From NCBI GenBank assembly GCA_002269645.1, contig NIVC01001545.1, positions 1 through 64,000 of the forward strand: a stretch of DNA of 64,000 bases, read 5' to 3'. The notes under the pieces were generated by a model, which was given only the letters and a program-made list of their open reading frames with translations, did not search any database and had not been told where the DNA came from. Source of the stretch: Macrostomum lignano (Eukaryota). The position numbers were made by a program, and so were the translations under genes. Below are positions 1-64,000 of this stretch, piece by piece (positions within the stretch are counted from its first letter, which is position 1; the number at the start of each line of letters is the position of its first letter).

Positions 1-790
1 GCAGATGTCAGAGATTTAAGCGCTACACGGTATCAGAGATATTAAGCGCCACAGGTATCAGAGATTTAAGCGCTACAGGTATCAAATATTTAAGCGCCAC
101 AGGTATTAGAGATTTAAGCGCTACAGGTATCAGAGATTTAAGCGCCGCAGATTCAGATTTAAGCGCTACAGGTATCAGAGATTTAAGCGCCGGCAGTTAT
201 TGTCAGATTTAAGCGCCACAGGTTTAGAGATTTAAAGGCGCTACAGGTATCGAGATTTAAGCGCTACAGGTATTAGATATTTAAGCGCCACAGGTATCAG
301 AGATTTAAGCGCTATACAGGTATCAGAGATTTAAGCGCCACAGGTATCAGAGATTTAAGCGCCACAGGTATCAGAGATTTAAGCGCTATACAGGTATCAG
401 AGATTTAAGCGCCACAGGTATCAGAGATTTAAGCGCCACAGGTATCAGAGATTTAAGCGCCGCAGATATCAGATTTAAGCGCTACAGGTATCAGAGATTT
501 AAGCGCCGCATGTCAGATTTAAGCGCACAATATTTAGAGATTTAAGCGCTACAGGTATCAGATTTAAGCGCTACAGGTATTAGATATTTAAGCGCCACAG
601 TATCAGAGATTTAAGCGCTACAGGTATCAGATTTAAGCGCTACAGGTATTAGATATTTAAGCGCCACAGGTATCAGAGATTTAAGCGCTACAGGTATCAG
701 AGATTTAAGCGCCACAGGTATCAGAGATTTAAGCGACGCAGATGTCAGATTTAAGCGCTACAGGTATCAGAGATTTAAGCGCCGCAGGTA
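1..790. repeat. ~24-bp tandem satellite (CAGGTATCAGAGATTTAAGCGC[C/T]A), probably in the first intron of TTC5
   Basis: Period 24 (CAGGTATC at 341 and 365). Many 22-26 bp indel variants. Runs off the left edge of the window. Confidence 0.95.
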
Positions 791-866
791 TCAGAGTGCC
801 ACGAAAAAAGTGATAATGGTCGGTGAAATTTGAATAATTATTCATTATACTTGTGACGCATTTCAG

Positions 867-3800
867 GCCGAATCGAGCTCCGATCGTTTGGCCGCCTTCC
901 AACAGGAAGTGGAGGCTCTGGTGCGATTCAAAGACGAATACTTTGCCCAGCAACAGGAGCAGCAGCAACGGGGCGGTCGTTCAGCGGCAGTTGAGGCTCG
1001 GGTTGAGCAGATCGCCTCCCGATACGCCGATGTCGGCGCCTCAATCAGCGGCCCGGACAGTCGCTGCGCCCACGCCCTGTCTATGGGCAAACTCTACACT
1101 GCTTGGAGGAATTCGACCAGCGAGCCTTGGACAATTTGACTACGGCCGCGAAACTGAAGCCGGACCAGCCGGAGGCCTGGCGCTTGCTCGGAAACCTACT
1201 GGAAACGGCGGGACTATCAGTCCGCTTATAACTGCTTCAACAGCGCATTGCAGCACGGCAGGGATAGCGCTGTGCTGCGCAATCTGTCCATGGTGCTGCG
1301 AGCTCTGCCGTTTGCCAGTGCGGCAGATCGGCTGGCTAAGGTGAGGAGAGTCTGGCCAAGGCTAAGGAGGCCCTGCAGATGGATATTAAGGTGAGGCGCG
1401 AGATTCTGTAACTCCTGTCTGGGCTGTGTGCACCCTGTCACATTGTCACCACAACCGGCGAGAGGCACACATAGCGTGGGGATCAAGGACTACTTAGGAC
1501 GGGAAAATACGTTTCTCGGAAAACTTTAAGAGGCAGGCTTTTCAGAAAGGCAAGACATCGAAAGATGAACTCTGGGTCTGCCACCTTTAAAAGCAATAAC
1601 CATTTTTTGTGCTGAAAATGAAAGCCTTCTATCTTCGTTATCCTTGGCAGTCGTACGCACAGGCTCACATTTACACAGGAGTGTACAGGGGCCCTGACTT
1701 TATTATATCGTTAGGCATGTACACTTCACTTGTGCTTTGGGGGTTGGACCTCGAGGGCGCTAATTATTTAGCCCCAAATGAATGCCACTGCACTTGGAAT
1801 CGAGCCTGGGCCGCTGGCTCATCATTGGCTATACGGCTCCCCTTGTAGGTAAAAAAAGGTAAATCTGTAGGTTGGTAAGAATAAGAACCGGATAACAGGT
1901 GAATTATATAACAGCCCTCTGTCTCACTCACTCGAAACAATTTCCCTGAAATGAGTTACCTCTGAAACAGCAAGGGGTTTGTCTACGTATCGTGCCTTTG
2001 ATAGTAGTATATTCTGCATCTATAGATTTGATTAAATTCTCATTTAATAAATCTACTTGCAATGCCGCAGGACGGGCGCAGCTGGGCGGTGCTTGGCAAC
2101 GCCTACCTGAGCTGCTACTTCACCAAGGACCAGTCCAGCACCTCCATGCGCTTGGCCATGTCCGCCTACAGCAACGCTATGAAGGACCCGGTGGCCAGCA
2201 GCGACCCGGATCTGCACTACAACTCTGCCATGGCGCACGTCTACCTGGATCAGTACGAGCAGGCGCTCAGCGGATTTCGGATGGCCCACAGGCTTGACCC
2301 TAGTTGGCCGCAGGCTCAGGTAATCTCGGATGCGGCAGTGTTGAGATGCTGGGAATAAAAAACATTTCGGAAATAATTGGAAGTGGAAGTAATTGATTGC
2401 ACCTGCCCTACTCGGCCAGATGTGCAACCGGCAGCTCAGCCGCAGCTATTGCGCGGCGCATCCAAGGACGGGGGGGGTCGTCACACACACCCTCAATTAC
2501 CCGGCACAGCTAATGCTGGCACCCATTTTACAACTGGGTGAACTGAAGCAATGCCGTGTTTAAGTGTCGGCAGTGGGTCGGGATTCGAACCCCTGACCTT
2601 TCAGTCTTAATTCGGCACTGTAACCACAAGGCTACACCCCTAATTAATTAGTCTTTAATTCAAAGATTATGGAATAAGAAAAGAATGCCTTTGATGAGGC
2701 TATAGGATTCTGAAGATCTCAGAAGATCTGTAAGTCGGTATGATGCTGTGTAGTGATGAGGCTGGTGCTATTTGATAAAAACTGGCTCTTATCCTGCAGG
2801 AGAAAGTCACCCAGCTGCCTCGCATGCTGAGTAGCATCCAGGACATCATCGACAGTCGCGGCCGTTTGAAGCCTCGCGTCTATAAATCCATGATGGAAGG
2901 CTTCGCCCAGCGCCGGGTCAAGGATCTCGCCCCTACGCTGGTGGCGGCTACTCTGACAGCCGAGGCGAGAGCGTCGCCCTCGCCGAGGTTCGTCTGAGCC
3001 AGCTAAAAGTGGGAGCCAACCCTGAGACTGTGCTGCTGCTGCGAGTGATCGGGCTGCCCCGAGCTGATGACCAGGTAGGTACTTCCGGCGGCTGCTTTTA
3101 CTCGGTTTTCTTTCGCACTTCCGGTTTTTACTTTAAGTAGCAAATTTATAATTTAGGTTGGTGTTAGAAGTAACAATGTTACACTTCCGGGTTGTATATT
3201 TCAGTAGCTAATTGATACTTCCGGGTTGTATATTTCAGTAGCTAATTGATACTTCCGGGTTGTATATTTCAGTAGCTAATTGATACTTCCGGGTTGTATA
3301 TTTAAGTAGTTATTTAATACTTCCGGTTGGTATATTTTAGTAGTTAATTAATACTTCCGGTTGGTATATTTCAGTAGTTAATTAATACTTCCGGTTGGTA
3401 TATTTCAGTAGTTAATTAATACTTCCGGTTGGTATATTTTAGTAGTTAATTAATACTTCCGGTTGGTATATTTCAGTAGCTAATTAATACTTCCGGTTGG
3501 TATATTTTAGTAGTTAATTAATACTTCCGGTTGGTATATTTCAGTAGTTAATTAATACTTCCGGTTGGTATATTTCAGTAGGTAATTAATACTTCCGGTT
3601 GGTATATTTTAGTAGTTAATTAATACTTCCGGGTTGTATATTTAAGTAGTTATTTAATACTTCCGGTTGGTATATTTTAGTAGTTAATAATACTTCCGGT
3701 TGGTATATTTCAGTAGTTAATTAATACTTCCGGTTGGTATATTTCAGTAGTTAATTAATACTTCCGGTTGGTATATTTTAGTAGTTAATTAATACTTCCG

Positions 3801-4973
3801 GTTGGTATATTTTAGTAGTTAATTAATACTTCCGGTTGGTATATTTCAGTAGCTAATTAATACTTCCGGTTGGTATATTTTAGTAGTTAATTAATACTTC
3901 CGGTTGGTATATTTCAGTAGCTAATTAATACTTCCGGTTGGTATATTTAAGTAGTTAATTAATACTTCCGGTTGGTATATTTTAGTAGTTAATTAATACT
4001 TCCGGTTGGTATATTTTCAGTAGTTAATTAATACTTCCGGTTGGTATATTTCAGTAGTTAATTAATACTTCCGGTTGGTATATTTTAGTAGTTAATTAAT
4101 ACTTCCGGTTGGTATATTTTAGTAGTTAATTAATACTTCCGGTTGGTATATTTCAGTAGTTAATTAATACTTCCGGTTGGTATATTTCAGTAGTTAATTA
4201 ATACTTCCGGTTGGTATATTTCAGTAGTTAATTAATACTTCCGGTTGGTATATTTTAGTAGTTAATTAATACTTCCGGTTGGTATATTTCAGTAGTTAAT
4301 TAATACTTCCGGTTGGTATATTTTAGTAGCTAATTAATACTTCCGGTTGGTATATTTCAGTAGCTTATTAATACTTCCGGTTGGTATATTTAAGTAGTTA
4401 ATTAATACTTCCGGTTGGTATATTTCAGTAGTTAATTAATACTTCCGGTTGGTATATTTCAGTAGTTAATTAATACTTCCGGTTGGTATATTTCAGTAGT
4501 TAATTAATACTTCCGGTTGGTATATTTCAGTAGTTAATTAATACTTCCGGTTGGTATATTTCAGTAGTTAATTAATACTTTAGGTCGGTATATTCAACTA
4601 GTTAGTTGATAATTCGATAGCAGAAAACGTTTACAAAATTTTCGACCGTGTTTTGTTAAAATTTAAACTTTCAACCGCTCCATTAGGTTTGCCTCTCGTA
4701 TGCGCAATGGACTCAGACGAAGCCTGCTCACTCGTCAACATATTCAATATCTCGGCGGACCGAGGCCTCACAGTCGGCGACGCCATGGCGATCCCGGAGC
4801 CCACGCTAAGCAGGTTGGATTTCGCTGACAGCGAGACGGGCCGGAAGTTCCAGTTCCCAATAGTGCGGGTGCCCTCGCCAGACTGCCTGGTGGTGAATGG
4901 CAAGAAGGCCAAGGCCAGTGCATGGCGCAGCGCCACCGTGTTCTCATCCCAGGTGTCCAGCTCGTCCACCTGA
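867..4973 (+). CDS. TTC5: Tetratricopeptide repeat protein 5 (TTC5/STRAP) orthologue; first exon lies outside the window; four frameshifting indels as assembled
   Basis: Exons 867-1390, 2071-2319, 2800-3078, 4687-4973 with AG/GT boundaries. Peptides EAWRLLG-TYWKRRDYQSAYNCF, LRNLSMVLR, ALQMDIK|DGRSWAVLGNAYLS, SSDPDLHYN, LDPSWP, GDAMAIPEP and LVVNGK follow my recollection of human TTC5 (EAWNQLGEVYWKK, LQNLSMVLR, VQMDVHDGRSWYILGNSYLS, SSNPDLHLN, LDPAWP, GDSVAIPEP, LVVNGK). Frame changes near 1098, 1192, 1343 and 2930-2933. Confidence 0.9.
2395..2640 (-). mobile_element. tRNA-derived SINE, copy 1
   Basis: Minus strand has A-box-like TAGCCTTGTGG and B box GGTTCGAATCC. The body CATTGCTTCAGTTCACCCAGTTGTAAAATGGGT is shared with copies at ~8100, ~37260 and ~44225. 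Confidence 0.8.
3180..4580. repeat. 34-bp tandem satellite (~41 copies) in the last TTC5 intron
   Basis: Unit TAATACTTCCGGTTGGTATATTT[C/T]AGTAGTTAAT. Period 34 (ATACTTCCGG at 3317 and 3351). Confidence 0.97.
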
Positions 4974-5109
4974 GCTCGGCTTGGACTGTCCTCAGGCGCG
5001 GGAAGTTCTTGCCAATTGGCTGCAAGAATGAATCGATTGATTGTCCTGTGAATTCTAAATCCCAATGTCCTCAGATTTCCGGCCTTCTCCCAGTTCCACA
5101 ACACTTAAA

Positions 5110-5350
5110 GCCTCATCACTCCTAGCCTCATCACTCCAGCCTCATCATTCCCAGACTCCCAGCCTCATCATTCCCAGAAATCCAGCCTCATCACTGCCAG
5201 GCCTCCAGCCTCATCAACCCTGACTCATTATTTCCAGCCTCATCAATCCCAGACTCATCCTCCCAACCGCAACTCCCAGCCTCATCACTCCCAGCTTTAT
5301 CAACCCAGCCTCATCACTCCCAGCCTTATCACCCCAGCCTCATCACTGCC
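5110..5350. repeat. Degenerate short tandem repeat (CCAGCCTCATCA core)
   Basis: More than ten irregular copies of CCAGCCTCATCA downstream of the TTC5 stop codon. Confidence 0.8.
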
Positions 5351-6763
5351 AGCACAATCGCTTTATTCGATTGATAGTAAATTCCAGAAAACCAGTTTTT
5401 AATACTTGTCACCGCCCTATAAAATCTCTCGATAATTCCCAGTTAGCATGCTATTGCTGCATGCAAGCACTTGAGCCACTGGAATTTTTATTCCTTTTGC
5501 AGAAACTTGCAGAAATCTCAACTTTCCATTGTGTATTGCCTGATTAACTTTACTACGAGCTAGAACTTCGTCACCCACTTACTCTGCACTTTGTTGCTTA
5601 TGCTTATCTTTGTATCGTATTTTCTCGTTTTGCTTTTGCTCTAAGCTGAGCTTATACAATACATGCCTTGTGGCAGTCATGCTATTTTTGCTTTTCCATT
5701 TTCATATTTGTACCGTCCAGTTGTACGTAGAGCGTGAATGATTATCTTTGTTATTTGCTGTTTGCTGTCTTGTTTAATTTTGTTACTAACAGAGAAGTTA
5801 TCACTTGCCCTGTGTGATGATTTGCAACTCGCTTGACTTCCTGGTTTTTTCATGTGCGTCATCAAAAATTTGCTGTTCCTGAAAGCCAACATTGCATGCT
5901 GGGCATAGATGTTTAGCCTTATTTCATTACCTTTTGCTTGTATTTATTTAGGTAGTAAATAAAAGAGTTTGTTTCGATTTCTATTTGATGTGAATGCATT
6001 AGACTAGCGCACAAGTATTTTTTCATTTGGATCCTTTAGTAACCAGATTAGCTATTTGAAGCTAAAAGTTCAGTTAGTTTAGAAATCTACAAAGAAGTTA
6101 AACTAAGACATAATTTATAGCTACCTACCATTTGAAGCAGCCGTAAAATTGACTCTTCTCTTCTACTCGTCATGTTGACAACCCGTTATTGTAGCCAAAT
6201 ATACCCGGTAGATAATAAATAAGAACCATCTGGAAGCTTTCAGATCCTCAAAATACTATCTGAGTATTATTTTAGGTATTATGTCTTTTATTGGGTAAAA
6301 TTTATTTGTGTCTTACTAGTTTTTAAATCAAGGACCACTAGAAGTACATCAGGACGCTACAGTCAAAGATCGTATAATTTTTGGAGGCCGATTTCCGTAA
6401 AAAATGCACTGCAGAGATAGGAAAAAGCAACTCTTTTTTTATATAGTTGTGCAGTGAAAGTTTTGTTTTTACATTTTTATAAGCCCGAAGTTGTTAACAC
6501 TCACAAGTTGAATTACGAGCGTAGTTACATAAAATACACCAGAGCAACATGCTGTTCATGCTAAATTAAAAGAATGCTAATCTTCACTAATCCAGATCAA
6601 ATGCAATCATTGATTTTGTAATGAGCCTTCAAAAGAATTACACGATCTTTGACTGTAGCGTCCTGTTGTACTGCTAGTGGTCCTTGATTCAAATCAGAAC
6701 TTTACCGAAAGCGAACCCATCCAACCTGCTCTCTTTACAGAAGACTTGCATTTTTTGAGAAAC

Positions 6764-8032
6764 ATGGACGGTCAAAGCAGCAATGCGACTTCCGTCGGTA
6801 CAGAGCAACTCGAAACGGCGTCAACTTTGAGTGAACGTCAGCGAGACCAGATCCAGCATATTAGTCGGTATAGAGATGTGCTTCTTCTAAGACTTGAATC
6901 CATGCAGATAAACCAGGCTGGCCAGCCGCTCAGTCTTCGGCATTTAAGCAACGTAGTTGACTGGCCAGAGTATTACGTTCGAGTCCAGACTGGCTCTAGT
7001 AAAGTAGACGAGTTGATTGCAGATTTAGATAAGTTTTTCGGCGCCAGTCTGGCTCAGCTGAATCAGGTGCGCGATGAGGCCAGACAGAAGCTGGCAAGAT
7101 TTTTTCCGAGCTCAGTGGAAGCGGAGCAGCTTGAGTTGCGCATGTTCCAGCGTCTAAGATCTTGTCAGGAGGCCAACGAGTCGAATTTCGAAGAAATCTA
7201 TCAATTTGCAATGGTCGCTCTGTGCTCATTTCTGCACTGGCTGCAGCCGTCGCCTTGGGAGCGTCGGCAGCAACTTAGCAAACGAATGCGCTGGCTTCAC
7301 GAGCAGTACCAGGACACCATCAAGCAGCGCATTGACGCAGAGTATCGAAGCAATCCTTTCTATGCTCAGACGCTTCAGAGGTTGTGCCTTGTGTTAAAAG
7401 CGCCGGATTCTTTCTTGGAGAAGCGCTCATACTCCGAGGGCATTGTCGGATCGGTTGATCGTCTGGAAGCGTTTCTGCAAAACTTCTCCAATCAGACGGC
7501 TGAGCAGCGCCTTAAAGACCAGCTGATCTGTCGGATGCGGATTTTCCATCGGCAGCACGGAGATTATATCAGAAAGCGCATGGAAACTAGCAGTATTAGC
7601 CCGGTCGTCTTGGACAAGCTTCGTAAAATGCTCGCCGACTTTGAATCACCCGAGTCATTTTTCCTCCATTATAAAGACGATTTGGAAGCCATGCAAAAAA
7701 TGCTGGATCGATCCGAGTCCACTCTTGAAGCCGTATTGCCGGACAAATTGCATCCGAGCTTGCGCAAAGTCCGCACAGAGGCTCGCGCGAAATTGGCGCA
7801 ATTGTATCGGAGTCCCGCACTTGGTGACTACTATGTAGACCTGCTGCTCAAGCTGTACCCGAAACCAGAGAAGCTGGAGACTCACCTGTACAACCGGTGT
7901 CGAAGGGTTACATCGGACAGTGCCGAGCTGGTTTTATACGAGCGATACATGAAGAATCTGCTGATTGTGCTCAATGGTCGCTGGCATGAGAGCCTGTTAA
8001 GACCGCTTCTAATCGAAGAACGCGAGCTTTAG
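6764..8032 (+). CDS. MED15-derived protein A (~422 aa, single coding exon): central-domain / KIX / central / central / KIX modules, no polyQ, no MED15 C-terminal domain
   Basis: Uninterrupted ORF with ATG at 6764 after a CTCTTTACAG acceptor. Segments align by eye to the local MED15: VRTEARAKLAQLYRSPALG...KLETHLYNRC vs VETRRKLANLYRSPAPG...QLEDHVFRRC, and RMRIFHRQHGDYIRKRME...KLRKMLADFESPESF vs RMRQLHQQHSETVRARME...KLRQICNILETPENF. Confidence 0.8.
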   Translation: MDGQSSNATSVGTEQLETASTLSERQRDQIQHISRYRDVLLLRLESMQINQAGQPLSLRHLSNVVDWPEYYVRVQTGSSKVDELIADLDKFFGASLAQLNQVRDEARQKLARFFPSSVEAEQLELRMFQRLRSCQEANESNFEEIYQFAMVALCSFLHWLQPSPWERRQQLSKRMRWLHEQYQDTIKQRIDAEYRSNPFYAQTLQRLCLVLKAPDSFLEKRSYSEGIVGSVDRLEAFLQNFSNQTAEQRLKDQLICRMRIFHRQHGDYIRKRMETSSISPVVLDKLRKMLADFESPESFFLHYKDDLEAMQKMLDRSESTLEAVLPDKLHPSLRKVRTEARAKLAQLYRSPALGDYYVDLLLKLYPKPEKLETHLYNRCRRVTSDSAELVLYERYMKNLLIVLNGRWHESLLRPLLIEEREL

Positions 8033-8094
8033 TATCGTAGCTACGCTCGTAGTTTGCGCGACTTGGTAATTGGGTTTCTTAGGCCTAATGGAGA

Positions 8095-8331
8095 GATGTG
8101 CAACAGCTCAGGCGTAGGTTTAGTGTGACGCATCTGAAGGCTGTTTACGGCTGTTCAGTCAAAGGACCGGGATAGGGGGTCGCCGCACACACCCTCAATT
8201 ACCTCAGCTAATGCTGCTGGCACCCATTTTACAGCTGGGTTAAGTGTCATGCTTGTTTCAAGTCGGTCAAGAATCGAACCCCCGACTTTTTAGTCGTGAG
8301 TCCGACGTTCTAACCACTAGGCTACAACCCC
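8095..8331 (-). mobile_element. tRNA-derived SINE, copy 2
   Basis: Minus strand GTTGTAGCCTAGTGGTTAGAACGTCGGACTCACGACT...GGTTCGATTC, followed by the shared SINE body. Confidence 0.75.
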
Positions 8332-8334
8332 CAA

Positions 8335-8480
8335 TTGATAATATATATATATATTATTATTATTATTAATATTATTATAATATTAATAATATTAATATTA
8401 ATAATATTAATATTATTATTGATAATATATATATATACAGTTCAGGTATTATATATATTATATTATATATATATAATACC
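8335..8480. repeat. AT-only low-complexity tract ((TA)n/(TAT)n)
   Basis: Sequence is almost entirely A/T. The 8335-8595 ORF is an artefact of it. Confidence 0.85.
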
Positions 8481-9419
8481 TGAACACTATTCGAATACAT
8501 GTATATTGAAATCTACTGATCTTGTAGGTCATTGTTATAAAATAAGATTTTATCTTGATTCTGGGATTTTGATCGTTTTGCACGCCGATAGCTGAACACG
8601 TCTGCGAAGTGTTATTTGTGCTCACCACAAAACGTACTCGTTGTCGAAGTCTGCTAAAACTGGCAATTGAAGTTACGCAAAGAAACCAGCTTCTAATCTG
8701 CGGGGTCTATCAGTGTGCATTTCTACTGTTGGTGTAAAATTCTGTTGCCTTTGATTGCTTTTATTGCATTCATTTATCCACTTTTATTCGAAACTAAGTA
8801 CGAAATTTTGACTGGCGCTCAGACTTTATTAATCAGTAAAGCAAAGTTTTTTCAGTTTCCGCATTTCAACACTGCCGCTCAAGTTTAACGCTTGTATGCA
8901 ATTTTGTAGTTTTCAGAAAATAAAAAATGACTAAACTTGTTTGCTCTTATCTTTGATAATTTTTCTTGTTTTTCTTTAAATTGATTTCAAACCAACATAC
9001 TAGGATAGAAAAATGGAAGTGCTAGACTGCTCTACATTTCTTAAATAGAAAGATACAGTCAGTTAATAAAATTATTTCTTTTAAAAATTCGGAAGCGAAC
9101 TATACTAACGACGTTTTTAGCTATATGAAAAGATTAAAAAATTGTTATGTAATCCTGGGTCCAAACCTAGGAATTTATAGATCGTATATTCACTACATAG
9201 GCCACTATATTTACTACTTGGGCGCGTCAATAGAGTCCTAGGGGTGTTTGGGGTTAGGTCGGGGTTCGTGGTCGGGATTAGGGGTCGGGGTTCCCGATAA
9301 ATGTTCGGGATCGGGGTTCGGGACGGGATTTTGGACCGGGATTTCGGGGTTTTCGGGGTTTCGCAAATTTTCTGAATTCCCATAGAACTACGAAAAAATC
9401 CTTATGAATTAGCTTTTTT

Positions 9420-9677
9420 CGTTTTTATCGTGATCGCTTAAGGCTTACGACGCTTAAATCCAAAGCTTTATTTAATGCTTTTCTGTGGTCGTAAGTTTCG
9501 TTAATAACATTTATAAATACGCGCTCTTTCAAATACTATATTGCAAAACTCGTACGATCGTGCTTAAATAACTTTTGCATAAATATTGCCTTCTATTCTT
9601 GAATTACTCTTAAATACACTGAAATATATTGGCCAAACAGGCTTCTTGCCTGAGCCAAACTTACTACTACTACTACT
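9420..9677 (+). mobile_element. 5'-truncated LINE 3' end related to the RTEX-like element ending at 55582
   Basis: ATATATTGGCCAAACAGGCT..TTGCCTGAGCCAAA plus a (CTA)n tail at 9622-9677 matches 55522-55582. The upstream CGCGCT..TTTCAAATACT..ACTCGT block is also shared. The left boundary is approximate. Confidence 0.75.
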
Positions 9678-10307
9678 GTGCACGTGCATATTTCAATACA
9701 TACTTTACATGACTGACTTAGCTTTTGACACGTGCCGTGCCGTCCATAAACTGCGATGATTATCAAGTCAAAAAGAGTTTTCTAGCTTATTTAAACTCGT
9801 TAACTATTACTATTAGCTAGCTTAAAAATATTTTTTAAACTTATGGTATAGGATTAGTACTATTACTACTATTATTTTTCTATAATTAAGTTTATATGTT
9901 TTTAAGGTATTGTTTCTTAGAAAAAGATTTAGAATCTTAAGAATTTTAAGAATCATAGAAATGTTTGAATTTATAGACCTATTCTTCAATAGAGGGTCAT
10001 ATCTCTATTAAAAAACAGGGTTATAAAATAAAATCCCCCAATAATGTCCCCAGGTCCTAGATAGATGATCCGATGAGGTTATCGGGGTCGGGATTAGGGT
10101 TCGGGACGGGGTTCGGATTCCCAAAAGATGTTCGGGATCGGGGTTAACCTGGAACCCCGAAAAAAAAACGCCATCCCGAAGACCCCTACAATAGACCCAT
10201 GTATTTCTTGAAAATTTTAGCGACCACCGTCTACTTAGATATAGTTTAAGTTCAGTAGTTTGAGCGATAAGTGCGTACATTATTGTGCTATAATTTTCCG
10301 ATCCACA

Positions 10308-10506
10308 TGTACTCAGCAACATTGAAAATTCGCAACTCTATGCACCACCAGTGAGCAATTTCTCTTGGACTATTGTGAAATAAAAGATACGAGAAAACTG
10401 ATCGGGGTAGCTTTGATCCGTCCGACAAGTTGCGTCACTAGCAAAGAATTGAGAGACTTTACCTGCACTCTCAAAAGTTTTCGATTTTTCGATATTTTTG
10501 AGTATA
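10308..10506 (-). mobile_element. MITE-like element, internally shorter inverted copy of 20135-20413
   Basis: AAAAGATACGAGAAAACTGATCGGGGTAGCTTT...TTGAGAGACTTTACCTGCACTCTCAAAAGT is the reverse complement of sequence at 20190-20345. Ends are TACTCAG...TGAGTATA. Confidence 0.65.
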
Positions 10507-11367
10507 CTTGTTCCTTCGGCAGCTGATGAGGACGGGTAGTTATGAGCCGAAGCAGGGATAAGCTTTCCGTTCAGAAAATTAGGATTCTATGTTATTCTTT
10601 ACGCCTAAAAACCATTAAAATGGCACGACTCAGCTCATTGGTTTTATGATTATATTTTATCATATTAGCTGACTGTGTACGTGTAACAGAGATGATAAAA
10701 TAGATTCAAAAAACCAAAGGTTCAAGCTGTGCCATGCATTTTTAATGACTTTTAGATACAGGAAATGCACGTAAAATCGAAAAACTATTTAGAATCCTAA
10801 TTTTCTGAGAGAAAGCTTTATAACTACAAATCGAGCTATAACAAAGGCACAACATATCAAAATATAAACATTGGGTCTGCCTCCTATCGAAAGCAAAAAA
10901 AATTGTGTTCAAAAATAAAAACTTCCTTTTTTCGTAGGGTATTTTTCGTCGAACAGTGGCCTTCAAAACGTTTTTCATAGATTTCGAGTGTTGCGTCCTT
11001 CTACTTTAGTATGGTCTACTTAACATGGTTGTTGCAGTCTCACGCAGAAACTGCGCGAGTTCAAACCCAATTGCGTCATTCCAAGGAAGCCTCTATGTTC
11101 CTTTCGCTCCTCGACACTCAAAATATAGATTTTTTTGGACTAAACTTGTACACACAAAGCCTTGAATGCCCTAGATATGTGCAAGAATGACATGACACAT
11201 CATTTATGTACATAGGTTACTCGGGCTCCACTTTATGAGCTCAAGTTGACAGGCCCTTTGGTTAAAGTAGTTCAGAAGCTGGATCCATTTATGCTAATTC
11301 ATATCGAAAGTTATCAAATTAAGTTTAAAAACAATCTTTCAGCGCTACCGCGGCTTCAGAGAGTAAA

Positions 11368-12425
11368 ATGGATAACCAAAACCGTGCCCTACGATACGTC
11401 ATTGTGCTGAGACTCGATGCAAGCTGGCTAATCTGTACCGCAGCCCTGCACCTGGAAACCAGGTAGCTCAGCTGCTGGACCGCTATCCCACCGCTGAACA
11501 ACTTGAAGATTCCATTTTCAGGCATTGTCAGGCTCAGCAGCGGAGTGGTGGCGTCAGCTTTGATCAGCACCAGTACCTGAGCCTTGTGTCCAAGGTGGAA
11601 GACGCGCTGACGGGTCGCCTGTCGCATCAGCGACAGCAGCTGCGTGCTGAGACACGACGCAAATTGGCTAATCTGTACCGCAGCCCCGCACAGGGACACC
11701 ATGTAACCGAGCTGCTGAACCGCTGTCCCACCGCTGAACAGCTAGAAGATTGCCTATTCAGGTATTGTCATTCTCGCCAACAAAATGGTGGTGTCAGCTT
11801 TGATAAGCAGAAGTACCTGCACGCTGTGTCCACTATGGAAGGCGTACTGACCGGTCGCCTGCCGCTTAAGCCACAACAGCTGCAGCAGATGCGTGTTGAG
11901 ACTCGGCGCAAATTTGCTAATCTGTACCGCAGCCCTGCACCTGGAAATCTGGTAGCCGATCTGCTGAGACAATATCCTACTGTTGAGCAGCTGGAGGATT
12001 TGGCTTTCAGGCGTAGTCAGGTGCAACAGCAGAGAAGTCGCGCCAGCTTTGATCAGCAGTACCTGAGCATTGTGTCCAAGCTGGAAGACTTACTGACAGG
12101 TCGCCTGCCGCCGGCGCAAGAGCAAAAGCTGGAGCAGATGCTGCAGCAACAGCAGCAGCGGGAGCAGCAGCTGCGTGTTGAGACTCGACGCAAGCTGGCT
12201 AATCTGTACCGCAGCCCTACACCTGGAAACCTGGTAGCTCAGCTGCTGAGCCGCTATCCCACCGCTGAACAACTTGAAGATTTCGTTTTCAGGCGTAGTC
12301 AGGCGCACCAGCGGAGTGGTGGCGCCAGCTTTGACCAGCAGTACCTGAGCCTTGTGTCCAACCTGGAAGGCATACTGACGGGTCGCATGCTAAGCCTGCT
12401 TCCATTCGATGAACGCGAGATTTAA
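11368..12425 (+). CDS. MED15-derived protein B: four tandem KIX-like repeats; frameshift between the homologous ATG (11368) and repeat 1, so possibly a pseudogene or initiated downstream
   Basis: One open frame 11376-12425 holds four copies of (V/A)ETRRKLANLYRSP.PG..V..LL.RYPT.EQLED..FR..Q.....G.SFD.Q.YLS.VS.LE..LTG, with E codons at 11409, 11649, 11898 and 12180. DNA is near-identical in places to the MED15 KIX at ~15125-15335. The 5' UTR acceptor context is homologous to that of MED15. Confidence 0.8.
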
Positions 12426-12544
12426 TATCGCATCTAGTTCGTGCCACATGTAACTAATTGTTTGTCCGATATATAAGCATCATTTAGTGTAACAATAAGT
12501 AATAATTTACTACAACTGGCCTAATAGGAAAACCCACTATGGCG

Positions 12545-12680
12545 TATCGGAAAGCTGCGTACGGCTGTTCAGTCAAAAGACTGGAGTTGCCACACGTTCC
12601 AAGTAGGTCGAGAAACGAACCCCCCCCCTACCTTTTAGTCGTGCTCCGATGCTCTAACCACTGGTTTTAATAGAACCCCC
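12545..12680 (-). mobile_element. tRNA-derived SINE, copy 3 (internally deleted)
   Basis: GCTGCGTACGGCTGTTCAGTCAAAAGACTGG and TTTTAGTCGTG.TCCGATGCTCTAACCACT match copy 2. Confidence 0.65.
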
Positions 12681-13551
12681 AATTTGTTATATATGAAGGA
12701 CCTGAATATTATTCGAATGCATATTTGAATCTAGTGATCTCGTAGGTCATTGTTTTAAAATATGATTTTAGTCGTATTGCACGCTAGTTGCTAAACGCGT
12801 CTGCCCAAAGTGTTATGTATGCTGACCAAAAAATGTACTCGTTGCCGTATTTATCCCTGCCTGCCGAAGCCTGCTGAAACAGGAAATTGAAATTGCGCAA
12901 AGAACCCAAAGTAGCTACTATCTAAAACAGTAACAACTTGCGCCCATATGCGGTCTATCAATGTGCATTTTTACTAATGGTGTAAAACCCGTTAAGAACG
13001 TTACCATGGCAAGAATCGCTAGAGTCATTGTAAACAACTCTCTAGTGAGTCTAGCGACTCTGGTGCAACTATTATGACTTTTTAACGACTCATGCGACGG
13101 AGAGGCGACTGTTGCGTCACAAGCGCGTCACGTGAGTTGCAGAATCGTGAAACAGTCGTTCTATTGTATTCATTTATCTGCTTTTATTAAGTACGAAACT
13201 GGCTGGCGCTCCGAATTTTTACATCAGTAACGCAAAACTGTCGCAGTCGGTAGTTTTTTTCAGTTTGCGCATTTCAACAATTAACTACTGCTCAAGTTTA
13301 ACAACTTTTTGTATGCAATTTTGCCGTTTTATCCAGAAAGTAGATACGAAAAGGACTGAATTTTTTTGTTCCATCTTTGGTAATTTTTATTTGTCTTTTC
13401 TTAATTTATTTCAAACCAACAGGAAAACACTACGAGACTGACTTGAAGCCAAAAGATACGTTATAATTCTCGACTCTTATTTTCGTTACCTCTTACTTTT
13501 ACGTTGACCATACACAATATTTCTATGGCTAACTGTGCCAGAATCATTTGA

Positions 13552-14249
13552 GGGGTGCTTTCACAACGTCGAAAAGTAAATTATTTCACAAGGTCGAAAC
13601 TTCACAAGGTCGAAATTTCACAACATAGAAAACTTTAGCAAGAGACTTCATAAGGTCGAAATTTCACAAGGTCGAAATTTCACAACATCGAAAACTCAAA
13701 TAGCAGCCACTTTCACAAGGTCGAAATTTCACAACATCGAAATATCTAGCAAGAGATTTCATAAGGTCGAAATTTCACAAGGTCGAAATTTCATAACATC
13801 GAAAACTCAAGTGCAGCCACTTTCACAAGGTCGAAACTTCATAAGCTCGAAATTTCACAAAGTCGAAAATTTTATATATCAAGAACCATACAGTAGTTTT
13901 CTACGTTGTGAAATTTCGACCTTATGAAATTTCGACCTTATGAAGTCTCTTGCTAAAATTTTCGATGTTGTGAAATTTCGACCTTGTGAAGTTTCGACCT
14001 TATGAAAGTGGCTGCTGTTTAACTTTTCTACGTTGTGAAATTTCGACCTTGTGAAATTTCGACCTTATGAAGTCCTTTGCTAAAGCTTTCGATGTTGTGA
14101 AATTTCGACCTTGTGAAGTTTCGACCTTGTGAAAGTGGCTGCTATTTGAGTTTTCGATGTTATGAAATTTCGACCTTGTGAAATTTCGACCTTGTGAAAG
14201 AAGGTGCTTTCGACGTTGTGAAATTTCGAGTTTGTGAAACCCCCCCCCC
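13552..14249. mobile_element. Foldback/MULE-like non-autonomous element: long inverted arms made of 17-bp subrepeats
   Basis: TTCACAAGGTCGAAATT arrays run forward (13560-13870) and reversed (13900-14240). G-run and C-run termini. Flanks ATCATTTGA (13543-13551) and ATCAGTTGA (14250-14258) form a 9-bp TSD with one mismatch. Confidence 0.8.
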
Positions 14250-15055
14250 ATCAGTTGAAGCGTGCATTCTTCACTTTGATTGGTAAAGTTGACTTTTAGC
14301 GACACAAATGGACACCTAATGCCAAACGAGCGTAAATCAAGAACAGCTGGCAACAGACCTCGGCAATCACACTAAGAGAGCCAACCAGCTAGGGTTCCTC
14401 ACTGCCGCAAAATCTAGGCAGTAGCACAAACACGTGCTGGACTATTGACCCCTGTACTGACTCACTGGGGCGGAGCGGGGGTAGTGTGAAAAGGCGCGGT
14501 TGGAGGATTTCAGCTGGGGGGTAAGAGCCAACAAATGAGCCTTGGTTTTAAAAATGCAATAAAATGCTTCTGTTTAACTTGCTACTGAACTGAAAGTAGT
14601 TTACATGCAAATGTGCTGAGTGGCCCATCTAGTTATTCTAGTATCTGGGTTTTTTGTAAGTTGAATGCACGCTCTATTTGATTCTGGCACAGAATTATTG
14701 CCGAATGGTTAATGTTTTGTCTATGGGCTTGCCAATGTCCAACAAGCGTCAATTTAGTTCATAGCTGAGACGCTGACATTCCAGCGTTACTCCACAGCCC
14801 ACAGATGGTTGCGAGTAGGCAAGAGCTGTCAGCCTTGCTACCTTAAGCAAACGTATTTCGGATTAAATTCACGGCACTTAAGCACAAATAGGCTGCAAAA
14901 AGCTATATTAAATACTTAATTATTTATAGGGTATAAAATACTTTTGTAAGCCTAATTTGTAGTGTTCCGTAAACTCAATCTCAATTCATATAAATTCATA
15001 CCGTGAGCTATGAAATCACCATCGCCATCTTTCAGAGCTACCGGCTTCAGAAAAA

Positions 15056-17907
15056 ATGGAGCCGAACCAAAACTATGGCCAACGATACCCCATCATGCAG
15101 CAACAGCAGCTGCAGCAGCTGCGTGTTGAGACTCGACGCAAGCTGGCTAATCTGTACCGCAGCCCTGCACCTGGAAACCAGGTAGCCCAGCTGCTAAACC
15201 GCTATCCCACCGCTGATCAACTGGAGGATCACGTTTTCAGGCGTTGTCAGGCTCACCAGCAAGGTGGTGGCGTCAGCTTTGACCAGCAGTACCTGAGCAT
15301 TGTGTCCAAGCTGGAGGACGCACTGACGGGTCGCCTGCCGCAGCCGCAACAGCCGCAGCAGATGATGCAGCAGCAGCAGCCGCCGCCTACTCAAGTGATG
15401 CAACAGCAATTGCAGCAGCAGCAGCAGCAGCAGATGATGCAACAGCAGCCTCCGCCGCAACCTCAGCCTCAGGTGATTCGGCCTCAAATGCCGACTGATC
15501 CGCTGGTGTCGCTTTCAAACATGGTCGGCGGTGGCCCGGTTGGCGTCAGCAACATCGTTGTCGGTGGTGCCCGGATGGGGCAGCAGAGTGTGCCGTTGCA
15601 GCCTCGCATGGGGCCCAGGCCTGTTCCGCAGCAGCAGCAACAGCCGCCTCCCAACCAGCTTCCACCATTGAATGAGCGTCAGCAGATTCAAGTGCAGCGC
15701 ATGCGGCAGCTCCACCAGCAGCACAGCGAGACGGTCAGAGCCCGGATGGAAAATTCGCACGGCAATGCGGCCAATTTTGAGAAGCTGCGCCAGATTTGCA
15801 ACATTCTCGAGACGCCTGAAAATTTTGTACGCAACCAGCGGGATCCGGATAAAATTGACAACACAATCAGGCAGTTGGAGAGCATTCTGCGGCCCAATGC
15901 GCCTCACGCTCAGGCACTGCAGCAGCAGCACATGCTACAACAACAGAGACTTCAGCAGCAGCAGCAGCAGCAGCAGCAAATGCAACAGCAGCAACTGCAG
16001 CACCAGCAGCTACAGCAGCAGCAACAACTCCAGCAACAGCAGCAGCAACAACTGCAACAACAGCAATTGCAGCAACAGCAATTGCAACTGCAGCAGCAAC
16101 AGCAATTTCAGCAGCAGAAATTGCAACAGCACCAGATGATGTCGCAGATGCAGCAACAACAACAGCAGCAGCAGCAATCGCCAATGCCCATGTCCAGTGC
16201 AGCTCCTGACAGCGTCGCTGCTTCGTCGCATGACATTCCTCCGGCACCCCGTCGACTTGGTGAAACACTTCTTAAAGTACGTAAAAGTACGCCAACCAAT
16301 CACCTCTTAGTTGACGCTATAAATTCGCTGTCAAGGTTCACCTTTACTACAAAAGTGTTCGGCCTCCAATACCTTTTTTTAGAGCAAAACATCATCAACT
16401 TGGTGTTTTGAAAGCCGTTCCCTATCTGTCCGTTGCCCAACGATTCAAAATCACTAACAAGTTTTCTCCAGCCAACGATTGAAAGAAGCAACCAGAATCC
16501 ACGGAACATTCTGTCACGATAGATTGCATCCGCCGTCAGTTGCATCCCCACCGGAGTGGAGAGGGGGGCATGTCCCCCGGCCCCAGTAAAAGCTGTGGGG
16601 GGGGACATGCCAGTGCTTTGTCCCACCCGCCTCACCTTGTAACCCGCTACGGAAATCAATCATTTCTCCTTTGGGCGCCAAAATGTAGCGCCTTTGGCGC
16701 CAAAAAGAGTGCCTGCGGCGCCAAAATGGGTGTCTGCATGCGGTGCCAAAATGAGTGCCTGTCTGCGGCGCCAAAATGAGTGCCTGTCTGCGGCGCCAAA
16801 ATAAGTGCCTGTCTGCGGCGCCAAAATGAGTGCCTGTCTGCGGCGCCAAAATAAGTGCCTGTCTGCGGCGCCAAAATGAGTGCCTGTCTGCGGCGCCAAA
16901 ATAAGTGCCTGTCTGCGGCGCCAAAATGAGTGCCTTCTGCGGCGCCGAAATGAGTGCCTTCTGCGGCGCCGAAATGATCGCTAGAAACTCCGATTCCTAA
17001 AAATGTAGGAATTTAGTCATGTAGAATTCTTGGCTTTGTCCCCCTCCCTTCTAAGAAGTCCATTGGCGGCGCCCCTGTCTGCCGTCACAAGTAAAGATTT
17101 TTACCAACAAAATCATCTCTTCCACTCCTCCAGGAAATCGAATCTGTTCTCAAAAGTCCCGTCTGCGATTCTGTCTGGTCTCGCTTCGCCTCTGAGGTCC
17201 GTTCGGCGAATCAGGGCATTGTCCCGCCTCGCGACACTCTGTTCATCCCCGTCTCCGTTGACTCGGCAGCTGTTGGCGCCTCCGACGCGCCGCCGGTGAC
17301 TCCCGCGCCGGCTCCAGATCAGCCGTTGCGCTCCGAGCTCGCCGACCTGCCGCCCTACTGGCGCGTCCGAGTCTTGACCAGCTCGGCCGGCCCTGTCGAT
17401 CCGGACAGCAGCAAAGACGACGCCGCCGACAATCAGGAAGACGAGTCGGCGGATGCTGCCGACGCTTCTAAAGTTGAGGGCAGCGACGCGGTAACCTCTA
17501 GACGGGTTCGTCTGCGCGCCGTCTACACGAACCGGCACTTGATGCCCGACGGCGCCGCGCCGGAGCTGCTGATCACCCTGGCGCCCGGCTACCCGACTGT
17601 CCGGTCCGCCACCGCGCGACTTCTGCCGCCGCGCCTATCGGCAGCTGATAGCGCCGACAATGGCAGCGACAAGAGCAGCAGCTGCAGTCGGAGCGCCGAG
17701 CTGACCGCGGACGCCGCCGAACTGCGCCGGCTGATCCAGACCGAGTGGCGATCGGCCTACGCGGAGTACAAGCGGGTCTATCGGGACAGGAACAGCCTCA
17801 CGGGAGTGCTGGACGCCTATCACAAAGCCCTGCTGGTGGCCTACGATAGCTGGGCCCCCGGCAGTGAGTTCAGCCTGGCCCAGGTGCGAGCCTTTATGCG
17901 GCGCTGA
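15056..17907 (+). CDS. MED15: Mediator subunit 15 (ARC105/MDT-15), ~664 aa
   Basis: Exons 15056-16276 and 17134-17907 (AAA|GTACGT ... CTCCAG|GAA, phase 0, frame continuous). KIX LEDHVFRRC..QQYLSIVSKL (human MESHVFLKAK..DEYLSLVARL). Q/P-rich region. Central KLRQICNILETP (KMKSLLDILTDP). PolyQ. C-terminal ESVLKSPV, PLRSELADL, APELLITLAPGYP and SLTGVLDAY (ANIRSPV, VLQGEVARL, VPPLELSVPADYP, SVTALLNTW). Human motifs are from memory. Confidence 0.9.
16720..16975. repeat. 25-bp minisatellite in the MED15 intron
   Basis: Unit GCGCCAAAAT[G/A]AGTGCCTGTCTGCG. Period 25 (16746 and 16771). About 10 copies. Confidence 0.9.
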
Positions 17908-18299
17908 TAGGTGTTGTACTCTCAGTACAGTAGAGGACAACTTGCTGACTTGATTTGCTGCTGTAAGTCACAATTCTTAATTAGTATGCTTATTACAATT
18001 GTTTATATTTATGCAGTATTGATAAAGCTCAATTGTGCTAATTATATCAAGCTTACAAGCTTACTATGTGCTTCGAGCTCTGTTGTAAGAAAATTCGAAA
18101 TTGCTAAGCAAATTTATTTGTGTCTCTTTCATTCGTTTGTTTCTTTGGGGGGCTACTACAGATCATACCTACTAATTTTTATAAAGTGAATTCCAATAAT
18201 TCCAGTGACGTAACCAAAGGGGGTGTGTGAGCTGGGGCAAAAATCCCAATGGAGCCCCCAACGGCGAGAGGCATTACTGCATATTCCTCCGACTCCCCT

Positions 18300-18520
18300 G
18301 AGCAGGCACAAAAGCGCGCAAGGATACGTACGCAGTGATGCGCACAGGCACACACTCACACAGGAGTGTACAGCGGCCCTAACTTCATTTATCGTTAGGC
18401 ATGTACACTTCACTCAAGGCCGTTAATTGCACGAGCAGAGCCAAGCTGAGATTCCAATTTAGCCCCAAATCAATGTGACTGCACTTGGAATCGAGCCTGG
18501 GCCGCTGGCACATCTTGCTA
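18300..18520 (+). repeat. Dispersed repeat shared with ~1640-1830
   Basis: GAGTGTACAG.GGCCCT.ACTT...ATCGTTAGGCATGTACACTTCACT and CTGCACTTGGAATCGAGCCTGGGCCGCTGGC occur at both sites. Confidence 0.75.
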
Positions 18521-19099
18521 GCAACCAATACGATAGTCCCGTAATGCAGCCCCACAATAAAATCCTGGATACATCCCTGAATAGTAATTGTTTTAACATT
18601 TATCCTTTGTTTTCTCTCTTAGCTTATATTACTTAAAGTACTTCCTAAGCTGTTCTGTCTACTTAGATCGGCCTTGGTTTAGGTCAACTTAGATATTTGT
18701 TTTTTAATAATTAAAACATTAATTATGACGCCGCCATCTGTTGAGAGAACCTGCTACTGGAAGGTTAAAGAAACAATGGAACTAAAGATCGCACTGTTTA
18801 CTCGGAATTAGACGAAGTGCAGACGCTAAAAACCAAGGATTTTTGTTTTTTTATTACGGCTCGTACTTAAAAATCACTTGAAGTAAAGATTGATAATCAT
18901 AACGTCAGCTAGTTTAATGAGAAAAATACGAGTATAGGAGCAGCACTGCATTACATTTTTAGCACAGAGTGACAATTTCAAAGTGCAAAGCATTAGAAAA
19001 CGCGGTAAAGAGAAGTTTTGAGAGTTCGATTTACTCGTGGAATATTTATGAAAACCAAGCAACAGAGTCTCGAGATATAAGCATAGGGTTTCTGCCAAC

Positions 19100-19415
19100 T
19101 TATTAGATCCGGGAAATTTCGGGGAGATTCTATTGACAATAAAGTTTCGACAATAACTTCATTTCCTGTCTGACAGGCGCACATCAGCGGCGTGATTCCT
19201 ACCTTATCCGGCTGATCTGGCTTTGCGCCTTTCTTTAACAACGCGCTAAAAACGTCCTGATGGCCCTCAAGAGCAGCCATGTGCAAGCCGGTCCTCCCGT
19301 CGGCGCTGCAGATGAAGTTCGGGTCGCCGCCGCTAAGAAGGTACTTGTGCAGCGCATTCATATCTCCGGCTTGAACCGAGGCAATGAATAGTTTATCTGG
19401 AGCTTTGTCTGCCAT
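19100..19415 (-). pseudogene. Truncated paralogue of the ankyrin-repeat gene N-terminus
   Basis: GRTGLHMAALEGHQDVFSALL...DKVGITPLMCACQTGNE closely parallels GRTGLHMAALSGHQDVFNTLL...DKQGITPLMCASQKGNE in the 34122 gene. Similarity collapses after ~95 codons. Confidence 0.75.
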
Positions 19416-20134
19416 GTCGGTTGATGGCAGACAAAAGAACTGGCTAGTGTTTTACCTTTGTATAAGATGCGCTTCACTCCTAAATATTTCGTTTCTCGAG
19501 GTTCTGTTTTGCGAGCGAAGCTAATGAACGAGGGACTATGAGAGATTATAAAGAAGAAATCCACCTGATGCACGGTTTATATAGAAAAAGATATGGTTTT
19601 GACAGAACGACTGTACATAGAAAGTTCCCTATTAGCTATGACACGACCAAGTCTACTGTACGTCAATTTTTAATGTGCATCTAAATTCACTGCAAATCTT
19701 GAAAGTTCTCTTTTCTGTTGTATGTACTCTACGACAATGCACATTTACTTCGTCCACTAGCTAGCTGTTTCTATATATAGTATTGTGAAATGGCTCGTTG
19801 GAGTGCACGGGATTCCAGCAGCCAATGAGCGATTTCTCTTTTCGACGAAAGTGCAATTATTAGAGTGCGATAACAAGTTCAAACTTGGCCACAGTAATGT
19901 GCAGTAGAACAATTGCACCAATACCTCACCTGTAAACTCGAAGTTTTTACGAGCTATTTAAAGGTTATCACATTTTTACACGTTTTTACACGGTTTTTAC
20001 ACGAGCTATTTACATGTTAGCTGTACAACACTATCTTAAAATTTTCATCCTTTTACCATTCATGAGTCCTTGATCCATTTATTCGCTAGCTTTTACTCAA
20101 AGACTGAACTAAAAATGTCTAGTTTCCTTTTAAG

Positions 20135-20413
20135 TATGCTCAGCAACATCGAAAAGTCGCCATCACAGGAGATTCCGTCTGCGGTCGCCACTTTTGAGAG
20201 TGCAGGTAAAGTCTCTCAATCTTTGCGAGTGACGCAACTTAGCTACGCCGCGGCAGACTTGAGTTGAGCAATGAAGTGGGGGTAGCGGTGTGCGAGGCTT
20301 GGACGGATTAAAGCTACCCCGATCAGTTTTCTCGTATCTTTTATTTCGGAATAGTCCAAGAGAAATTGCTCTCTGACGCATAGAGTGGCGACCTTTCAAT
20401 GTTTCTGAGTATA
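20135..20413 (+). mobile_element. MITE with ~28-bp imperfect TIRs
   Basis: Left end TATGCTCAGCAACATCGAAAAGTCGCCA; right end reverse complement TATACTCAGAAACATTGAAAGGTCGCCA. A second copy lies at 10308-10506. Confidence 0.7.
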
Positions 20414-22170
20414 CATACGAAGTGTATATACTTCCTATGTACTATATCCTATATACAAATTCTACGAAAACTATTGAACAGTATCCAGGCTGAAGTTTAT
20501 CAGACACTCAAACTACGGTTCGTATGTTGTCCTGGTACCCGTAAATGAGATTCGATCTTTTCATAATAAACAAAAATACCAACAAACCAGCCCATGCACC
20601 CATCGATAGTTTCTGGCGGACCAAGACGGAGATGTCAACTTAACAGTAGAACGACCAAGCTTTTTTGCCCATTTTTCATCGCAATTCGAGTATACGTTGA
20701 ATGTCTCAAAAGTCTGCTGAACTGACCAAGCACTCTGTTTTTCTTGGAGGGTTGCACAACAGATAGCTCTACCTTATTCTTTGAACTTCGTGTGCCTGTG
20801 TTACTCTGCTCCGATGCAGCAACAACCAATTGCCGGTGGGGTGACCCCCATTGATCTACCTAAAGCCAAAATCCGAGAGTCATACACATTGTACCTTATA
20901 ATTCGTGGACGAATTGAACAGAGACGTGAAGAATCACTATTTCTAGGGCCATATAGCCCTAGGAACAGGCCACATAGGGATAAGGTAGATAAAATTGGCT
21001 GAATCAATCGGATCAACGAAAACTGCCTGCCGCAACTTGACTGCTTTGAACTGAGTGTCGAACCTAGCTATTAACCTAACCTAACCTAGCTTAAACCCTA
21101 ATTCCTAAACTCAAACTAAACCCTAACTTTAACCTAAATCGTCGGCAGCTGAAGCTTAAAATGACGCTACGCTCGATTTCCGTAGAAAAGAACTGAAGGC
21201 CGGTAAGGAACGCATACGCTCGCATTTATCCTATCGCCAATGCACTTGTATGCTGTAGAAAACGCGTAGTGCTGAATGTGGCTTTGTCACAGACAACTTT
21301 TGATTTCTCAATGCAGATAATAGTATATTAAATTGGTCAAGAATTTCTCTCTCTAGAGCGTTATGGACATTCAAGCATACAAACCTTAGAGATTTAGTAT
21401 TTTTAGATTTGTATATTTATCTGATAGTAGTCGACGAAATCAGTTTCTTAATTGAATTACGGTGGGCGATTCATGGTTTTATATAAGATCAAACGCAAAA
21501 GAATTATATTACATTATATCTTATAACCAATAGAGGATGTTCAAAACTGGCATTCAAAAGTAATGCTATGCAAGTACGAGTACATGTGAAGTGCAGAACT
21601 TTTCTGGTCTGGGTTGTCTAGGGGTGGCCTGGTAGGTCCTTAGCTCTGGGCGAAGACGTCTAGTTGCCGGTTTCTTAGAAATGATACTCGTAGCGTTGGT
21701 AGTGCTGCCACCAGCTTCGCAGAGTCGCAGCCTTCAGTGAGGTGCTGAGCTCGTAGAAGCAAATAACTAAGACGAGAGAGAGAGAGAAAGAGAGACTAGC
21801 ACTTCGTGCAGATTTAGCAGTTCTCGAGCAGAGGCGTCCACAGTCAGCAGTCCCTGCCGGGCTGGTGCGGGGTGAGAGCGATGGTGCTAGCTTCGGGCGA
21901 GCTAAGCTGTCCTGCTAATAGATAACAGGAACGATTAGAAGCAGGCACACTCAACGTCAGGTGGACTTAGGAGCTCAAACTTAAGCGCGAACTTAGCACA
22001 CAGGCTTAGAGGAAAACAGGCGCGGAGAAAAGGGAATGGCTTAAAACGGGCAGCAGGCTTGTCCAAACCAAGCCATGAGAGGGCTGTATTTATAGAGACA
22101 ATCGAGAGAATGCACCATTGAACGAAAGACCCCCGCTGGGAGTCATGTCTGACTCTGTTGCTATTTTTAG

Positions 22171-22832
<662 letters not shown>

Positions 22833-23713
22833 ATTTTTAGCAAATGGCGAGCGGGTTCTGTCTCCGAGGAGACAGGGGGTCCTGGCGCACGTGATGTCCC
22901 CATAAACACGAGCCCTGCGTACAAGAATGATATCATTGCACTTTGGACTGAAGTCACTCGTGTCCTTGGGACCGGAAAACAGAACGGCACTCCAAATTTG
23001 GAGGTACCAACGAGAGAATGAAACAGAGGCAGGCCAGACCAAGCTGTCTGGGCACTGCAAAACGGGAGCAAGAGACAAAGGGGGCAGACAGACAGACAAC
23101 CGGGGACAGGCCAGAGGACAGGCGGGAAGGGACAGGCAACTGCCCAGCGGCAGACAGGAGCCTGGGGCGAGGGCAAGGGAAACAGCTGACTAGTGCGGCA
23201 CCTAACTAAACTAGCGACTCACTACGCATGTAATTCTGAGAACATCGTGCAAAGTCCCTTCCTTATGCAGAAAATAATAGTAAGACCCGTACTGGCTTTC
23301 GCAAATTTATTATAGTATGTTTTACCATCTGCATAGTTTAAATGCTACGTTGAAGCGGCTCGCGTGCGGCGAGATGAAGACCGCTTGTCTTTTAATAAAG
23401 TGCTGCGGCTGGGTCTTTTACGGCTCGAGTTTATTTGGGCCATAGACAGTTTGAGCAGCAGTGAGGCGCAGGTGGCTGTCAGACCAGCTTCGAAAGCGAT
23501 GATTCATGACCCAAAAAGCCGCGCCTATGTTATTATGACTACTAGTATGACCAAACATTATATCTAGTATAGATTCTATGACAATTCGTAGAAAAAGGAT
23601 AAAAATGCCCATTGCCCACTGTTAGTAGGCTAGTAAGTTTAGAGCCCATGTGCTAGCGCGGGATTTGGAAAAAAAGTGCGTCCTCATCAGATTCAACAAA
23701 ATTCCGAATAAAG

Positions 23714-24361
23714 TGTGACGAATAAAGGCGGGAAGACGGTTTTGTGTAGCGGGTAATTAGATAGTTCACGATTAGTTAGCAGATCGGCAGGCCGCTTCCA
23801 CCCTTAGACTTATAGTGTTGCTTAAGACAGCTTAGATTTAGATATATAGAAAATTGCTAGGATCGGGATCAGAGGCAAGGAGGCCGGATAACTAAGGGTT
23901 TCGCGAGCCTAGAGCGAGAAGCGAAGCAACGAGGGAGGGAAGGGTGAGAGTGCGGCCGCTGACTGCAGTGTAAGCATATATTTAACTGGTAGGTAAACAG
24001 ATAACAACACCCCTAATCCAAAACCCAGACAAGCCCCCCACGCGCAATGTACACGTACAAGATATTCGATGAAATAAATCGTGCAAGAATATCATAACGT
24101 CAGTACATGTACATAGATGGAACTACTTTACGAGAAATAATAACGATATGAATGAAATACAAATGATAGAATAAATACATACGAGGCTACAAAAAATAAG
24201 GCATTTAACAGTAACAGAAGCGCGATAATAATACGGATGGAATCTTGTTAAAATAAATGAAAGAATTACAGTAGTAGTACGGTATTCAAGTGAGATAAAG
24301 ATATACGATACAGATGCTTCTACGAAATTACGAATTACACTGTCACACCCGCCCCTCTACC
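23714..24361 (-). mobile_element. LTR (23714-24347) with adjacent polypurine tract: 3' LTR of a minus-strand LTR retroelement
   Basis: TGTGAC...GTCACA terminal inverted hexamers. On the minus strand GGTAGAGGGGCGGG immediately precedes the TG. A TATA-like TAAATATATGC followed by a CT-rich tract lies inside. No second LTR was seen. Confidence 0.6.
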
Positions 24362-25504
24362 AAAAAATACTGAAAAAGGAAAAAAATGGAAATACAAATA
24401 TATCGAACAGCGACGAACAATAAATTAACAAAAAACTTATTTCGAAAAATACCGAACAGAATAATTTACATGCGAATTAAATTATTGTTGGCATCAGTTA
24501 TTCGGATGAAATTATTGAAAAAATACACAAAGCATTGGAACGAACAGGAATTAAAATAGATATTTGTCAACGAAATGCTTCTTGAATTTCAAAATATTTA
24601 ACATTCTTTGATGCAACGAGTTAGAGCCGAATTTAAGTACACACAATGATTAATTATAGGAAATATCAAAGGTGTCGCAAACCAACTCTAAACACTGCAA
24701 AGCAAATCACGAGACGCAAAACCAGCACAGGCACACTACCTTATGACTAAGAGAACAGCCCAAAGCGAGACGAAACAGGGCGCACCTAGCAACCCGGAAC
24801 CACCAAGCAAACGGAGCACAAGAGAAACGGGAAAAGAATTCGAGCAAGCCCGGAGGCGAGCTCAGGTCCGCGCACAAACACGAACCCAGCCGAGGACCGA
24901 TCAAGAACGACCGCAAGGGCACGCCGATCAACGGCGCCGAAACCGACCTCAGAACCCGACGAACACAGACCACGGTGCTCTGCACAGCCACACAGGCTTG
25001 ACAACGGCGGCAGAAAACGCGCTAAGAAGACTGATAAGCGCTACTTAACTTAAAGACGAAACGCGATTGAATGACGATGCAAATTAAGTAAACTCTAGGA
25101 CTGCGCTTACCGGAAACTAAATTTGCGTCAGTAATGACAATTAAGATGAATTTTTTCTGCGCTTTTTGTGAATTTAACAAGTTTATTATTAGGAAGCCCA
25201 CAGTGTGTACCTATGCTTAGTAACTTTCTATTGCATCGTCATCGCTGGAAAAGAAGCAACCACAGACTACTTAACTGTCGTTTATACTAAGTAATCCGTG
25301 GACTGGACTACTTTACTTGGTACGGACTACTGCTAATCCGTAGCACTTAAATAGTCCGTGGAAGTAACTAAATGGTTCATAAAAATAACTCTGTCTCTGT
25401 TTACTCTGTCAGCCTAAAATAATGTATAATATTTGAGTGGCTAATCTTAAAAGATTGACCGCCTTAAGAGCGGTTTGTTTTGTATGCAGGCAGCGCTTCT
25501 GCCA

Positions 25505-27420
25505 AACTAGAATTGCTTGATAGTTTGAAATCGAATTTGCTTGAAGTAGAATTTGAAAAGTAATAACTGGTACAGGTAATCGAATTTGCTTGAAGTAGAA
25601 TTTGAAAAGTAATAACTGGTACAGGTAATCGAATTTGCTTGAAGTAGAACTTGAAAAGTAATAACTGGTACAGGTAATCGAATTTGCTTGAAGTAGAATT
25701 TGAAAAGTAATAACTGGTACAGGTAATCGAATTTGCTTGAAGTAGAATTTGAAAAGTAATAACTGGTACAGGTAATCGAATTTGCTTGAAGTAGAATTTG
25801 AAAAGTAATAACTGGTACAGGTAATCGAATTTGCTTGAAGTAGAATTTGAAAAGTAATAACTGGTACAGGTAATCGAATTTGCTTGAAGTAGAATTTGAA
25901 AAGTAATAACTGGTACAGGTAATCGAATTTGCTTGAAGTAGAACTTGAAAAGTAATAACTGGTACAGGTAATCGAATTTGCTTGAAGTAGAACTTGAAAA
26001 GTAATAACTGGTACAGGTAATCGAATTTGCTTGAAGTAGAATTTGAAAAGTAATAACTGGTACAGGTAATCGAATTTGCTTGAAGTAGAATTTGAAAAGT
26101 AATAACTGGTACAGGTAATCGAATTTGCTTGAAGTAGAACTTGAAAAGTAATAACTGGTACAGGTAATCGAATTTGCTTGAAGTAGAATTTGAAAAGTAA
26201 TAACTGGTACAGGTAATCGAATTTGCTTGAAGTAGAATTTGAAAAGTAATAACTGGTACAGGTAATCGAATTTGCTTGAAGTAGAACTTGAAAAGTAATA
26301 ACTGGTACAGGTAATCGAATTTGCTTGAAGTAGAATTTGAAAAGTAATAACTGGTACAGGTAATCGAATTTGCTTGAAGTAGAATTTGAAAAGTAATAAC
26401 TGGTACAGGTAATCGAATTTGCTTGAAGTAGAACTTGAAAAGTAATAACTGGTACAGGTAATCGAATTTGCTTGAAGTAGAACTTGAAAAGTAATAACTG
26501 GTACAGGTAATCGAATTTGCTTGAAGTAGAACTTGAAAAGTAATAACTGGTACAGGTAATCGAATTTGCTTGAAGTAGAATTTGAAAAGTAATAACTGGT
26601 ACAGGTAATCGAATTTGCTTGAAGTAGAATTTGAAAAGTAATAACTGGTACAGGTAATCGAATTTGCTTGAAGTAGAATTTGAAAAGTAATAACTGGTAC
26701 AGGTAATCGAATTTGCTTGAAGTAGAATTTGAAAAGTAATAACTGGTACAGGTAATCGAATTTGCTTGAAGTAGAATTTGAAAAGTAATAACTGGTACAG
26801 GTAATCGAATTTGCTTGAAGTAGAATTTGAAAAGTAATAACTGGTACAGGTAATCGAATTTGCTTGAAGTAGAATTTGAAAAGTAATAACTGGTACAGGT
26901 AATCGAATTTGCTTGAAGTAGAATTTGAAAAGTAATAACTGGTACAGGTAATCGAATTTGCTTGAAGTAGAATTTGAAAAGTAATAACTGGTACAGGTAA
27001 TCGAATTTGCTTGAAGTAGAATTTGAAAAGTAATAACTGGTACAGGTAATCGAATTTGCTTGAAGTAGAACTTGAAAAGTAATAACTGGTACAGGTAATC
27101 GAATTTGCTTGAAGTAGAACTTGAAAAGTAATAACTGGTACAGGTAATCGAATTTGCTTGAAGTAGAATTTGAAAAGTAATAACTGGTACAGGTAATCGA
27201 ATTTGCTTGAAGTAGAATTTGAAAAGTAATAACTGGTACAGGTAATCGAATTTGCTTGAAGTAGAACTTGAAAAGTAATAACTGGTACAGGTAATCGAAT
27301 TTGCTTGAAGTAGAATTTGAAAAGTAATAACTGGTACAGGTAATCGAATTTGCTTGAAGTAGAATTTGAAAAGTAATAACTGGTACAGGTAATCGAAGCT
27401 TGAAGTAGTATTTGAAACGC
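25505..27420. repeat. 49-bp tandem satellite (~38 copies), highly homogeneous
   Basis: Unit AGGTAATCGAATTTGCTTGAAGTAGAA[T/C]TTGAAAAGTAATAACTGGTAC. Essentially one variable site. Confidence 0.98.
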
Positions 27421-28083
27421 TGCGACACGTACACAAAGTTTCATTTTTTTCTCAATTTTGCTTCCTTCCCGGAAGTGACGTAGATATGGCTTAGATTAGA
27501 GGCAAGCTGCAGCTCGTCAGATAGCACCCTGATGATTTTATGAATAACAATTAACCGTCACAAATCAAAGCGACAGTCGACCTGCATTTGCAGTTAAAGA
27601 AAGCAGTTATGATCGTTTCACTGACCCCTGAAAACGTACGAGTACGTACTAGTCAGTCAGAGTAAAAACTGTGTCTTGAAACTGGCCCTAGGACCACTTC
27701 AGAGGGGGATTCACAAATGTGTGAAGGAATTCAACGCAAGAGTCAGACGCTTAATCGCTCATTGGCTCTGTGTGCAGGTCCCCTAACGAGGGCAACAACA
27801 GCAGTATTTTAAGGTCTTTCTCCACTTTTAGTATTCGTATCGAATCCAATGGCTAAACTACATTTGAGCTGTAATGACCCGAATGAGTTCTCCAGTTTAT
27901 TAATTAATTTTTTCAGAACGAAGGTAGGAAAACTATAACTTAGAACTTTAAGTTCCTGAGGTCACTAACCAGGCAATGAGCTAGTAAGTTTTCGGGTTGA
28001 AAGAAAAGTTCAGTTGAGCGTTAGATTATGTATCATTCATGGATGTGGATATGCATTCAGTATTGTTCACCCAAGCTTCAGCT

Positions 28084-31000
28084 TCAGTCATTGCTCATCA
28101 GAAGCAGAGCAGGAGCAGTCAATGGTGCTGCAGCTGGTCCACTTTCACTGATTGAGTCGGCATCGTCTCCATTTTCGGCGCGCTCGTTTCGGCCTCCGGC
28201 CTCGGTAGTCGTTCCAGATTGCACAGACTGGGCTGGTTCAATCGGTATTTCGTCCAGCACTGTGTATTGACTGCATTGGTCGAAGTGTAACAAACGATTT
28301 ATTTTATTTTTACTAATCAACTGGGTTGTCACTATTACGAATAGAAGCATTTAAATGTAAGCAATAGGAACTGCATATCTGGATCTTAAATGCCTTTTCT
28401 TAAGTATTCGCAAAATCGTCATTGCCTGCTCAAATTTGAAAAAAATCTCTTCTACTGGTTTGTCGAGAATAGAAGATGACTGGTCAAAGAGCTGATAAAA
28501 CCCAGCACCTTAGATCTACTGCATCTACTGCATTCCGTAATAAATATTATATTGTTCACCGACCTCAGTGAGAACTAAGGCCACACTTGTATACTGCATT
28601 TGTTGCACTTTTTAAGGCATTTGTTTGAAACCGGTCTTTAAGAAAACCGAAGTCAGTTGAATGCATTTTGCCTTGAATGCCTTGAAACAGATCGGGAAAA
28701 ACTAAAGCCGAACCTACCGTAAATGGGATCGGTTCTTGATGGCTGTGAGACTAGCCTTACTCAGGAAAAATCAAAGAAGCAACAGTTAAAACCACATGTT
28801 CATGTATACGATAGCTATGAGTACTCTCGTAGCTATCCCTAACCCCCAATAAAATCAATCAATAAAAATTGAGCGCCTACGTTCGGGGAAATTCCGCTTC
28901 GCTCGTCATCCGGTTGCACTCGGACGATTCGGATTCTGGCGGCCCTGAAGGCCCTGGCGGACCTAGCGACCCTTGCGGATGAGAGACGTCAGCTCGTCGA
29001 GGTTCTGGTGTGTCATGTTCCATTTTGACGTCTCTAACTGCCAGTTCGGGTCTGAATAGTTTAAAAAAATTCCATTGAAAAAATTGACACGGAAAAACTA
29101 ATAGTAGTACATACAGATATATTTATAATACAGCTGTGTACTCGAAAACAAAACTCCCCACCTCTCTCCTGTGGCAGCTGGCAGCTGAACTTCCAGCCGT
29201 CGCTCGACCTCCTGACGCACCTCGGCGCTCGCCCAGACGGCCAGCTCTCCCAGCCGGTCTCTGCTACTGCCTTCGCCGATTCCCGCCTTCTCAGCCAGCA
29301 GCTTGACGCAGTCCAGGTTGTTGCGGTGCACTGCGATCATCAGAGGAGTCGCACCGCTGCTGTCCACAACATCGAGTCGAGCTCCGTGTTGCGAGAGGGC
29401 ATCGAGGATGTCAGATCGACCAGCGATGGCTGCCAGGTGAGCTGCGGTTGATCCTTGCTGGTTGGGCTTGCTTGGGTCGCACTGACCGCTGGTCAGCAGG
29501 AAGTCCGCAATGTCTTTGAAACCCTGACGGCAGGCGTACATCAGTCCCGTGTTTCCTTGAACATCTTCTTCATCAAGCGGAAGATTTTGCTCATTGACAA
29601 ATCTTAGTATTTTTAAGTGTCCTGTTCCGTTCAAGCCAATGCAAGCAACGTGTACAATGCTTCTCTGTCTTTGGTTTGTATGTCTTGAATCGCAACCAAA
29701 TTCGATGAGCATCTTCATCGCATCCAGATGGCCGTTCAAGGCACAGTCAAACAGCGGTGTGTCGCCTTCCGCGTCAGGAATGTCAAGCTGAGCACCCTGC
29801 TCTTTCAAATATACCAAAATATGCTTGAGATCTCTGGCTGCCGCTTTTTGAGCCGGTGTGTTTCCGTGATTGTTGGCAGCATTCAAACTATTTAGGTTTG
29901 TGAATCGTTTAACTAAATGGAAGTTTCCAGAACTGACAGCGGCTCTGAGAGATGTCTCACCTGTAGCAGGATCGATTGCAGATAGTTCAACGCCTCGCTT
30001 CTCCACCCAGTCTACCATGTGCTGGTTTCCTAGCGCCAGTGCCTGGTGCACGATGCACTCCGGAAGGGAAGGCTCAAGCTCATACAGTAGGTTCGAAATA
30101 TTCTCGTGCCCGCTTAGCACTGCACATCGAATCGGAGTAAATCCCGAAGCGTTTTCTTGGGTTAGAATTTGCACTGCGTCTCTATTTGCATTCCTAATGT
30201 GCTGCAGGACGTGCAGGTTGCCATGAATGGCTGCAAAGTGAGCACAGTTCATGCCGTCTTTACTTTTGGTAGCTGCAGAGAACCCCTTCTGCTCAAGAAA
30301 CTTGAACACCTCCAGGTTTCCCTTGATCGCTGCCAGGTGTAGAGGTGAGCGGGTCTCTGGTTCAGCAGTGTCCGGTTGACAGGAGCTGGGACAGTTGTCG
30401 CAGACCCACTTCACCAGCGCCAGCTTGTTTTCGATTGTAGCGACGTGCAAAACGGAATGTTGCTTGTTGTTTCTGAGGTCCGTGCGGCATCCGAGCTGGA
30501 GCAGCACTCTCGCCATGTCCAGCCTGCCTCTCATGATGGCCAAATGAAGCGCGGTGTCTCCGTCGGCATCCATGAAATCTGCAATCTCTTTCGCTAACTC
30601 ACGGTTGAATTTGATTAACTCTTTGAGCAAGTTTGCGTCACCAAGAAAAATTATGTGATGCAATAGAGTCATTTCTTTTTGCTTTTTCTTGCCGTCGAAG
30701 CCAAAGGCCACCAGATACTTGAAGTGATCTAGGTTTCCAGCCTTGAATATTGCCTTGAAAGTAACATTTTGAAGAACCACGTCCTTGTCGAACTGACCGT
30801 TTTGCTCTTGAAGAATATGAGTAAGAACGGTTTCGTTCAGAGCTACAGCAACAGACATAGGCGTGTCTCCTGTCGCACTATAGACATTTGGATTTGCACC
30901 TTTTCGCAACAGAAGTTGCACAGCGCCGATCTTCCTGTGTCTGATTGCGGTGAACATCGGAGTCTCTCCATTGCTGTCTGTGAGGTTTGGAGCAGCACCG

Positions 31001-34000
31001 TTTTTCAAAAGCAGATTAATCACTTTCCGACTACCACAGGCGCAAGCAAAATGCAAGGCACTTCTTCCGTCTTTATTGACTTCATCGGCGCTCACTCCTG
31101 CTTTTATAACACTGGTAATTTGCTCCATCAATTCTTTCTTGCTGACGCAACCTTCTGGCAAACTCTTCTTGGTTCCCTGACTTTCAATTAGCTTAATCAC
31201 TTGATTCTGATCCTTCTGCAAAAATGATCGCTTGATTCTCTTTATCTGCTTCTGCTTGGATTCATTCTCTCGCTTGGCTCTGTCTGGATGTGACGAAGAA
31301 TTCTTGCCGCTCAGAATGTGCAGCACGTTGTTGCCTTCATTGTCCTTCTCGCTAACTCGAATTCCCGCCTCCAGCAGCAAAGGAATCAAACTCAGGTGCG
31401 ATTTCTGAGCTGCGATGTGAAGCGAATTCTGTCCGCGAGCATTTTTATAGTTAATGTTGGGCCGCTGCTCGAGCAAAAACTTCAAAACTTCCTCTTGGCC
31501 GTTCAGGCAGGCAATGGTGAGGCAGTTCTCTCCATCAGCTGTGCGGCTGCTGATCGACAACTGGCCTTTCAAGTACTCTTTGAGCAGGCTAACATTTCCC
31601 TGCTGACAGGCGTAGTGAGCAACGCTCCACGAATTGTTATCGAACATTTCGGTCACATTTAATCCCTTGCTGCTCAGCAGAGAAAGAGTTGAAGTTCTGT
31701 TCAATTTAACACATAATAGAACTGGTGAGGTCCCTGACTCGTCAAGCGCATTGGGATCGAGCCCTTTGCTGATGAGGAAGTCAATGACCGACTCATTGTT
31801 GTCACTTACTGCGAAGTGTAGAGCGGTCTTCATCAAGTGGTCGGTTCTGCTCAAGTTGCATCCCTGGCTGCAGAGAAAGCTGAGAAACTCCTCATTCTGC
31901 TTGGCTGCAGCCAGCAGGATTGGAGTGACTCCGTCGAGGTCGGCTTTGTCCAGCTCAGCACTGTGCTCGTGAAGCAGCTTCAAAATTTCCAACGATCCGT
32001 AATAGCATGCAAAATGTGCTGGGGTTCTTCCTTTGTGCGTGACCGTGTTTACGTCTGCTCCTTTGCTGATCAGGAATTCGGCCATCGCAGGGTTCTTCTT
32101 AAAGCATGCAATCATCAGAGGAGTGATTCCCATCTTGTCCTCCTGGTCAATTCGGCAGCCGAACATGGCAAAGTAGCGAACGATTTTTGCATTTCCGGTC
32201 TTCGCTGCCAGGTGAAGAGCATTTTCGCCGAGGAAATTTCTCCTGTTCACATCGGCATTGATGGCGTTGCTGATGATGGCGAGGGACTCGCTGCCCTGAG
32301 CTGCGCACAGCATGAACGGTGTGGACCCGGTCTTGTCCTGTGTTTCGGTAGGAAATGCGGCTTCCAGAAGGACCATTGCTGCATCATTGTCTGTTTTGGT
32401 GCAAGCAATGTGTAGTGCACTCTGCAGTTTGTCATTGGTGGCTTGCAAATCCTTATCACCTTGCAAGGCCAAGTACTTTAAAGTTTCGAGGTTACTAGTA
32501 TGGATTAGACAAACAAGCAGGGGTGTGTTTCCTTCTTCATCAACGACACTTAAATCTGCACCATTCTTGTGCAAGTGTTTGACAATATCCAAACCCCCAG
32601 TGAGTACTGCATAATGCAGAGCAGTCCGTCCCATACTATCTTGGTGATTAACGTCACAAGCGTGTGGTGTATTGGTCAGATACTTCACTGCATCGAAAGC
32701 TTTGCTCCTGACAGCCATCATGAGCGGCGTCGTCCCAGTGATGTCGGCTTCGTCCAGTGCCACGTTTCTCTGTTGCAAATACCTCAGCAGAGGTGCGTTG
32801 TTCGTCTCGGCTGCGTGAAAAGCAACGGTTTTGCCGTTCCGATCTTTTGTAGTGAGTTTGATGCCTGCTTCTGCCAGTAGACGGACCATCGAGAGTGATT
32901 TGTTTCTAGCTGCAGCAAGAATTGCCGTATCGCCTGTATGCAGATTGGGCGTCACCAAGTCTGCGTTTTTCTCTGCCAGAATTTGCAAAACTTCCTCAAG
33001 CTTGCAGCTTGCTGCCCTGAGGGCTGGAGTCACCCCTTTATGATTTCTGTGACTCGGATTGCAGCCTTTCTCCAGAAGAAACTCCACCAATTCAACAGGC
33101 CCTCTCTGACACGCTACAAGGAGTGCAGTTTCTCCGTTATCTGGGTTAGCCTCATCAATGGTCCCTGTGTTCTCAGCCAGGTATTTTAGCACCTCAAGGT
33201 TCTGCTTCCTAGCAGCAATGTGAGACAGCGGTCCCATTCTCTTGCTTGACTCGAGTGAGCAACCCTGCTGAACTAAGTAGCTAAAGAGTTCATATGTTCC
33301 ATATAGAATTGCAAGTTGGACAGGTGTGTCTCCATCTTCATCTGCTTCAAACAGAGGAGCTCCTTTCTCACGAAGAAGCTTCAGAACTGTACAGTGTCCA
33401 TTGAGAATAGCGACTTTAGCAATCTCGTCATTAGTTGTGACGTCACAGCCACTTTCCAGCATGTACTTCACTGTATCGTAGAATCCATTTTGCACGGCTC
33501 CTCGCAGAGGGCTTCGCCCATCGGCTGTTTTTTCATCGAATTTCACATCGAGCAACTTGAGTATGTCGGTGTGACCAAGAAGGCCTGCTGCAGAGGCTAC
33601 TATCTGCTTGCTGCTGTGAGTCACGTTGCAGCCTTGATCTGTAAGGAACTTCACTACTTCTGACCAGTCTTTCTGCGTAGCTTTTTTCATAATGCTTGCC
33701 AAGTGCTGCTCTTTCAATTCTCGAATGCAAGATTTCCTCTGCTCAAGTTTTTCAGCAATTTTTATGTGTCCATTGTACAACGCATAGAACACAGCAGACT
33801 TACCGCTGATTTCTTTCTTGGAAACGTCAACTTCTTTCGCAAGCAGAGTATTGATGGTGGCTTCGTTTCCCTTCTGGCTGGCGCACATCAGAGGTGTGAT
33901 GCCTTGCTTGTCACTCCGCTCTGGGTCGGCTCCTCTGCTTAGTAGGGTGTTGAATACATCTTGATGACCGCTTAGAGCTGCCATGTGCAGGCCTGTTCTG

Positions 34001-34122
34001 CCTTGATCATCTGAGACGTTTGGGTCAAGATTTTGCGTCAGATACTTGTATACAGTCCGATTGTCTCCTGCCTTAACTGAAGCAAAGAATATGTCTCTAG
34101 CGGCTGTTGGTGCAGCTGCCAT
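28084..34122 (-). CDS. Large ankyrin-repeat protein, ~1772 aa
   Basis: Exons (minus) 34122-29162, 29051-28881 and 28270-28084. Both introns are GT-AG and phase 2, giving a continuous frame. Roughly 40 ANK motifs by eye (G.TPLH.A, D..G.TAL), followed by a low-complexity tail. Confidence 0.88.
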
Positions 34123-34749
34123 GACTCTGCTGTTGAAAGTTCTAGCAGCAAAATTGCTAAGATTACAAGCCGACTGCAGTCGGTTCAAACAATCGTCTTT
34201 AAACTGCCCTCCTATGGAATTTAAAGCGCTGCATTAAATAAAATACTACAAGCTATGAAGGCAAGCAATGTGCACAGTATTGTTCTGCTGTACAGATTAA
34301 ATTGAAGCACTGTATTCTAGGTGGAGTAATAGATGAACATTCACAAGTACAATGAGCCCAGCCAACCAGGGTAAAAATGGAAGTTCAGCTTTTTGATGCC
34401 TGTACAAGAGTACAGAGAGGGCTGTACGGAAAGCAGAGTTGCAGCACTCTATCTCTTGTTTCTACCACTGCGCACAGACAGAAACACAGCTATGGAAAGC
34501 TATGAGCTAAATTATGTTCAAATGTTAGACAGAAAGATAAAAGCAATTGTATAATTGAAAACTGCACTGAAATGCGCGGCAGTTAGCGTCAAGGTTAGAG
34601 AATGAATATAAACAGAAGGTGTAAAAATGACGAAAGCATTATCGCCGAGTGATAATTAGCAAGCACGGTGTAATGCAGTAGCACATGCAGAAACTCTAAC
34701 TGTAGTGGACGGAAACACTTATATATAAGAGATGCGGCTTAAAAATTCG

Positions 34750-35735
34750 ATCTCTTGTTGGGCGCCCCTGTCTCTTGGTGGGCGCCCCTGTCTCTTGTTG
34801 GGCGCCCCTGTCTCTTGGTGGGCGTCCCTGTCTCTTGGTGGGCGCCCGTGTCTCTTGGTGGGCGCCCCTGTCTCTTGGTGGGCGTCCCTGTCTCTTGGTG
34901 GGCGTCCCTGTCTCTTGGTGGGTGCCCCTGTCTCTTGGTGGGTGCCCCTGTCTCTTGGTGGGCGTCCCTGTCTCTTGGTGGACGCCCCTGTCTCTTGTTG
35001 GGCGCCCCTGTCTCTTGGTGGGCGTCCCTGTCTCTTGGTGGGCGTCCCTGTCTCTTGGTGGGCGCCCCTGTCTCTTGATGGGCGTCCCTGTCTCTTGGTG
35101 GGCGTCCCTGTCTCTTGGTGGGCGCCCCTGTCTCTTGGTGGGCGCCTCTGTCTCTTGGTGGGCGTCCCTGTCTCTTGGTGGGCGCCTCTGTCTCTTGGTG
35201 GGCGCCTCTGTCTCTTGGTGGGCGCCTCTGTCTCTTGGTGGGCGCCCCTGTCTCTTGGTGGGCGTCCCTGTCTCTTGGTGGGCGTCCCTGTCTCTTGGTG
35301 GGTGCCCCTGTCTCTTGGTGGGTGCCCCTGTCTCTTGGTGGGCGTCCCTGTCTCTTGGTGGACGCCCCTGTCTCTTGGTGGGCGTCCCTGTCTCTTGGTG
35401 GGCGTCCCTGTCTCTTGGTGGGCGTCCCTGTCTCTTGGTGGGCGCCCCTGTCTCTTGATGGGCGTCCCTGTCTCTTGGTGGGCGTCCCTGTCTCTTGGTG
35501 GGCGCCCCTGTCTCTTGGTGGGCGCCTCTGTCTCTTGGTGGGCGTCCCTGTCTCTTGGTGGGCGCCTCTGTCTCTTGGTGGGCGCCTCTGTCTCTTGGTG
35601 GGCGCCTCTGTCTCTTGGTGGGCGCCCCTGTCTCTTGGTGGGCGCCCCTGTCTCTTGGTGGGCGCCCCTGTCTCTTGGTGGGCGCCCCTGTCTCTTGGTG
35701 GGCGCCTCTGTCTCTTGGTGGGCGCCTCTGTCTCT
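34750..35735. repeat. 20-bp tandem satellite (~49 copies)
   Basis: Unit CTGTCTCTTGGTGGGCG[C/T]C[C/T]. The overlapping ORFs are repeat artefacts. Confidence 0.98.
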
Positions 35736-36187
35736 TTCACTTAGCTCTTAGCTCTGGGAGGAGTGTAGTTTTCACTCGTATGGAGGGGCCGTACCTTTGA
35801 GGGGACAATTATGAGGGGGGGGGGGCACTGCCCCCTGGCCCCCCTCTGCTTACGCCACAGGTTTTTCCTTACATTAAACTACTGATAATTGATTTTTATA
35901 CTTTTATACGTTTTGTAGGCTGTAAACTAATCTGTAAAAATTCTACTGTAAGTAGGATATGCACACAGCAAAAGCTATTTTTTGAAACTCCGCACATTTT
36001 GTTGAAATTTTATCTACGTCTGATATGATGCGAGCCAGTCTCATCCAATCTCAAAAGGCGGATCTCGAGCAGCGATTTCCATTGGTTTTTAGCTTGTCAT
36101 GCCTTCGCTATAAAACCCGCCGCTCTCATGAGCTTAAAATTTGATTAACACAATTCTAAAAACTCTTATCAGTTGAAAATATAAAAA

Positions 36188-37063
36188 ATGCAACTGAAAA
36201 TTATAAATTGGTCCTCGATTATTTTGGTTGCCGTCTGCCTGGTCGGCTCGACTGTCTGCCTAGACAGCGCTGCCGCCGGCGTCATATCCGGGATCGAATT
36301 CGACTTGCTTCGACGTGCTTGTCCAGCCTCCGACATCGCGGCCGGAGTTGCCAGCTGGACGGCCCGGCAGAGCCACCTGATGCTGTGCCTCGGCCAGTGC
36401 GCCGCGACCGCCGACTCCACATCGGCGCCGGGATGCTCGGCCGCCATCTACCGCGACTCCGACGGTCTCTGCGGCCTGTTGAACTCGAGCCAGCTGGCCA
36501 GCCTGCTCGCTGCCAAGACTGCCGCCGAAGTGTCCTCCACGGGATGTCCTGGACGGCAGGTCTGGGTGGCCAGTGCCAAGCCTGAAAAGATGACAACTGT
36601 TGAAGCTACAACCACTGCGGTTGGTACTACAGAGTCGAGTACCACTGCAGTCAGCAGCACCACTGCAGTCAGGACCATCACTGCGCTATCTGGGGCCAGT
36701 AAGTCAGAGGTTGAGGCTCTGGCATGTTTGTCATCATATTGCTCACCAATCTATATAATTTATTCCATGCAATGCTTTGCAGCTTACATTGGATGCTATG
36801 CAGACAGCAGTTCGAAACTCGATTTGGACAAGGATTACAAAACCTCGGCTTTAATGTCCCGTCTCGTGTGCCTGAGCTACTGCCGATCTGGCAAGAAGTC
36901 GTACAAGTACTTCGGCTTGCAAAACAGCAAAGATTGCTACTGCGACCAGAACTATGGACGTCACGGATCTGTTCCCGAGACCGACTGCCGGCTCCCGTGT
37001 AGCGGCAATTCCGCCGAAATCTGCGGCGGTAGGTCGCAGAATTCGGTGTACAGCATCCCGTGA
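36188..37063 (+). CDS. Secreted protein: signal peptide, PAN/apple-like Cys domain, Thr-rich linker, WSC domain (~263 aa spliced)
   Basis: Hydrophobic N-terminus. WSC signature YIGCY..., CLSYC, YFGLQ..DCYC, DC.LPCSGN..EICGG. Likely 84-nt intron 36699-36782 (A|GTAAGT...TTTGCAG|CT). The PAN assignment rests on Cys spacing only. Confidence 0.85.
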   Translation: MQLKIINWSSIILVAVCLVGSTVCLDSAAAGVISGIEFDLLRRACPASDIAAGVASWTARQSHLMLCLGQCAATADSTSAPGCSAAIYRDSDGLCGLLNSSQLASLLAAKTAAEVSSTGCPGRQVWVASAKPEKMTTVEATTTAVGTTESSTTAVSSTTAVRTITALSGASKSEVEALACLSSYCSPIYIIYSMQCFAAYIGCYADSSSKLDLDKDYKTSALMSRLVCLSYCRSGKKSYKYFGLQNSKDCYCDQNYGRHGSVPETDCRLPCSGNSAEICGGRSQNSVYSIP

Positions 37064-37257
37064 TGTCGCGCAGTAAATCAATGTTTTTTCTGTGAAGCAA
37101 GGAAATCAAGAATCGAAAAAGATATCAAACATAAAACGACGAAATTTTTATTCGATAACTCTCTTTGCGTATAGAAACCTATTTGATCACTATCTACGTC
37201 TCTTCTTTATTTGTACTCGAAGATCTATCCTATTTATAACAAATGCACAAATTCAAA

Positions 37258-37530
37258 GTGGGTCGTAGCCTAGTGGTTAGAGTATCGGACTCACGACTTG
37301 AAGGTAAAATTTGTGTTTTTGAGCAAGACAAGATACGAGCATTGCTTCAGTTCACCCAGCTGTAAAATGGGTTGCCAGCATTAGCTGGGGTAATTGAAGG
37401 TGTGTGGCGACCCCCCAGTCCTTGGACTGAACAGCCGTACGCAGCCTTCAGATGCTCCGCGCAAATTGCTGCGGCTGAGCTGTCGGTAGCAAATCTGCCC
37501 ATTGGGGCAGGTGTAATCAAATAAATTATT
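37258..37530 (+). mobile_element. tRNA-derived SINE, copy 4
   Basis: A box TAGCCTAGTGG at ~37267, the body CATTGCTTCAGTTCACCCAGCTGTAAAATGGGT, and a 3' region shared with copy 1. Confidence 0.8.
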
Positions 37531-38159
37531 AATATTCTTTTACATTCTCATTGAAGAATCGGACCTGTCGAGGGACATTGGGATGGTCAGTTGACCCCCT
37601 TGACTCCCCTGTGTAGCTGGCATAACGGACTGTTAAGATGGATGTCTGGATAAATTATTTGAAAAATAAAACTGCCTCAGTTAGTGTTGAACAACTTTAT
37701 TTTGCGTAAAACAAAACACACTTAGTCAAGTTTTTGTGTCACTCAAATGTATCTTCAGCAGAGAAGGCAATTCTCTCTTCAAGCAAATCTCCATAGAAAC
37801 GGCAGATCAACATGCATGTAAAGTTTTTTTTAATTTCCGTTTGTTATACAAAGATTTATTATCTGAAACATTTTACCGCAAAGTTTGTTTAACATTTAAT
37901 TTCCCTGGTTCAACAGCATGTTTCAACCTCAGAAACTTCACGGCTATGGGAAAAAGGAAGTTTGCTGTAAAACAAGTTTGTTCAACACTCTTCCTTTGTT
38001 ATAATTTTTGGAAGCCTCTTTCCACAGAAATTGACAAGAGATTTATCGATTCTTTTATAGCAGCACTACAAGTTTTGAGACGGTGAGAAAGAAACTGCGA
38101 TTAAAAAACTTGCTTTTATCACTTAGTTGCTTTGATCAGCTGCATGTAAGCTGATTGAA

Positions 38160-38345
38160 GAGAGGGTGAAGCTGACTGAGGAGAGGGTGAAGCTGACTGA
38201 GGAGAGGGTGAAGCTGACTGAGGAGAGGGTGAAGCTGACTGAGGAGAGGGTGAAGCTGACTGAGGAGAGGGTGAAGCTGACTGAGGAGAGGGTGAAGCTG
38301 ACTGAGGAGAGGGTGAGGCTGACTGAGGAGAGGGTAAAGCTGACT
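38160..38345. repeat. 21-bp minisatellite (~8.5 copies)
   Basis: Unit GAGGAGAGGGTGAAGCTGACT. Confidence 0.95.
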
Positions 38346-38614
38346 TTAGAGGTGGGTATAGGTAGATGTACGTATTTACTCGTGAGCTTGTGTGTAATGT
38401 TGAATATGAAAAATTAAGAATAATTTTATTGGGTGGAGTCATTTGTTGTCTATGGAAGTTGAAAATAATATAGAATTAGCAAGCATATTTAAATCAAAAA
38501 GTCAACCAGAGTAAAGAGCCACAGTGCAGTTGCACTTCAGGTAATCACACATAAGCGCTGATATACATGATTTTTGCTTTATGTTCTTCGTAACTGACTG
38601 CGTCAAAGCAGACC

Positions 38615-41600
38615 ATGACGGAATCCTTCCAAGAAGTGTTTGTTTTGTTTGTCGTAATATTAGCGGGTTTTGGTATCAACATATCAGGTAAATTGTGTTT
38701 GAGTTGCGTATACACTGACCGAAGTTACTGACTGAAGTTGCCGAGTGTTGACGGCACTACAACAGCCAACCCTTCCGCACAGCTCTGACGCACTCAGCAG
38801 TTTCTGGCGACGGCTTTGTGGTGATCAACGACGAGCAAGACTTTCTCGTCAAAATAGGCCGAGCAAGTGTCGACTGCGACTATGGGGTTCGCGACCCGTA
38901 CGAAGTCTGGGCGCGAGCCGTTGACATTGTGATGTGTCCGAAGACGTCTAGGTGCGCCGAGTTAGAAGGGCCATCAGTTTTTGGCGATGGTAGATACGTG
39001 GTGAGTGGCGGTGTGGAGTGGGCTAGGTAATGCTTAGATAATGAGTCGCGAATGTACAGATCAGAGGTGATGCTCTCTGATGTACAGCTCAAAATTATTG
39101 AGATCAGAGGTGATGCTCCGAAGGACAGGTTAGGGTTTGGAGATCAGAGATGATGCTCTGAAGGACAGGTTAGGGTCTGGAGATCAGAGATGATGCTCCG
39201 AAGGACAGGTTAGGGTCTGGAGATCAGAGATGATGCTCCGAAGGACAGGTTAGTGGTCTGGAGATCGAAGATGATGCTCCGAAGGACAGGTTAGGGGTCT
39301 GAAGATCGAAGATGATGCTCCGAAGGACAGTTTAGGGGTCTGGAGATCAGAGATGATGCTCTGAAGGACAGGTTAGGGTCTGGAGATCAGAGATGATGCT
39401 CCGAATGACAGGTTAGGGGTCTGGAGATCAGAGATGATGCTCCGAAGGACAGGTTAGGGTCTGGAGATCAGAGATGATGCTCCAAATGACAGGTTAGGGT
39501 CTAGAGATCAGAGATGATGCTCTGAAGGACAGGTTAGGGTCTAGAGATCAGAGATGATGCTCTGAAGGACAGGTTAGGATCTAGAGATCAGAGATGATGC
39601 TCTGAAGTACAGGTTAGGGTCTAGAGATCAGAGATGATGCTCTGAAGGACAGGTTAGGGTCTAGAGATCAGAGATGATGCTCTGAAGGACAGGTTAGGGG
39701 TCTGGAGATCAGAGATGATGCTCTGAAGGACAGGTTAGGGTCTGGAGATCAGAGATGATGCTCCGAATGACAGGTTAGGGGTCTGGAGATCAGAGATGAT
39801 GCTCTGGAGGACAGGTTAGGGTCTGGAGATCAGAGATGATGCTCCGAATGACAGGTTAGGGGTCTGGAGATCAGCGATGATGCTCTGAAGGACAGGTTAG
39901 GGGTCTGGAGATCAGAGATGATGCTCCGAATGACAGGTTAGGGGTCTGGAGATCAGCGATGATGCTCTGAAGGACAGGTTAGGGGTCTGGAGATCAGAGA
40001 TGATGCTCCGAATAACAAGTTAGGGTCTGGAGATCAGCGATGATGCTCTGAAGGACAGGTTAGGGGTCTAGAGATCAGAGATGATGCTCTGAAGGACAGG
40101 TTAGGGTCTGGAGATCAGAGATGATGCTCTGAAGGACAGGTTAGGGTCTGGAGATCAGCGATGATGCTCCGAAGGACAGGTTAGGGTCTGGAGATCAGAG
40201 ATGATGCTCCGAAGGACAGGTTAGGGGTCTGGAGATCAGAGATGATGCTCCGAAGGACAGGTTAGGGGTCTGGAGATCAGAGATGATGCTCTGAAGGACA
40301 GGTTAGGGTCTGGAGATCAGAGATGATGCTCCGAAGGACAGGTTAGGGTCTGGAGATCAGAGATGATGCTCTGAAGGACAGGTTAGGGGTCTGGAGATCA
40401 GAGATGATGCTCTGAAGGACAGGTTAGGGTCTGGAGATCAGAGATGATGCTCTGAAGGACAGGTTAGGGTCTAGAGATCAGAGATGATGCTCTGAAGGAC
40501 AGGTTAGGGTCTAGAGATCAGAGATGATGCTCCGAAGGACAGGTTAGGGGTCTGGAGATCAGAGATGATGCTTTGAATGACAGGTTAGGGGTCTGGAGAT
40601 CAGAGATGATGCTTTGAATGACAGGTTAGGGGTCTGGAGATCAGAGATGATGCTCCGAAGGACAGGTTAGGGGTCTGGAGATCAGAGATGATGCTTTGAA
40701 GGACAGGTTAGGGGTCTGGAGATCAGAGATGATGCTCTGAATGACAGGTTAGGGGTCTGGAGATCAGAGATGATGCTCTGAAGGACAGGTTAGGGTCTGG
40801 AGATCAGAGATGATGCTCCGAAGGACAGGTTAGGGTCTGGAGATCAGAGATGATGCTTTGAATGACAGGTTAGGGGTCTGGAGATCAGAGATGATGCTTT
40901 GAATGACAGGTTAGGGGTCTGGAGATCAGAGATGATGCTCCGAAGGACAGGTTAGGGTCTGGAGATCAGAGATGATGCTCTGAAGGACAGGTTAGGGTCT
41001 GGAGATCAGAGATGATGCTCTGAAGGACAGGTTAGGGTCTGGAGATCAGAGATGATGCTCCGAAGGACAGGTTAGGGTCTGGAGATCAGAGATGATGCTC
41101 CGAAGGACAGGTTAGGGTCTGGAGATCAGAGATGATGCTCCGAAGGACAGGTTAGGGTCTGGAGATCAGAGATGATGCTCTGAAGGACAGGTTAGGGTCT
41201 GGAGATCAGAGATGATGCTCCGAAGGACAGGTTAGGGGTCTGGAGATCAGAGATGATGCTCTAAAGGACAGCTCAAAAGTTTGGAGATTAGCCGTCGCAA
41301 AATAATGTCTGATATTGTCTGCTTTAGAGGAATTTAAGCTAAGGAAGGGGCGCCGAAAGATGAAGAAAATGAAAAGACAATTTAGGTGTTGTTGATACTT
41401 TTTGAAAAATCGAAACAGTTATAAAACTAATGGAACCTATTTTGCCTATGACGAGTTAAAATGTTTCTTTAAAAATCTTTTCCTGCAGAGCTACAAGGCC
41501 GGCTGCGAGGATATTTGTCCTAAACAGCTTCCACCGGGCTACAAATGCCGGCTGTGCCATGCGAGCTTTTGCAATCTGAAGCTGCAGGGTGAGATAGTGA

Positions 41601-42563
41601 ATAATACGCTGCGGTGTCTCAGCAACCTCGTGCAGCCCTATCGGATGGAGAGCGCCGTGGCGTACTTCTGCAGTCGAGGTGTGCAGTACTGCTACCTGAG
41701 ACTGGCGGCCACCGTAGGTTGGATGGATGGATGGATGGATGGATGGATGGATGGATGGATGGATGGATGGATGGATGGATGGATGGATGGATGGATGGAT
41801 GGATGGATGGATGGATGGATGGATGGATGGATGGATGGATGGATAGATGGATGGTTGGATGGATGGGTAGATGGATGGATGGATGGATAGATGGATTGGA
41901 TGGATGAATGGATGGATGGATGGATGGATGGATGGATAGATGGATCGATGGATGGATGGATGGATAGATGGATGGATAGATGGATGGATGGATGGATGGA
42001 TGGATGGATAGATGGATGGATGGATGGATGGATGGATGGATGGATGGATGGATGGATGGATAGATGGATGGTTGGATGGATGGGTAGATGGATGGATGGA
42101 TGGATAGATGGATTGGATGGATGAATGGATGGATGGATGGATGGATGGATAGATAGATGGATGGATGGATGGATGGATGGATGGATGGATGGATGGATAG
42201 ATGGATCGATGGATGGATGGATGGATAGATGGATGGATAGATGGATGGATGGATGGATGGATGGATGGATAGATGGATGGATGGATGGATGGATGGATGG
42301 ATGGATGGATGGATGGATGGATGGATAGATAGATGGTTGGATGGATGGGTAGATGGATGGATGGATGGATGGATGGATGGATGGATGGATGGATGGATGG
42401 ATGGATGGATGGATGGATGGATGGATGGATGGATGGATGGATGGATGGATGGATGGATGGATGGATGGATGGATGGATGGATGGATGGATGGATGGATGG
42501 ATGGATGGATGGATGGATGGATGGATGGATGGATGGATGGATGGATGGATGGATGGATGGATA

Positions 42564-42594
<31 letters not shown>

Positions 42595-43508
42595 AGATGG
42601 ATGGATGGATGGATGGATGGATGGATGGATGGATGGATGGATAGATAGATGGATGGTTGGATGGATGGGTAGATGGATGGATGGATGGATAGATGGATTG
42701 GATGGATGAATGGATGGATGGATGGATGGCTAGATGGATGGATGGATGGATGGATGGATGGATGGATGGATGGATGGGTAGATGGATGGATGGATGGCTA
42801 GATGGATGGATGGATGGATGGATGGATGGATGGATGGATGGATGGATGGATGGATGGATGGATGGATGGATGGATGGATGGATGGATGGATGGATGGATG
42901 GATGGATGGATGGATGGATGGATGGATGGATGGATGGATGGATGGATGGATGGATAGATGAATGGATGGATGGATGGATCAATCGCGAGTTGAAAGTCAT
43001 TGTCAAAGTCTACTAGTAAAAATCGATTAATTGATTGATTGATACTCGAATTGTGTGCACTTATCGAGCCTAAGAATTAGCTCTCACACCGCGCACCAAC
43101 TTGCAGAAGGACCGAATACTTGGCGGCTGTTACCAGAGCAGCGAAAAGAAACGGCTGTGCGACGGTCCGGACGGAACCGGTGCCTGCGAGTTCTGCTCTA
43201 CGAACGAGTGCAACAAGCCGTCCGGTCGAATTCTGCGCGAACTACAGGCTCACCAGGCTGCAGGCAGGGGCCATGGCCCGTCTGCAGGCTCAAATGCGGG
43301 TCCAGCAAATCATGCAGCTGGTTCCACCGGTTTCCAGCCGATCCCTCAAGAACCAACAAAGCCGCCAGACCCCATTGACTTTACGCTGTACATGGATCCA
43401 GATCTGAGCTTTGCCCCAGAAGAAGTAACTCAGGCGGCTGTAGCCACTGGCGGATCGCCTCGAAGCGTTCTGGTTGTTGCTGCAATCTTGTTAAGTCGGT
43501 GCCTCTGA
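38615..43508 (+). CDS. Cell-surface Cys-rich protein with two Ly6/uPAR (three-finger)-like domains and a probable GPI signal (~305 aa)
   Basis: Exons 38615-38687, 38783-39000, 41489-41713 and 43107-43508 with phases 1, 0, 0 and a continuous frame. Signal peptide [20 protein letters not shown]. Two domains end in C..C....CN ([10 protein letters not shown]; [10 protein letters not shown]). C-terminus is [21 protein letters not shown]. Confidence 0.75.
39058..41275. repeat. 40/41-bp tandem satellite (~54 copies) filling intron 2 of the Ly6-like gene
   Basis: Unit GGAGATCAGAGATGATGCTC[C/T]GAAGGACAGGTTAGGG(G)TCT. One TTAGGG per unit. Confidence 0.98.
41719..42978. repeat. (GGAT)n microsatellite filling intron 3 of the Ly6-like gene
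   Basis: About 1.26 kb of GGAT with GGTT/AGAT/GAAT variants, starting about 5 nt after the donor. Confidence 0.99.
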
Positions 43509-44221
43509 TCTGATCGCGCTATATATGAACCGCTACATCACTAGGCTTGAACTACACAGTACACTTGCTTAGTATACATGTAAATCTCGTGAAAAAGGGC
43601 TAAAAATGCATTCATAAAAACATGCATGTACAGTGGCAGAAGATTGGCGTCTTGACGGCCTCTCTAGTCTAGACTATATTTATAAGCATTTAGCTTACCT
43701 CGAGGTTATTTATTATTCTGGCAATTCAACCTAAAATGCTTATGTTGCGCACGCGTACCTTGATATACATTCAGCAAGCCAAAACTTTGAGAATAGCTAC
43801 TCAAAAGTAATTGCTAAAGTATGTGTACTCCAAGAATTGTTTTTAGGCTTGCGGGGAAACTTTTTTGAATCACATCCCTAAACCGGTATACAAAGGGTAC
43901 ATGTATACGGTATACTGTGATGTATTGTATACGTTATAAAATTTACATGTGGAAGTGTTGATCAAGTCTGAATCAACAGACACACAAAAACGTAAAATAG
44001 TAATTTTTATTTAAGATTCTGTGTCTGCAAACGACTGACATGCATGTTTGGAGAAAAAATATCATGCAATATATACATATACTTTGCATTCATGACAAGA
44101 GAATTTCCTTGGGACAATATATTCATTATGTAGATTCATGATACATGTAATAATAATAAATAATAATAATATAATATAATATATTATTGATTATGCCTGC
44201 CCATGGGGAAGTTGTTAAACC

Positions 44222-44485
44222 CCGATGGCTGTTCAGTCCAAGGACTGGGGGGTCGCCACACACACCCTCAATTACCCGAGCTAGCTAATGTCAAGTATGC
44301 TGGGTACCCATTTTAGAGCAGCTGGTGAACAACTGAAGCAAGAATGCAGACTTTAAGTGTCTTGGTCAAGGACACGAATTGTTCCAGTGGGGATCCTGAA
44401 TCGGACCAAGGACCACTGTACAGTGGTTCTTGAATCGGACCCCGACCTTCTAAGTCATGAGTTCGACGCTCTAACCACTAGTAAA
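44222..44485 (-). mobile_element. tRNA-derived SINE, copy 5
   Basis: GGCTGTTCAGTCCAAGGACTGGGGGGTCGCCACACACACCCTCAATTACC and GGTACCCATTTTA match the other copies. tRNA-like head at ~44440-44480. Confidence 0.75.
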
Positions 44486-44831
44486 GATACAACCCAATAC
44501 CTAGGGGGCGCGCTTTCATGCACACATAATTAGCTTGAATTTGTCTTATAAGTCTAAATTAAGGTGCACAGATATTATGAACCGATCGTATTACCTGTAC
44601 TAAAGCTTAAATTGAAAAGTCGGCAGCGTTTACAGTGTTTTTTTGATCAATACTGTACACTTCAACATAACATGTTTGTTATAGTACAAAGGCTTTTTAA
44701 CAGAAAATGCGTGTGAACTGCACGAATGAACTCGAATTTAACATTTTTGGCGGCCCCGAGTAGTCACGCGCGACATTAGGCTTTCTTCGAAACTACCTCA
44801 TTTAGAGACTGTCATTGTATAACATTGTATA

Positions 44832-45662
44832 ATGTCACAAAAAGGCAAACGAAAGAACAACGTTGGAGAACAAGAAGCATCCCCAACAGGCATCTCCCTT
44901 CCACCGAACGCAAAATCAAGGCGAGAGACTGTTGATGGCAGCTGCCTAGCCTGTAACGACGAAGTGCACGAAGGCATTCAATGCGAAAGCTGTCACCGCT
45001 GGTGCCACCAGTCCTGCTCCGGCCTAGCAAAGCCAATTTTCACCGCCATCGCAAATGGCCCTAGCGACAATGGACTCATATGGACTTGCCGAGATTGCAA
45101 GACCCATGCCCGCGCGCTTCTTAACAGCGTGGAGCTGCTTAAAGACATCAAAGTCAAGCTGACGGCCCTCGAAGAACGCATAGAAGAGCTAGAGTCGATT
45201 GAGAGTGGGAAGCAAACTGTCACCTACGACATCAGCTTTGATGAAATCGTGGAGGAAGTCAGGCAGCGCGGTATAAAGAAGAACAACATCATAGTTTTTG
45301 GACTCCAAGAAGACGCTAAACTCGAGGACTTTATGCAGGATGGGCTCAAAGTGTCCCCTGCAACTGTCCCAATTGTCGCCACCAGGCGGATCGGTCGCGA
45401 GCAGCCTCTCAGCAATCGACCAAGGCCCCTCGTTGTTCGGCTGGTCAACGATAGCGACAAAGCGGCCTTCTTCGGTAATCTGAGGAACCTGCGCGAAACT
45501 GGCTCTGCCTACTCCCGTATTCGTATCGAGAACGACTTAACAGAAAAGGAACGGGCATATAAGCAGAAGATTGTCAAAGAGCTTAAGACTCGTCAAGAAA
45601 ATGGTGAGAAAAACATCCGAATTGGCTACAAGAGGGGAGTTCCCTTCATTAAAACCTACTGA
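44832..45662 (+). CDS. LINE ORF1p: PHD finger, coiled coil, RRM-like domain
   Basis: CLAC..IQCESCHRWCHQSC..WTCRDC is a C4HC3 PHD. NNIIVFGLQE and RPRPLVVRL..RIENDLTEKER are typical ORF1 motifs. Confidence 0.88.
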   Translation: MSQKGKRKNNVGEQEASPTGISLPPNAKSRRETVDGSCLACNDEVHEGIQCESCHRWCHQSCSGLAKPIFTAIANGPSDNGLIWTCRDCKTHARALLNSVELLKDIKVKLTALEERIEELESIESGKQTVTYDISFDEIVEEVRQRGIKKNNIIVFGLQEDAKLEDFMQDGLKVSPATVPIVATRRIGREQPLSNRPRPLVVRLVNDSDKAAFFGNLRNLRETGSAYSRIRIENDLTEKERAYKQKIVKELKTRQENGEKNIRIGYKRGVPFIKTY

Positions 45663-46101
45663 ACTTCCTCTGTAAACTGTGACTTAAATACCCCAACAGT
45701 TAATGGTCAAAATAGTCAAAATATTATCAAAGCAAATGAAAAGCGGATACAATACACTAGAGAGTACCTCATTTCTATTAGAAATAACAATGCTCAAAAG
45801 ATCAAAAAAATTCCTTACAATATCAAATCAAAACTACTTGAATTCAATATTATCCAAAAAATAGATGAAGAAAAATTTACTATTAGCAGCTGGAATATCA
45901 ATGGTCTTTACACAATAAAAGACTCTGTGATGATTCCTAAACTTGAACTACTGGAAACTGAATCAATCTTTAAGAATAATATTCTCTTGACTTACTTGAC
46001 TTAACTGCAGGGGGCGTCCGGCGGATGCAGCGAGGAGGCGGAGGAGACCGCCCATTCCGCTAGCCCCTGGCGACCAACGACTTCCGTTGAAGTGGTGTCG
46101 C

Positions 46102-49100
46102 TCAGGGGGACCCGTCGGTCTCGCCTGCAGCGCGGTCCTCCTCACCGACGGTGGGGAAGAAATCAGCTCGTCCGGTGTCCCTGAGGTACCGGGCGAGCAG
46201 CGGGATGCTCTCGGGCCTGCAAACGTCGGAGAGAACCGGGTTTGGCCCGAGGTGAGTAAGCCTGGCCCTGGTGAAAACCGGGCAGTGGCAGATAAAATGC
46301 TCGGCGTTTTCACTGCCTGAGCGGCAGAAGGGGCACCGCTCCTCGGGTACTTGGCCCTGAAGGAAGCGGTGGCGAGAGAAGCAGCCATGCCCGGAGAGGG
46401 CCATGCTAACTGCTCTGAGGTCTCTGCGGTTGAGCCTGAGGAGGGCTCTACGCAGGAGAGGAGAGGGACAGGGGACGGCAGCACGGGATTGCCTACAATT
46501 CCGGGTGTCGTGCCACCTGCGGAGATGCTCGGAGTCAGCCCAGCGCTTAACGCGGGAATTGATCACCGAGGCGGGGATGGGGGCACCCGGGCCCGGCCCC
46601 AATAGCGCGCCGGCGGAGCCAGCCTTGGCCAGCAGGTCAGCGCGCTCGTTGCCGAGGAAGCCGGCGTGGCCCGGGATCCATCTGAGCTCCACCTGGTTGC
46701 CTAGCGCAAGCCCGTTGAGCTGGGTGTTGCAGTCCAGGACGGACCTGGAGCTGGCGGTGCTGCGGCAGAGGGCCCGAAGGGCTGCTTGGCTGTCAGAGTG
46801 AAAAATAAATTTCCGGCCGCTAAGCTGCCTTCGGCGCAGCTCTGCCGCGCAGGAGCTGATGGCAAGCACCTCGCTCTGAAAAACACTGGAGTTGAGCCCA
46901 GTGTGCTGGGAGTAGCTCCACACCACTTCTCCCTTGAAGAAGACGCAAGCTCCGAAGCCTGAAAGACCATGCCTCATAGAGCCGTCAGTGTAACAGTGGA
47001 CTTCAGAGTCGCTCCAGCTGTCACTCGCCTCGTGTCGAGGCTGAATGGTGACCTTATACCTTTGGCTCAGGAGAAGGGTGGCTGGGATCGAGTCCGTGAG
47101 GATGTTGAGCCCGCCACACTCCTCGAGAGCCTTGAGGCAGAGGTCAGAGTGCGGGATAAGCGACCGCTTCTTAAAGGCCCGCACTTTCTTGAAGGCCACC
47201 CCAGCATCCAGAAGACGCCGGGTGCTCTTCGCCGCCTCTCCTTTGATATAAATATCCAAAGGAGGGGCACAGAGGAAGGCATTCATGCCTTCAAAAGGAG
47301 TAGAGGGTGGAGCGCCCATAGTCATGCGGCAGGCTCTGCCCTGGATTTTGTAGAGAGCGTCGAGGTTGCTCTTGACGCTCAGGCCGCTAGCCCACACGAG
47401 GCTGGCGTAACTGATCGAGGGGCGGATGATGGCAGTGTAAATCCACCACAGCTTCCTGGGGGTGAGCCCCCAGGTGGTGCCCACGGCGCGCCTGATCTGA
47501 GCCAGTACAGCCAGGGCTTTTTTGGCTTTAGTTTGAATGTGCGGAGTCCAGTTAAGCCTGTGGTCCAGAGTGAGGCCCAGGCAGCGGACCTGCTTCTCCA
47601 TGGAAATATTCTTTCCATAGAGGGTGAGGGGCTTAATGGTCCAGAGCAGTTTGTTGGTAAACATGACTGCTGTGGTTTTCGACTCTGAGAGTCTAAGGCC
47701 ACATTGGTCTGCCCAACGCTCCGCTCGTCCCAGAAAGCCCTGCAGAAGGTCTCTGATGGTATCAACCGAGGGGCCCGCGCATATCGCGGTCACATCATCG
47801 GCATAGCCCACCTTGAGAATGGGGTCGTGGAGATCACTGCAAAGCAACTCATCCATGACCATGTTCCAGAGAACGGGGGTGAGAACGCCGCCCTGGGGGC
47901 CCCCTTTCAGGACAGGCACCGAAAGAGAGCTGCCGCTCAGGTGGGCCACAACAGTGCGGTTTCGGATCATGAACATGATCCACCGGACAAGGTGAGGGTG
48001 CGTGGCCCTGGATTCCAGGGCTCTGCAAAAGGCCTCGAAGATGACGTTGTCGAAGGCCCCCTCAATGTCCAGGAAAAGCGAGAGGGCAAAGCCGCTGCCA
48101 AGAACGGCCCTCTCCAGGAAGTCAACAATGACATGGAGAGCACTCTCGGTTGACCTGCCCGCGCGGAAGGCGTGCTGGTTCTGCGAGAGTGGGAAGCGCT
48201 TCAGCTCGACCGAAAGTAGGCGCCAAAGCACCAGTCTCTCGAGGAGCTTGAGGCAGAAAGAAGTGAGGCTGATAGGCCTGAAGGCCTTCACCGATTGGTA
48301 GTCGCTCTTTCCAGGCTTGGGGATAAAGACCACCCGGGCCTCTCTCCATGCAACTGGTACATAGCCCAGCTCCATACAAGCTCGAAGGAGACGACAGAGC
48401 AGGTCCAGGAAGCGGTGGTTTTTCACCGCCTCGTGCAAGAACGCTGGGTAGATGCCGTCGGGCCCAGGCGCCTTGAACGGGTTAAAGGACCTTGCCGCTC
48501 TAATAATGCGGTCTTTGGTGATCATAGACTTTGCTAGGCCTTGCCCTCCCACTGTGTGGTCGGGCGGGCCCTGCTGAGTCGGAGATTTAGGGAAAAAACT
48601 GTTGAGCATGAGCTCTAGAGTCTCTTCCGAACTCTCTGTGACCGAGCCGTCAGGTCTCTTCACAACAGAGAGTTTAGAAAAACGGTCATTAGTGAGTGCC
48701 TTAACCACGCGGGCTACGGGGCGAGAGCCCTCAAGCCCTTCGCAATATTGGCGCCACTTGGCCGTCTTGGCCCTTCTGACTTGGCCCTTAAACTCGTGGA
48801 TCGCACGGGTATAGGCCTCTCTGTCAGATGGGTCTTTGGTTTTGAGCGCTCGCCTTTGGAGGGTCCTGGCTCGGCGCCGAAGGGCCCCGAGCTCTGGGTT
48901 CCACCAGGGAGCAGATTTCTTGCCTTTATAGGCCTTTAGGGGGCAGGCTGCTTCAAAGGCAGTGGTGATCGCCCCGCCCAGGGAGGAGGCGAGATCGTCC
49001 ACCACCTGGCAGTCAGAGAGGTCACTGGGGGGTCAAGATCCCGAAGGCCGCGGCTCAGCTTCGAGCCAAAGGCGGCCCAATCGGTGTTCCTGACGTTCCG

Positions 49101-49805
49101 ACTCCAAGTGACCTTAGGCTTTTGCTTGGTCGGCCCAATGCAAAAGCGGATAAAGCGGTGGTCCGAGAGCGAGTCCTCGTCCCACACTCGCCAGCCCGTA
49201 ACTGCGGAAAGCAGTCCGGGTGAGGCGATGGTGGTGTCGATGACTTCGGCCCACCGCCCATTATTGAACGTTGGTGCATTGCCCACGTTACAGAAGTTGA
49301 GGTTAGTGCTGCTGACATAGGCCAGCAGCTCCTCGCCTCTGCTATTGATGTTCTTGCTGCCCCAATGCAGGTGGTGTGCGTTCACATCCCCTGCAATGAG
49401 CAGCTCGAACCGATGGGACGCAGCATAGTCAGTAAGGTTGACTAACGCGTCGCAGACAACTGGGGCATCGCCCGGGAAATAGGCAGAAGCTACCAGCACA
49501 GGTTTATTGGGAATGAGGTTATTGATTTGAACAACACAGATGTCCCCAGTCGAGAGATCAGGTCTCATCCATGCCTCAAAAGCTTTTGCAGCAAAGACCA
49601 GAGATCTTGGGCGAGGCTGAGAGCCCGCCATGCAAAAACAGTGGTAGCCAGATGGCACATTATTTGGCTTACCTTTAGTCATCCAGGGCTCCTGTACGAA
49701 GACCAGGCCCGGAAGCTGTTGCTCTGCCGTGCGCATCAGGTTGACCGACGCCGCCACGCAGTGCTGGGTGTTGATCTGCAGACACCAGGTAGTCGCTGGC
49801 ATCAT
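46102..49805 (-). CDS. ORF2p of the nested LINE: APE endonuclease, RT, RNase H, CCHC; one 1-nt frameshift near 49010
   Basis: QINTQH / VFVQEPW / GDVNAH / DSLSDH (APE). KAPGPDGI, FRPISL, QHAFRAGRST, FLDIEGAFD, GGPQGGVLTP, GYADD (RT). YTDGS, SEVLAI, SDSQAAL, WIPGHAGFLGNERAD (RNase H). CPFC..E..EHFICHC. Confidence 0.92.
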
Positions 49806-51321
49806 TGCAGATCGGATGTTGCAGCCGCCAGGAGTTCCTCCTCCTCCTCGGCGCTCACCGGCTTCGGGTCGGGGTCGCCGGTGTCCATGGGCTCTTCTTC
49901 AGCAAAAGGCCCCCGATTGGCCGGAAGGCAGTAGGCAGCGTTCGCCGCCCTTTGCCCACCATCCATGGGGTCCTCCGCCTCAGATTGGCCCAATGCCCTG
50001 GAGCAGCCAGCCGCCTGGGCAGGCGGGTCCGTCTCCAGTCGGCCCTGCCCCGAGGGGTTGGGCCCAGCTGGGACGTCCCCACCCTCCCTGGACGAACTGG
50101 TGCGCCTAGGCGTCCCGGCGACCTCTCGCCTCAGCTGGGAGATTTTGGCGGTACGGACTGCCTCAGCTGCACGCTGGTACAGGCCGCGCCGCTTGGTGCT
50201 GCGCGCCGGGCGTCGGTCGCCTCCGCCCTCAGCAGCGCGCTCAGCTTTGCCCGCGCGGCCGTGCTGCCGGGCAGGGCGGTTTGCTTTGGCAGTCTGAGCA
50301 GAGGCTTGCGCCTCGGCCCCGGCCGCCTCCGCATCCCGCCCGCCTGCTCACTGCCACGGGGAGGGTCGGCCTCGTAGGAGCGGATGCGCAGCTTCCAAAG
50401 GCCGACGTTGATGAAGCTGCCGTGTGGATAACGCCTCATCCAGGCGTCCGACAGCCCCAGGATGGCTGTGAAGCCAGTGCCGTCGGTGCGCTTAAGGGTG
50501 TCATGCACCACTAGGCCCGCGGCGGGAAGCTCCCGGTTGACTGCTAGCAGTCCTTTCCGGAGCTCGTCAGCAGAGGTAACAACGCTCCTGGCCGGGACCC
50601 AGATTCGATGCCTCTTGGTCCGGGGGCGCTCGTCCTCTCTGCAGAAGGCTAGGTTGAGGTCCCAGCTCTGCTCGGGCAGCAGCTCAAGGAGCCGCCGACC
50701 CGAGTCAGCATCACTGGGCCAAATGAGAAGGCACGAGTCCCTCGTCGCATTCGAATGAATGTTCAGAGGCGTGCCCTTCAGAGTTTGCTTCCACAGGAGG
50801 CCATCAACGGCACTTCTCACCTGCTTCAGCTGATCGGGAGACAGGCGCGCGTCCTTTCCCAGGATGACAACCGCCGGTTGCCTCTTTGCCGCATCAGCGT
50901 AGGAGGCCCGGGGGTCAGTGGAGCTTTCTTCAGGTGGGCTGTCCACCCTCCCGGCTGCATCGGCCTCCCTATCCTGGGCAGGGGCTTCCGTGGGCTCGAG
51001 GCCCTCTTCCGCCACCGCCCCAGACTGGGAAGCTTCCGCTGCCGCGGGCCGTTGGCCCCTGGCACCGGTTTGGCTTCCGCCCTCCTTGGCCCGCCTCGCC
51101 TTGTTAAGTCGACGGCGGGCAGCTCCAGAGGTGGTGCTGCGTTTCTTAGCAGCTGGAGTAGCAGGTGTCTTCTCGGAGGCACCGCTCAGAGTTGGCTCCA
51201 CGGGTCTCGCCGAGGCGTCCCCGATGGTAGCAGGTGGTATGGCCGAGGAGTCCACGGCCCCAGCCGAGGCCGGAGGCACTGTGTCATCCACAGCCGGTTT
51301 GTTACTTCGGTTAGAAGCCAT
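49802..51321 (-). CDS. ORF1p of the nested LINE (DUF4780-like central domain); one 1-nt frameshift near 50335
   Basis: ATG at 51321 (MASNRSNK), YADAAK motif, LLIWP..RIWVP..N.EL..G.TAILG region. The shifted frame stays open from ~50335 to the TGA at 49804-49802, which overlaps the ORF2 ATG. The domain name is from memory. Confidence 0.75.
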
Positions 51322-51810
51322 TGGCTGGAAGTAAAAAGGTGGGACTTCCTGCAGAACACAGGCAAAGAGCCGCAAGGCCGCAACCCCAAACCAAGCGGCA
51401 GGCCCCCAAAAAGCAAAATACCACCCTGCGGGGGGACCCAAAAGCGCAAGGGGAACCGTTAGCGACCAGACTACTCCCTGGCCAAGCGTCCATCAGCACG
51501 GAGTTACACTGGGACATTAGAGGGTGCGTTTATGGTCACACCAGGACCCGGCGCCAACGAATCAGCTCGGCAGGGCCCAAGGGGGCCTGCCTTAACACCC
51601 ACGGGACGAGTACCCTTCGAAGTGCGCCTTGCAAGGTGAAAATCAGGAGACAGAGTCTCTTGAGCTATCAGCCCGCCAGGGGAGGCAGGTGTGAGCATCG
51701 CTGGCTGGGATAAAGGCCATACCAGTCTCATACTGCACAGATAGTTCACCACGCCATTACGTGCAGGACCCGGGGTCCTGGGGGCAACAGCCCCGGCAAT
51801 AATATTCTCT

Positions 51811-54800
51811 GCCTTCAAGAAACTTGGATAATAGACACAAAAAAATGAAAACAAGCGACTCAAAATCAACAACCTGTCTGAAAACTACATAACATACCGA
51901 AAGCCTGCAAACAAAAAAGGCTGTAAATTCATTGGCAGAGCATCTGGTGGATTATTGACAGCTTACTAAAAGTCACTAGATACACAATACAATGTTACAG
52001 AATCATTCAAACATTATAAAAACTTCTTGACGCTAAATTTTAAACACAAAAAGTATAAAAACAAAAACTTCACCTTAATAAACTCCTATATACCCCCACT
52101 GTCTTCAAAATATTATGAAGAAGAAAATTGGGAACAGCTAACAATTCTCCTAGATGCTTACCACTCCGAAGAAAACATCTTCCTTATTGGAGACTTCAAC
52201 GCTCATATAAATAATACCTCCTACATAGATTTAAATTCAATATATACCACCAGAGCAAAAAACATCTCACTTACTAGACAAAGCCAAGACAAGAAAAACT
52301 GCAAAAATGGTAGACTACGTAACCAGATTACTGACTCATACAACCTGCATCTAATCAATGGTAGATCACTATCAGACACAAATGGTGAATTCACCTTTCT
52401 CTCAAAATCTGGTTCCTCTGTTATAGATCTCTGTTTTGTCTCTACCAGCTTACTCCAACACCTCGAAGACTTTAAAGTAAAGAACCACACCTACTTTAGC
52501 GACCACAACCAAATAGTGCTCTCCCTATCAAGTGAATTCACAGAGGAAATCACAGAAACTAAACAAGCAACCAATAACTCGAAAACGAGATACAGAGTCC
52601 TAAAAAAGTCACATAAACCCAACCTGCAACAAGAAAAACATATCAATAACTTCGCAAATGACCTGAAAAACATGAATGACAAAATCACAAATCTAGACAT
52701 ACAAAACCCAGCTTTTATAAATGAATTAAGTAGAAAAGTTAGACAAATTCAAAACAACATCACAGTAGAGATAAAGAACCCACTATGCTCAACACTGCCT
52801 CGCTTCCTTAAAGATTTAAGAAACGCTGCTAGACATGCCTGCAGAAGATATAAAACCTTCCCTACTCCCAACAACCTCTCAAGCAAAGTACAACTCAAAA
52901 AAGCATACGAAAAAAAGCTCACTTCATGGAAATTTGAAACAACTCTCTGTGCAGACAACATGATCAACCAGGCCTTTATTCAAAACGATACAAAACAACT
53001 TTGGAACTTATTAAAAACACCAAATCCCTCAAACAACAGAGTAACAATTGATGAAAAATTTGTCATACACTTTCAAAATCTTGTAACTGAACAAGACAGC
53101 AGCATTAGACTTTCATACAATCTTCACCTTGACAACCCTATTCTGGCTGATTTAGAGGATTTCAATGCCCCATTCACCAAAGAAGAAGTTATAAAACATA
53201 TTAAAAAGCTCAAAACCGACAAAGCACCTGGGCACGATAAAGTATATGTAGAAACACTCAAATACCTCGAGAACGAACTTGCTGACCTCCTATGCTCACT
53301 TTTCAACGAAGCACTCAAACAAGGAACCTTCCCAACTAGTTGGATAACAAATACACTTCATCCGATTTATAAAAACAAAGGCAGCAGTGCCGACCCCAAC
53401 AATTACAGAGGAATCTGCATTCAACCAATTCTTGGCAAGCTCTTTTGCCAAATTATTAAATCCAGACTCGAAAACCTAGCATACGCAAACAATCTTATAT
53501 CAAAATACCAATACGGTTTCAAGCCCAATCACAGCACAATCGACCAATGTTTTAATCTTTACAACATTATAAACCAATCCATCTACAACAAAGAAGAACT
53601 CTTTATTGGATTTGTTGACTATGAAAAAGCCTTCGATAGCTTAAATCAACCGACCCTTTGGTGCAAAACGGATAATCAGGGTATTAAAGGTCAAATGATG
53701 GAACTTATCAAGAACATGCATAAAAATGCCTGCTTCATTCTAAAAAAAGATGATGATGATGATGAAACCCAGCCAATCCCAATATCTAAAGGTGTTCTTC
53801 AAGGCAACCCTCTCTCTACCATTCTTTTTGAACTATATATTGACGACATTGTTGAATATCTTGAACTCTCTAGCGCTAGGCGCTCTCTTACGAGATCTGC
53901 TTTCCCACTCATCCTACTCTTTGCAGACGATCAAGCCATTCTAGCTAAAAACAAAGACGAACTTCAAGACACATTTACGACTATGGAAAATTACTGCAAA
54001 CAAAATTACTTGAAAGTAAACGCAAGCAAAACAAAGTTTATGCAGGGCAATACCAGACAAAAAAACGACACAGAAAGCATTGCTACAAAAATATACTACG
54101 ACAATCAAGAAATAGAAGAAGTAAATGAATTTAAATACCTGGGAATTATTTTTGAACCAAAAAACAGCTTTAAAAATGTATTGAACACCAAACTAAGCAG
54201 GGATATACAGCCATGTTTTCCCTACTCCATAGGGTAAAGAATACGTCCCTAGACATCACACTCATTCGCAGACTATTCAACGCGCTTGTTATCCCCGTTA
54301 TCACTTACGGTTGTGAGCTCTGGTGCCCTCTGGCTACCATGTCTGATACAAAAGCTATTGATAATATTCAGCTGAAATTCTACAAATATCTCCTCAATCT
54401 ACCAAAATTTGCTAGCAACAGTGTGATATCATCAGAACTTGAGCTTACTCCAATCTCTCAACGAATCGCTAAAACCTACCTCATCTACTGGCTGAAGATT
54501 AGACACAAAAAACTCTGCCAAACGACTCTAGAAATTTTCTACTCAAGCACCGGCCAAAAAAATCCATGGAAAATGAATGTACTAAAGAAACTAGAAAGTA
54601 TAGACCTAAAAGCACTAACTGAAGATAAACTTTCCCAAAGCTTTAATAACGAGAAATACCTAGTGAAAAAGCACTCAAGATACACAGAGAAAGAGAACTT
54701 AGCCAAAAGCTAGAGAATCAGCAACATATTAAACTCTACAAAAACGCCTATCTCTACAAAAAAATCTGCAGGCCCGACCTTTCAGATTACTTTCCATGTA

Positions 54801-55087
54801 CATTTAGAAACAAAAAATTCTTAACAACCCTCCTAAAACTGAAATGCGAGATTACACCCAACTTTTTTTCTCAAGAACCATGTAAAATATGTGGAGCGCG
54901 AAATGGTTCTGACATTCTACACTACTTGACCGAATGTCCACAAACTGAAGAGATCAGGAAAAAATACTTCTGTCAATACCTCTTAAATAGCAATCAAATA
55001 CACAAGATAGGATATGCTACAAATGAAAAAAGAATCAGAAAAGAACTCACTGGTGTAGCTAAAATATATGAAGTCATGAATAGCTAA
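51811..55087 (+). pseudogene. Distal part of host-LINE ORF2 (rest of APE, RT, C-terminal zinc finger), disrupted
   Basis: CLQETW, GRASGG, IGDFNAH, IDLCF, SDHNQI, KAPGHD, NNYRGI, QYGFK, FVDYEKAFDS, GVLQGNPLS, LFADD. Lesions: A-run frameshift at 51839-51845, in-frame TAA at 51967, and frame changes near 54220 and 54713. Confidence 0.88.
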
Positions 55088-56654
55088 AACAGTTAAACAA
55101 ACTGAATCAGATACATTAGCAGTGTAACAAATCCGCTTTTCAGTTGTTTATTCATTTACTGTCTTTTAATTCCCTATTTAAATCGTCGTTATTCGTAAAG
55201 TTCTTTCGAAGTATTGTTTATGTTCGTTTTTCACGCTTTGAAATATCACGCGCTTTCAAAAATACTACATCCTTTTTTTACAAACTCGCTTACCAAAGTA
55301 ATCTCGCAATTAAAGCTATACCTCGTAATTTGTACTCATTTTTGTATTAATATTTATACTCGTTGTTAGTTGTTAGTCGTCACTTTTCGTCCAAAAATAC
55401 CGTAAAAATTCTGGCGCGCTTTCAAATACTTTATCTTTTACAATAACTCGTCTTTAACTCGTCTCGGCAAATCGTCTTTATAAACTTCTATTTCGAAAAT
55501 TTTTCCAAATACATAGCTCTATAATATATTGGCCAAACAGGCTAATTGCCTGAGCCAAATTCTCTTACTACTACTACTACTAGTCAACTCAAATTAGGCG
55601 GCACTCACGGCAGCAAGGAATAGCTTACCCAGTAGCCGACTCAGTATAATCATATTAAACTACTTAGGAGGCAAAGTAGAATGCCTATTGAGCAATTTTT
55701 TGAATGATCGAAAGCTTCAAATATTTTCTTATGCATGACGCTCAATCGCTCATGAGCATGAGCACTGAGCACAATCTCAGCAACTACTAACTACTAGCCA
55801 GTTTTGCTCTGGTTGTTTTGTAGAAAATTGTTAAGCCTAGGGCCTAGGTGGGGCCTATAAAATCAAAGCTAAAAAACATGCAACAATTGTATCTGCTTTG
55901 GTATTGGGTTTTGGGTTGGCTAAGAGTTGCATCTTGAGGATTTTCTATAAACCAACCAAGTCTAATTGTAGTTGACAATGTTGACATTAATTTTTGCTTC
56001 ATTTCATGGTAGGCTTAGGCTAGGGGCATAGCTTGGCCGAGAACCAGTTATTTTGGTGATAGTTTAGGCCTAGTGACAGTCACTTTTATGCCTGCCCTGG
56101 CTTTTGTCTTTTTATTCTTTAGGCCTAATAAACTTTATAATTATTAATTAGGGGGTTAGAGGCATAGGGGCCTAAGCTTTAGACCAATAGCACTGCAGTT
56201 AGACCTAAGTAGGCCTAATGGGCTGGGTTTTTTGTCACTATAGACAAGGTGTAAAATTGCACCTTGTGCCTAATTTAAAGGTGCAATTTTAAGGCTCAGA
56301 GTGCAATTTCTCTTTTTTCTAATTTTTTTTAAGATAGGCCTAGTGAAAATGAGGCTTAAAAGGAAAAACAGTTTATGTTATGAGACTGCAACTAAAATAA
56401 ACCACATACACTTTTTCAATTTTAGGGTGTGATTTCAAAATTTAGAGTGCTTATATACTACATACAAAACCTAGCTAGGCCCTAGGCCTAATGGGTCTAC
56501 AATTTACAAATTGCCTTGTTTCATTATCCTGACCTGACCTAAGCTATACTTTTATAGTCGTAAGATATCTTAAATTTAATTTCAAATTATAGGCCTATGA
56601 CTGACTAGTCTAATTTCTAAGTTCTAAAGTTTAAGTAAGCCTATATAAAATGAA

Positions 56655-57626
56655 GGCAATCTACAAGTTTCGTTCGTTAAATTATTTTTTCAATGATTTC
56701 TGAACTATCTTGCTCTGAGATGATTATTTTCGAGTTCCCCAGTATACCCAGCCCTTTCCTAGCTGAGAAAGTAGCAGCTTTGTTAACATTATATATCTAA
56801 TATACTGTAAAGCCGTCGGTAGGCAAAGGAATGTCTATGGCCCATATTACAGTAACATAATGATGACATGGCTTTCACTGACATGGCATTTTAGCACCTG
56901 GGCACATTGCAAGGCCAAGCTAAGGGCAATGCACAGTACATCACAGGCCCTGTTTGAAACCCACCTGGACGAGTTCATATGGCGCCATCTGCACCCTGTC
57001 AATCCATTTGGGAACATCGTATATTGGATCGCACATTACTATAATGTCTAAGCATTGAGTTCTATGTGCTAAACTGTTGCTACTGAACTGGACTGCTACT
57101 ACTGCCCCTGTTGTACCCCACTGTGTTACTATTTCTATCTGTTTGTACTTAGCATTACATGTTAGCTTTGCTTGTTTGCATCTTATATTTCTGGCTTTAT
57201 GGTACGTTAGAGGTTAATATTAACAAAGCCCTATTGCAGCCAAGGTCTGAACCGCGCCGGACGCCCCCCTTTCCCGCGCCAGACATCTACCCGTACTGCG
57301 CCAGGGCCAGTCCCCAGGATCAGTGATTTGGTTCAATTAGTCAGTCAATGGCTCGCCGCGCGCTGCGCGCCGCCGCCACACACCACGCCACCGCGCGCCG
57401 CCGCCACGCGCCGCGCCGCCGCCGCGCGCCGCGCCGCCACCAGTCCAATCCGCGCCGGACGCCGTCCACGAAAATGGCCATTGGCTGCAATAGGGTAACA
57501 AAGCTGCTACTTTCTCAGCTAGGAAAGGGCTGGGTACACTGGGGAACTCGAAAATAATCATCTCAGGGCAAGATAGTTTAGAAATCATTGAAAAAATAAA
57601 TTAACAAACGAAACTTGAAGATTGCC
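56655..57626 (+). mobile_element. Merlin (IS1595/ISXO2-related) non-autonomous DNA transposon
   Basis: 131-bp TIRs (56655-56785 and 57496-57626) beginning GG. 8-bp TSD AAAATGAA at 56647-56654 and 57627-57634. Internal remnant TWAHCKAKLRAMHSTSQALFETHLDEFIWR resembles the Merlin transposase C-terminus. Confidence 0.85.
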
Positions 57627-58452
57627 AAAATGAATATATTCAAAGTTGTCATTCAAAATAATTGTATAACAATATCATGATCAATGATTTGACCAAATCT
57701 ATAGAAAAGTGCTAGGCCTATATAATAAGACTAAACTAAACATTTAAATATGATGACTTTGACCAAAAAAATGGCCTATATTTTTAATGAAATTAAATTA
57801 TTAATGTCTTGATATTTATATTTGTGTTAGGCCTAGCCTCCCCCTATATTTAAATTATTTTTGCCAATTTAAATATTTTTAAGGTTGTATTATATATGGA
57901 AGACCTCTTTTTATTCTGTATGAGATGGGGGTAGAGGAAAGTTCTCTTGGAAGTTGGTAGGTTTATTGACACCAGTGAGATGGGCAAATTCCATTTGAAT
58001 TCTAGCCAGTATTGCATTTGCACAAATAATCTAGAAAATTGCACAGACAAATCACAACAAACTTCTTTCTCCTATTTTACTCTGGCTGCCAGGGTCCTAA
58101 AGTTCTAGGGGGAGGGTAGTTGTAATTGTAATGGAGCGGTCATGTAGTGGTACGGTCATTCAAATGATACGACACCATAGATTCTGACACCATAATTAAT
58201 TTGTCATTTGCTGAGCTTGTTACTTTCAGTAGGGTAGAGCTGCCACCACCGTAATTTATGTATTACAGAATGAAATGAGTCTCCAAGCTTTCTTTGAGCT
58301 AAGAAACTTGGTTGTTTTATGCCCTATAGGCAAATAACTCAAGATAGGCTATGGCTCAACATCAACAGATAAATATGGTATTAATGTTTATTGATTTCTT
58401 AGGCAATATATATTGGTATACTGGATAAGCAGGTGAAATTGGTATTATTATT

Positions 58453-61082
58453 CACAGGTAGGAGGAATTCAAGTTAAATGCAAAAAAATTGCCCATAATC
58501 GGTTTTTTGTTCATGGGATAGAATTTGTACCCCTGATTCTAAAATGACTTCCCATGAAATCCTAACTGATTGGGTTCGCGAGATATGCTCATAATTAAGT
58601 TTTTACCATAGATATGAGGCAGTACAACAAGCAAAACTCGCCATTCAAGGATAAGTTGAATGTATTTTGTCCAAAACAGTTCTCACCACTGTGAATTCAA
58701 TTTGTAGTGTGCAATAGTTCAGGCATTATTACAAAATATATATTTTAATTTAAACAGTGAATCAGCAAATTAATAATTATTAACATTATTTACCTATAGA
58801 ATTTTTAAGATAATGGCTAATCTTTCTAAGTCTAAACCAAAACAGAAAACTGTAATGCAATAGATATTGAGCTGTAAATTCAAATAGATTGTCATTGAGC
58901 ATTTTTAGTTTTACAAGCAATTACAAATGACAGCTATTATATTGTACCGTGGCCTGTAGAAGCTGTTGTCCCATCGCTGGGTCACCACTCTGGCGCTTAA
59001 AGTTTTGCCATACTTTACTGAAATCATGGTGAGCACTTTCACCAGCCTGCTCAGAAAATGTGCCCAGGCCTTTGCCATGCAGTCTGCAAAACTCGACCAC
59101 ATGGACGAACACGCAGTGTACTTTTGGTGTCACTCTAATAGGTAGCTTGCAGTAGGACTCTCGAAACTGCTGAATCAGCTGTTCATATTCAGGCTGTAGC
59201 TTCTCCCCAAAGCAAGCGTGTACCACTTGATGGAAGCATTGAAGGGCTTCACCAAACTGCTTCAGCTGCTCAGGCAGGATGCTCGTCAGTTCATCAGCTA
59301 GTAACACCAGAGTTGAGAAACTGGCGGCTGCAGGCTAACTTCTTTACTGGCGATGCTGCAGGCTCAGACTCACCGGTCACAGTCAGCACAACTTTCAGAG
59401 AGCCTCCTCCACCATCAATTCCAATCTTGACAAAGCTGTTCTCGATGCCACGCTCGGTGCAAATATGATTTAGCAAACCTTGAAGATCGGAGCAGATCAC
59501 GGCTGGCCTTGGTCCCAAAACCTCCTGAGTCTGTCCAGATGAACGTATGAATGGCAGCTGAACTAACGTGAAGAAGCTTGTTAGGCAGCGGCCTCTCTTC
59601 TGCAGCTCTTCACGAAGGTTAGGCTCGATCACATGCCGGCCTGCACCTAACCTAAGAATGCTGGCCAGCTTTAGAGTCTGCTTGCTGCTTAAACTAAGCC
59701 CGACTTTCAAAGCCGAAATTGTTTCGTGGCTTATATGTCCTTTCCTAGAAACACTTGTTATAGGTTCAGCGGCTGAGCTAGAGGCTACCTTGACTCGAAG
59801 AGGTTTACCAGCAGTTTGACTTAGTACAATACCACCTGCTGCAGCCTCATTACACTCCTTGATGACTGAGCTAGCCAGCTGGTGCTTGGTAAGAGGAGAT
59901 ATTTTGTCTCGCAAATTCTTTAATTTGGTTGTTTTATTGCAGCAATGCTCCAGGCCGGGTCCGATCTGTGACATGCAATGCAAGCAGAGTATTTGGTGTC
60001 TGGCACTGCACTGCTGCTCCTGTGTGAGCTGGCCAAGCTACACAGCTCACAGTTGCAGTCAGGATTGCCACGAGTTGCAGGCGGCAGAGACTGAAGGTCG
60101 GTAACTATCTGGTCATACGCCAGTAGGACTGGAATAGGTCGCGAATCTGGGCAAGACAAAGACGAAAGCTTCCTTCTGCAGCCGTCACATATGCCAGATG
60201 GAAGATATTGTCGTTCTACCTTGAAGCCTTCGTACACTGTAGATTGAATTAGTTCAATCTGATGCTCCATCAAAGGGCGATGCGCTCTTCGAAGACACAT
60301 GGCACACAGTGCCTGGAGATTTTCTTCGTGGTTTCTTTTCTTTGGCATTGTAGTTGATGAGTAAAAACAAGAAATTTGTTTGGACAGTTGATCAATTGAA
60401 ACAAAATATTCTAAAATGCTCTAAATACTCATTTACATCACCATAAATTGAGCAACTGCTCATGATTTAGGTATAAAGGGATCAATAAAAAATAATGTGC
60501 AAATTGTGTGAGTGATCACAAGCGAAATTTTGCCTTTTGCCGTTTAATGGTGGCGGGTTGAATGTACATATTTTTATCGAGTATACGTCAGGTGATTTTT
60601 TTGCATATTTCATGATCGTGATGGTAAATAGACTTAGAAGACTGTACAATACTTGTTATCTTCTCTAATTTAGAGAATCAAACTTATTTATATAGAAGAG
60701 GCCAATTCTTTACGCTAAGAATGTACAGCATAGCATCAGTTGTAACATCGCACACTTAACAAAGTTGCCTTGAGTTTTTTGTTTTGTTTTACCCTACAAA
60801 AAGGATGATTAAACATACATGCACTCAATACAAATTGAATACACAGTGGTGAGAACTGTTTTGGACAAAATACATTCAACTTATCCTTGAATGGCGAGTT
60901 TTGCTTGTTGGACTGCCTCATCTCTATGGTAAAAACTTAATTATGAGCATATCTCGCGAACCCAATCAGTTAGGATTTCATGGGAGGTCATTTTAGAATC
61001 AGGGGTACAAATTCTATCCCATGAGCAAAAAACCGATTATGGGCAATTTTTTTGCATTTAACTTGAATTCCTCCTACCTGTG
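58453..61082 (-). mobile_element. Chapaev-type (CMC/Transib-related) DNA transposon, internally deleted
   Basis: 254-bp TIRs (58453-58706 and 60829-61082, about five mismatches) starting CACAGGTAGG. 4-bp TSD TATT at 58449-58452 and 61083-61086. Transposase remnants on the minus strand. Confidence 0.88.
58921..60348 (-). pseudogene. Chapaev-type transposase remnant in three frames
   Basis: N-terminal H..NL..LC..C ... P..IC..C ... C.C..C zinc region. KIGIDGGGG (first catalytic Asp). TPKVHCVFVH (H-x4-H). LGTFSEQAGESAH (catalytic Glu). Frameshift near 60000 and an apparent deletion at ~59300. Confidence 0.78.
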
Positions 61083-62781
61083 TATTGACTATGTTAAGAT
61101 GTCTCGGCAGGCTGTGATGCTAATGGCTAATTAAAATGAAAAATTAATAGACACTAAAGGTTTCAAATAAAGCAGTACTATAAGAAAAGAGAGAAAGTGA
61201 GCGAGGGAAGGAAAGGGGGTTGACAAAACACTCAAAATGAGCATCTATATATATTGTATTAAAATGCTACATTGGCTGGTCCATACATGCACAACTGCTG
61301 GCTGACCTGGCCGATCTGGCCACTAAATTGTGTTGGACCAGGGGTAAGTCGCAAAAATGCCCATCCCAAAGAATACAGACGTAGTACTAATTAGATGATG
61401 AGGCATTTAGCCCTTATAAGAGAGTCATAGTTACTCCTGCCGTTTACCCAAAATTGCGTTAATGTTGCTCTAGGGTTTCTTTCACAGGTAAGTCGCATTT
61501 TTGGTCAAAAAGTAAGTCGCACGGCCAGTGTAAATCAGGGGGGTTGTGCATGTATGGGCTGGTCCATTAGAGGAAAAATCGAAGCACGCATAAGGACCAG
61601 TTGCTGTAAAATTAGCAAAAAGCATAGGGTTGAAGGGGATACAAAGAATAATCAGCAACGGGAAAATAGCTATTACACAAGGGGAGAATGGCAATCCTAT
61701 TATAGGACGGGAAAAGTAGCGAAATGTTATCCAGCAAGGGAGAGCAGTTCCAGAAAAATGTTCACGTAAATGTGAGCAAAAATTAAAATTATAATAAAAA
61801 TTTATTGTCAAAATTTATTAACTGAAATTACTGAAGGGGTAGCTGCCTGCCACATTTATTTAACACAAAATTACAGAACTTTAATGCATTTCAAATCTAG
61901 GCAAATCTAAGAAAACTTTTTGTTTAACTATTTGTATTTCCCAAAATATTTTCCCAATTTAATTTTTGTTCTAAATAGTTAAAAAAAATATAAATAGACA
62001 CAATTTGCATGAAGAGAAAACAACTTGTCTTGACTGGTTCAAGCTTCAAATCAGCTTTCAATCCTTAATGGTTAGTTGAAAAATCTGTTAGGGCCTAGTA
62101 GTATGTAAAAATGAGAACTTTTTATTTAAAAACATAATAGTTTAATATTGTAAAACTTTAAAACAAAAAATCAGTTAATATAGAATATAAAAAAATAAAG
62201 CTTTTGTTTTAATTTTTGTTTAGAAAGGTGATTATATATACTTAGCAACATGTTAAAGTTTTTACCCCAAAGGCAAAGCTAATGGCCAACTTCTAGATTA
62301 TTCATCAGTTGAATAATGAAAGAATTAATTAATTAATTAATTCCTAATATTATCATTGACAATACAATAATATCAGTTTATTTTTCTTCATATCAACTTG
62401 ATTGCAAAATTAGCCCATATATGCCTGCAGATATAGTGTGAATTGCATTGGGTCTAAGATCTAAGAAAAGTTGACCACTAGTTTTTAAGTGGAAACTTTA
62501 ACATAAATTTTAAAATAATTTTATTATTTTGATACTTTTGTCTTATAAGTTTCAACGATTAACAATTCTATCTAACTATATTATATAATGTTTTTTTATA
62601 TTGCTAAATAATTGAACTTTCTATAAAATGCTATTTGGTTCTATTGATTTAGACAGAAAGCAATATTTATAAAAAAAACAGAGCAGTTTATTTACAACTT
62701 ATTTATCAATGTCCCTCTTTGGCGTGTGAGTTTAATTAAATTTAATTTACTCGATGTTATCAATTTCAGATAGTCAAAATC

Positions 62782-63118
62782 ATGTCACAGTCTGCTACCA
62801 GAAAAAGCAATTCGTCTTTAGTCCTGACAGCAACTGCACCGCCTGATGGAGTGTTTCAGGTTGGCATTTTCTTTAACTAGTAGCATATCTGAGGCCTAGT
62901 GGGCGTACTAATATCTTTATTGTACTTCAATTGCCTTCCTCAGAGTGCCAAGGTATTCGAAGCCATTCGCGCTGGCCTAGCCGAAGAGGGCAAAGAACTT
63001 GTGAACCGAATCAAGGGCGTCTTCGCCTTCAAGGTTACTGGGGGCAGGGATGGCGCTGAAGGACTTTGGATTGTTGACTGCAAAACTGGCACCGGCTCTG
63101 TGGAGTTTGGCGGGAAAG
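62782..63118 (+). CDS. SCP2 sterol-binding-domain protein, first two coding exons; continues beyond the window
   Basis: Exons 62782-62859 and 62944-63118. VFEAIRAGLAEEGKELVNRIKGVFAFKV.GG.DG..G.WIVDCKTGTGSV parallels SCP2 [50 protein letters not shown] (from memory). Confidence 0.88.
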
Positions 63119-63139
63119 GTGAGTGAGTCCATTGGATTC

Positions 63140-64000
63140 TCCTTTATTGCTGGGCCACCCTCCCAGATCCTCGGTTGCTGGGCCAGCCTCCAAGATCCTC
63201 CTTTATTGCTAGACCAGCCTCCAAGATCCTCCTTTATTGCTAGACCAGCCTCCAAGATCCTCCTTTATTGCTAGACCAGCCTCCAAGATTCTCCTTTATT
63301 GCTAGACCAGCCTCCAAGATCCTCCTTTATTGCTAGACCAGCCTCCAAGATTCTCCTTTATTGCTAGACCAGCCTCCAAGATCCTCCTTTATTGCTAGAC
63401 CAGCCTCCAAGATCCTCCTTTATTGCTAGACCAGCCTCCAAGATTCTCCTTTATTGCTAGACCAGCCTCCAAGATCCTCCTTTATTGCTAGACCAGCCTC
63501 CAAGATTCTCCTTTATTGCTAGACCAGCCTCCAAGATCCTCCTTTATTGCTAGACCAGCCTCCAAGATTCTCCTTTATTGCTAGACCAGCCTCCAAGATC
63601 CTCCTTTATTGCTAGACCAGCCTCCAAGATCCTCCTTTATTGCTAGACCAGCCTCCAAGATTCTCCTTTATTGCTAGACCAGCCTCCAAGATTCTCCTTT
63701 ATTGCTAGACCAGCCTCCCAGATCCTCAGTTGCTGGGCCAGCCTCCCAGATTCCCAGTTGCTTGGGCAGCCTTCCAGATCCTCAGTTGCTTGGGCAGCCT
63801 ACCAGAGTGTCAGTTGCTGGGCCAACTTCCTAGACCTGTTGCTGGGCCACCCGCCTCCCAGATCCTCAGTTGCTGAGCCACCAGCCTCTCAAATCCTGTT
63901 GCTGGGCCACCAGCCTCTCAGAACCCCTGTTGCTGGGCCACCAGCCTCCCAGATCCCCTATTGTTGGGCCACCAGTCTCCCAGATCTCCTGGGTCCAGTG
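63140..64000. repeat. 31-bp intronic satellite decaying into related variants
   Basis: Unit CTCCTTTATTGCTAGACCAGCCTCCAAGAT[C/T]. Period 31 (63183 and 63214). After ~63720 it changes to GTTGCTGGGCCA..CCTCCCAGATCCT variants. Confidence 0.95.

Follow-up and report, generated by a model that had tools for sequence, protein, structure and literature searches.

A rearranged derivative of MED15 beside its probable parent gene in Macrostomum lignano, with a product that may act off Mediator

The window analysed here comprises 64,000 nucleotides of the Macrostomum lignano genome (GCA_002269645.1, contig NIVC01001545.1), in which an open reading frame (ORF) of 422 codons, an array of four tandem KIX-like units and a divergent MED15 gene follow one another on the forward strand (Table 1). 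An earlier note, made from the sequence alone, had described the ORF as an intact single exon, and the frame is indeed open from ATG to stop, with no stop codon across its 1269 nt compared with 12–23 in each of the remaining five frames. It encodes a 49 kDa, all-helical protein in which two KIX-like modules are combined with three copies of a unit related to the central region of MED15, and its product is 98% identical to PAA59366.1, a 'hypothetical protein BOX15_Mlig026396g4'. GenBank has no gene model on the window's own copy of the ORF.

Table 1. Features of the MED15 locus in the window (positions counted from its first nucleotide).
Feature	Coordinates	Strand	Details
Splice-acceptor motif TTACAG, likely SL trans-splice site	6735..6740	+	23 nt upstream of ATG
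Single-exon ORF	6764..8032	+	ATG at 6764; stop at 8030-8032
c1, first central-like unit, aa 22-91	6827..7036	+	HMMER 18.8 bits, E=9e-8; BLASTP E=4e-5 (aa 24-92); alignment A2
k1, probable degenerate KIX-like unit, aa 99-158	7058..7237	+	BLASTP E=0.011 vs MED15 (aa 103-146); alignment A1
c2, second central-like unit, aa 164-239	7253..7480	+	HMMER 30.5 bits, E=2e-11; BLASTP E=7e-9 (aa 166-238)
c3, third central-like unit, aa 244-331	7493..7756	+	HMMER 26.8 bits (aa 255-321), E=2.9e-10; BLASTP E=3e-9 (aa 255-330)
k2, well-preserved KIX-like unit, aa 333-407	7760..7984	+	HMM 40.0 bits (aa 333-382), E=1.5e-14; BLASTP E=1e-9 (aa 337-380)
C-terminal tail ending in WHESLLRPLLIEEREL, with stop	7985..8032	+	common to the KIX-array gene
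Derived gene, four tandem KIX-like units and tail	11343..12425	+	PAA59367.1 (367 aa) in copy L001
KIX-array units	11406-11621, 11634-11864, 11880-12119, 12177-12389	+	68-81% identical to MED15 KIX-like region
Probable parent gene, divergent MED15, 670 aa	15036..17907 (annotated CDS 15038-17907)	+	gene call on the window's own contig

The ORF gene is transcribed, on the basis of the RNA-seq-derived model of copy L001, in which the CDS of PAA59366.1 begins at the first base past the acceptor AG. GenBank models of the Mlig_3_7 assembly are derived solely from RNA-seq assemblies, cut at mapped spliced leader (SL) and poly(A) sites (PMC5730564), and the context of the acceptor, CTCTTTACAG/AAGAC, fits the SL acceptor motif of M. 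lignano, [T/C]TNCAG (PMC8629364). Additional exons of TTC5 or MED15 were ruled out as an explanation, the ORF having its own acceptor, ATG, stop and separate single-exon model. No AATAAA was found on the plus strand in the ~890 nt past the ORF stop, and the tRNA-like look of a repeat downstream of the ORF is unsupported by ARAGORN or Rfam. The identifiers Mlig026396 and Mlig028310 are not mentioned in searchable paper texts or in supplements of four M. lignano papers.

The neighbouring gene contains a KIX-like region (~15122-15340), a central region (~15674-15895), polyQ tracts and a C-terminal exon extending to 17907, a layout that agrees with the arrangement of Pfam Med15_N (PF09606), Med15_M (PF21538) and Med15_C (PF21539) in true MED15 proteins. 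In profile alignments with 22–30 true MED15s under shuffle controls, KIX helices 2-3 scored z=7.7 (hhalign P=0.0046), and the central and C-terminal parts scored z=5.2, colinear via LLDAV..SPV to a PADYP/APGYP motif, with cross-controls at z ~0.1-0.2; the central segment aligns with the beginning of Med15_M (z=3.2). Pfam Med15_N fell short of threshold (E=0.18), and in the local mode of hhalign neither the central nor the C-terminal part reached significance, though a greedy alignment placed them colinearly. Human MED15, used directly as a BLASTP query, had no significant match among the flatworm proteins, HMMs of the flatworm units matched 122 true MED15s no better than reversed sequences, and PDB sequence searches with MED15 exon 1 and the MED15 C-terminus returned nothing relevant. 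Judged by the profile comparisons, the neighbour (15038-17907) is a very divergent MED15.

Five separate BLASTP matches connect the ORF to this MED15 (ORF 15056-16408 as reference). Both BLASTP and HMMER, the latter with the MED15 central segment as query and a KIX-like HMM built from five non-ORF units, place them in the order central-KIX-central-central-KIX, as had been read by eye; the order stands, with the first KIX as its weak member. The four robust units score 18.8-40 bits against a shuffle maximum of 9.3 bits across 1000 shuffles (5.3 bits for the best of 1000 shuffled ORFs with the central query), and c1, c2, c3 and k2 are solid because their scores far exceed these controls. The best preserved, k2, is 52% identical to the MED15 KIX-like region over 44 aa (BLASTP), and c1 is missing ~7 residues from the start of the RMRQLH helix. 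The k1 segment scores 5.9 bits (aa 118-146), a value reached by ~2-3 per 1000 shuffled ORFs, matches the KIX array with BLASTP E=0.012-0.024, and has lost 14 residues between helices 1 and 2 (alignment A1). From its sequence, k1 is a probable KIX-like segment, degenerate, and may fail to fold as KIX after this loss. Identity between the ORF and its parent is 28-35%, and the residues retained in all units are helix-core positions common to MED15 (alignments A1 and A2).

The polyQ and the C-terminal domain had been claimed to be absent from the ORF, and both claims are borne out. Its longest Q run is 2 and its Q fraction 0.07, compared with 9 and 0.29 in MED15 exon 1, and comparison with the MED15 C-terminal exon gave no credible match (the lowest E, 0.028, falls on an acidic insert of low complexity). 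In human MED15, residues 620-652 contact MED27/29, and a MED14-binding loop and a folded C-terminal domain are also present (PMC7921410). The ORF terminates 15 residues past k2, and no counterpart of the MED27/29-binding helices, of Med15_C (human 678-787) or of the MED14-binding loop was found in it.

No Pfam family matched the ORF at E<=0.1, and k1 and k2 were not significantly similar to a profile of 22 true MED15 KIX domains (z=1.0 and 1.7). Against canonical Med15_M profiles the central units gave z=1.2, 0.2 and 2.4, only c3 hinting at a direct similarity (6/300 shuffles), and the homology of the ORF central units to Med15_M is clear only via the M. lignano MED15 central segment (18.8-30.5 bits). 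PDB sequence searches with the ORF and with a profile of seven KIX-like units returned nothing relevant; a 'YRSP..G..LL' match to ETV6 was rejected as a short chance motif. An AlphaFold2 model of k2 (pLDDT 84, pTM 0.68) has helices at 6-24, 31-39, 43-57 and 60-78, laid out as helix 1, short helix, helix 2 and helix 3. Foldseek of this model against the PDB gave 29 weak matches, all with E-values >1, in which the CBP KIX entries 4i9o, 6dmx_D, 1kdx and 6dmx_B ranked 2, 3, 6 and 8; the best TM-scores among these weak matches were those of CBP KIX 4i9o and 1kdx (0.49-0.52 over 87-88 columns), the 6dmx chains scoring ~0.35. For the complete ORF product, AlphaFold2 reached a pLDDT of 54, a low-confidence model with which Foldseek returned nothing meaningful. 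Checking the segments by AlphaFold and profiles, as the earlier note proposed, therefore had a mixed outcome: modelling weakly suggests a KIX fold for k2, through a confident model whose best TM-scores are to CBP KIX, but every Foldseek E-value exceeds 1. The KIX label of the ORF units holds as homology to the neighbour's KIX-like region, since it derives from transitive homology through a divergent flatworm MED15 and a weak fold match, but not as a direct match to canonical MED15 profiles. The ORF is a MED15 derivative and not an orthologue.

Evidence that the ORF is maintained comes from comparison of assembled copies of the locus, in three of three of which it is intact. Between copies, the 1269 nt of the ORF are free of indels whereas 1061 nt of flanking sequence contain 9 (p=0.004), and coding sequence has diverged by 1.3%, less than the 2.8% of the flanking sequence (Fisher p=0.012). 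The dN/dS of the ORF between M. lignano copies is 0.32 from only 17 substitutions (8 synonymous, 9 nonsynonymous; p=0.02), and constraint is far stronger on MED15, at 0.07. The internal repeats of the ORF have pS of 0.70-0.85, which is saturated, and pN of 0.44-0.60; the ORF is old, since its repeats and its parent are saturated with respect to one another at synonymous sites. The ORF has none of the stops, frameshifts or neutral pattern of a pseudogene, and the suggestion that it is under selection agrees with the absence of stops and indels in three copies, the dN/dS value and a frame that has stayed open despite synonymous saturation. We consider it likely that the ORF is a maintained coding gene.

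The KIX array resembles the ORF in parent, strand, locus and kind of acceptor, and in its homologous tail, stop and proximal 3' UTR; it differs in consisting of KIX-like units only. Its 5' leader and acceptor share homology with the 5' end of MED15. The ORF tail aligns with the MLSLLPFDEREI terminus of the array, and at the DNA level 7992-8043 and 12385-12436 are 79% identical (E=9e-7), the similarity extending past the stop into the 3' UTR. The dS of the array to the MED15 KIX is 0.16-0.36 whereas the ORF is saturated, and the array is either much younger than the ORF or homogenised with MED15. In the window copy its frame is shifted by a 22-nt deletion after the ATG at 11368. Pfam returned nothing meaningful on the array, and a precomputed 'PF26249' assignment is a faint match to 4HB_RdRP3_N and irrelevant.

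The ORF was very probably born from the neighbouring MED15, in the Macrostomum lineage. The 5' exon of MED15 encodes KIX, a Q-rich linker, central helices and further Q-rich sequence, and tandem amplification of this KIX-Q-central cassette, probably by unequal exchange between the flanking Q-coding repeats, may have been followed by collapse of the Q-rich linkers and loss of some units, leaving central-KIX-central-central-KIX and a short new tail. The junction from k1 to c2 has the native KIX-to-central order with its Q/P-rich linker collapsed, and those from c1 to k1 and from c3 to k2 are as expected from tandem duplication of the cassette; FLHWLQPSPWERRQQLS corresponds to LTGRLPQP…PPLNERQQIQ minus the linker, and LEAVLPDKLHPSLRKVRTEARAKL to LESILRPNAPHA fused to LQQLRVETRRKL. 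For this order of MED15 pieces 'domain-shuffled' is not the simplest description; the junctions are better accounted for by tandem amplification of a cassette. The locus displays a clear route to a new gene, through amplification of a Q-repeat-flanked cassette, collapse of its linkers and acquisition of a tail and 3' end that are new.

Many activators dock on Mediator mainly at its MED15 subunit, through the KIX domain and, in yeast, also through further activator-binding domains, and MED15 normally acts solely within the Mediator tail. For the ORF, we consider a MED15-born gene with an off-Mediator product to be the best overall explanation, at a probability of roughly 40%. Because the Mediator-anchoring parts are missing, the product might be a free multivalent binder, decoy or adaptor. 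Acting off Mediator, it would bind partners of the KIX and central regions of MED15, and these would be titrated from Mediator-bound MED15 or bridged independently of Mediator. Such a competitor or adaptor mechanism is tentative and, taken by itself, somewhat doubtful, and the N-terminal region of Med15_M could itself contact Mediator. That contact is the core of a rival explanation, in which the triplicated Med15_M-like unit was selected, the product is an accessory, Mediator-associated protein contacting Mediator or MED15, and KIX-like docking sites are added instead of competing. Central-like units make up three of the five, and all three outscore k1; in MED15 the central region, which is the first part of Med15_M and conserved across animals, lies directly N-terminal to the MED27/29-binding helices, and the mammalian Mediator structure does not resolve it (PMC7921410). 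Yet the segments that contact MED27/29, MED14, MED23 and MED24 are all missing from the ORF, and we regard an accessory role as unlikely.

It is similarly improbable that the ORF encodes a neofunctionalised helical protein with a role outside transcription, such as a fast-evolving reproductive or structural one, for which MED15 ancestry would be historical. The extreme divergence from the parent, with saturated synonymous sites, the relaxed constraint relative to MED15, the lack of any homologue found outside M. lignano and the new C-terminal tail are what such a protein would be expected to show, but helix-core positions common to MED15 are kept in all units, k2 is still predicted to be KIX-like in its helix arrangement, and a KIX-only sister gene lies alongside, which suggests selection on a KIX-related function at the locus. 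That the ORF is a transcribed relic lacking protein function, its frame open by chance or through recent duplication, is very unlikely. The window copy is unannotated, the dN/dS of the ORF from so few changes is not far from neutrality, and the frameshifted copy of the neighbouring KIX array shows that decay does happen at this locus; nevertheless, a sequence this old by synonymous saturation retains 422 open codons where every other frame is littered with stops, three copies are intact and free of the indels seen in their flanks, and synonymous changes are in excess.

Should the off-Mediator reading be correct, the ORF and the KIX array might together constitute a small, undescribed family of Mediator-independent, trans-spliced MED15 derivatives that, as natural squelchers or adaptors, adjust MED15-dependent transcription (of lipid, stress or stem-cell programmes, for instance) in a regenerating flatworm; we think this broader proposal rather unlikely. 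The narrower assertion that the family is undescribed fits our searches, which gave no Pfam or PDB match, nothing in the literature and, among 1.84 billion representative proteins, homologues from M. lignano alone (word-indexed and exhaustive HMMER searches). To date the ORF gene is known from a single species, a neopolyploid in which duplication is rampant. If true, the off-Mediator reading would turn the ORF into a naturally available genetic test, in an animal, of 'squelching' through a co-activator decoy. The ORF would also offer a handle on the function of the N-terminal region of Med15_M, because that unit has been amplified three-fold; the region is conserved but structurally unseen.

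Among known systems, MED15/ARC105/MDT-15/Gal11 is the closest, since the ORF units are homologous to matching parts of the adjacent M. lignano MED15, but they are multiplied and reordered, the polyQ, the MED27/29-binding helices and Med15_C are lacking, and the ORF is too divergent to match any of the MED15 Pfam models (PF09606, PF21538, PF21539). Our search for precedents of a co-activator decoy found just one related case, in Candida albicans, where the TLO genes are amplified copies of the Mediator-tail gene Med2 and a free, non-Mediator pool of Tlo/Med2 is proposed to compete for targets with DNA-bound factors (PMC5065183). Like the ORF, TLO arose by amplification, within one lineage, of a gene for a Mediator tail subunit; unlike it, the TLO genes are whole-gene duplicates that keep their Mediator-interaction domain, whereas the ORF is a rearranged partial derivative without an anchoring domain, and the two have no sequence relationship. 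Plant KIX8 and KIX9, which are adaptors to TOPLESS, belong to an unrelated lineage and combine a single canonical KIX with other motifs, without Med15_M-like units; they resemble the ORF product as small proteins in which KIX serves as an adaptor outside CBP/p300 or Mediator, in their case within the KIX-PPD repressor complex.

The 422-codon open reading frame (ORF) at 6764-8032, which the earlier note took to be an intact single-exon gene with five rearranged MED15-like segments, is one exon without a stop, and the remaining five frames of its 1269 nt contain 12-23 stops each. A BLASTP comparison with exon 1 of the neighbouring MED15-like gene returned five non-overlapping matches, and these uphold the proposed order of central-like (c1, c2, c3) and KIX-like (k1, k2) units. 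HMMER unit scores, controlled with 1000 shuffled ORFs, were 18.8, 30.5 and 26.8 bits for c1, c2 and c3 (shuffle maximum 5.3) and 40.0 bits for k2 (shuffle maximum 9.3). Because k1 scored 5.9 bits, a level reached by about 3 of the 1000 shuffles, and is 14 residues short between its helices 1 and 2, we grade it a probable, degenerate KIX-like unit. PolyQ is absent as described, the longest Q run being 2, and so is the C-terminal domain, no ORF segment matching the neighbour's C-terminal exon.

Units of the ORF (amino acids) and features of the window (nucleotides)
Feature	Position	Strand	Observation
c1, central	aa 24-92		BLASTP E=4e-5
k1, KIX-like	aa 103-146		BLASTP E=0.011
c2, central	aa 166-238		BLASTP E=7e-9
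c3, central	aa 255-330		BLASTP E=3e-9
k2, KIX-like	aa 337-380		BLASTP E=1e-9
TTC5-like TPR gene	to about 5000	+	First of four genes at locus
ORF	6764-8032	+	Second gene, between TTC5-like gene and KIX array
KIX array, four KIX-like units	11343-12425	+	Third gene
MED15 neighbour, 670 aa	15038-17907	+	Fourth gene
Tandem arrays around or inside genes	8-796, 3183-4615, 13584-14200, 16713-16977		Include 24-nt unit x33
MITE-like element	6322-6382 / 6633-6693		61-nt inverted repeat pair with 92% complementarity and a 250-nt gap; stops about 45 nt short of ORF splice acceptor, on its 5' side
Dispersed repeat, ~230 nt	8103-8340, 2461-2648, 12540-12684, 37260-37483 (-), 44227-44495		72-84% between copies
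Ankyrin-repeat ORF, shorter	18993-19415	-	N-terminus like that of 1696-aa ORF ('…KAGD…LHMAAL.GHQDVF..LL..GA.P…'); by eye, the two look like a further duplicated family
Ankyrin-repeat ORF, 1696 aa	29098-34188	-	Very long, uninterrupted
49-nt satellite	25529-27417		38.6 copies, 99% identity; three minus-strand frames are spuriously open through it for about 650 codons
20-nt satellite	34751-35736		x49
GC-skew block	38000-44000		Strong (0.37-0.49), made of satellites
40/81-nt satellite	39100-41271		x54/27
(TGGA) satellite	41720-42979		x314
Non-LTR retrotransposon	46102-51441	-	G+C 0.58-0.62; 967-aa reverse-transcriptase ORF (YADD), endonuclease-like ORF, ORF1 (by eye from translations)
Second reverse-transcriptase ORF	52027-54237	+	A+T-rich; adjoins retrotransposon on opposite strand (by eye)

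In Pfam the neighbour matched only Med15_N (E=0.18), and PDB sequence searches with it gave no match. It was compared with 122 true MED15 proteins, every full-length one of which carries Pfam Med15_N, Med15_M and Med15_C; the human sequence used matched a Pan paniscus MED15 at 100% identity. With hhalign, the flatworm KIX-like units aligned to the true KIX alignment at P=0.0046, 'LEDHVF…YLSIVSKL' lying opposite 'MESHVF…YLSLVARL'. In profile Smith-Waterman alignments, tested against 300 composition-preserving shuffles, the N-terminal region reached z=7.7 against the KIX profile, the central segment by itself z=3.2, and the central and C-terminal regions together z=5.2, in a single colinear alignment that begins where Med15_M does, takes in 'PLLQEIESVLKSPV' (human 'PLLDAVLANIRSPV') and extends to 'APGYP' (human 'PADYP'). 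Since cross-controls stayed flat (z about 0.1-0.2) against the hhalign match and the scores of 7.7 and 5.2, we regard the neighbour, on sequence grounds, as a very divergent MED15. Owing to that divergence it is missed by Pfam, PDB and pairwise searches alike, and neither of the large protein searches listed it among their matches. The gene has been called on three contigs (668-672 aa); the end of exon 1 lies near 16280-16335 and the start of the last exon near 17134-17197, but exact intron boundaries could not be made to agree with the annotated length.

Compared directly with canonical MED15 profiles, the ORF units gave z=0.2-2.4, which is not significant, and true MED15s scored no better than reversed sequences with an HMM of the units; their assignment to KIX and Med15_M is therefore transitive, via the flatworm MED15. 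AlphaFold2 predicted the whole protein as all-helical (19 helices), with low confidence (pLDDT 54), and Foldseek with this model was uninformative. Modelled from a seven-unit alignment, k2 was confident (pLDDT 84, pTM 0.68), with one long helix, then a short one and two further long ones. Foldseek found no match to k2 with E<1 among 350,542 PDB chains; CBP KIX structures made up four of the eight top weak matches (4i9o, 6dmx_D, 1kdx, 6dmx_B) and gave the highest TM-scores, the best (4i9o, 1kdx) being 0.49-0.52 over the whole length. This lends weak but specific support, short of proof, to a KIX-like fold.

The reading as a MED15 derivative stands in its module content, lost parts and coding maintenance; shuffling is the less likely origin, the junctions arguing instead for tandem amplification of a native cassette. 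At the k1-to-c2 junction ('…FLHWLQPSPWERRQQLS…') the MED15 counterpart, '…LTGRLPQP[about 110 Q/P-rich residues]PPLNERQQIQ…', has its linker collapsed, and at the c3-to-k2 junction ('…LEAVLPDKLHPSLRKVRTEARAKL…') the central region's end ('LESILRPNAPHA') runs directly into the KIX region's start ('LQQLRVETRRKL'). Both MED15 breakpoints fall in Q-coding repeats, which makes unequal exchange there a plausible route to cassette amplification; starting from K-C-K-C-K-C-K, loss of the first K and the third would give the observed C-K-C-C-K.

The KIX array comprises four tandem units, whose identity to the KIX-like region of MED15 is 68-81%, and a tail as in the ORF. Homology between array and ORF covers this tail, the stop codon and the proximal 3' UTR (7992-8043 versus 12385-12436, 79%), and one dispersed repeat follows both. 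This repeat, about 70-115 nt 3' of the stop codons, has a tRNA-like look but was unrecognised by ARAGORN and Rfam. The array also has its 5' leader and acceptor in common with MED15, to which it is far closer (dS 0.16-0.36) than the ORF is; an old shared 3' end on a young-looking array perhaps reflects gene conversion with MED15. In the window, the array is frameshifted just past ATG 11368 by a 22-nt deletion with GTGC microhomology at its flanks; the ATG frame runs for 32 codons before a stop, and the GenBank call is limited to a partial product of 196 aa. The array in locus copy L001 (16517-17621) is intact (367 aa, PAA59367.1).

The window covers the initial 64 kb of contig NIVC01001545.1 in the Macrostomum lignano assembly Mlig_3_7. 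The four-gene locus, here L003 (from the same record), equals window 1835-22425 at 100% identity. Two more whole-locus copies, L001 (NIVC01002272.1) and L002 (NIVC01001542.1), match the window at 96-98% identity and each other at about 98-99.9%, in keeping with the redundancy known for this neopolyploid genome (PMC5730564). A 34-nt tandem unit (x42, 95% matches) in the TTC5-like gene region varies in copy number between the locus copies; the stretch from KIX array to MED15 holds 62-127-nt units, and the MED15 intron a 25-nt unit (x10.7).

The ORF might be a relic, and against this stands its coding record. It is intact in all three copies, and between window and L001 it differs by 17 substitutions and no indels in 1269 coding nt, versus 30 substitutions and nine indels in 1061 nt of flanks (Fisher p=0.012; indel p=0.004). 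Eight changes are synonymous and nine nonsynonymous (dN/dS=0.32, binomial p=0.02); MED15 exon 1, compared between the same copies, gives 0.07. Synonymous sites are saturated among the internal repeats and against MED15 (pS 0.70-0.85; pN 0.44-0.60), versus pS 0.029 between locus copies, so the gene is old relative to copy divergence, its frame still open. These are signs that it is kept as a coding gene, as suggested, with a dN/dS drawn from 17 changes.

Mlig_3_7 GenBank gene models derive from RNA-seq assemblies only, cut at spliced-leader (SL) and poly(A) sites that were mapped by experiment (PMC5730564). The window's ORF has no such model, but the L001 copy does (PAA59366.1, BOX15_Mlig026396g4), its first base directly following 'TTACAG', a match to the published SL acceptor motif [T/C]TNCAG (PMC8629364); MED15 and the KIX array are arranged alike, with TTTCAG 20-25 nt upstream of the ATG. 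No expression pattern was found in accessible papers. The 5' leader has T6 in the window (6741-6763) versus T7 in L001 (10001-10024) and L002. As the M. lignano SL terminates in ATG (PMC8629364), T7 would place that ATG in the ORF's reading frame, adding nine residues, and T6 would let it open a 6-codon upstream ORF with its TGA just 5' of the main ATG.

Word-indexed and exhaustive HMMER searches of 1.84 billion representative proteins found only the other ORF copy and the KIX array, and no Pfam, PDB or literature record describes the ORF. We consider the ORF, from its sequence, a new, lineage-restricted variant of the known MED15 family, restriction to M. lignano being a statement about databases outside which other Macrostomum data may lie; its saturated divergence predicts orthologues in related species.

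The central units presumably represent the opening portion of Med15_M, at about residues 540-612 of the human protein. The matching human stretch is not visible in the mammalian Mediator structure, where residues 620-652 are packed between MED27 and MED29, 654-674 follow MED14, and the folded domain between MED23 and MED24 consists of 678-787 (PMC7921410). These anchoring parts have no counterpart in the ORF, whose product, judged by module content, presumably could not replace MED15 in the Mediator tail. It might still be an accessory Mediator-associated protein working via its central units, or a neofunctionalised protein with a non-transcriptional role. If instead its KIX-like and central units keep binding MED15 partners, as the proposed activator decoy or adaptor would, this MED15 variant would compete with Mediator-bound MED15 or bypass it. 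As a functional precedent, the closest that we could document is the amplified Tlo/Med2 of Candida albicans, whose free, non-Mediator pool has been proposed to compete with DNA-bound factors (PMC5065183).

Follow-up and report, generated by a model that had tools for sequence, protein, structure and literature searches.

Analysis of a 64,000-nucleotide stretch of the Macrostomum lignano genome (assembly GCA_002269645.1, contig NIVC01001545.1, positions 1 to 64,000 of the forward strand; hereafter the window) revealed four units of about 80 codons each, which lie in one reading frame at 11403-12425 on the forward strand and are separated by Gln-rich linkers. This array locus is probably a paralogue, specific to its lineage, of the MED15-like gene next to it, with the origin, copy status and proposed function described below. 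A partial duplication would have taken the acceptor, 5'UTR, start codon and N-terminal KIX-like helical domain of MED15, after which the domain-coding unit would have been amplified into four in-frame tandem copies; the terminal part, a short tail and a 3' flank common to the paralogue at 6764-8032, makes the gene a chimera. The gene as a whole is transcribed, its transcripts are trans-spliced, and they are enriched in the proliferating stem cells of the soma. The features of the locus and its two neighbours are as follows.

6764-8032 (+): upstream paralogue (PAA59366.1-type, BOX15_Mlig026396g4), with three MED15-middle-like and two much more diverged KIX-like units
11336-11342 (+): putative acceptor site for spliced-leader trans-splicing (ctttcag), with a homologous site at 15030-15035, before the MED15-like gene
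11368-11466 (+): native ATG (11368-11370), the homologous counterpart of the MED15-like start codon at 15056; here it opens only a 32-codon out-of-frame ORF
11403-11404 (+): site of a 22-nt deletion of a GTGCCGCCACCGCAGCCAGCTGC-type segment (GTGCCGCCACCGCAGCAGCTGC), identified from three-contig alignments and unique to the window contig
11403-11642 (+): unit 1 and linker, 90.5% nucleotide identity to the MED15-like unit
11643-11891 (+): unit 2 and linker, the most diverged, 79.5% nucleotide identity to the MED15-like unit
11892-12173 (+): unit 3 and long Gln-rich linker, 82.4% nucleotide identity to the MED15-like unit
12174-12389 (+): unit 4, 89.0% nucleotide identity to the MED15-like unit
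11835-12425 (+): 196-aa ORF that starts at an internal ATG and covers the end of unit 2 and all of units 3 and 4, the protein on record for the window contig (P0002)
12390-12425 (+): C-terminal tail (M)LSLLPFDEREI and stop, common to the upstream paralogue (..SLLRPLLIEEREL and stop) and not to MED15
12426-13421 (+): 3' flank (probably the 3'UTR and sequence beyond it), paralogous to the region 3' of the 6764-8032 gene
15056-17907 (+): parent MED15-like gene, 664 aa in a single-intron model (exon 1 15056-16276, intron 16277-17133, exon 2 17134-17907)
15119-15337 (+): donor unit within the parent gene, N-terminal

The array frame comprises 350 codons without interruption, from 11376 to the TAA at 12423-12425. 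The unit cores (ETRRKLANLY...LTGRL; ETRRKLANLYRSP...LTGRL) start at 11409, 11649, 11898 and 12180, and the core-to-core spacings are 240, 249 and 282 nt, each divisible by 3. Tandem Repeats Finder reported a period-240 array at 11404-12111, and all four units were recovered both by self-BLAST and by tblastn. The Gln-rich linker sequences are SHQRQQLRA, PLKPQQLQQMRV and PPAQEQKLEQMLQQQQQREQQLRV. Core positions, frame, Tandem Repeats Finder and tblastn thus confirm the four in-frame repeats with these spacings and linkers that had been described in the initial annotation, which was made from the sequence alone.

The identities of the units listed above were measured against the N-terminal unit of the adjacent gene (15128-15337). 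Unit 2 shows the lowest identity (79.5% for nucleotides and about 70% for amino acids), in agreement with its earlier description as the more diverged repeat. Unit 4 had been called near-identical in DNA to the MED15 unit, which proved too strong: the identity is only 89.0% (23 of 210 nucleotides differ), and unit 1 is marginally closer (90.5%). Units 1 and 4 and the parent unit are about equidistant from each other, with 9, 11 and 11 private changes, respectively. Among the four units, the identity between units ranges from 73 to 90%, and the differences are mostly amino acid changes.

The array had also been described as copied from the adjacent MED15. This holds for the units and for the 5' end (acceptor motif, 5'UTR and ATG), while the 3' end comes from the upstream paralogue. 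At the 5' end, 11334-11397 and 15027-15088 show a 78% match, and the ctttcag motif, a leader of 20-25 nt and the ATG (11368 vs 15056) are homologous to those of the parent; in GenBank, the CDS on a sister contig begins directly after the AG of this acceptor. At the 3' end, a 79% match was found between 12385-12436 and 7992-8043 (the 3' end of the upstream paralogue), and collinear blocks in 12540-13421 and 8126-8997 match at 68-89%. From about 12385, collinearity with the upstream gene thus takes in the tail, the stop and roughly 1 kb beyond it. The gene is chimeric, because its 5' end and units are of MED15 type and its 3' end is of 6764 type. A canonical poly(A) signal (AATAAA) is absent downstream of the array gene, and scanning the window against Rfam and for tRNAs returned nothing.

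Two sister contigs, NIVC01001542.1 and NIVC01002272.1, carry the same locus with about 96-98% identity to the window, as is expected in a neopolyploid genome. The same four-unit array, with the same unit order, is present on all three independent contigs, which have distinct flanking variants. Clustered at 90%, the array protein has three members, each of them from this assembly. In the window, the deleted GTGCCGCCACCGCAGCAGCTGC segment is flanked by GTGC microhomology, and the 22-nt deletion shifts the frame between the native ATG and the array. In this copy, no ATG precedes the array in its frame, which a TAA at 11373-75 closes on the upstream side. The fifth ATG of the transcript (11835) is the first to fall in this frame; the four before it have short ORFs. 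The spliced leader of other flatworms ends in AUG; restoration of the window frame by a spliced-leader AUG was ruled out, because the TAA at 11373-75 lies in that frame.

The copy on NIVC01002272.1 is intact. Its homologous ATG reads MDNQNRALRYVIVPPPQQLRAETRCKL... and continues in frame into the four units, and the product (PAA59367.1, BOX15_Mlig028310g4, 359 aa from Met) is labelled in GenBank as 'hypothetical protein BOX15_Mlig028310g4, partial'. The copy on NIVC01001542.1 lacks 1 nt of a CCC run (window position 11487) and has an altered acceptor motif, and frame-breaking indels in unit 1 are found in two of the three assembled copies. The 1-nt deletion could be a long-read assembly error, and the 22-nt deletion is unlikely to be one. 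The window copy is disabled at its 5' end and encodes the four-unit protein only if the 22-nt deletion is not real; at best, it gives the 196-aa two-unit product from a poor internal start.

Expression of the gene is documented in published tables. The Mlig_3_7 annotation is transcript-based, and its genes were delimited by trans-splice and poly(A) sites that had been mapped experimentally (PMC5730564). Transcript cluster MligTCv3c-11554.1 corresponds to Mlig028310.g4 (2067 nt) and Mlig028310.g5 (1871 nt) (Grudniewska et al., 2018, Supplementary Table 2, PMC5816591). In the same table, Mlig028310.g4/g5 are flagged TRANSSPLICED (trans-spliced), labelled 'non-conserved' (without a human, planarian or schistosome homologue) and assigned to the classes 'Irradiation', 'Int S/G2/M', 'S/G2/M, no gonads', 'Neoblast' and 'Neoblast, stringent' (PMC5816591). 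The logFC is 2.38 for G2/M vs G1 (FDR = 4.9e-14), 1.86 for cut heads and 2.33 for juveniles, and after irradiation it is -0.44, -0.54 and -0.60 (12, 24 and 72 h, respectively; PMC5816591). The sub-threshold Pfam matches given there for Mlig028310.g4/g5 (CAMSAP_CH and DUF3837) are those found in our analysis (PMC5816591). The de novo transcript RNA1509_7893 (2544 nt), typed 5UTR_CDS_3UTR and thus with a complete CDS, was assigned to the same class in the 2016 analysis (PMC5173321). The contributing genomic copy is indistinguishable in these tables.

The intact ORF of PAA59367.1 and the trans-spliced transcripts indicate that the gene as a whole is an expressed protein-coding gene; in the window copy, the start codon is not in frame with the conserved ORF. 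The initial annotation had named an untranscribed locus among the results that would count against it, and the presence of Mlig028310.g4/g5 and RNA1509_7893 in the published tables shows that the locus is transcribed. Its view of the locus as undescribed needs to be narrowed, since the locus carries a hypothetical-protein annotation and figures in neoblast tables already published, though it was never characterised. The main-text literature yielded neither the locus tag nor the accession nor a Macrostomum MED15, and the gene is not mentioned in the supplement of Brand et al. (2020).

Analysis of substitutions provided modest evidence for long-term maintenance of the ORF. Nei-Gojobori dN/dS for unit pairs was 0.43-0.74, and the omega of 2.2 for units 1 and 4 was not significant (P-value = 0.42, Fisher test). 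The GY94-type maximum-likelihood omega among units was 0.73 (P-value = 0.17, likelihood ratio test vs 1). The dS between units is 0.35-0.45, yet there are zero stops and zero out-of-frame indels; in neutral simulations on the fitted tree, the four cores were stop-free in 6% of runs (about 0.06). Between contigs, lesions aside, the array shows two synonymous and zero nonsynonymous changes. Every unit junction and every indel keeps to a multiple of 3, an outcome that slippage in CAG-rich linkers also favours. These data would agree with constraint and diversification acting together, and relaxed selection also fits. The neighbouring genes are intact on all three contigs, with pS of about 0.03 and pN/pS of 0.32 for the 6764 gene and 0-0.18 for exon 2 of the parent. 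The 6764 gene, the upstream paralogue, is a member of the same gene cluster and is similar to the array gene in its C-terminal tail, 3' flank and KIX-like units; it differs in mixing in MED15-middle-like units, in its integrity on the three contigs and in its pN/pS.

The units can be called KIX-like, probably of MED15 type, and are only candidate members of the KIX family. Pfam hmmscan with E up to 10 on the array, each unit and the parent unit detected no KIX (PF02172), KIX_2 (PF16987) or Med15 (PF09606), and returned only sub-threshold chance matches (e.g., CAMSAP_CH, 20.3 bits). PDB sequence searches with the unit profile gave no match, and the hhalign probability of this profile was 1.7% against the human MED15 KIX and 0.4% against the CBP KIX. 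The AlphaFold2 model of the MED15-like donor unit, built from a 7-sequence alignment (A2) with this unit as the first row, is a confident bundle of four helices (pLDDT 83, pTM 0.65). A Foldseek search of this model against PDB detected no KIX (best E = 1.7), with power limited by the small helical bundle and the 7-sequence alignment.

A targeted local alignment with a shuffle test was performed against the human MED15 KIX, the human MED15 sequence having been verified residue by residue against PDB 7emf_O and 2gut_A. The parent unit and units 3 and 4 gave z = 4.7-5.5 (P-value about 0.001), unit 1 gave z = 3.4, and unit 2 was not significant. The alignment falls on human KIX helices 2-3 (LEDHVF.../MESHVF... 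and QYLSIVSKL/EYLSLVARL), and the controls (reversed sequence and CBP) were null. For the KIX reading put forward in the initial annotation, Pfam, the PDB profile search and Foldseek were negative and hhalign did not exceed 2%, and only the targeted shuffle test was positive. Failure of the repeats in KIX HMM or structure tests had itself been named there as evidence against that reading, and by that formal standard the repeats do fail, the Foldseek part being of limited power.

The neighbouring gene can be regarded as a putative MED15 on the basis of its collinear architecture, not of an HMM. The gene call for it is 15038-17907 with a 670-aa product, and exact look-ups of the parent gene models returned none on record. 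In the gene model, the order is helical head, polyQ, middle domain, polyQ and C-terminal domain. Shuffle tests against human MED15 gave P-values of about 0.001-0.002 for the head and about 0.01 for the middle domain, and the C-terminus was not significant (P-value = 0.14). Motif matches between the parent and human MED15 were found by eye in all three regions (LEDHVF/MESHVF, QYLSIVSKL/EYLSLVARL, LKSPV..SRF/IRSPV..RTF and APGYP/PADYP). Pfam on the parent ORFs and on the spliced 664-aa model detected no KIX or Med15, phmmer against PDB (including 7emf_O) gave no match, and BLASTP against human MED15 was not significant (E = 7.6). The hhalign probability of the middle-domain profile against the human MED15 middle region was 0.6%, and PDB searches with the middle domain and the C-terminal exon returned nothing relevant. 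The AlphaFold model of the C-terminal exon, made without an alignment, was too poor to use (pLDDT 45).

An exhaustive search of 1.84 billion representatives with the unit profile recovered nothing beyond the cluster of the array itself, the paralogue upstream and a single repeat protein that is unrelated. Word-indexed homologue searches with the array, the C-terminal exon and the parent stripped of Gln found nothing further, and no homologue outside M. lignano was obtained; this negative result is weak evidence, because the searched libraries did not return the parent protein either. Compared with the KIX of human MED15/ARC105/Gal11 (2GUT; N-terminus of PF09606, PF16987), the donor unit is likewise N-terminal within a MED15-like domain order and is predicted to be a helical bundle, in which model helices 3-4 correspond to KIX helices 2-3 (z about 5). 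The model differs from it by one short additional helix and by 9 residues inserted in a loop. Unlike MED15, the array has the domain four times and lacks the Mediator-anchoring parts, with no HMM, PDB-profile, hhalign or Foldseek support. The CBP/p300 KIX is also a small helical activator-docking domain, and hhalign places only a short PT-D loop motif equivalently; no test, the shuffle test among them, detected significant similarity between it and the units.

Tandem and stand-alone KIX proteins have already been catalogued in plants (KIXBASE class; PMC5668377; PMC3936767). The array gene resembles the plant tandem proteins in architecture only, namely in having solely KIX-type modules, sometimes in tandem. 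The plant proteins have an independent origin, and KIX models recognise their domains but not the array units: where the tandem-KIX class calls for at least two KIX-model-positive domains per polypeptide, none of the four units is positive. No tandem-KIX protein of animals was found in the literature, and we know of no animal case. Another comparison is with microProteins, domain-only decoy paralogues such as the Id proteins, which act against bHLH factors. By analogy, the array protein would be a larger regulator reduced to its interaction module, and competition with the parent would be predicted; in contrast to such decoys, the module is multimerised in the array gene.

The main rival explanation is a transcribed, functionally neutral duplicate that is beginning to decay after genome doubling. 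The locus would then be a by-product of local segmental duplication, transcribed through the copied MED15 5' region in a trans-spliced cluster and without protein function, and its stem-cell enrichment would mirror the regulation of the parent. An omega of 0.73 that is indistinguishable from 1, frameshifts in unit 1 of two of the three copies (that of the window included) and four short-ORF ATGs before the remaining ORF of the window all point in this direction, as do the failure to find homologues elsewhere and a neutral open-frame chance (0.06) that is not negligible. However, one copy is fully intact, and the units have reached a dS of 0.35-0.45 without any stop or out-of-frame indel. Moreover, the changes between copies are zero nonsynonymous against two synonymous, and the complete-CDS de novo transcript shows strong and reproducible neoblast enrichment. 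We consider this explanation possible but doubtful.

It is quite unlikely that the units are not KIX domains and dock no activator, so that the array would be a Macrostomum-specific helical Gln-linked repeat (serving, e.g., in self-association or condensates) and the neighbour a lineage-specific Q-rich protein other than MED15. Such a repeat would suit the failure of all family-level tests, the non-significant comparison of the C-terminus with human MED15 and the unusable C-terminal AlphaFold model. Against it stand the targeted tests, which were positive for the N-terminal unit (P-value about 0.001) and the middle domain (P-value about 0.01), in collinear order and with null controls, and the by-eye motif matches to human MED15 in all three regions. 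An assembly artefact in the array, which had been another concern of the initial annotation, or in its copy number is exceedingly improbable. The assembly is a PacBio assembly of a repeat-rich neopolyploid genome, and the array is unusually uniform between contigs. Nevertheless, three contigs whose flanking variants differ carry the same four diverged units in an identical order, which shows that the array is not an artefact; units of only 73-90% mutual identity are not collapsible in assembly, and independent de novo transcripts map to the array.

If the array is a lineage-specific paralogue of the MED15-like gene, as we favour, its composition would suggest what the protein does. The 359-aa protein of the intact copy consists only of four head-domain modules and Gln-rich linkers. 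The putative activator-docking modules would have been kept and the Mediator-anchoring middle and C-terminal parts are absent, which would leave a free multivalent binder of MED15 ligands. Such a binder might serve as a competitor or buffer, or as a scaffold, and might modulate the coupling between activators and Mediator in neoblasts. A sponge or adaptor function, as proposed in the initial annotation, is pure conjecture, and so is a decoy role. The most specific version, in which a neoblast-enriched, Macrostomum-specific poly-KIX protein derived from the MED15 head acts as a multivalent decoy or scaffold for MED15-binding activators and so tunes Mediator recruitment in the stem cells of the flatworm, with four modules diversified in ligand specificity, appears unlikely.

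A decaying duplicate, by contrast, would be an ordinary by-product of a repeat-rich neopolyploid genome. About 14% of 'stringent neoblast' transcripts have no homologues, and the array gene adds a concrete candidate to them. If the units are true MED15-type docking modules, the array protein would be, as far as known, the first animal protein composed of tandem KIX-like domains only. It would represent a young, lineage-specific gene enriched in pluripotent stem cells, in a flatworm amenable to transgenesis and RNAi, and would offer a natural experiment on the ways in which the docking domains of a coactivator can be freed from Mediator and put to new use as competitors or scaffolds.

The gene upstream of the tandem KIX-like array (the 6764 gene, 6764-8032, +) keeps an intact reading frame on all three contigs (the window and the sister contigs L001, NIVC01001542.1, and L002, NIVC01002272.1), with a pN/pS of 0.32 in the three-contig comparison, and its sister-contig copy is GenBank PAA59366.1 (BOX15_Mlig026396g4). 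It shares a C-terminal tail with the array and contains the following units, named after the domains of the MED15-like gene that they resemble.

6827-7039, 7259-7477 and 7526-7738 (+): three MED15-middle-like units
about 7040-7250 and 7766-7993 (+): two diverged head-like units

Located 5' of this gene on the same strand, a gene call in 1-5000 (+) has a Pfam match to TTC5_OB and includes an extended array of tandem repeats (3117-4615) whose period is about 34 nt.

In the array coding sequence (11403-12425), only two differences, both synonymous, were found between the window and L001/L002 (pS about 0.008), while between the same contigs the flanking genes show a pS of about 0.03. Despite this low divergence, indels disrupt the reading frame in two copies of the array. 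This combination may be due to any one of three causes: gene conversion, a polishing artefact or selection.

Between the array and the MED15-like gene, palindromic and direct repeats (71–88% identity) make up a block of about 680 nt (13559-14239). Within the intron of the MED15-like gene there is a tandem repeat with offsets of about 50 nt (16514-16977, 82–89% identity), and the length of this intron, according to our own gene models, is 857 nt in the window and varies among the contigs (857, 834 and 725 nt).

Further features of the window are as follows.

18993-19415 (-): short ORF, with an N-terminal ankyrin segment similar to that of the protein at 29098-34188
29098-34188 (-): ankyrin-repeat protein of 1696 aa, single ORF
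25409-27444, 34732-35751 and 41456-43006: long satellite or microsatellite arrays, several frames open
44832-45662 (+): Cys/His-rich ORF
46102-49805 (-) and 52027-54713 (+): two non-LTR retrotransposon-like ORF sets

The short ankyrin ORF may be a fragmentary duplicate. The three satellite arrays include a (TGGA)n-like tract, which translates into IHPS repeats. Both retrotransposon-like sets, in GC-rich and AT-rich sequence, comprise long ORFs that, judged by eye only, resemble endonuclease, reverse transcriptase and RNase H, and the Cys/His-rich ORF may be gag-like.

Relatedness among the three contigs is mosaic: in the 6764 gene the window stands apart from the other two, whereas in exon 2 of the MED15-like gene (17134-17907) L001 does so. 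This pattern suggests that homeologous or allelic copies have undergone recombination or conversion with one another.
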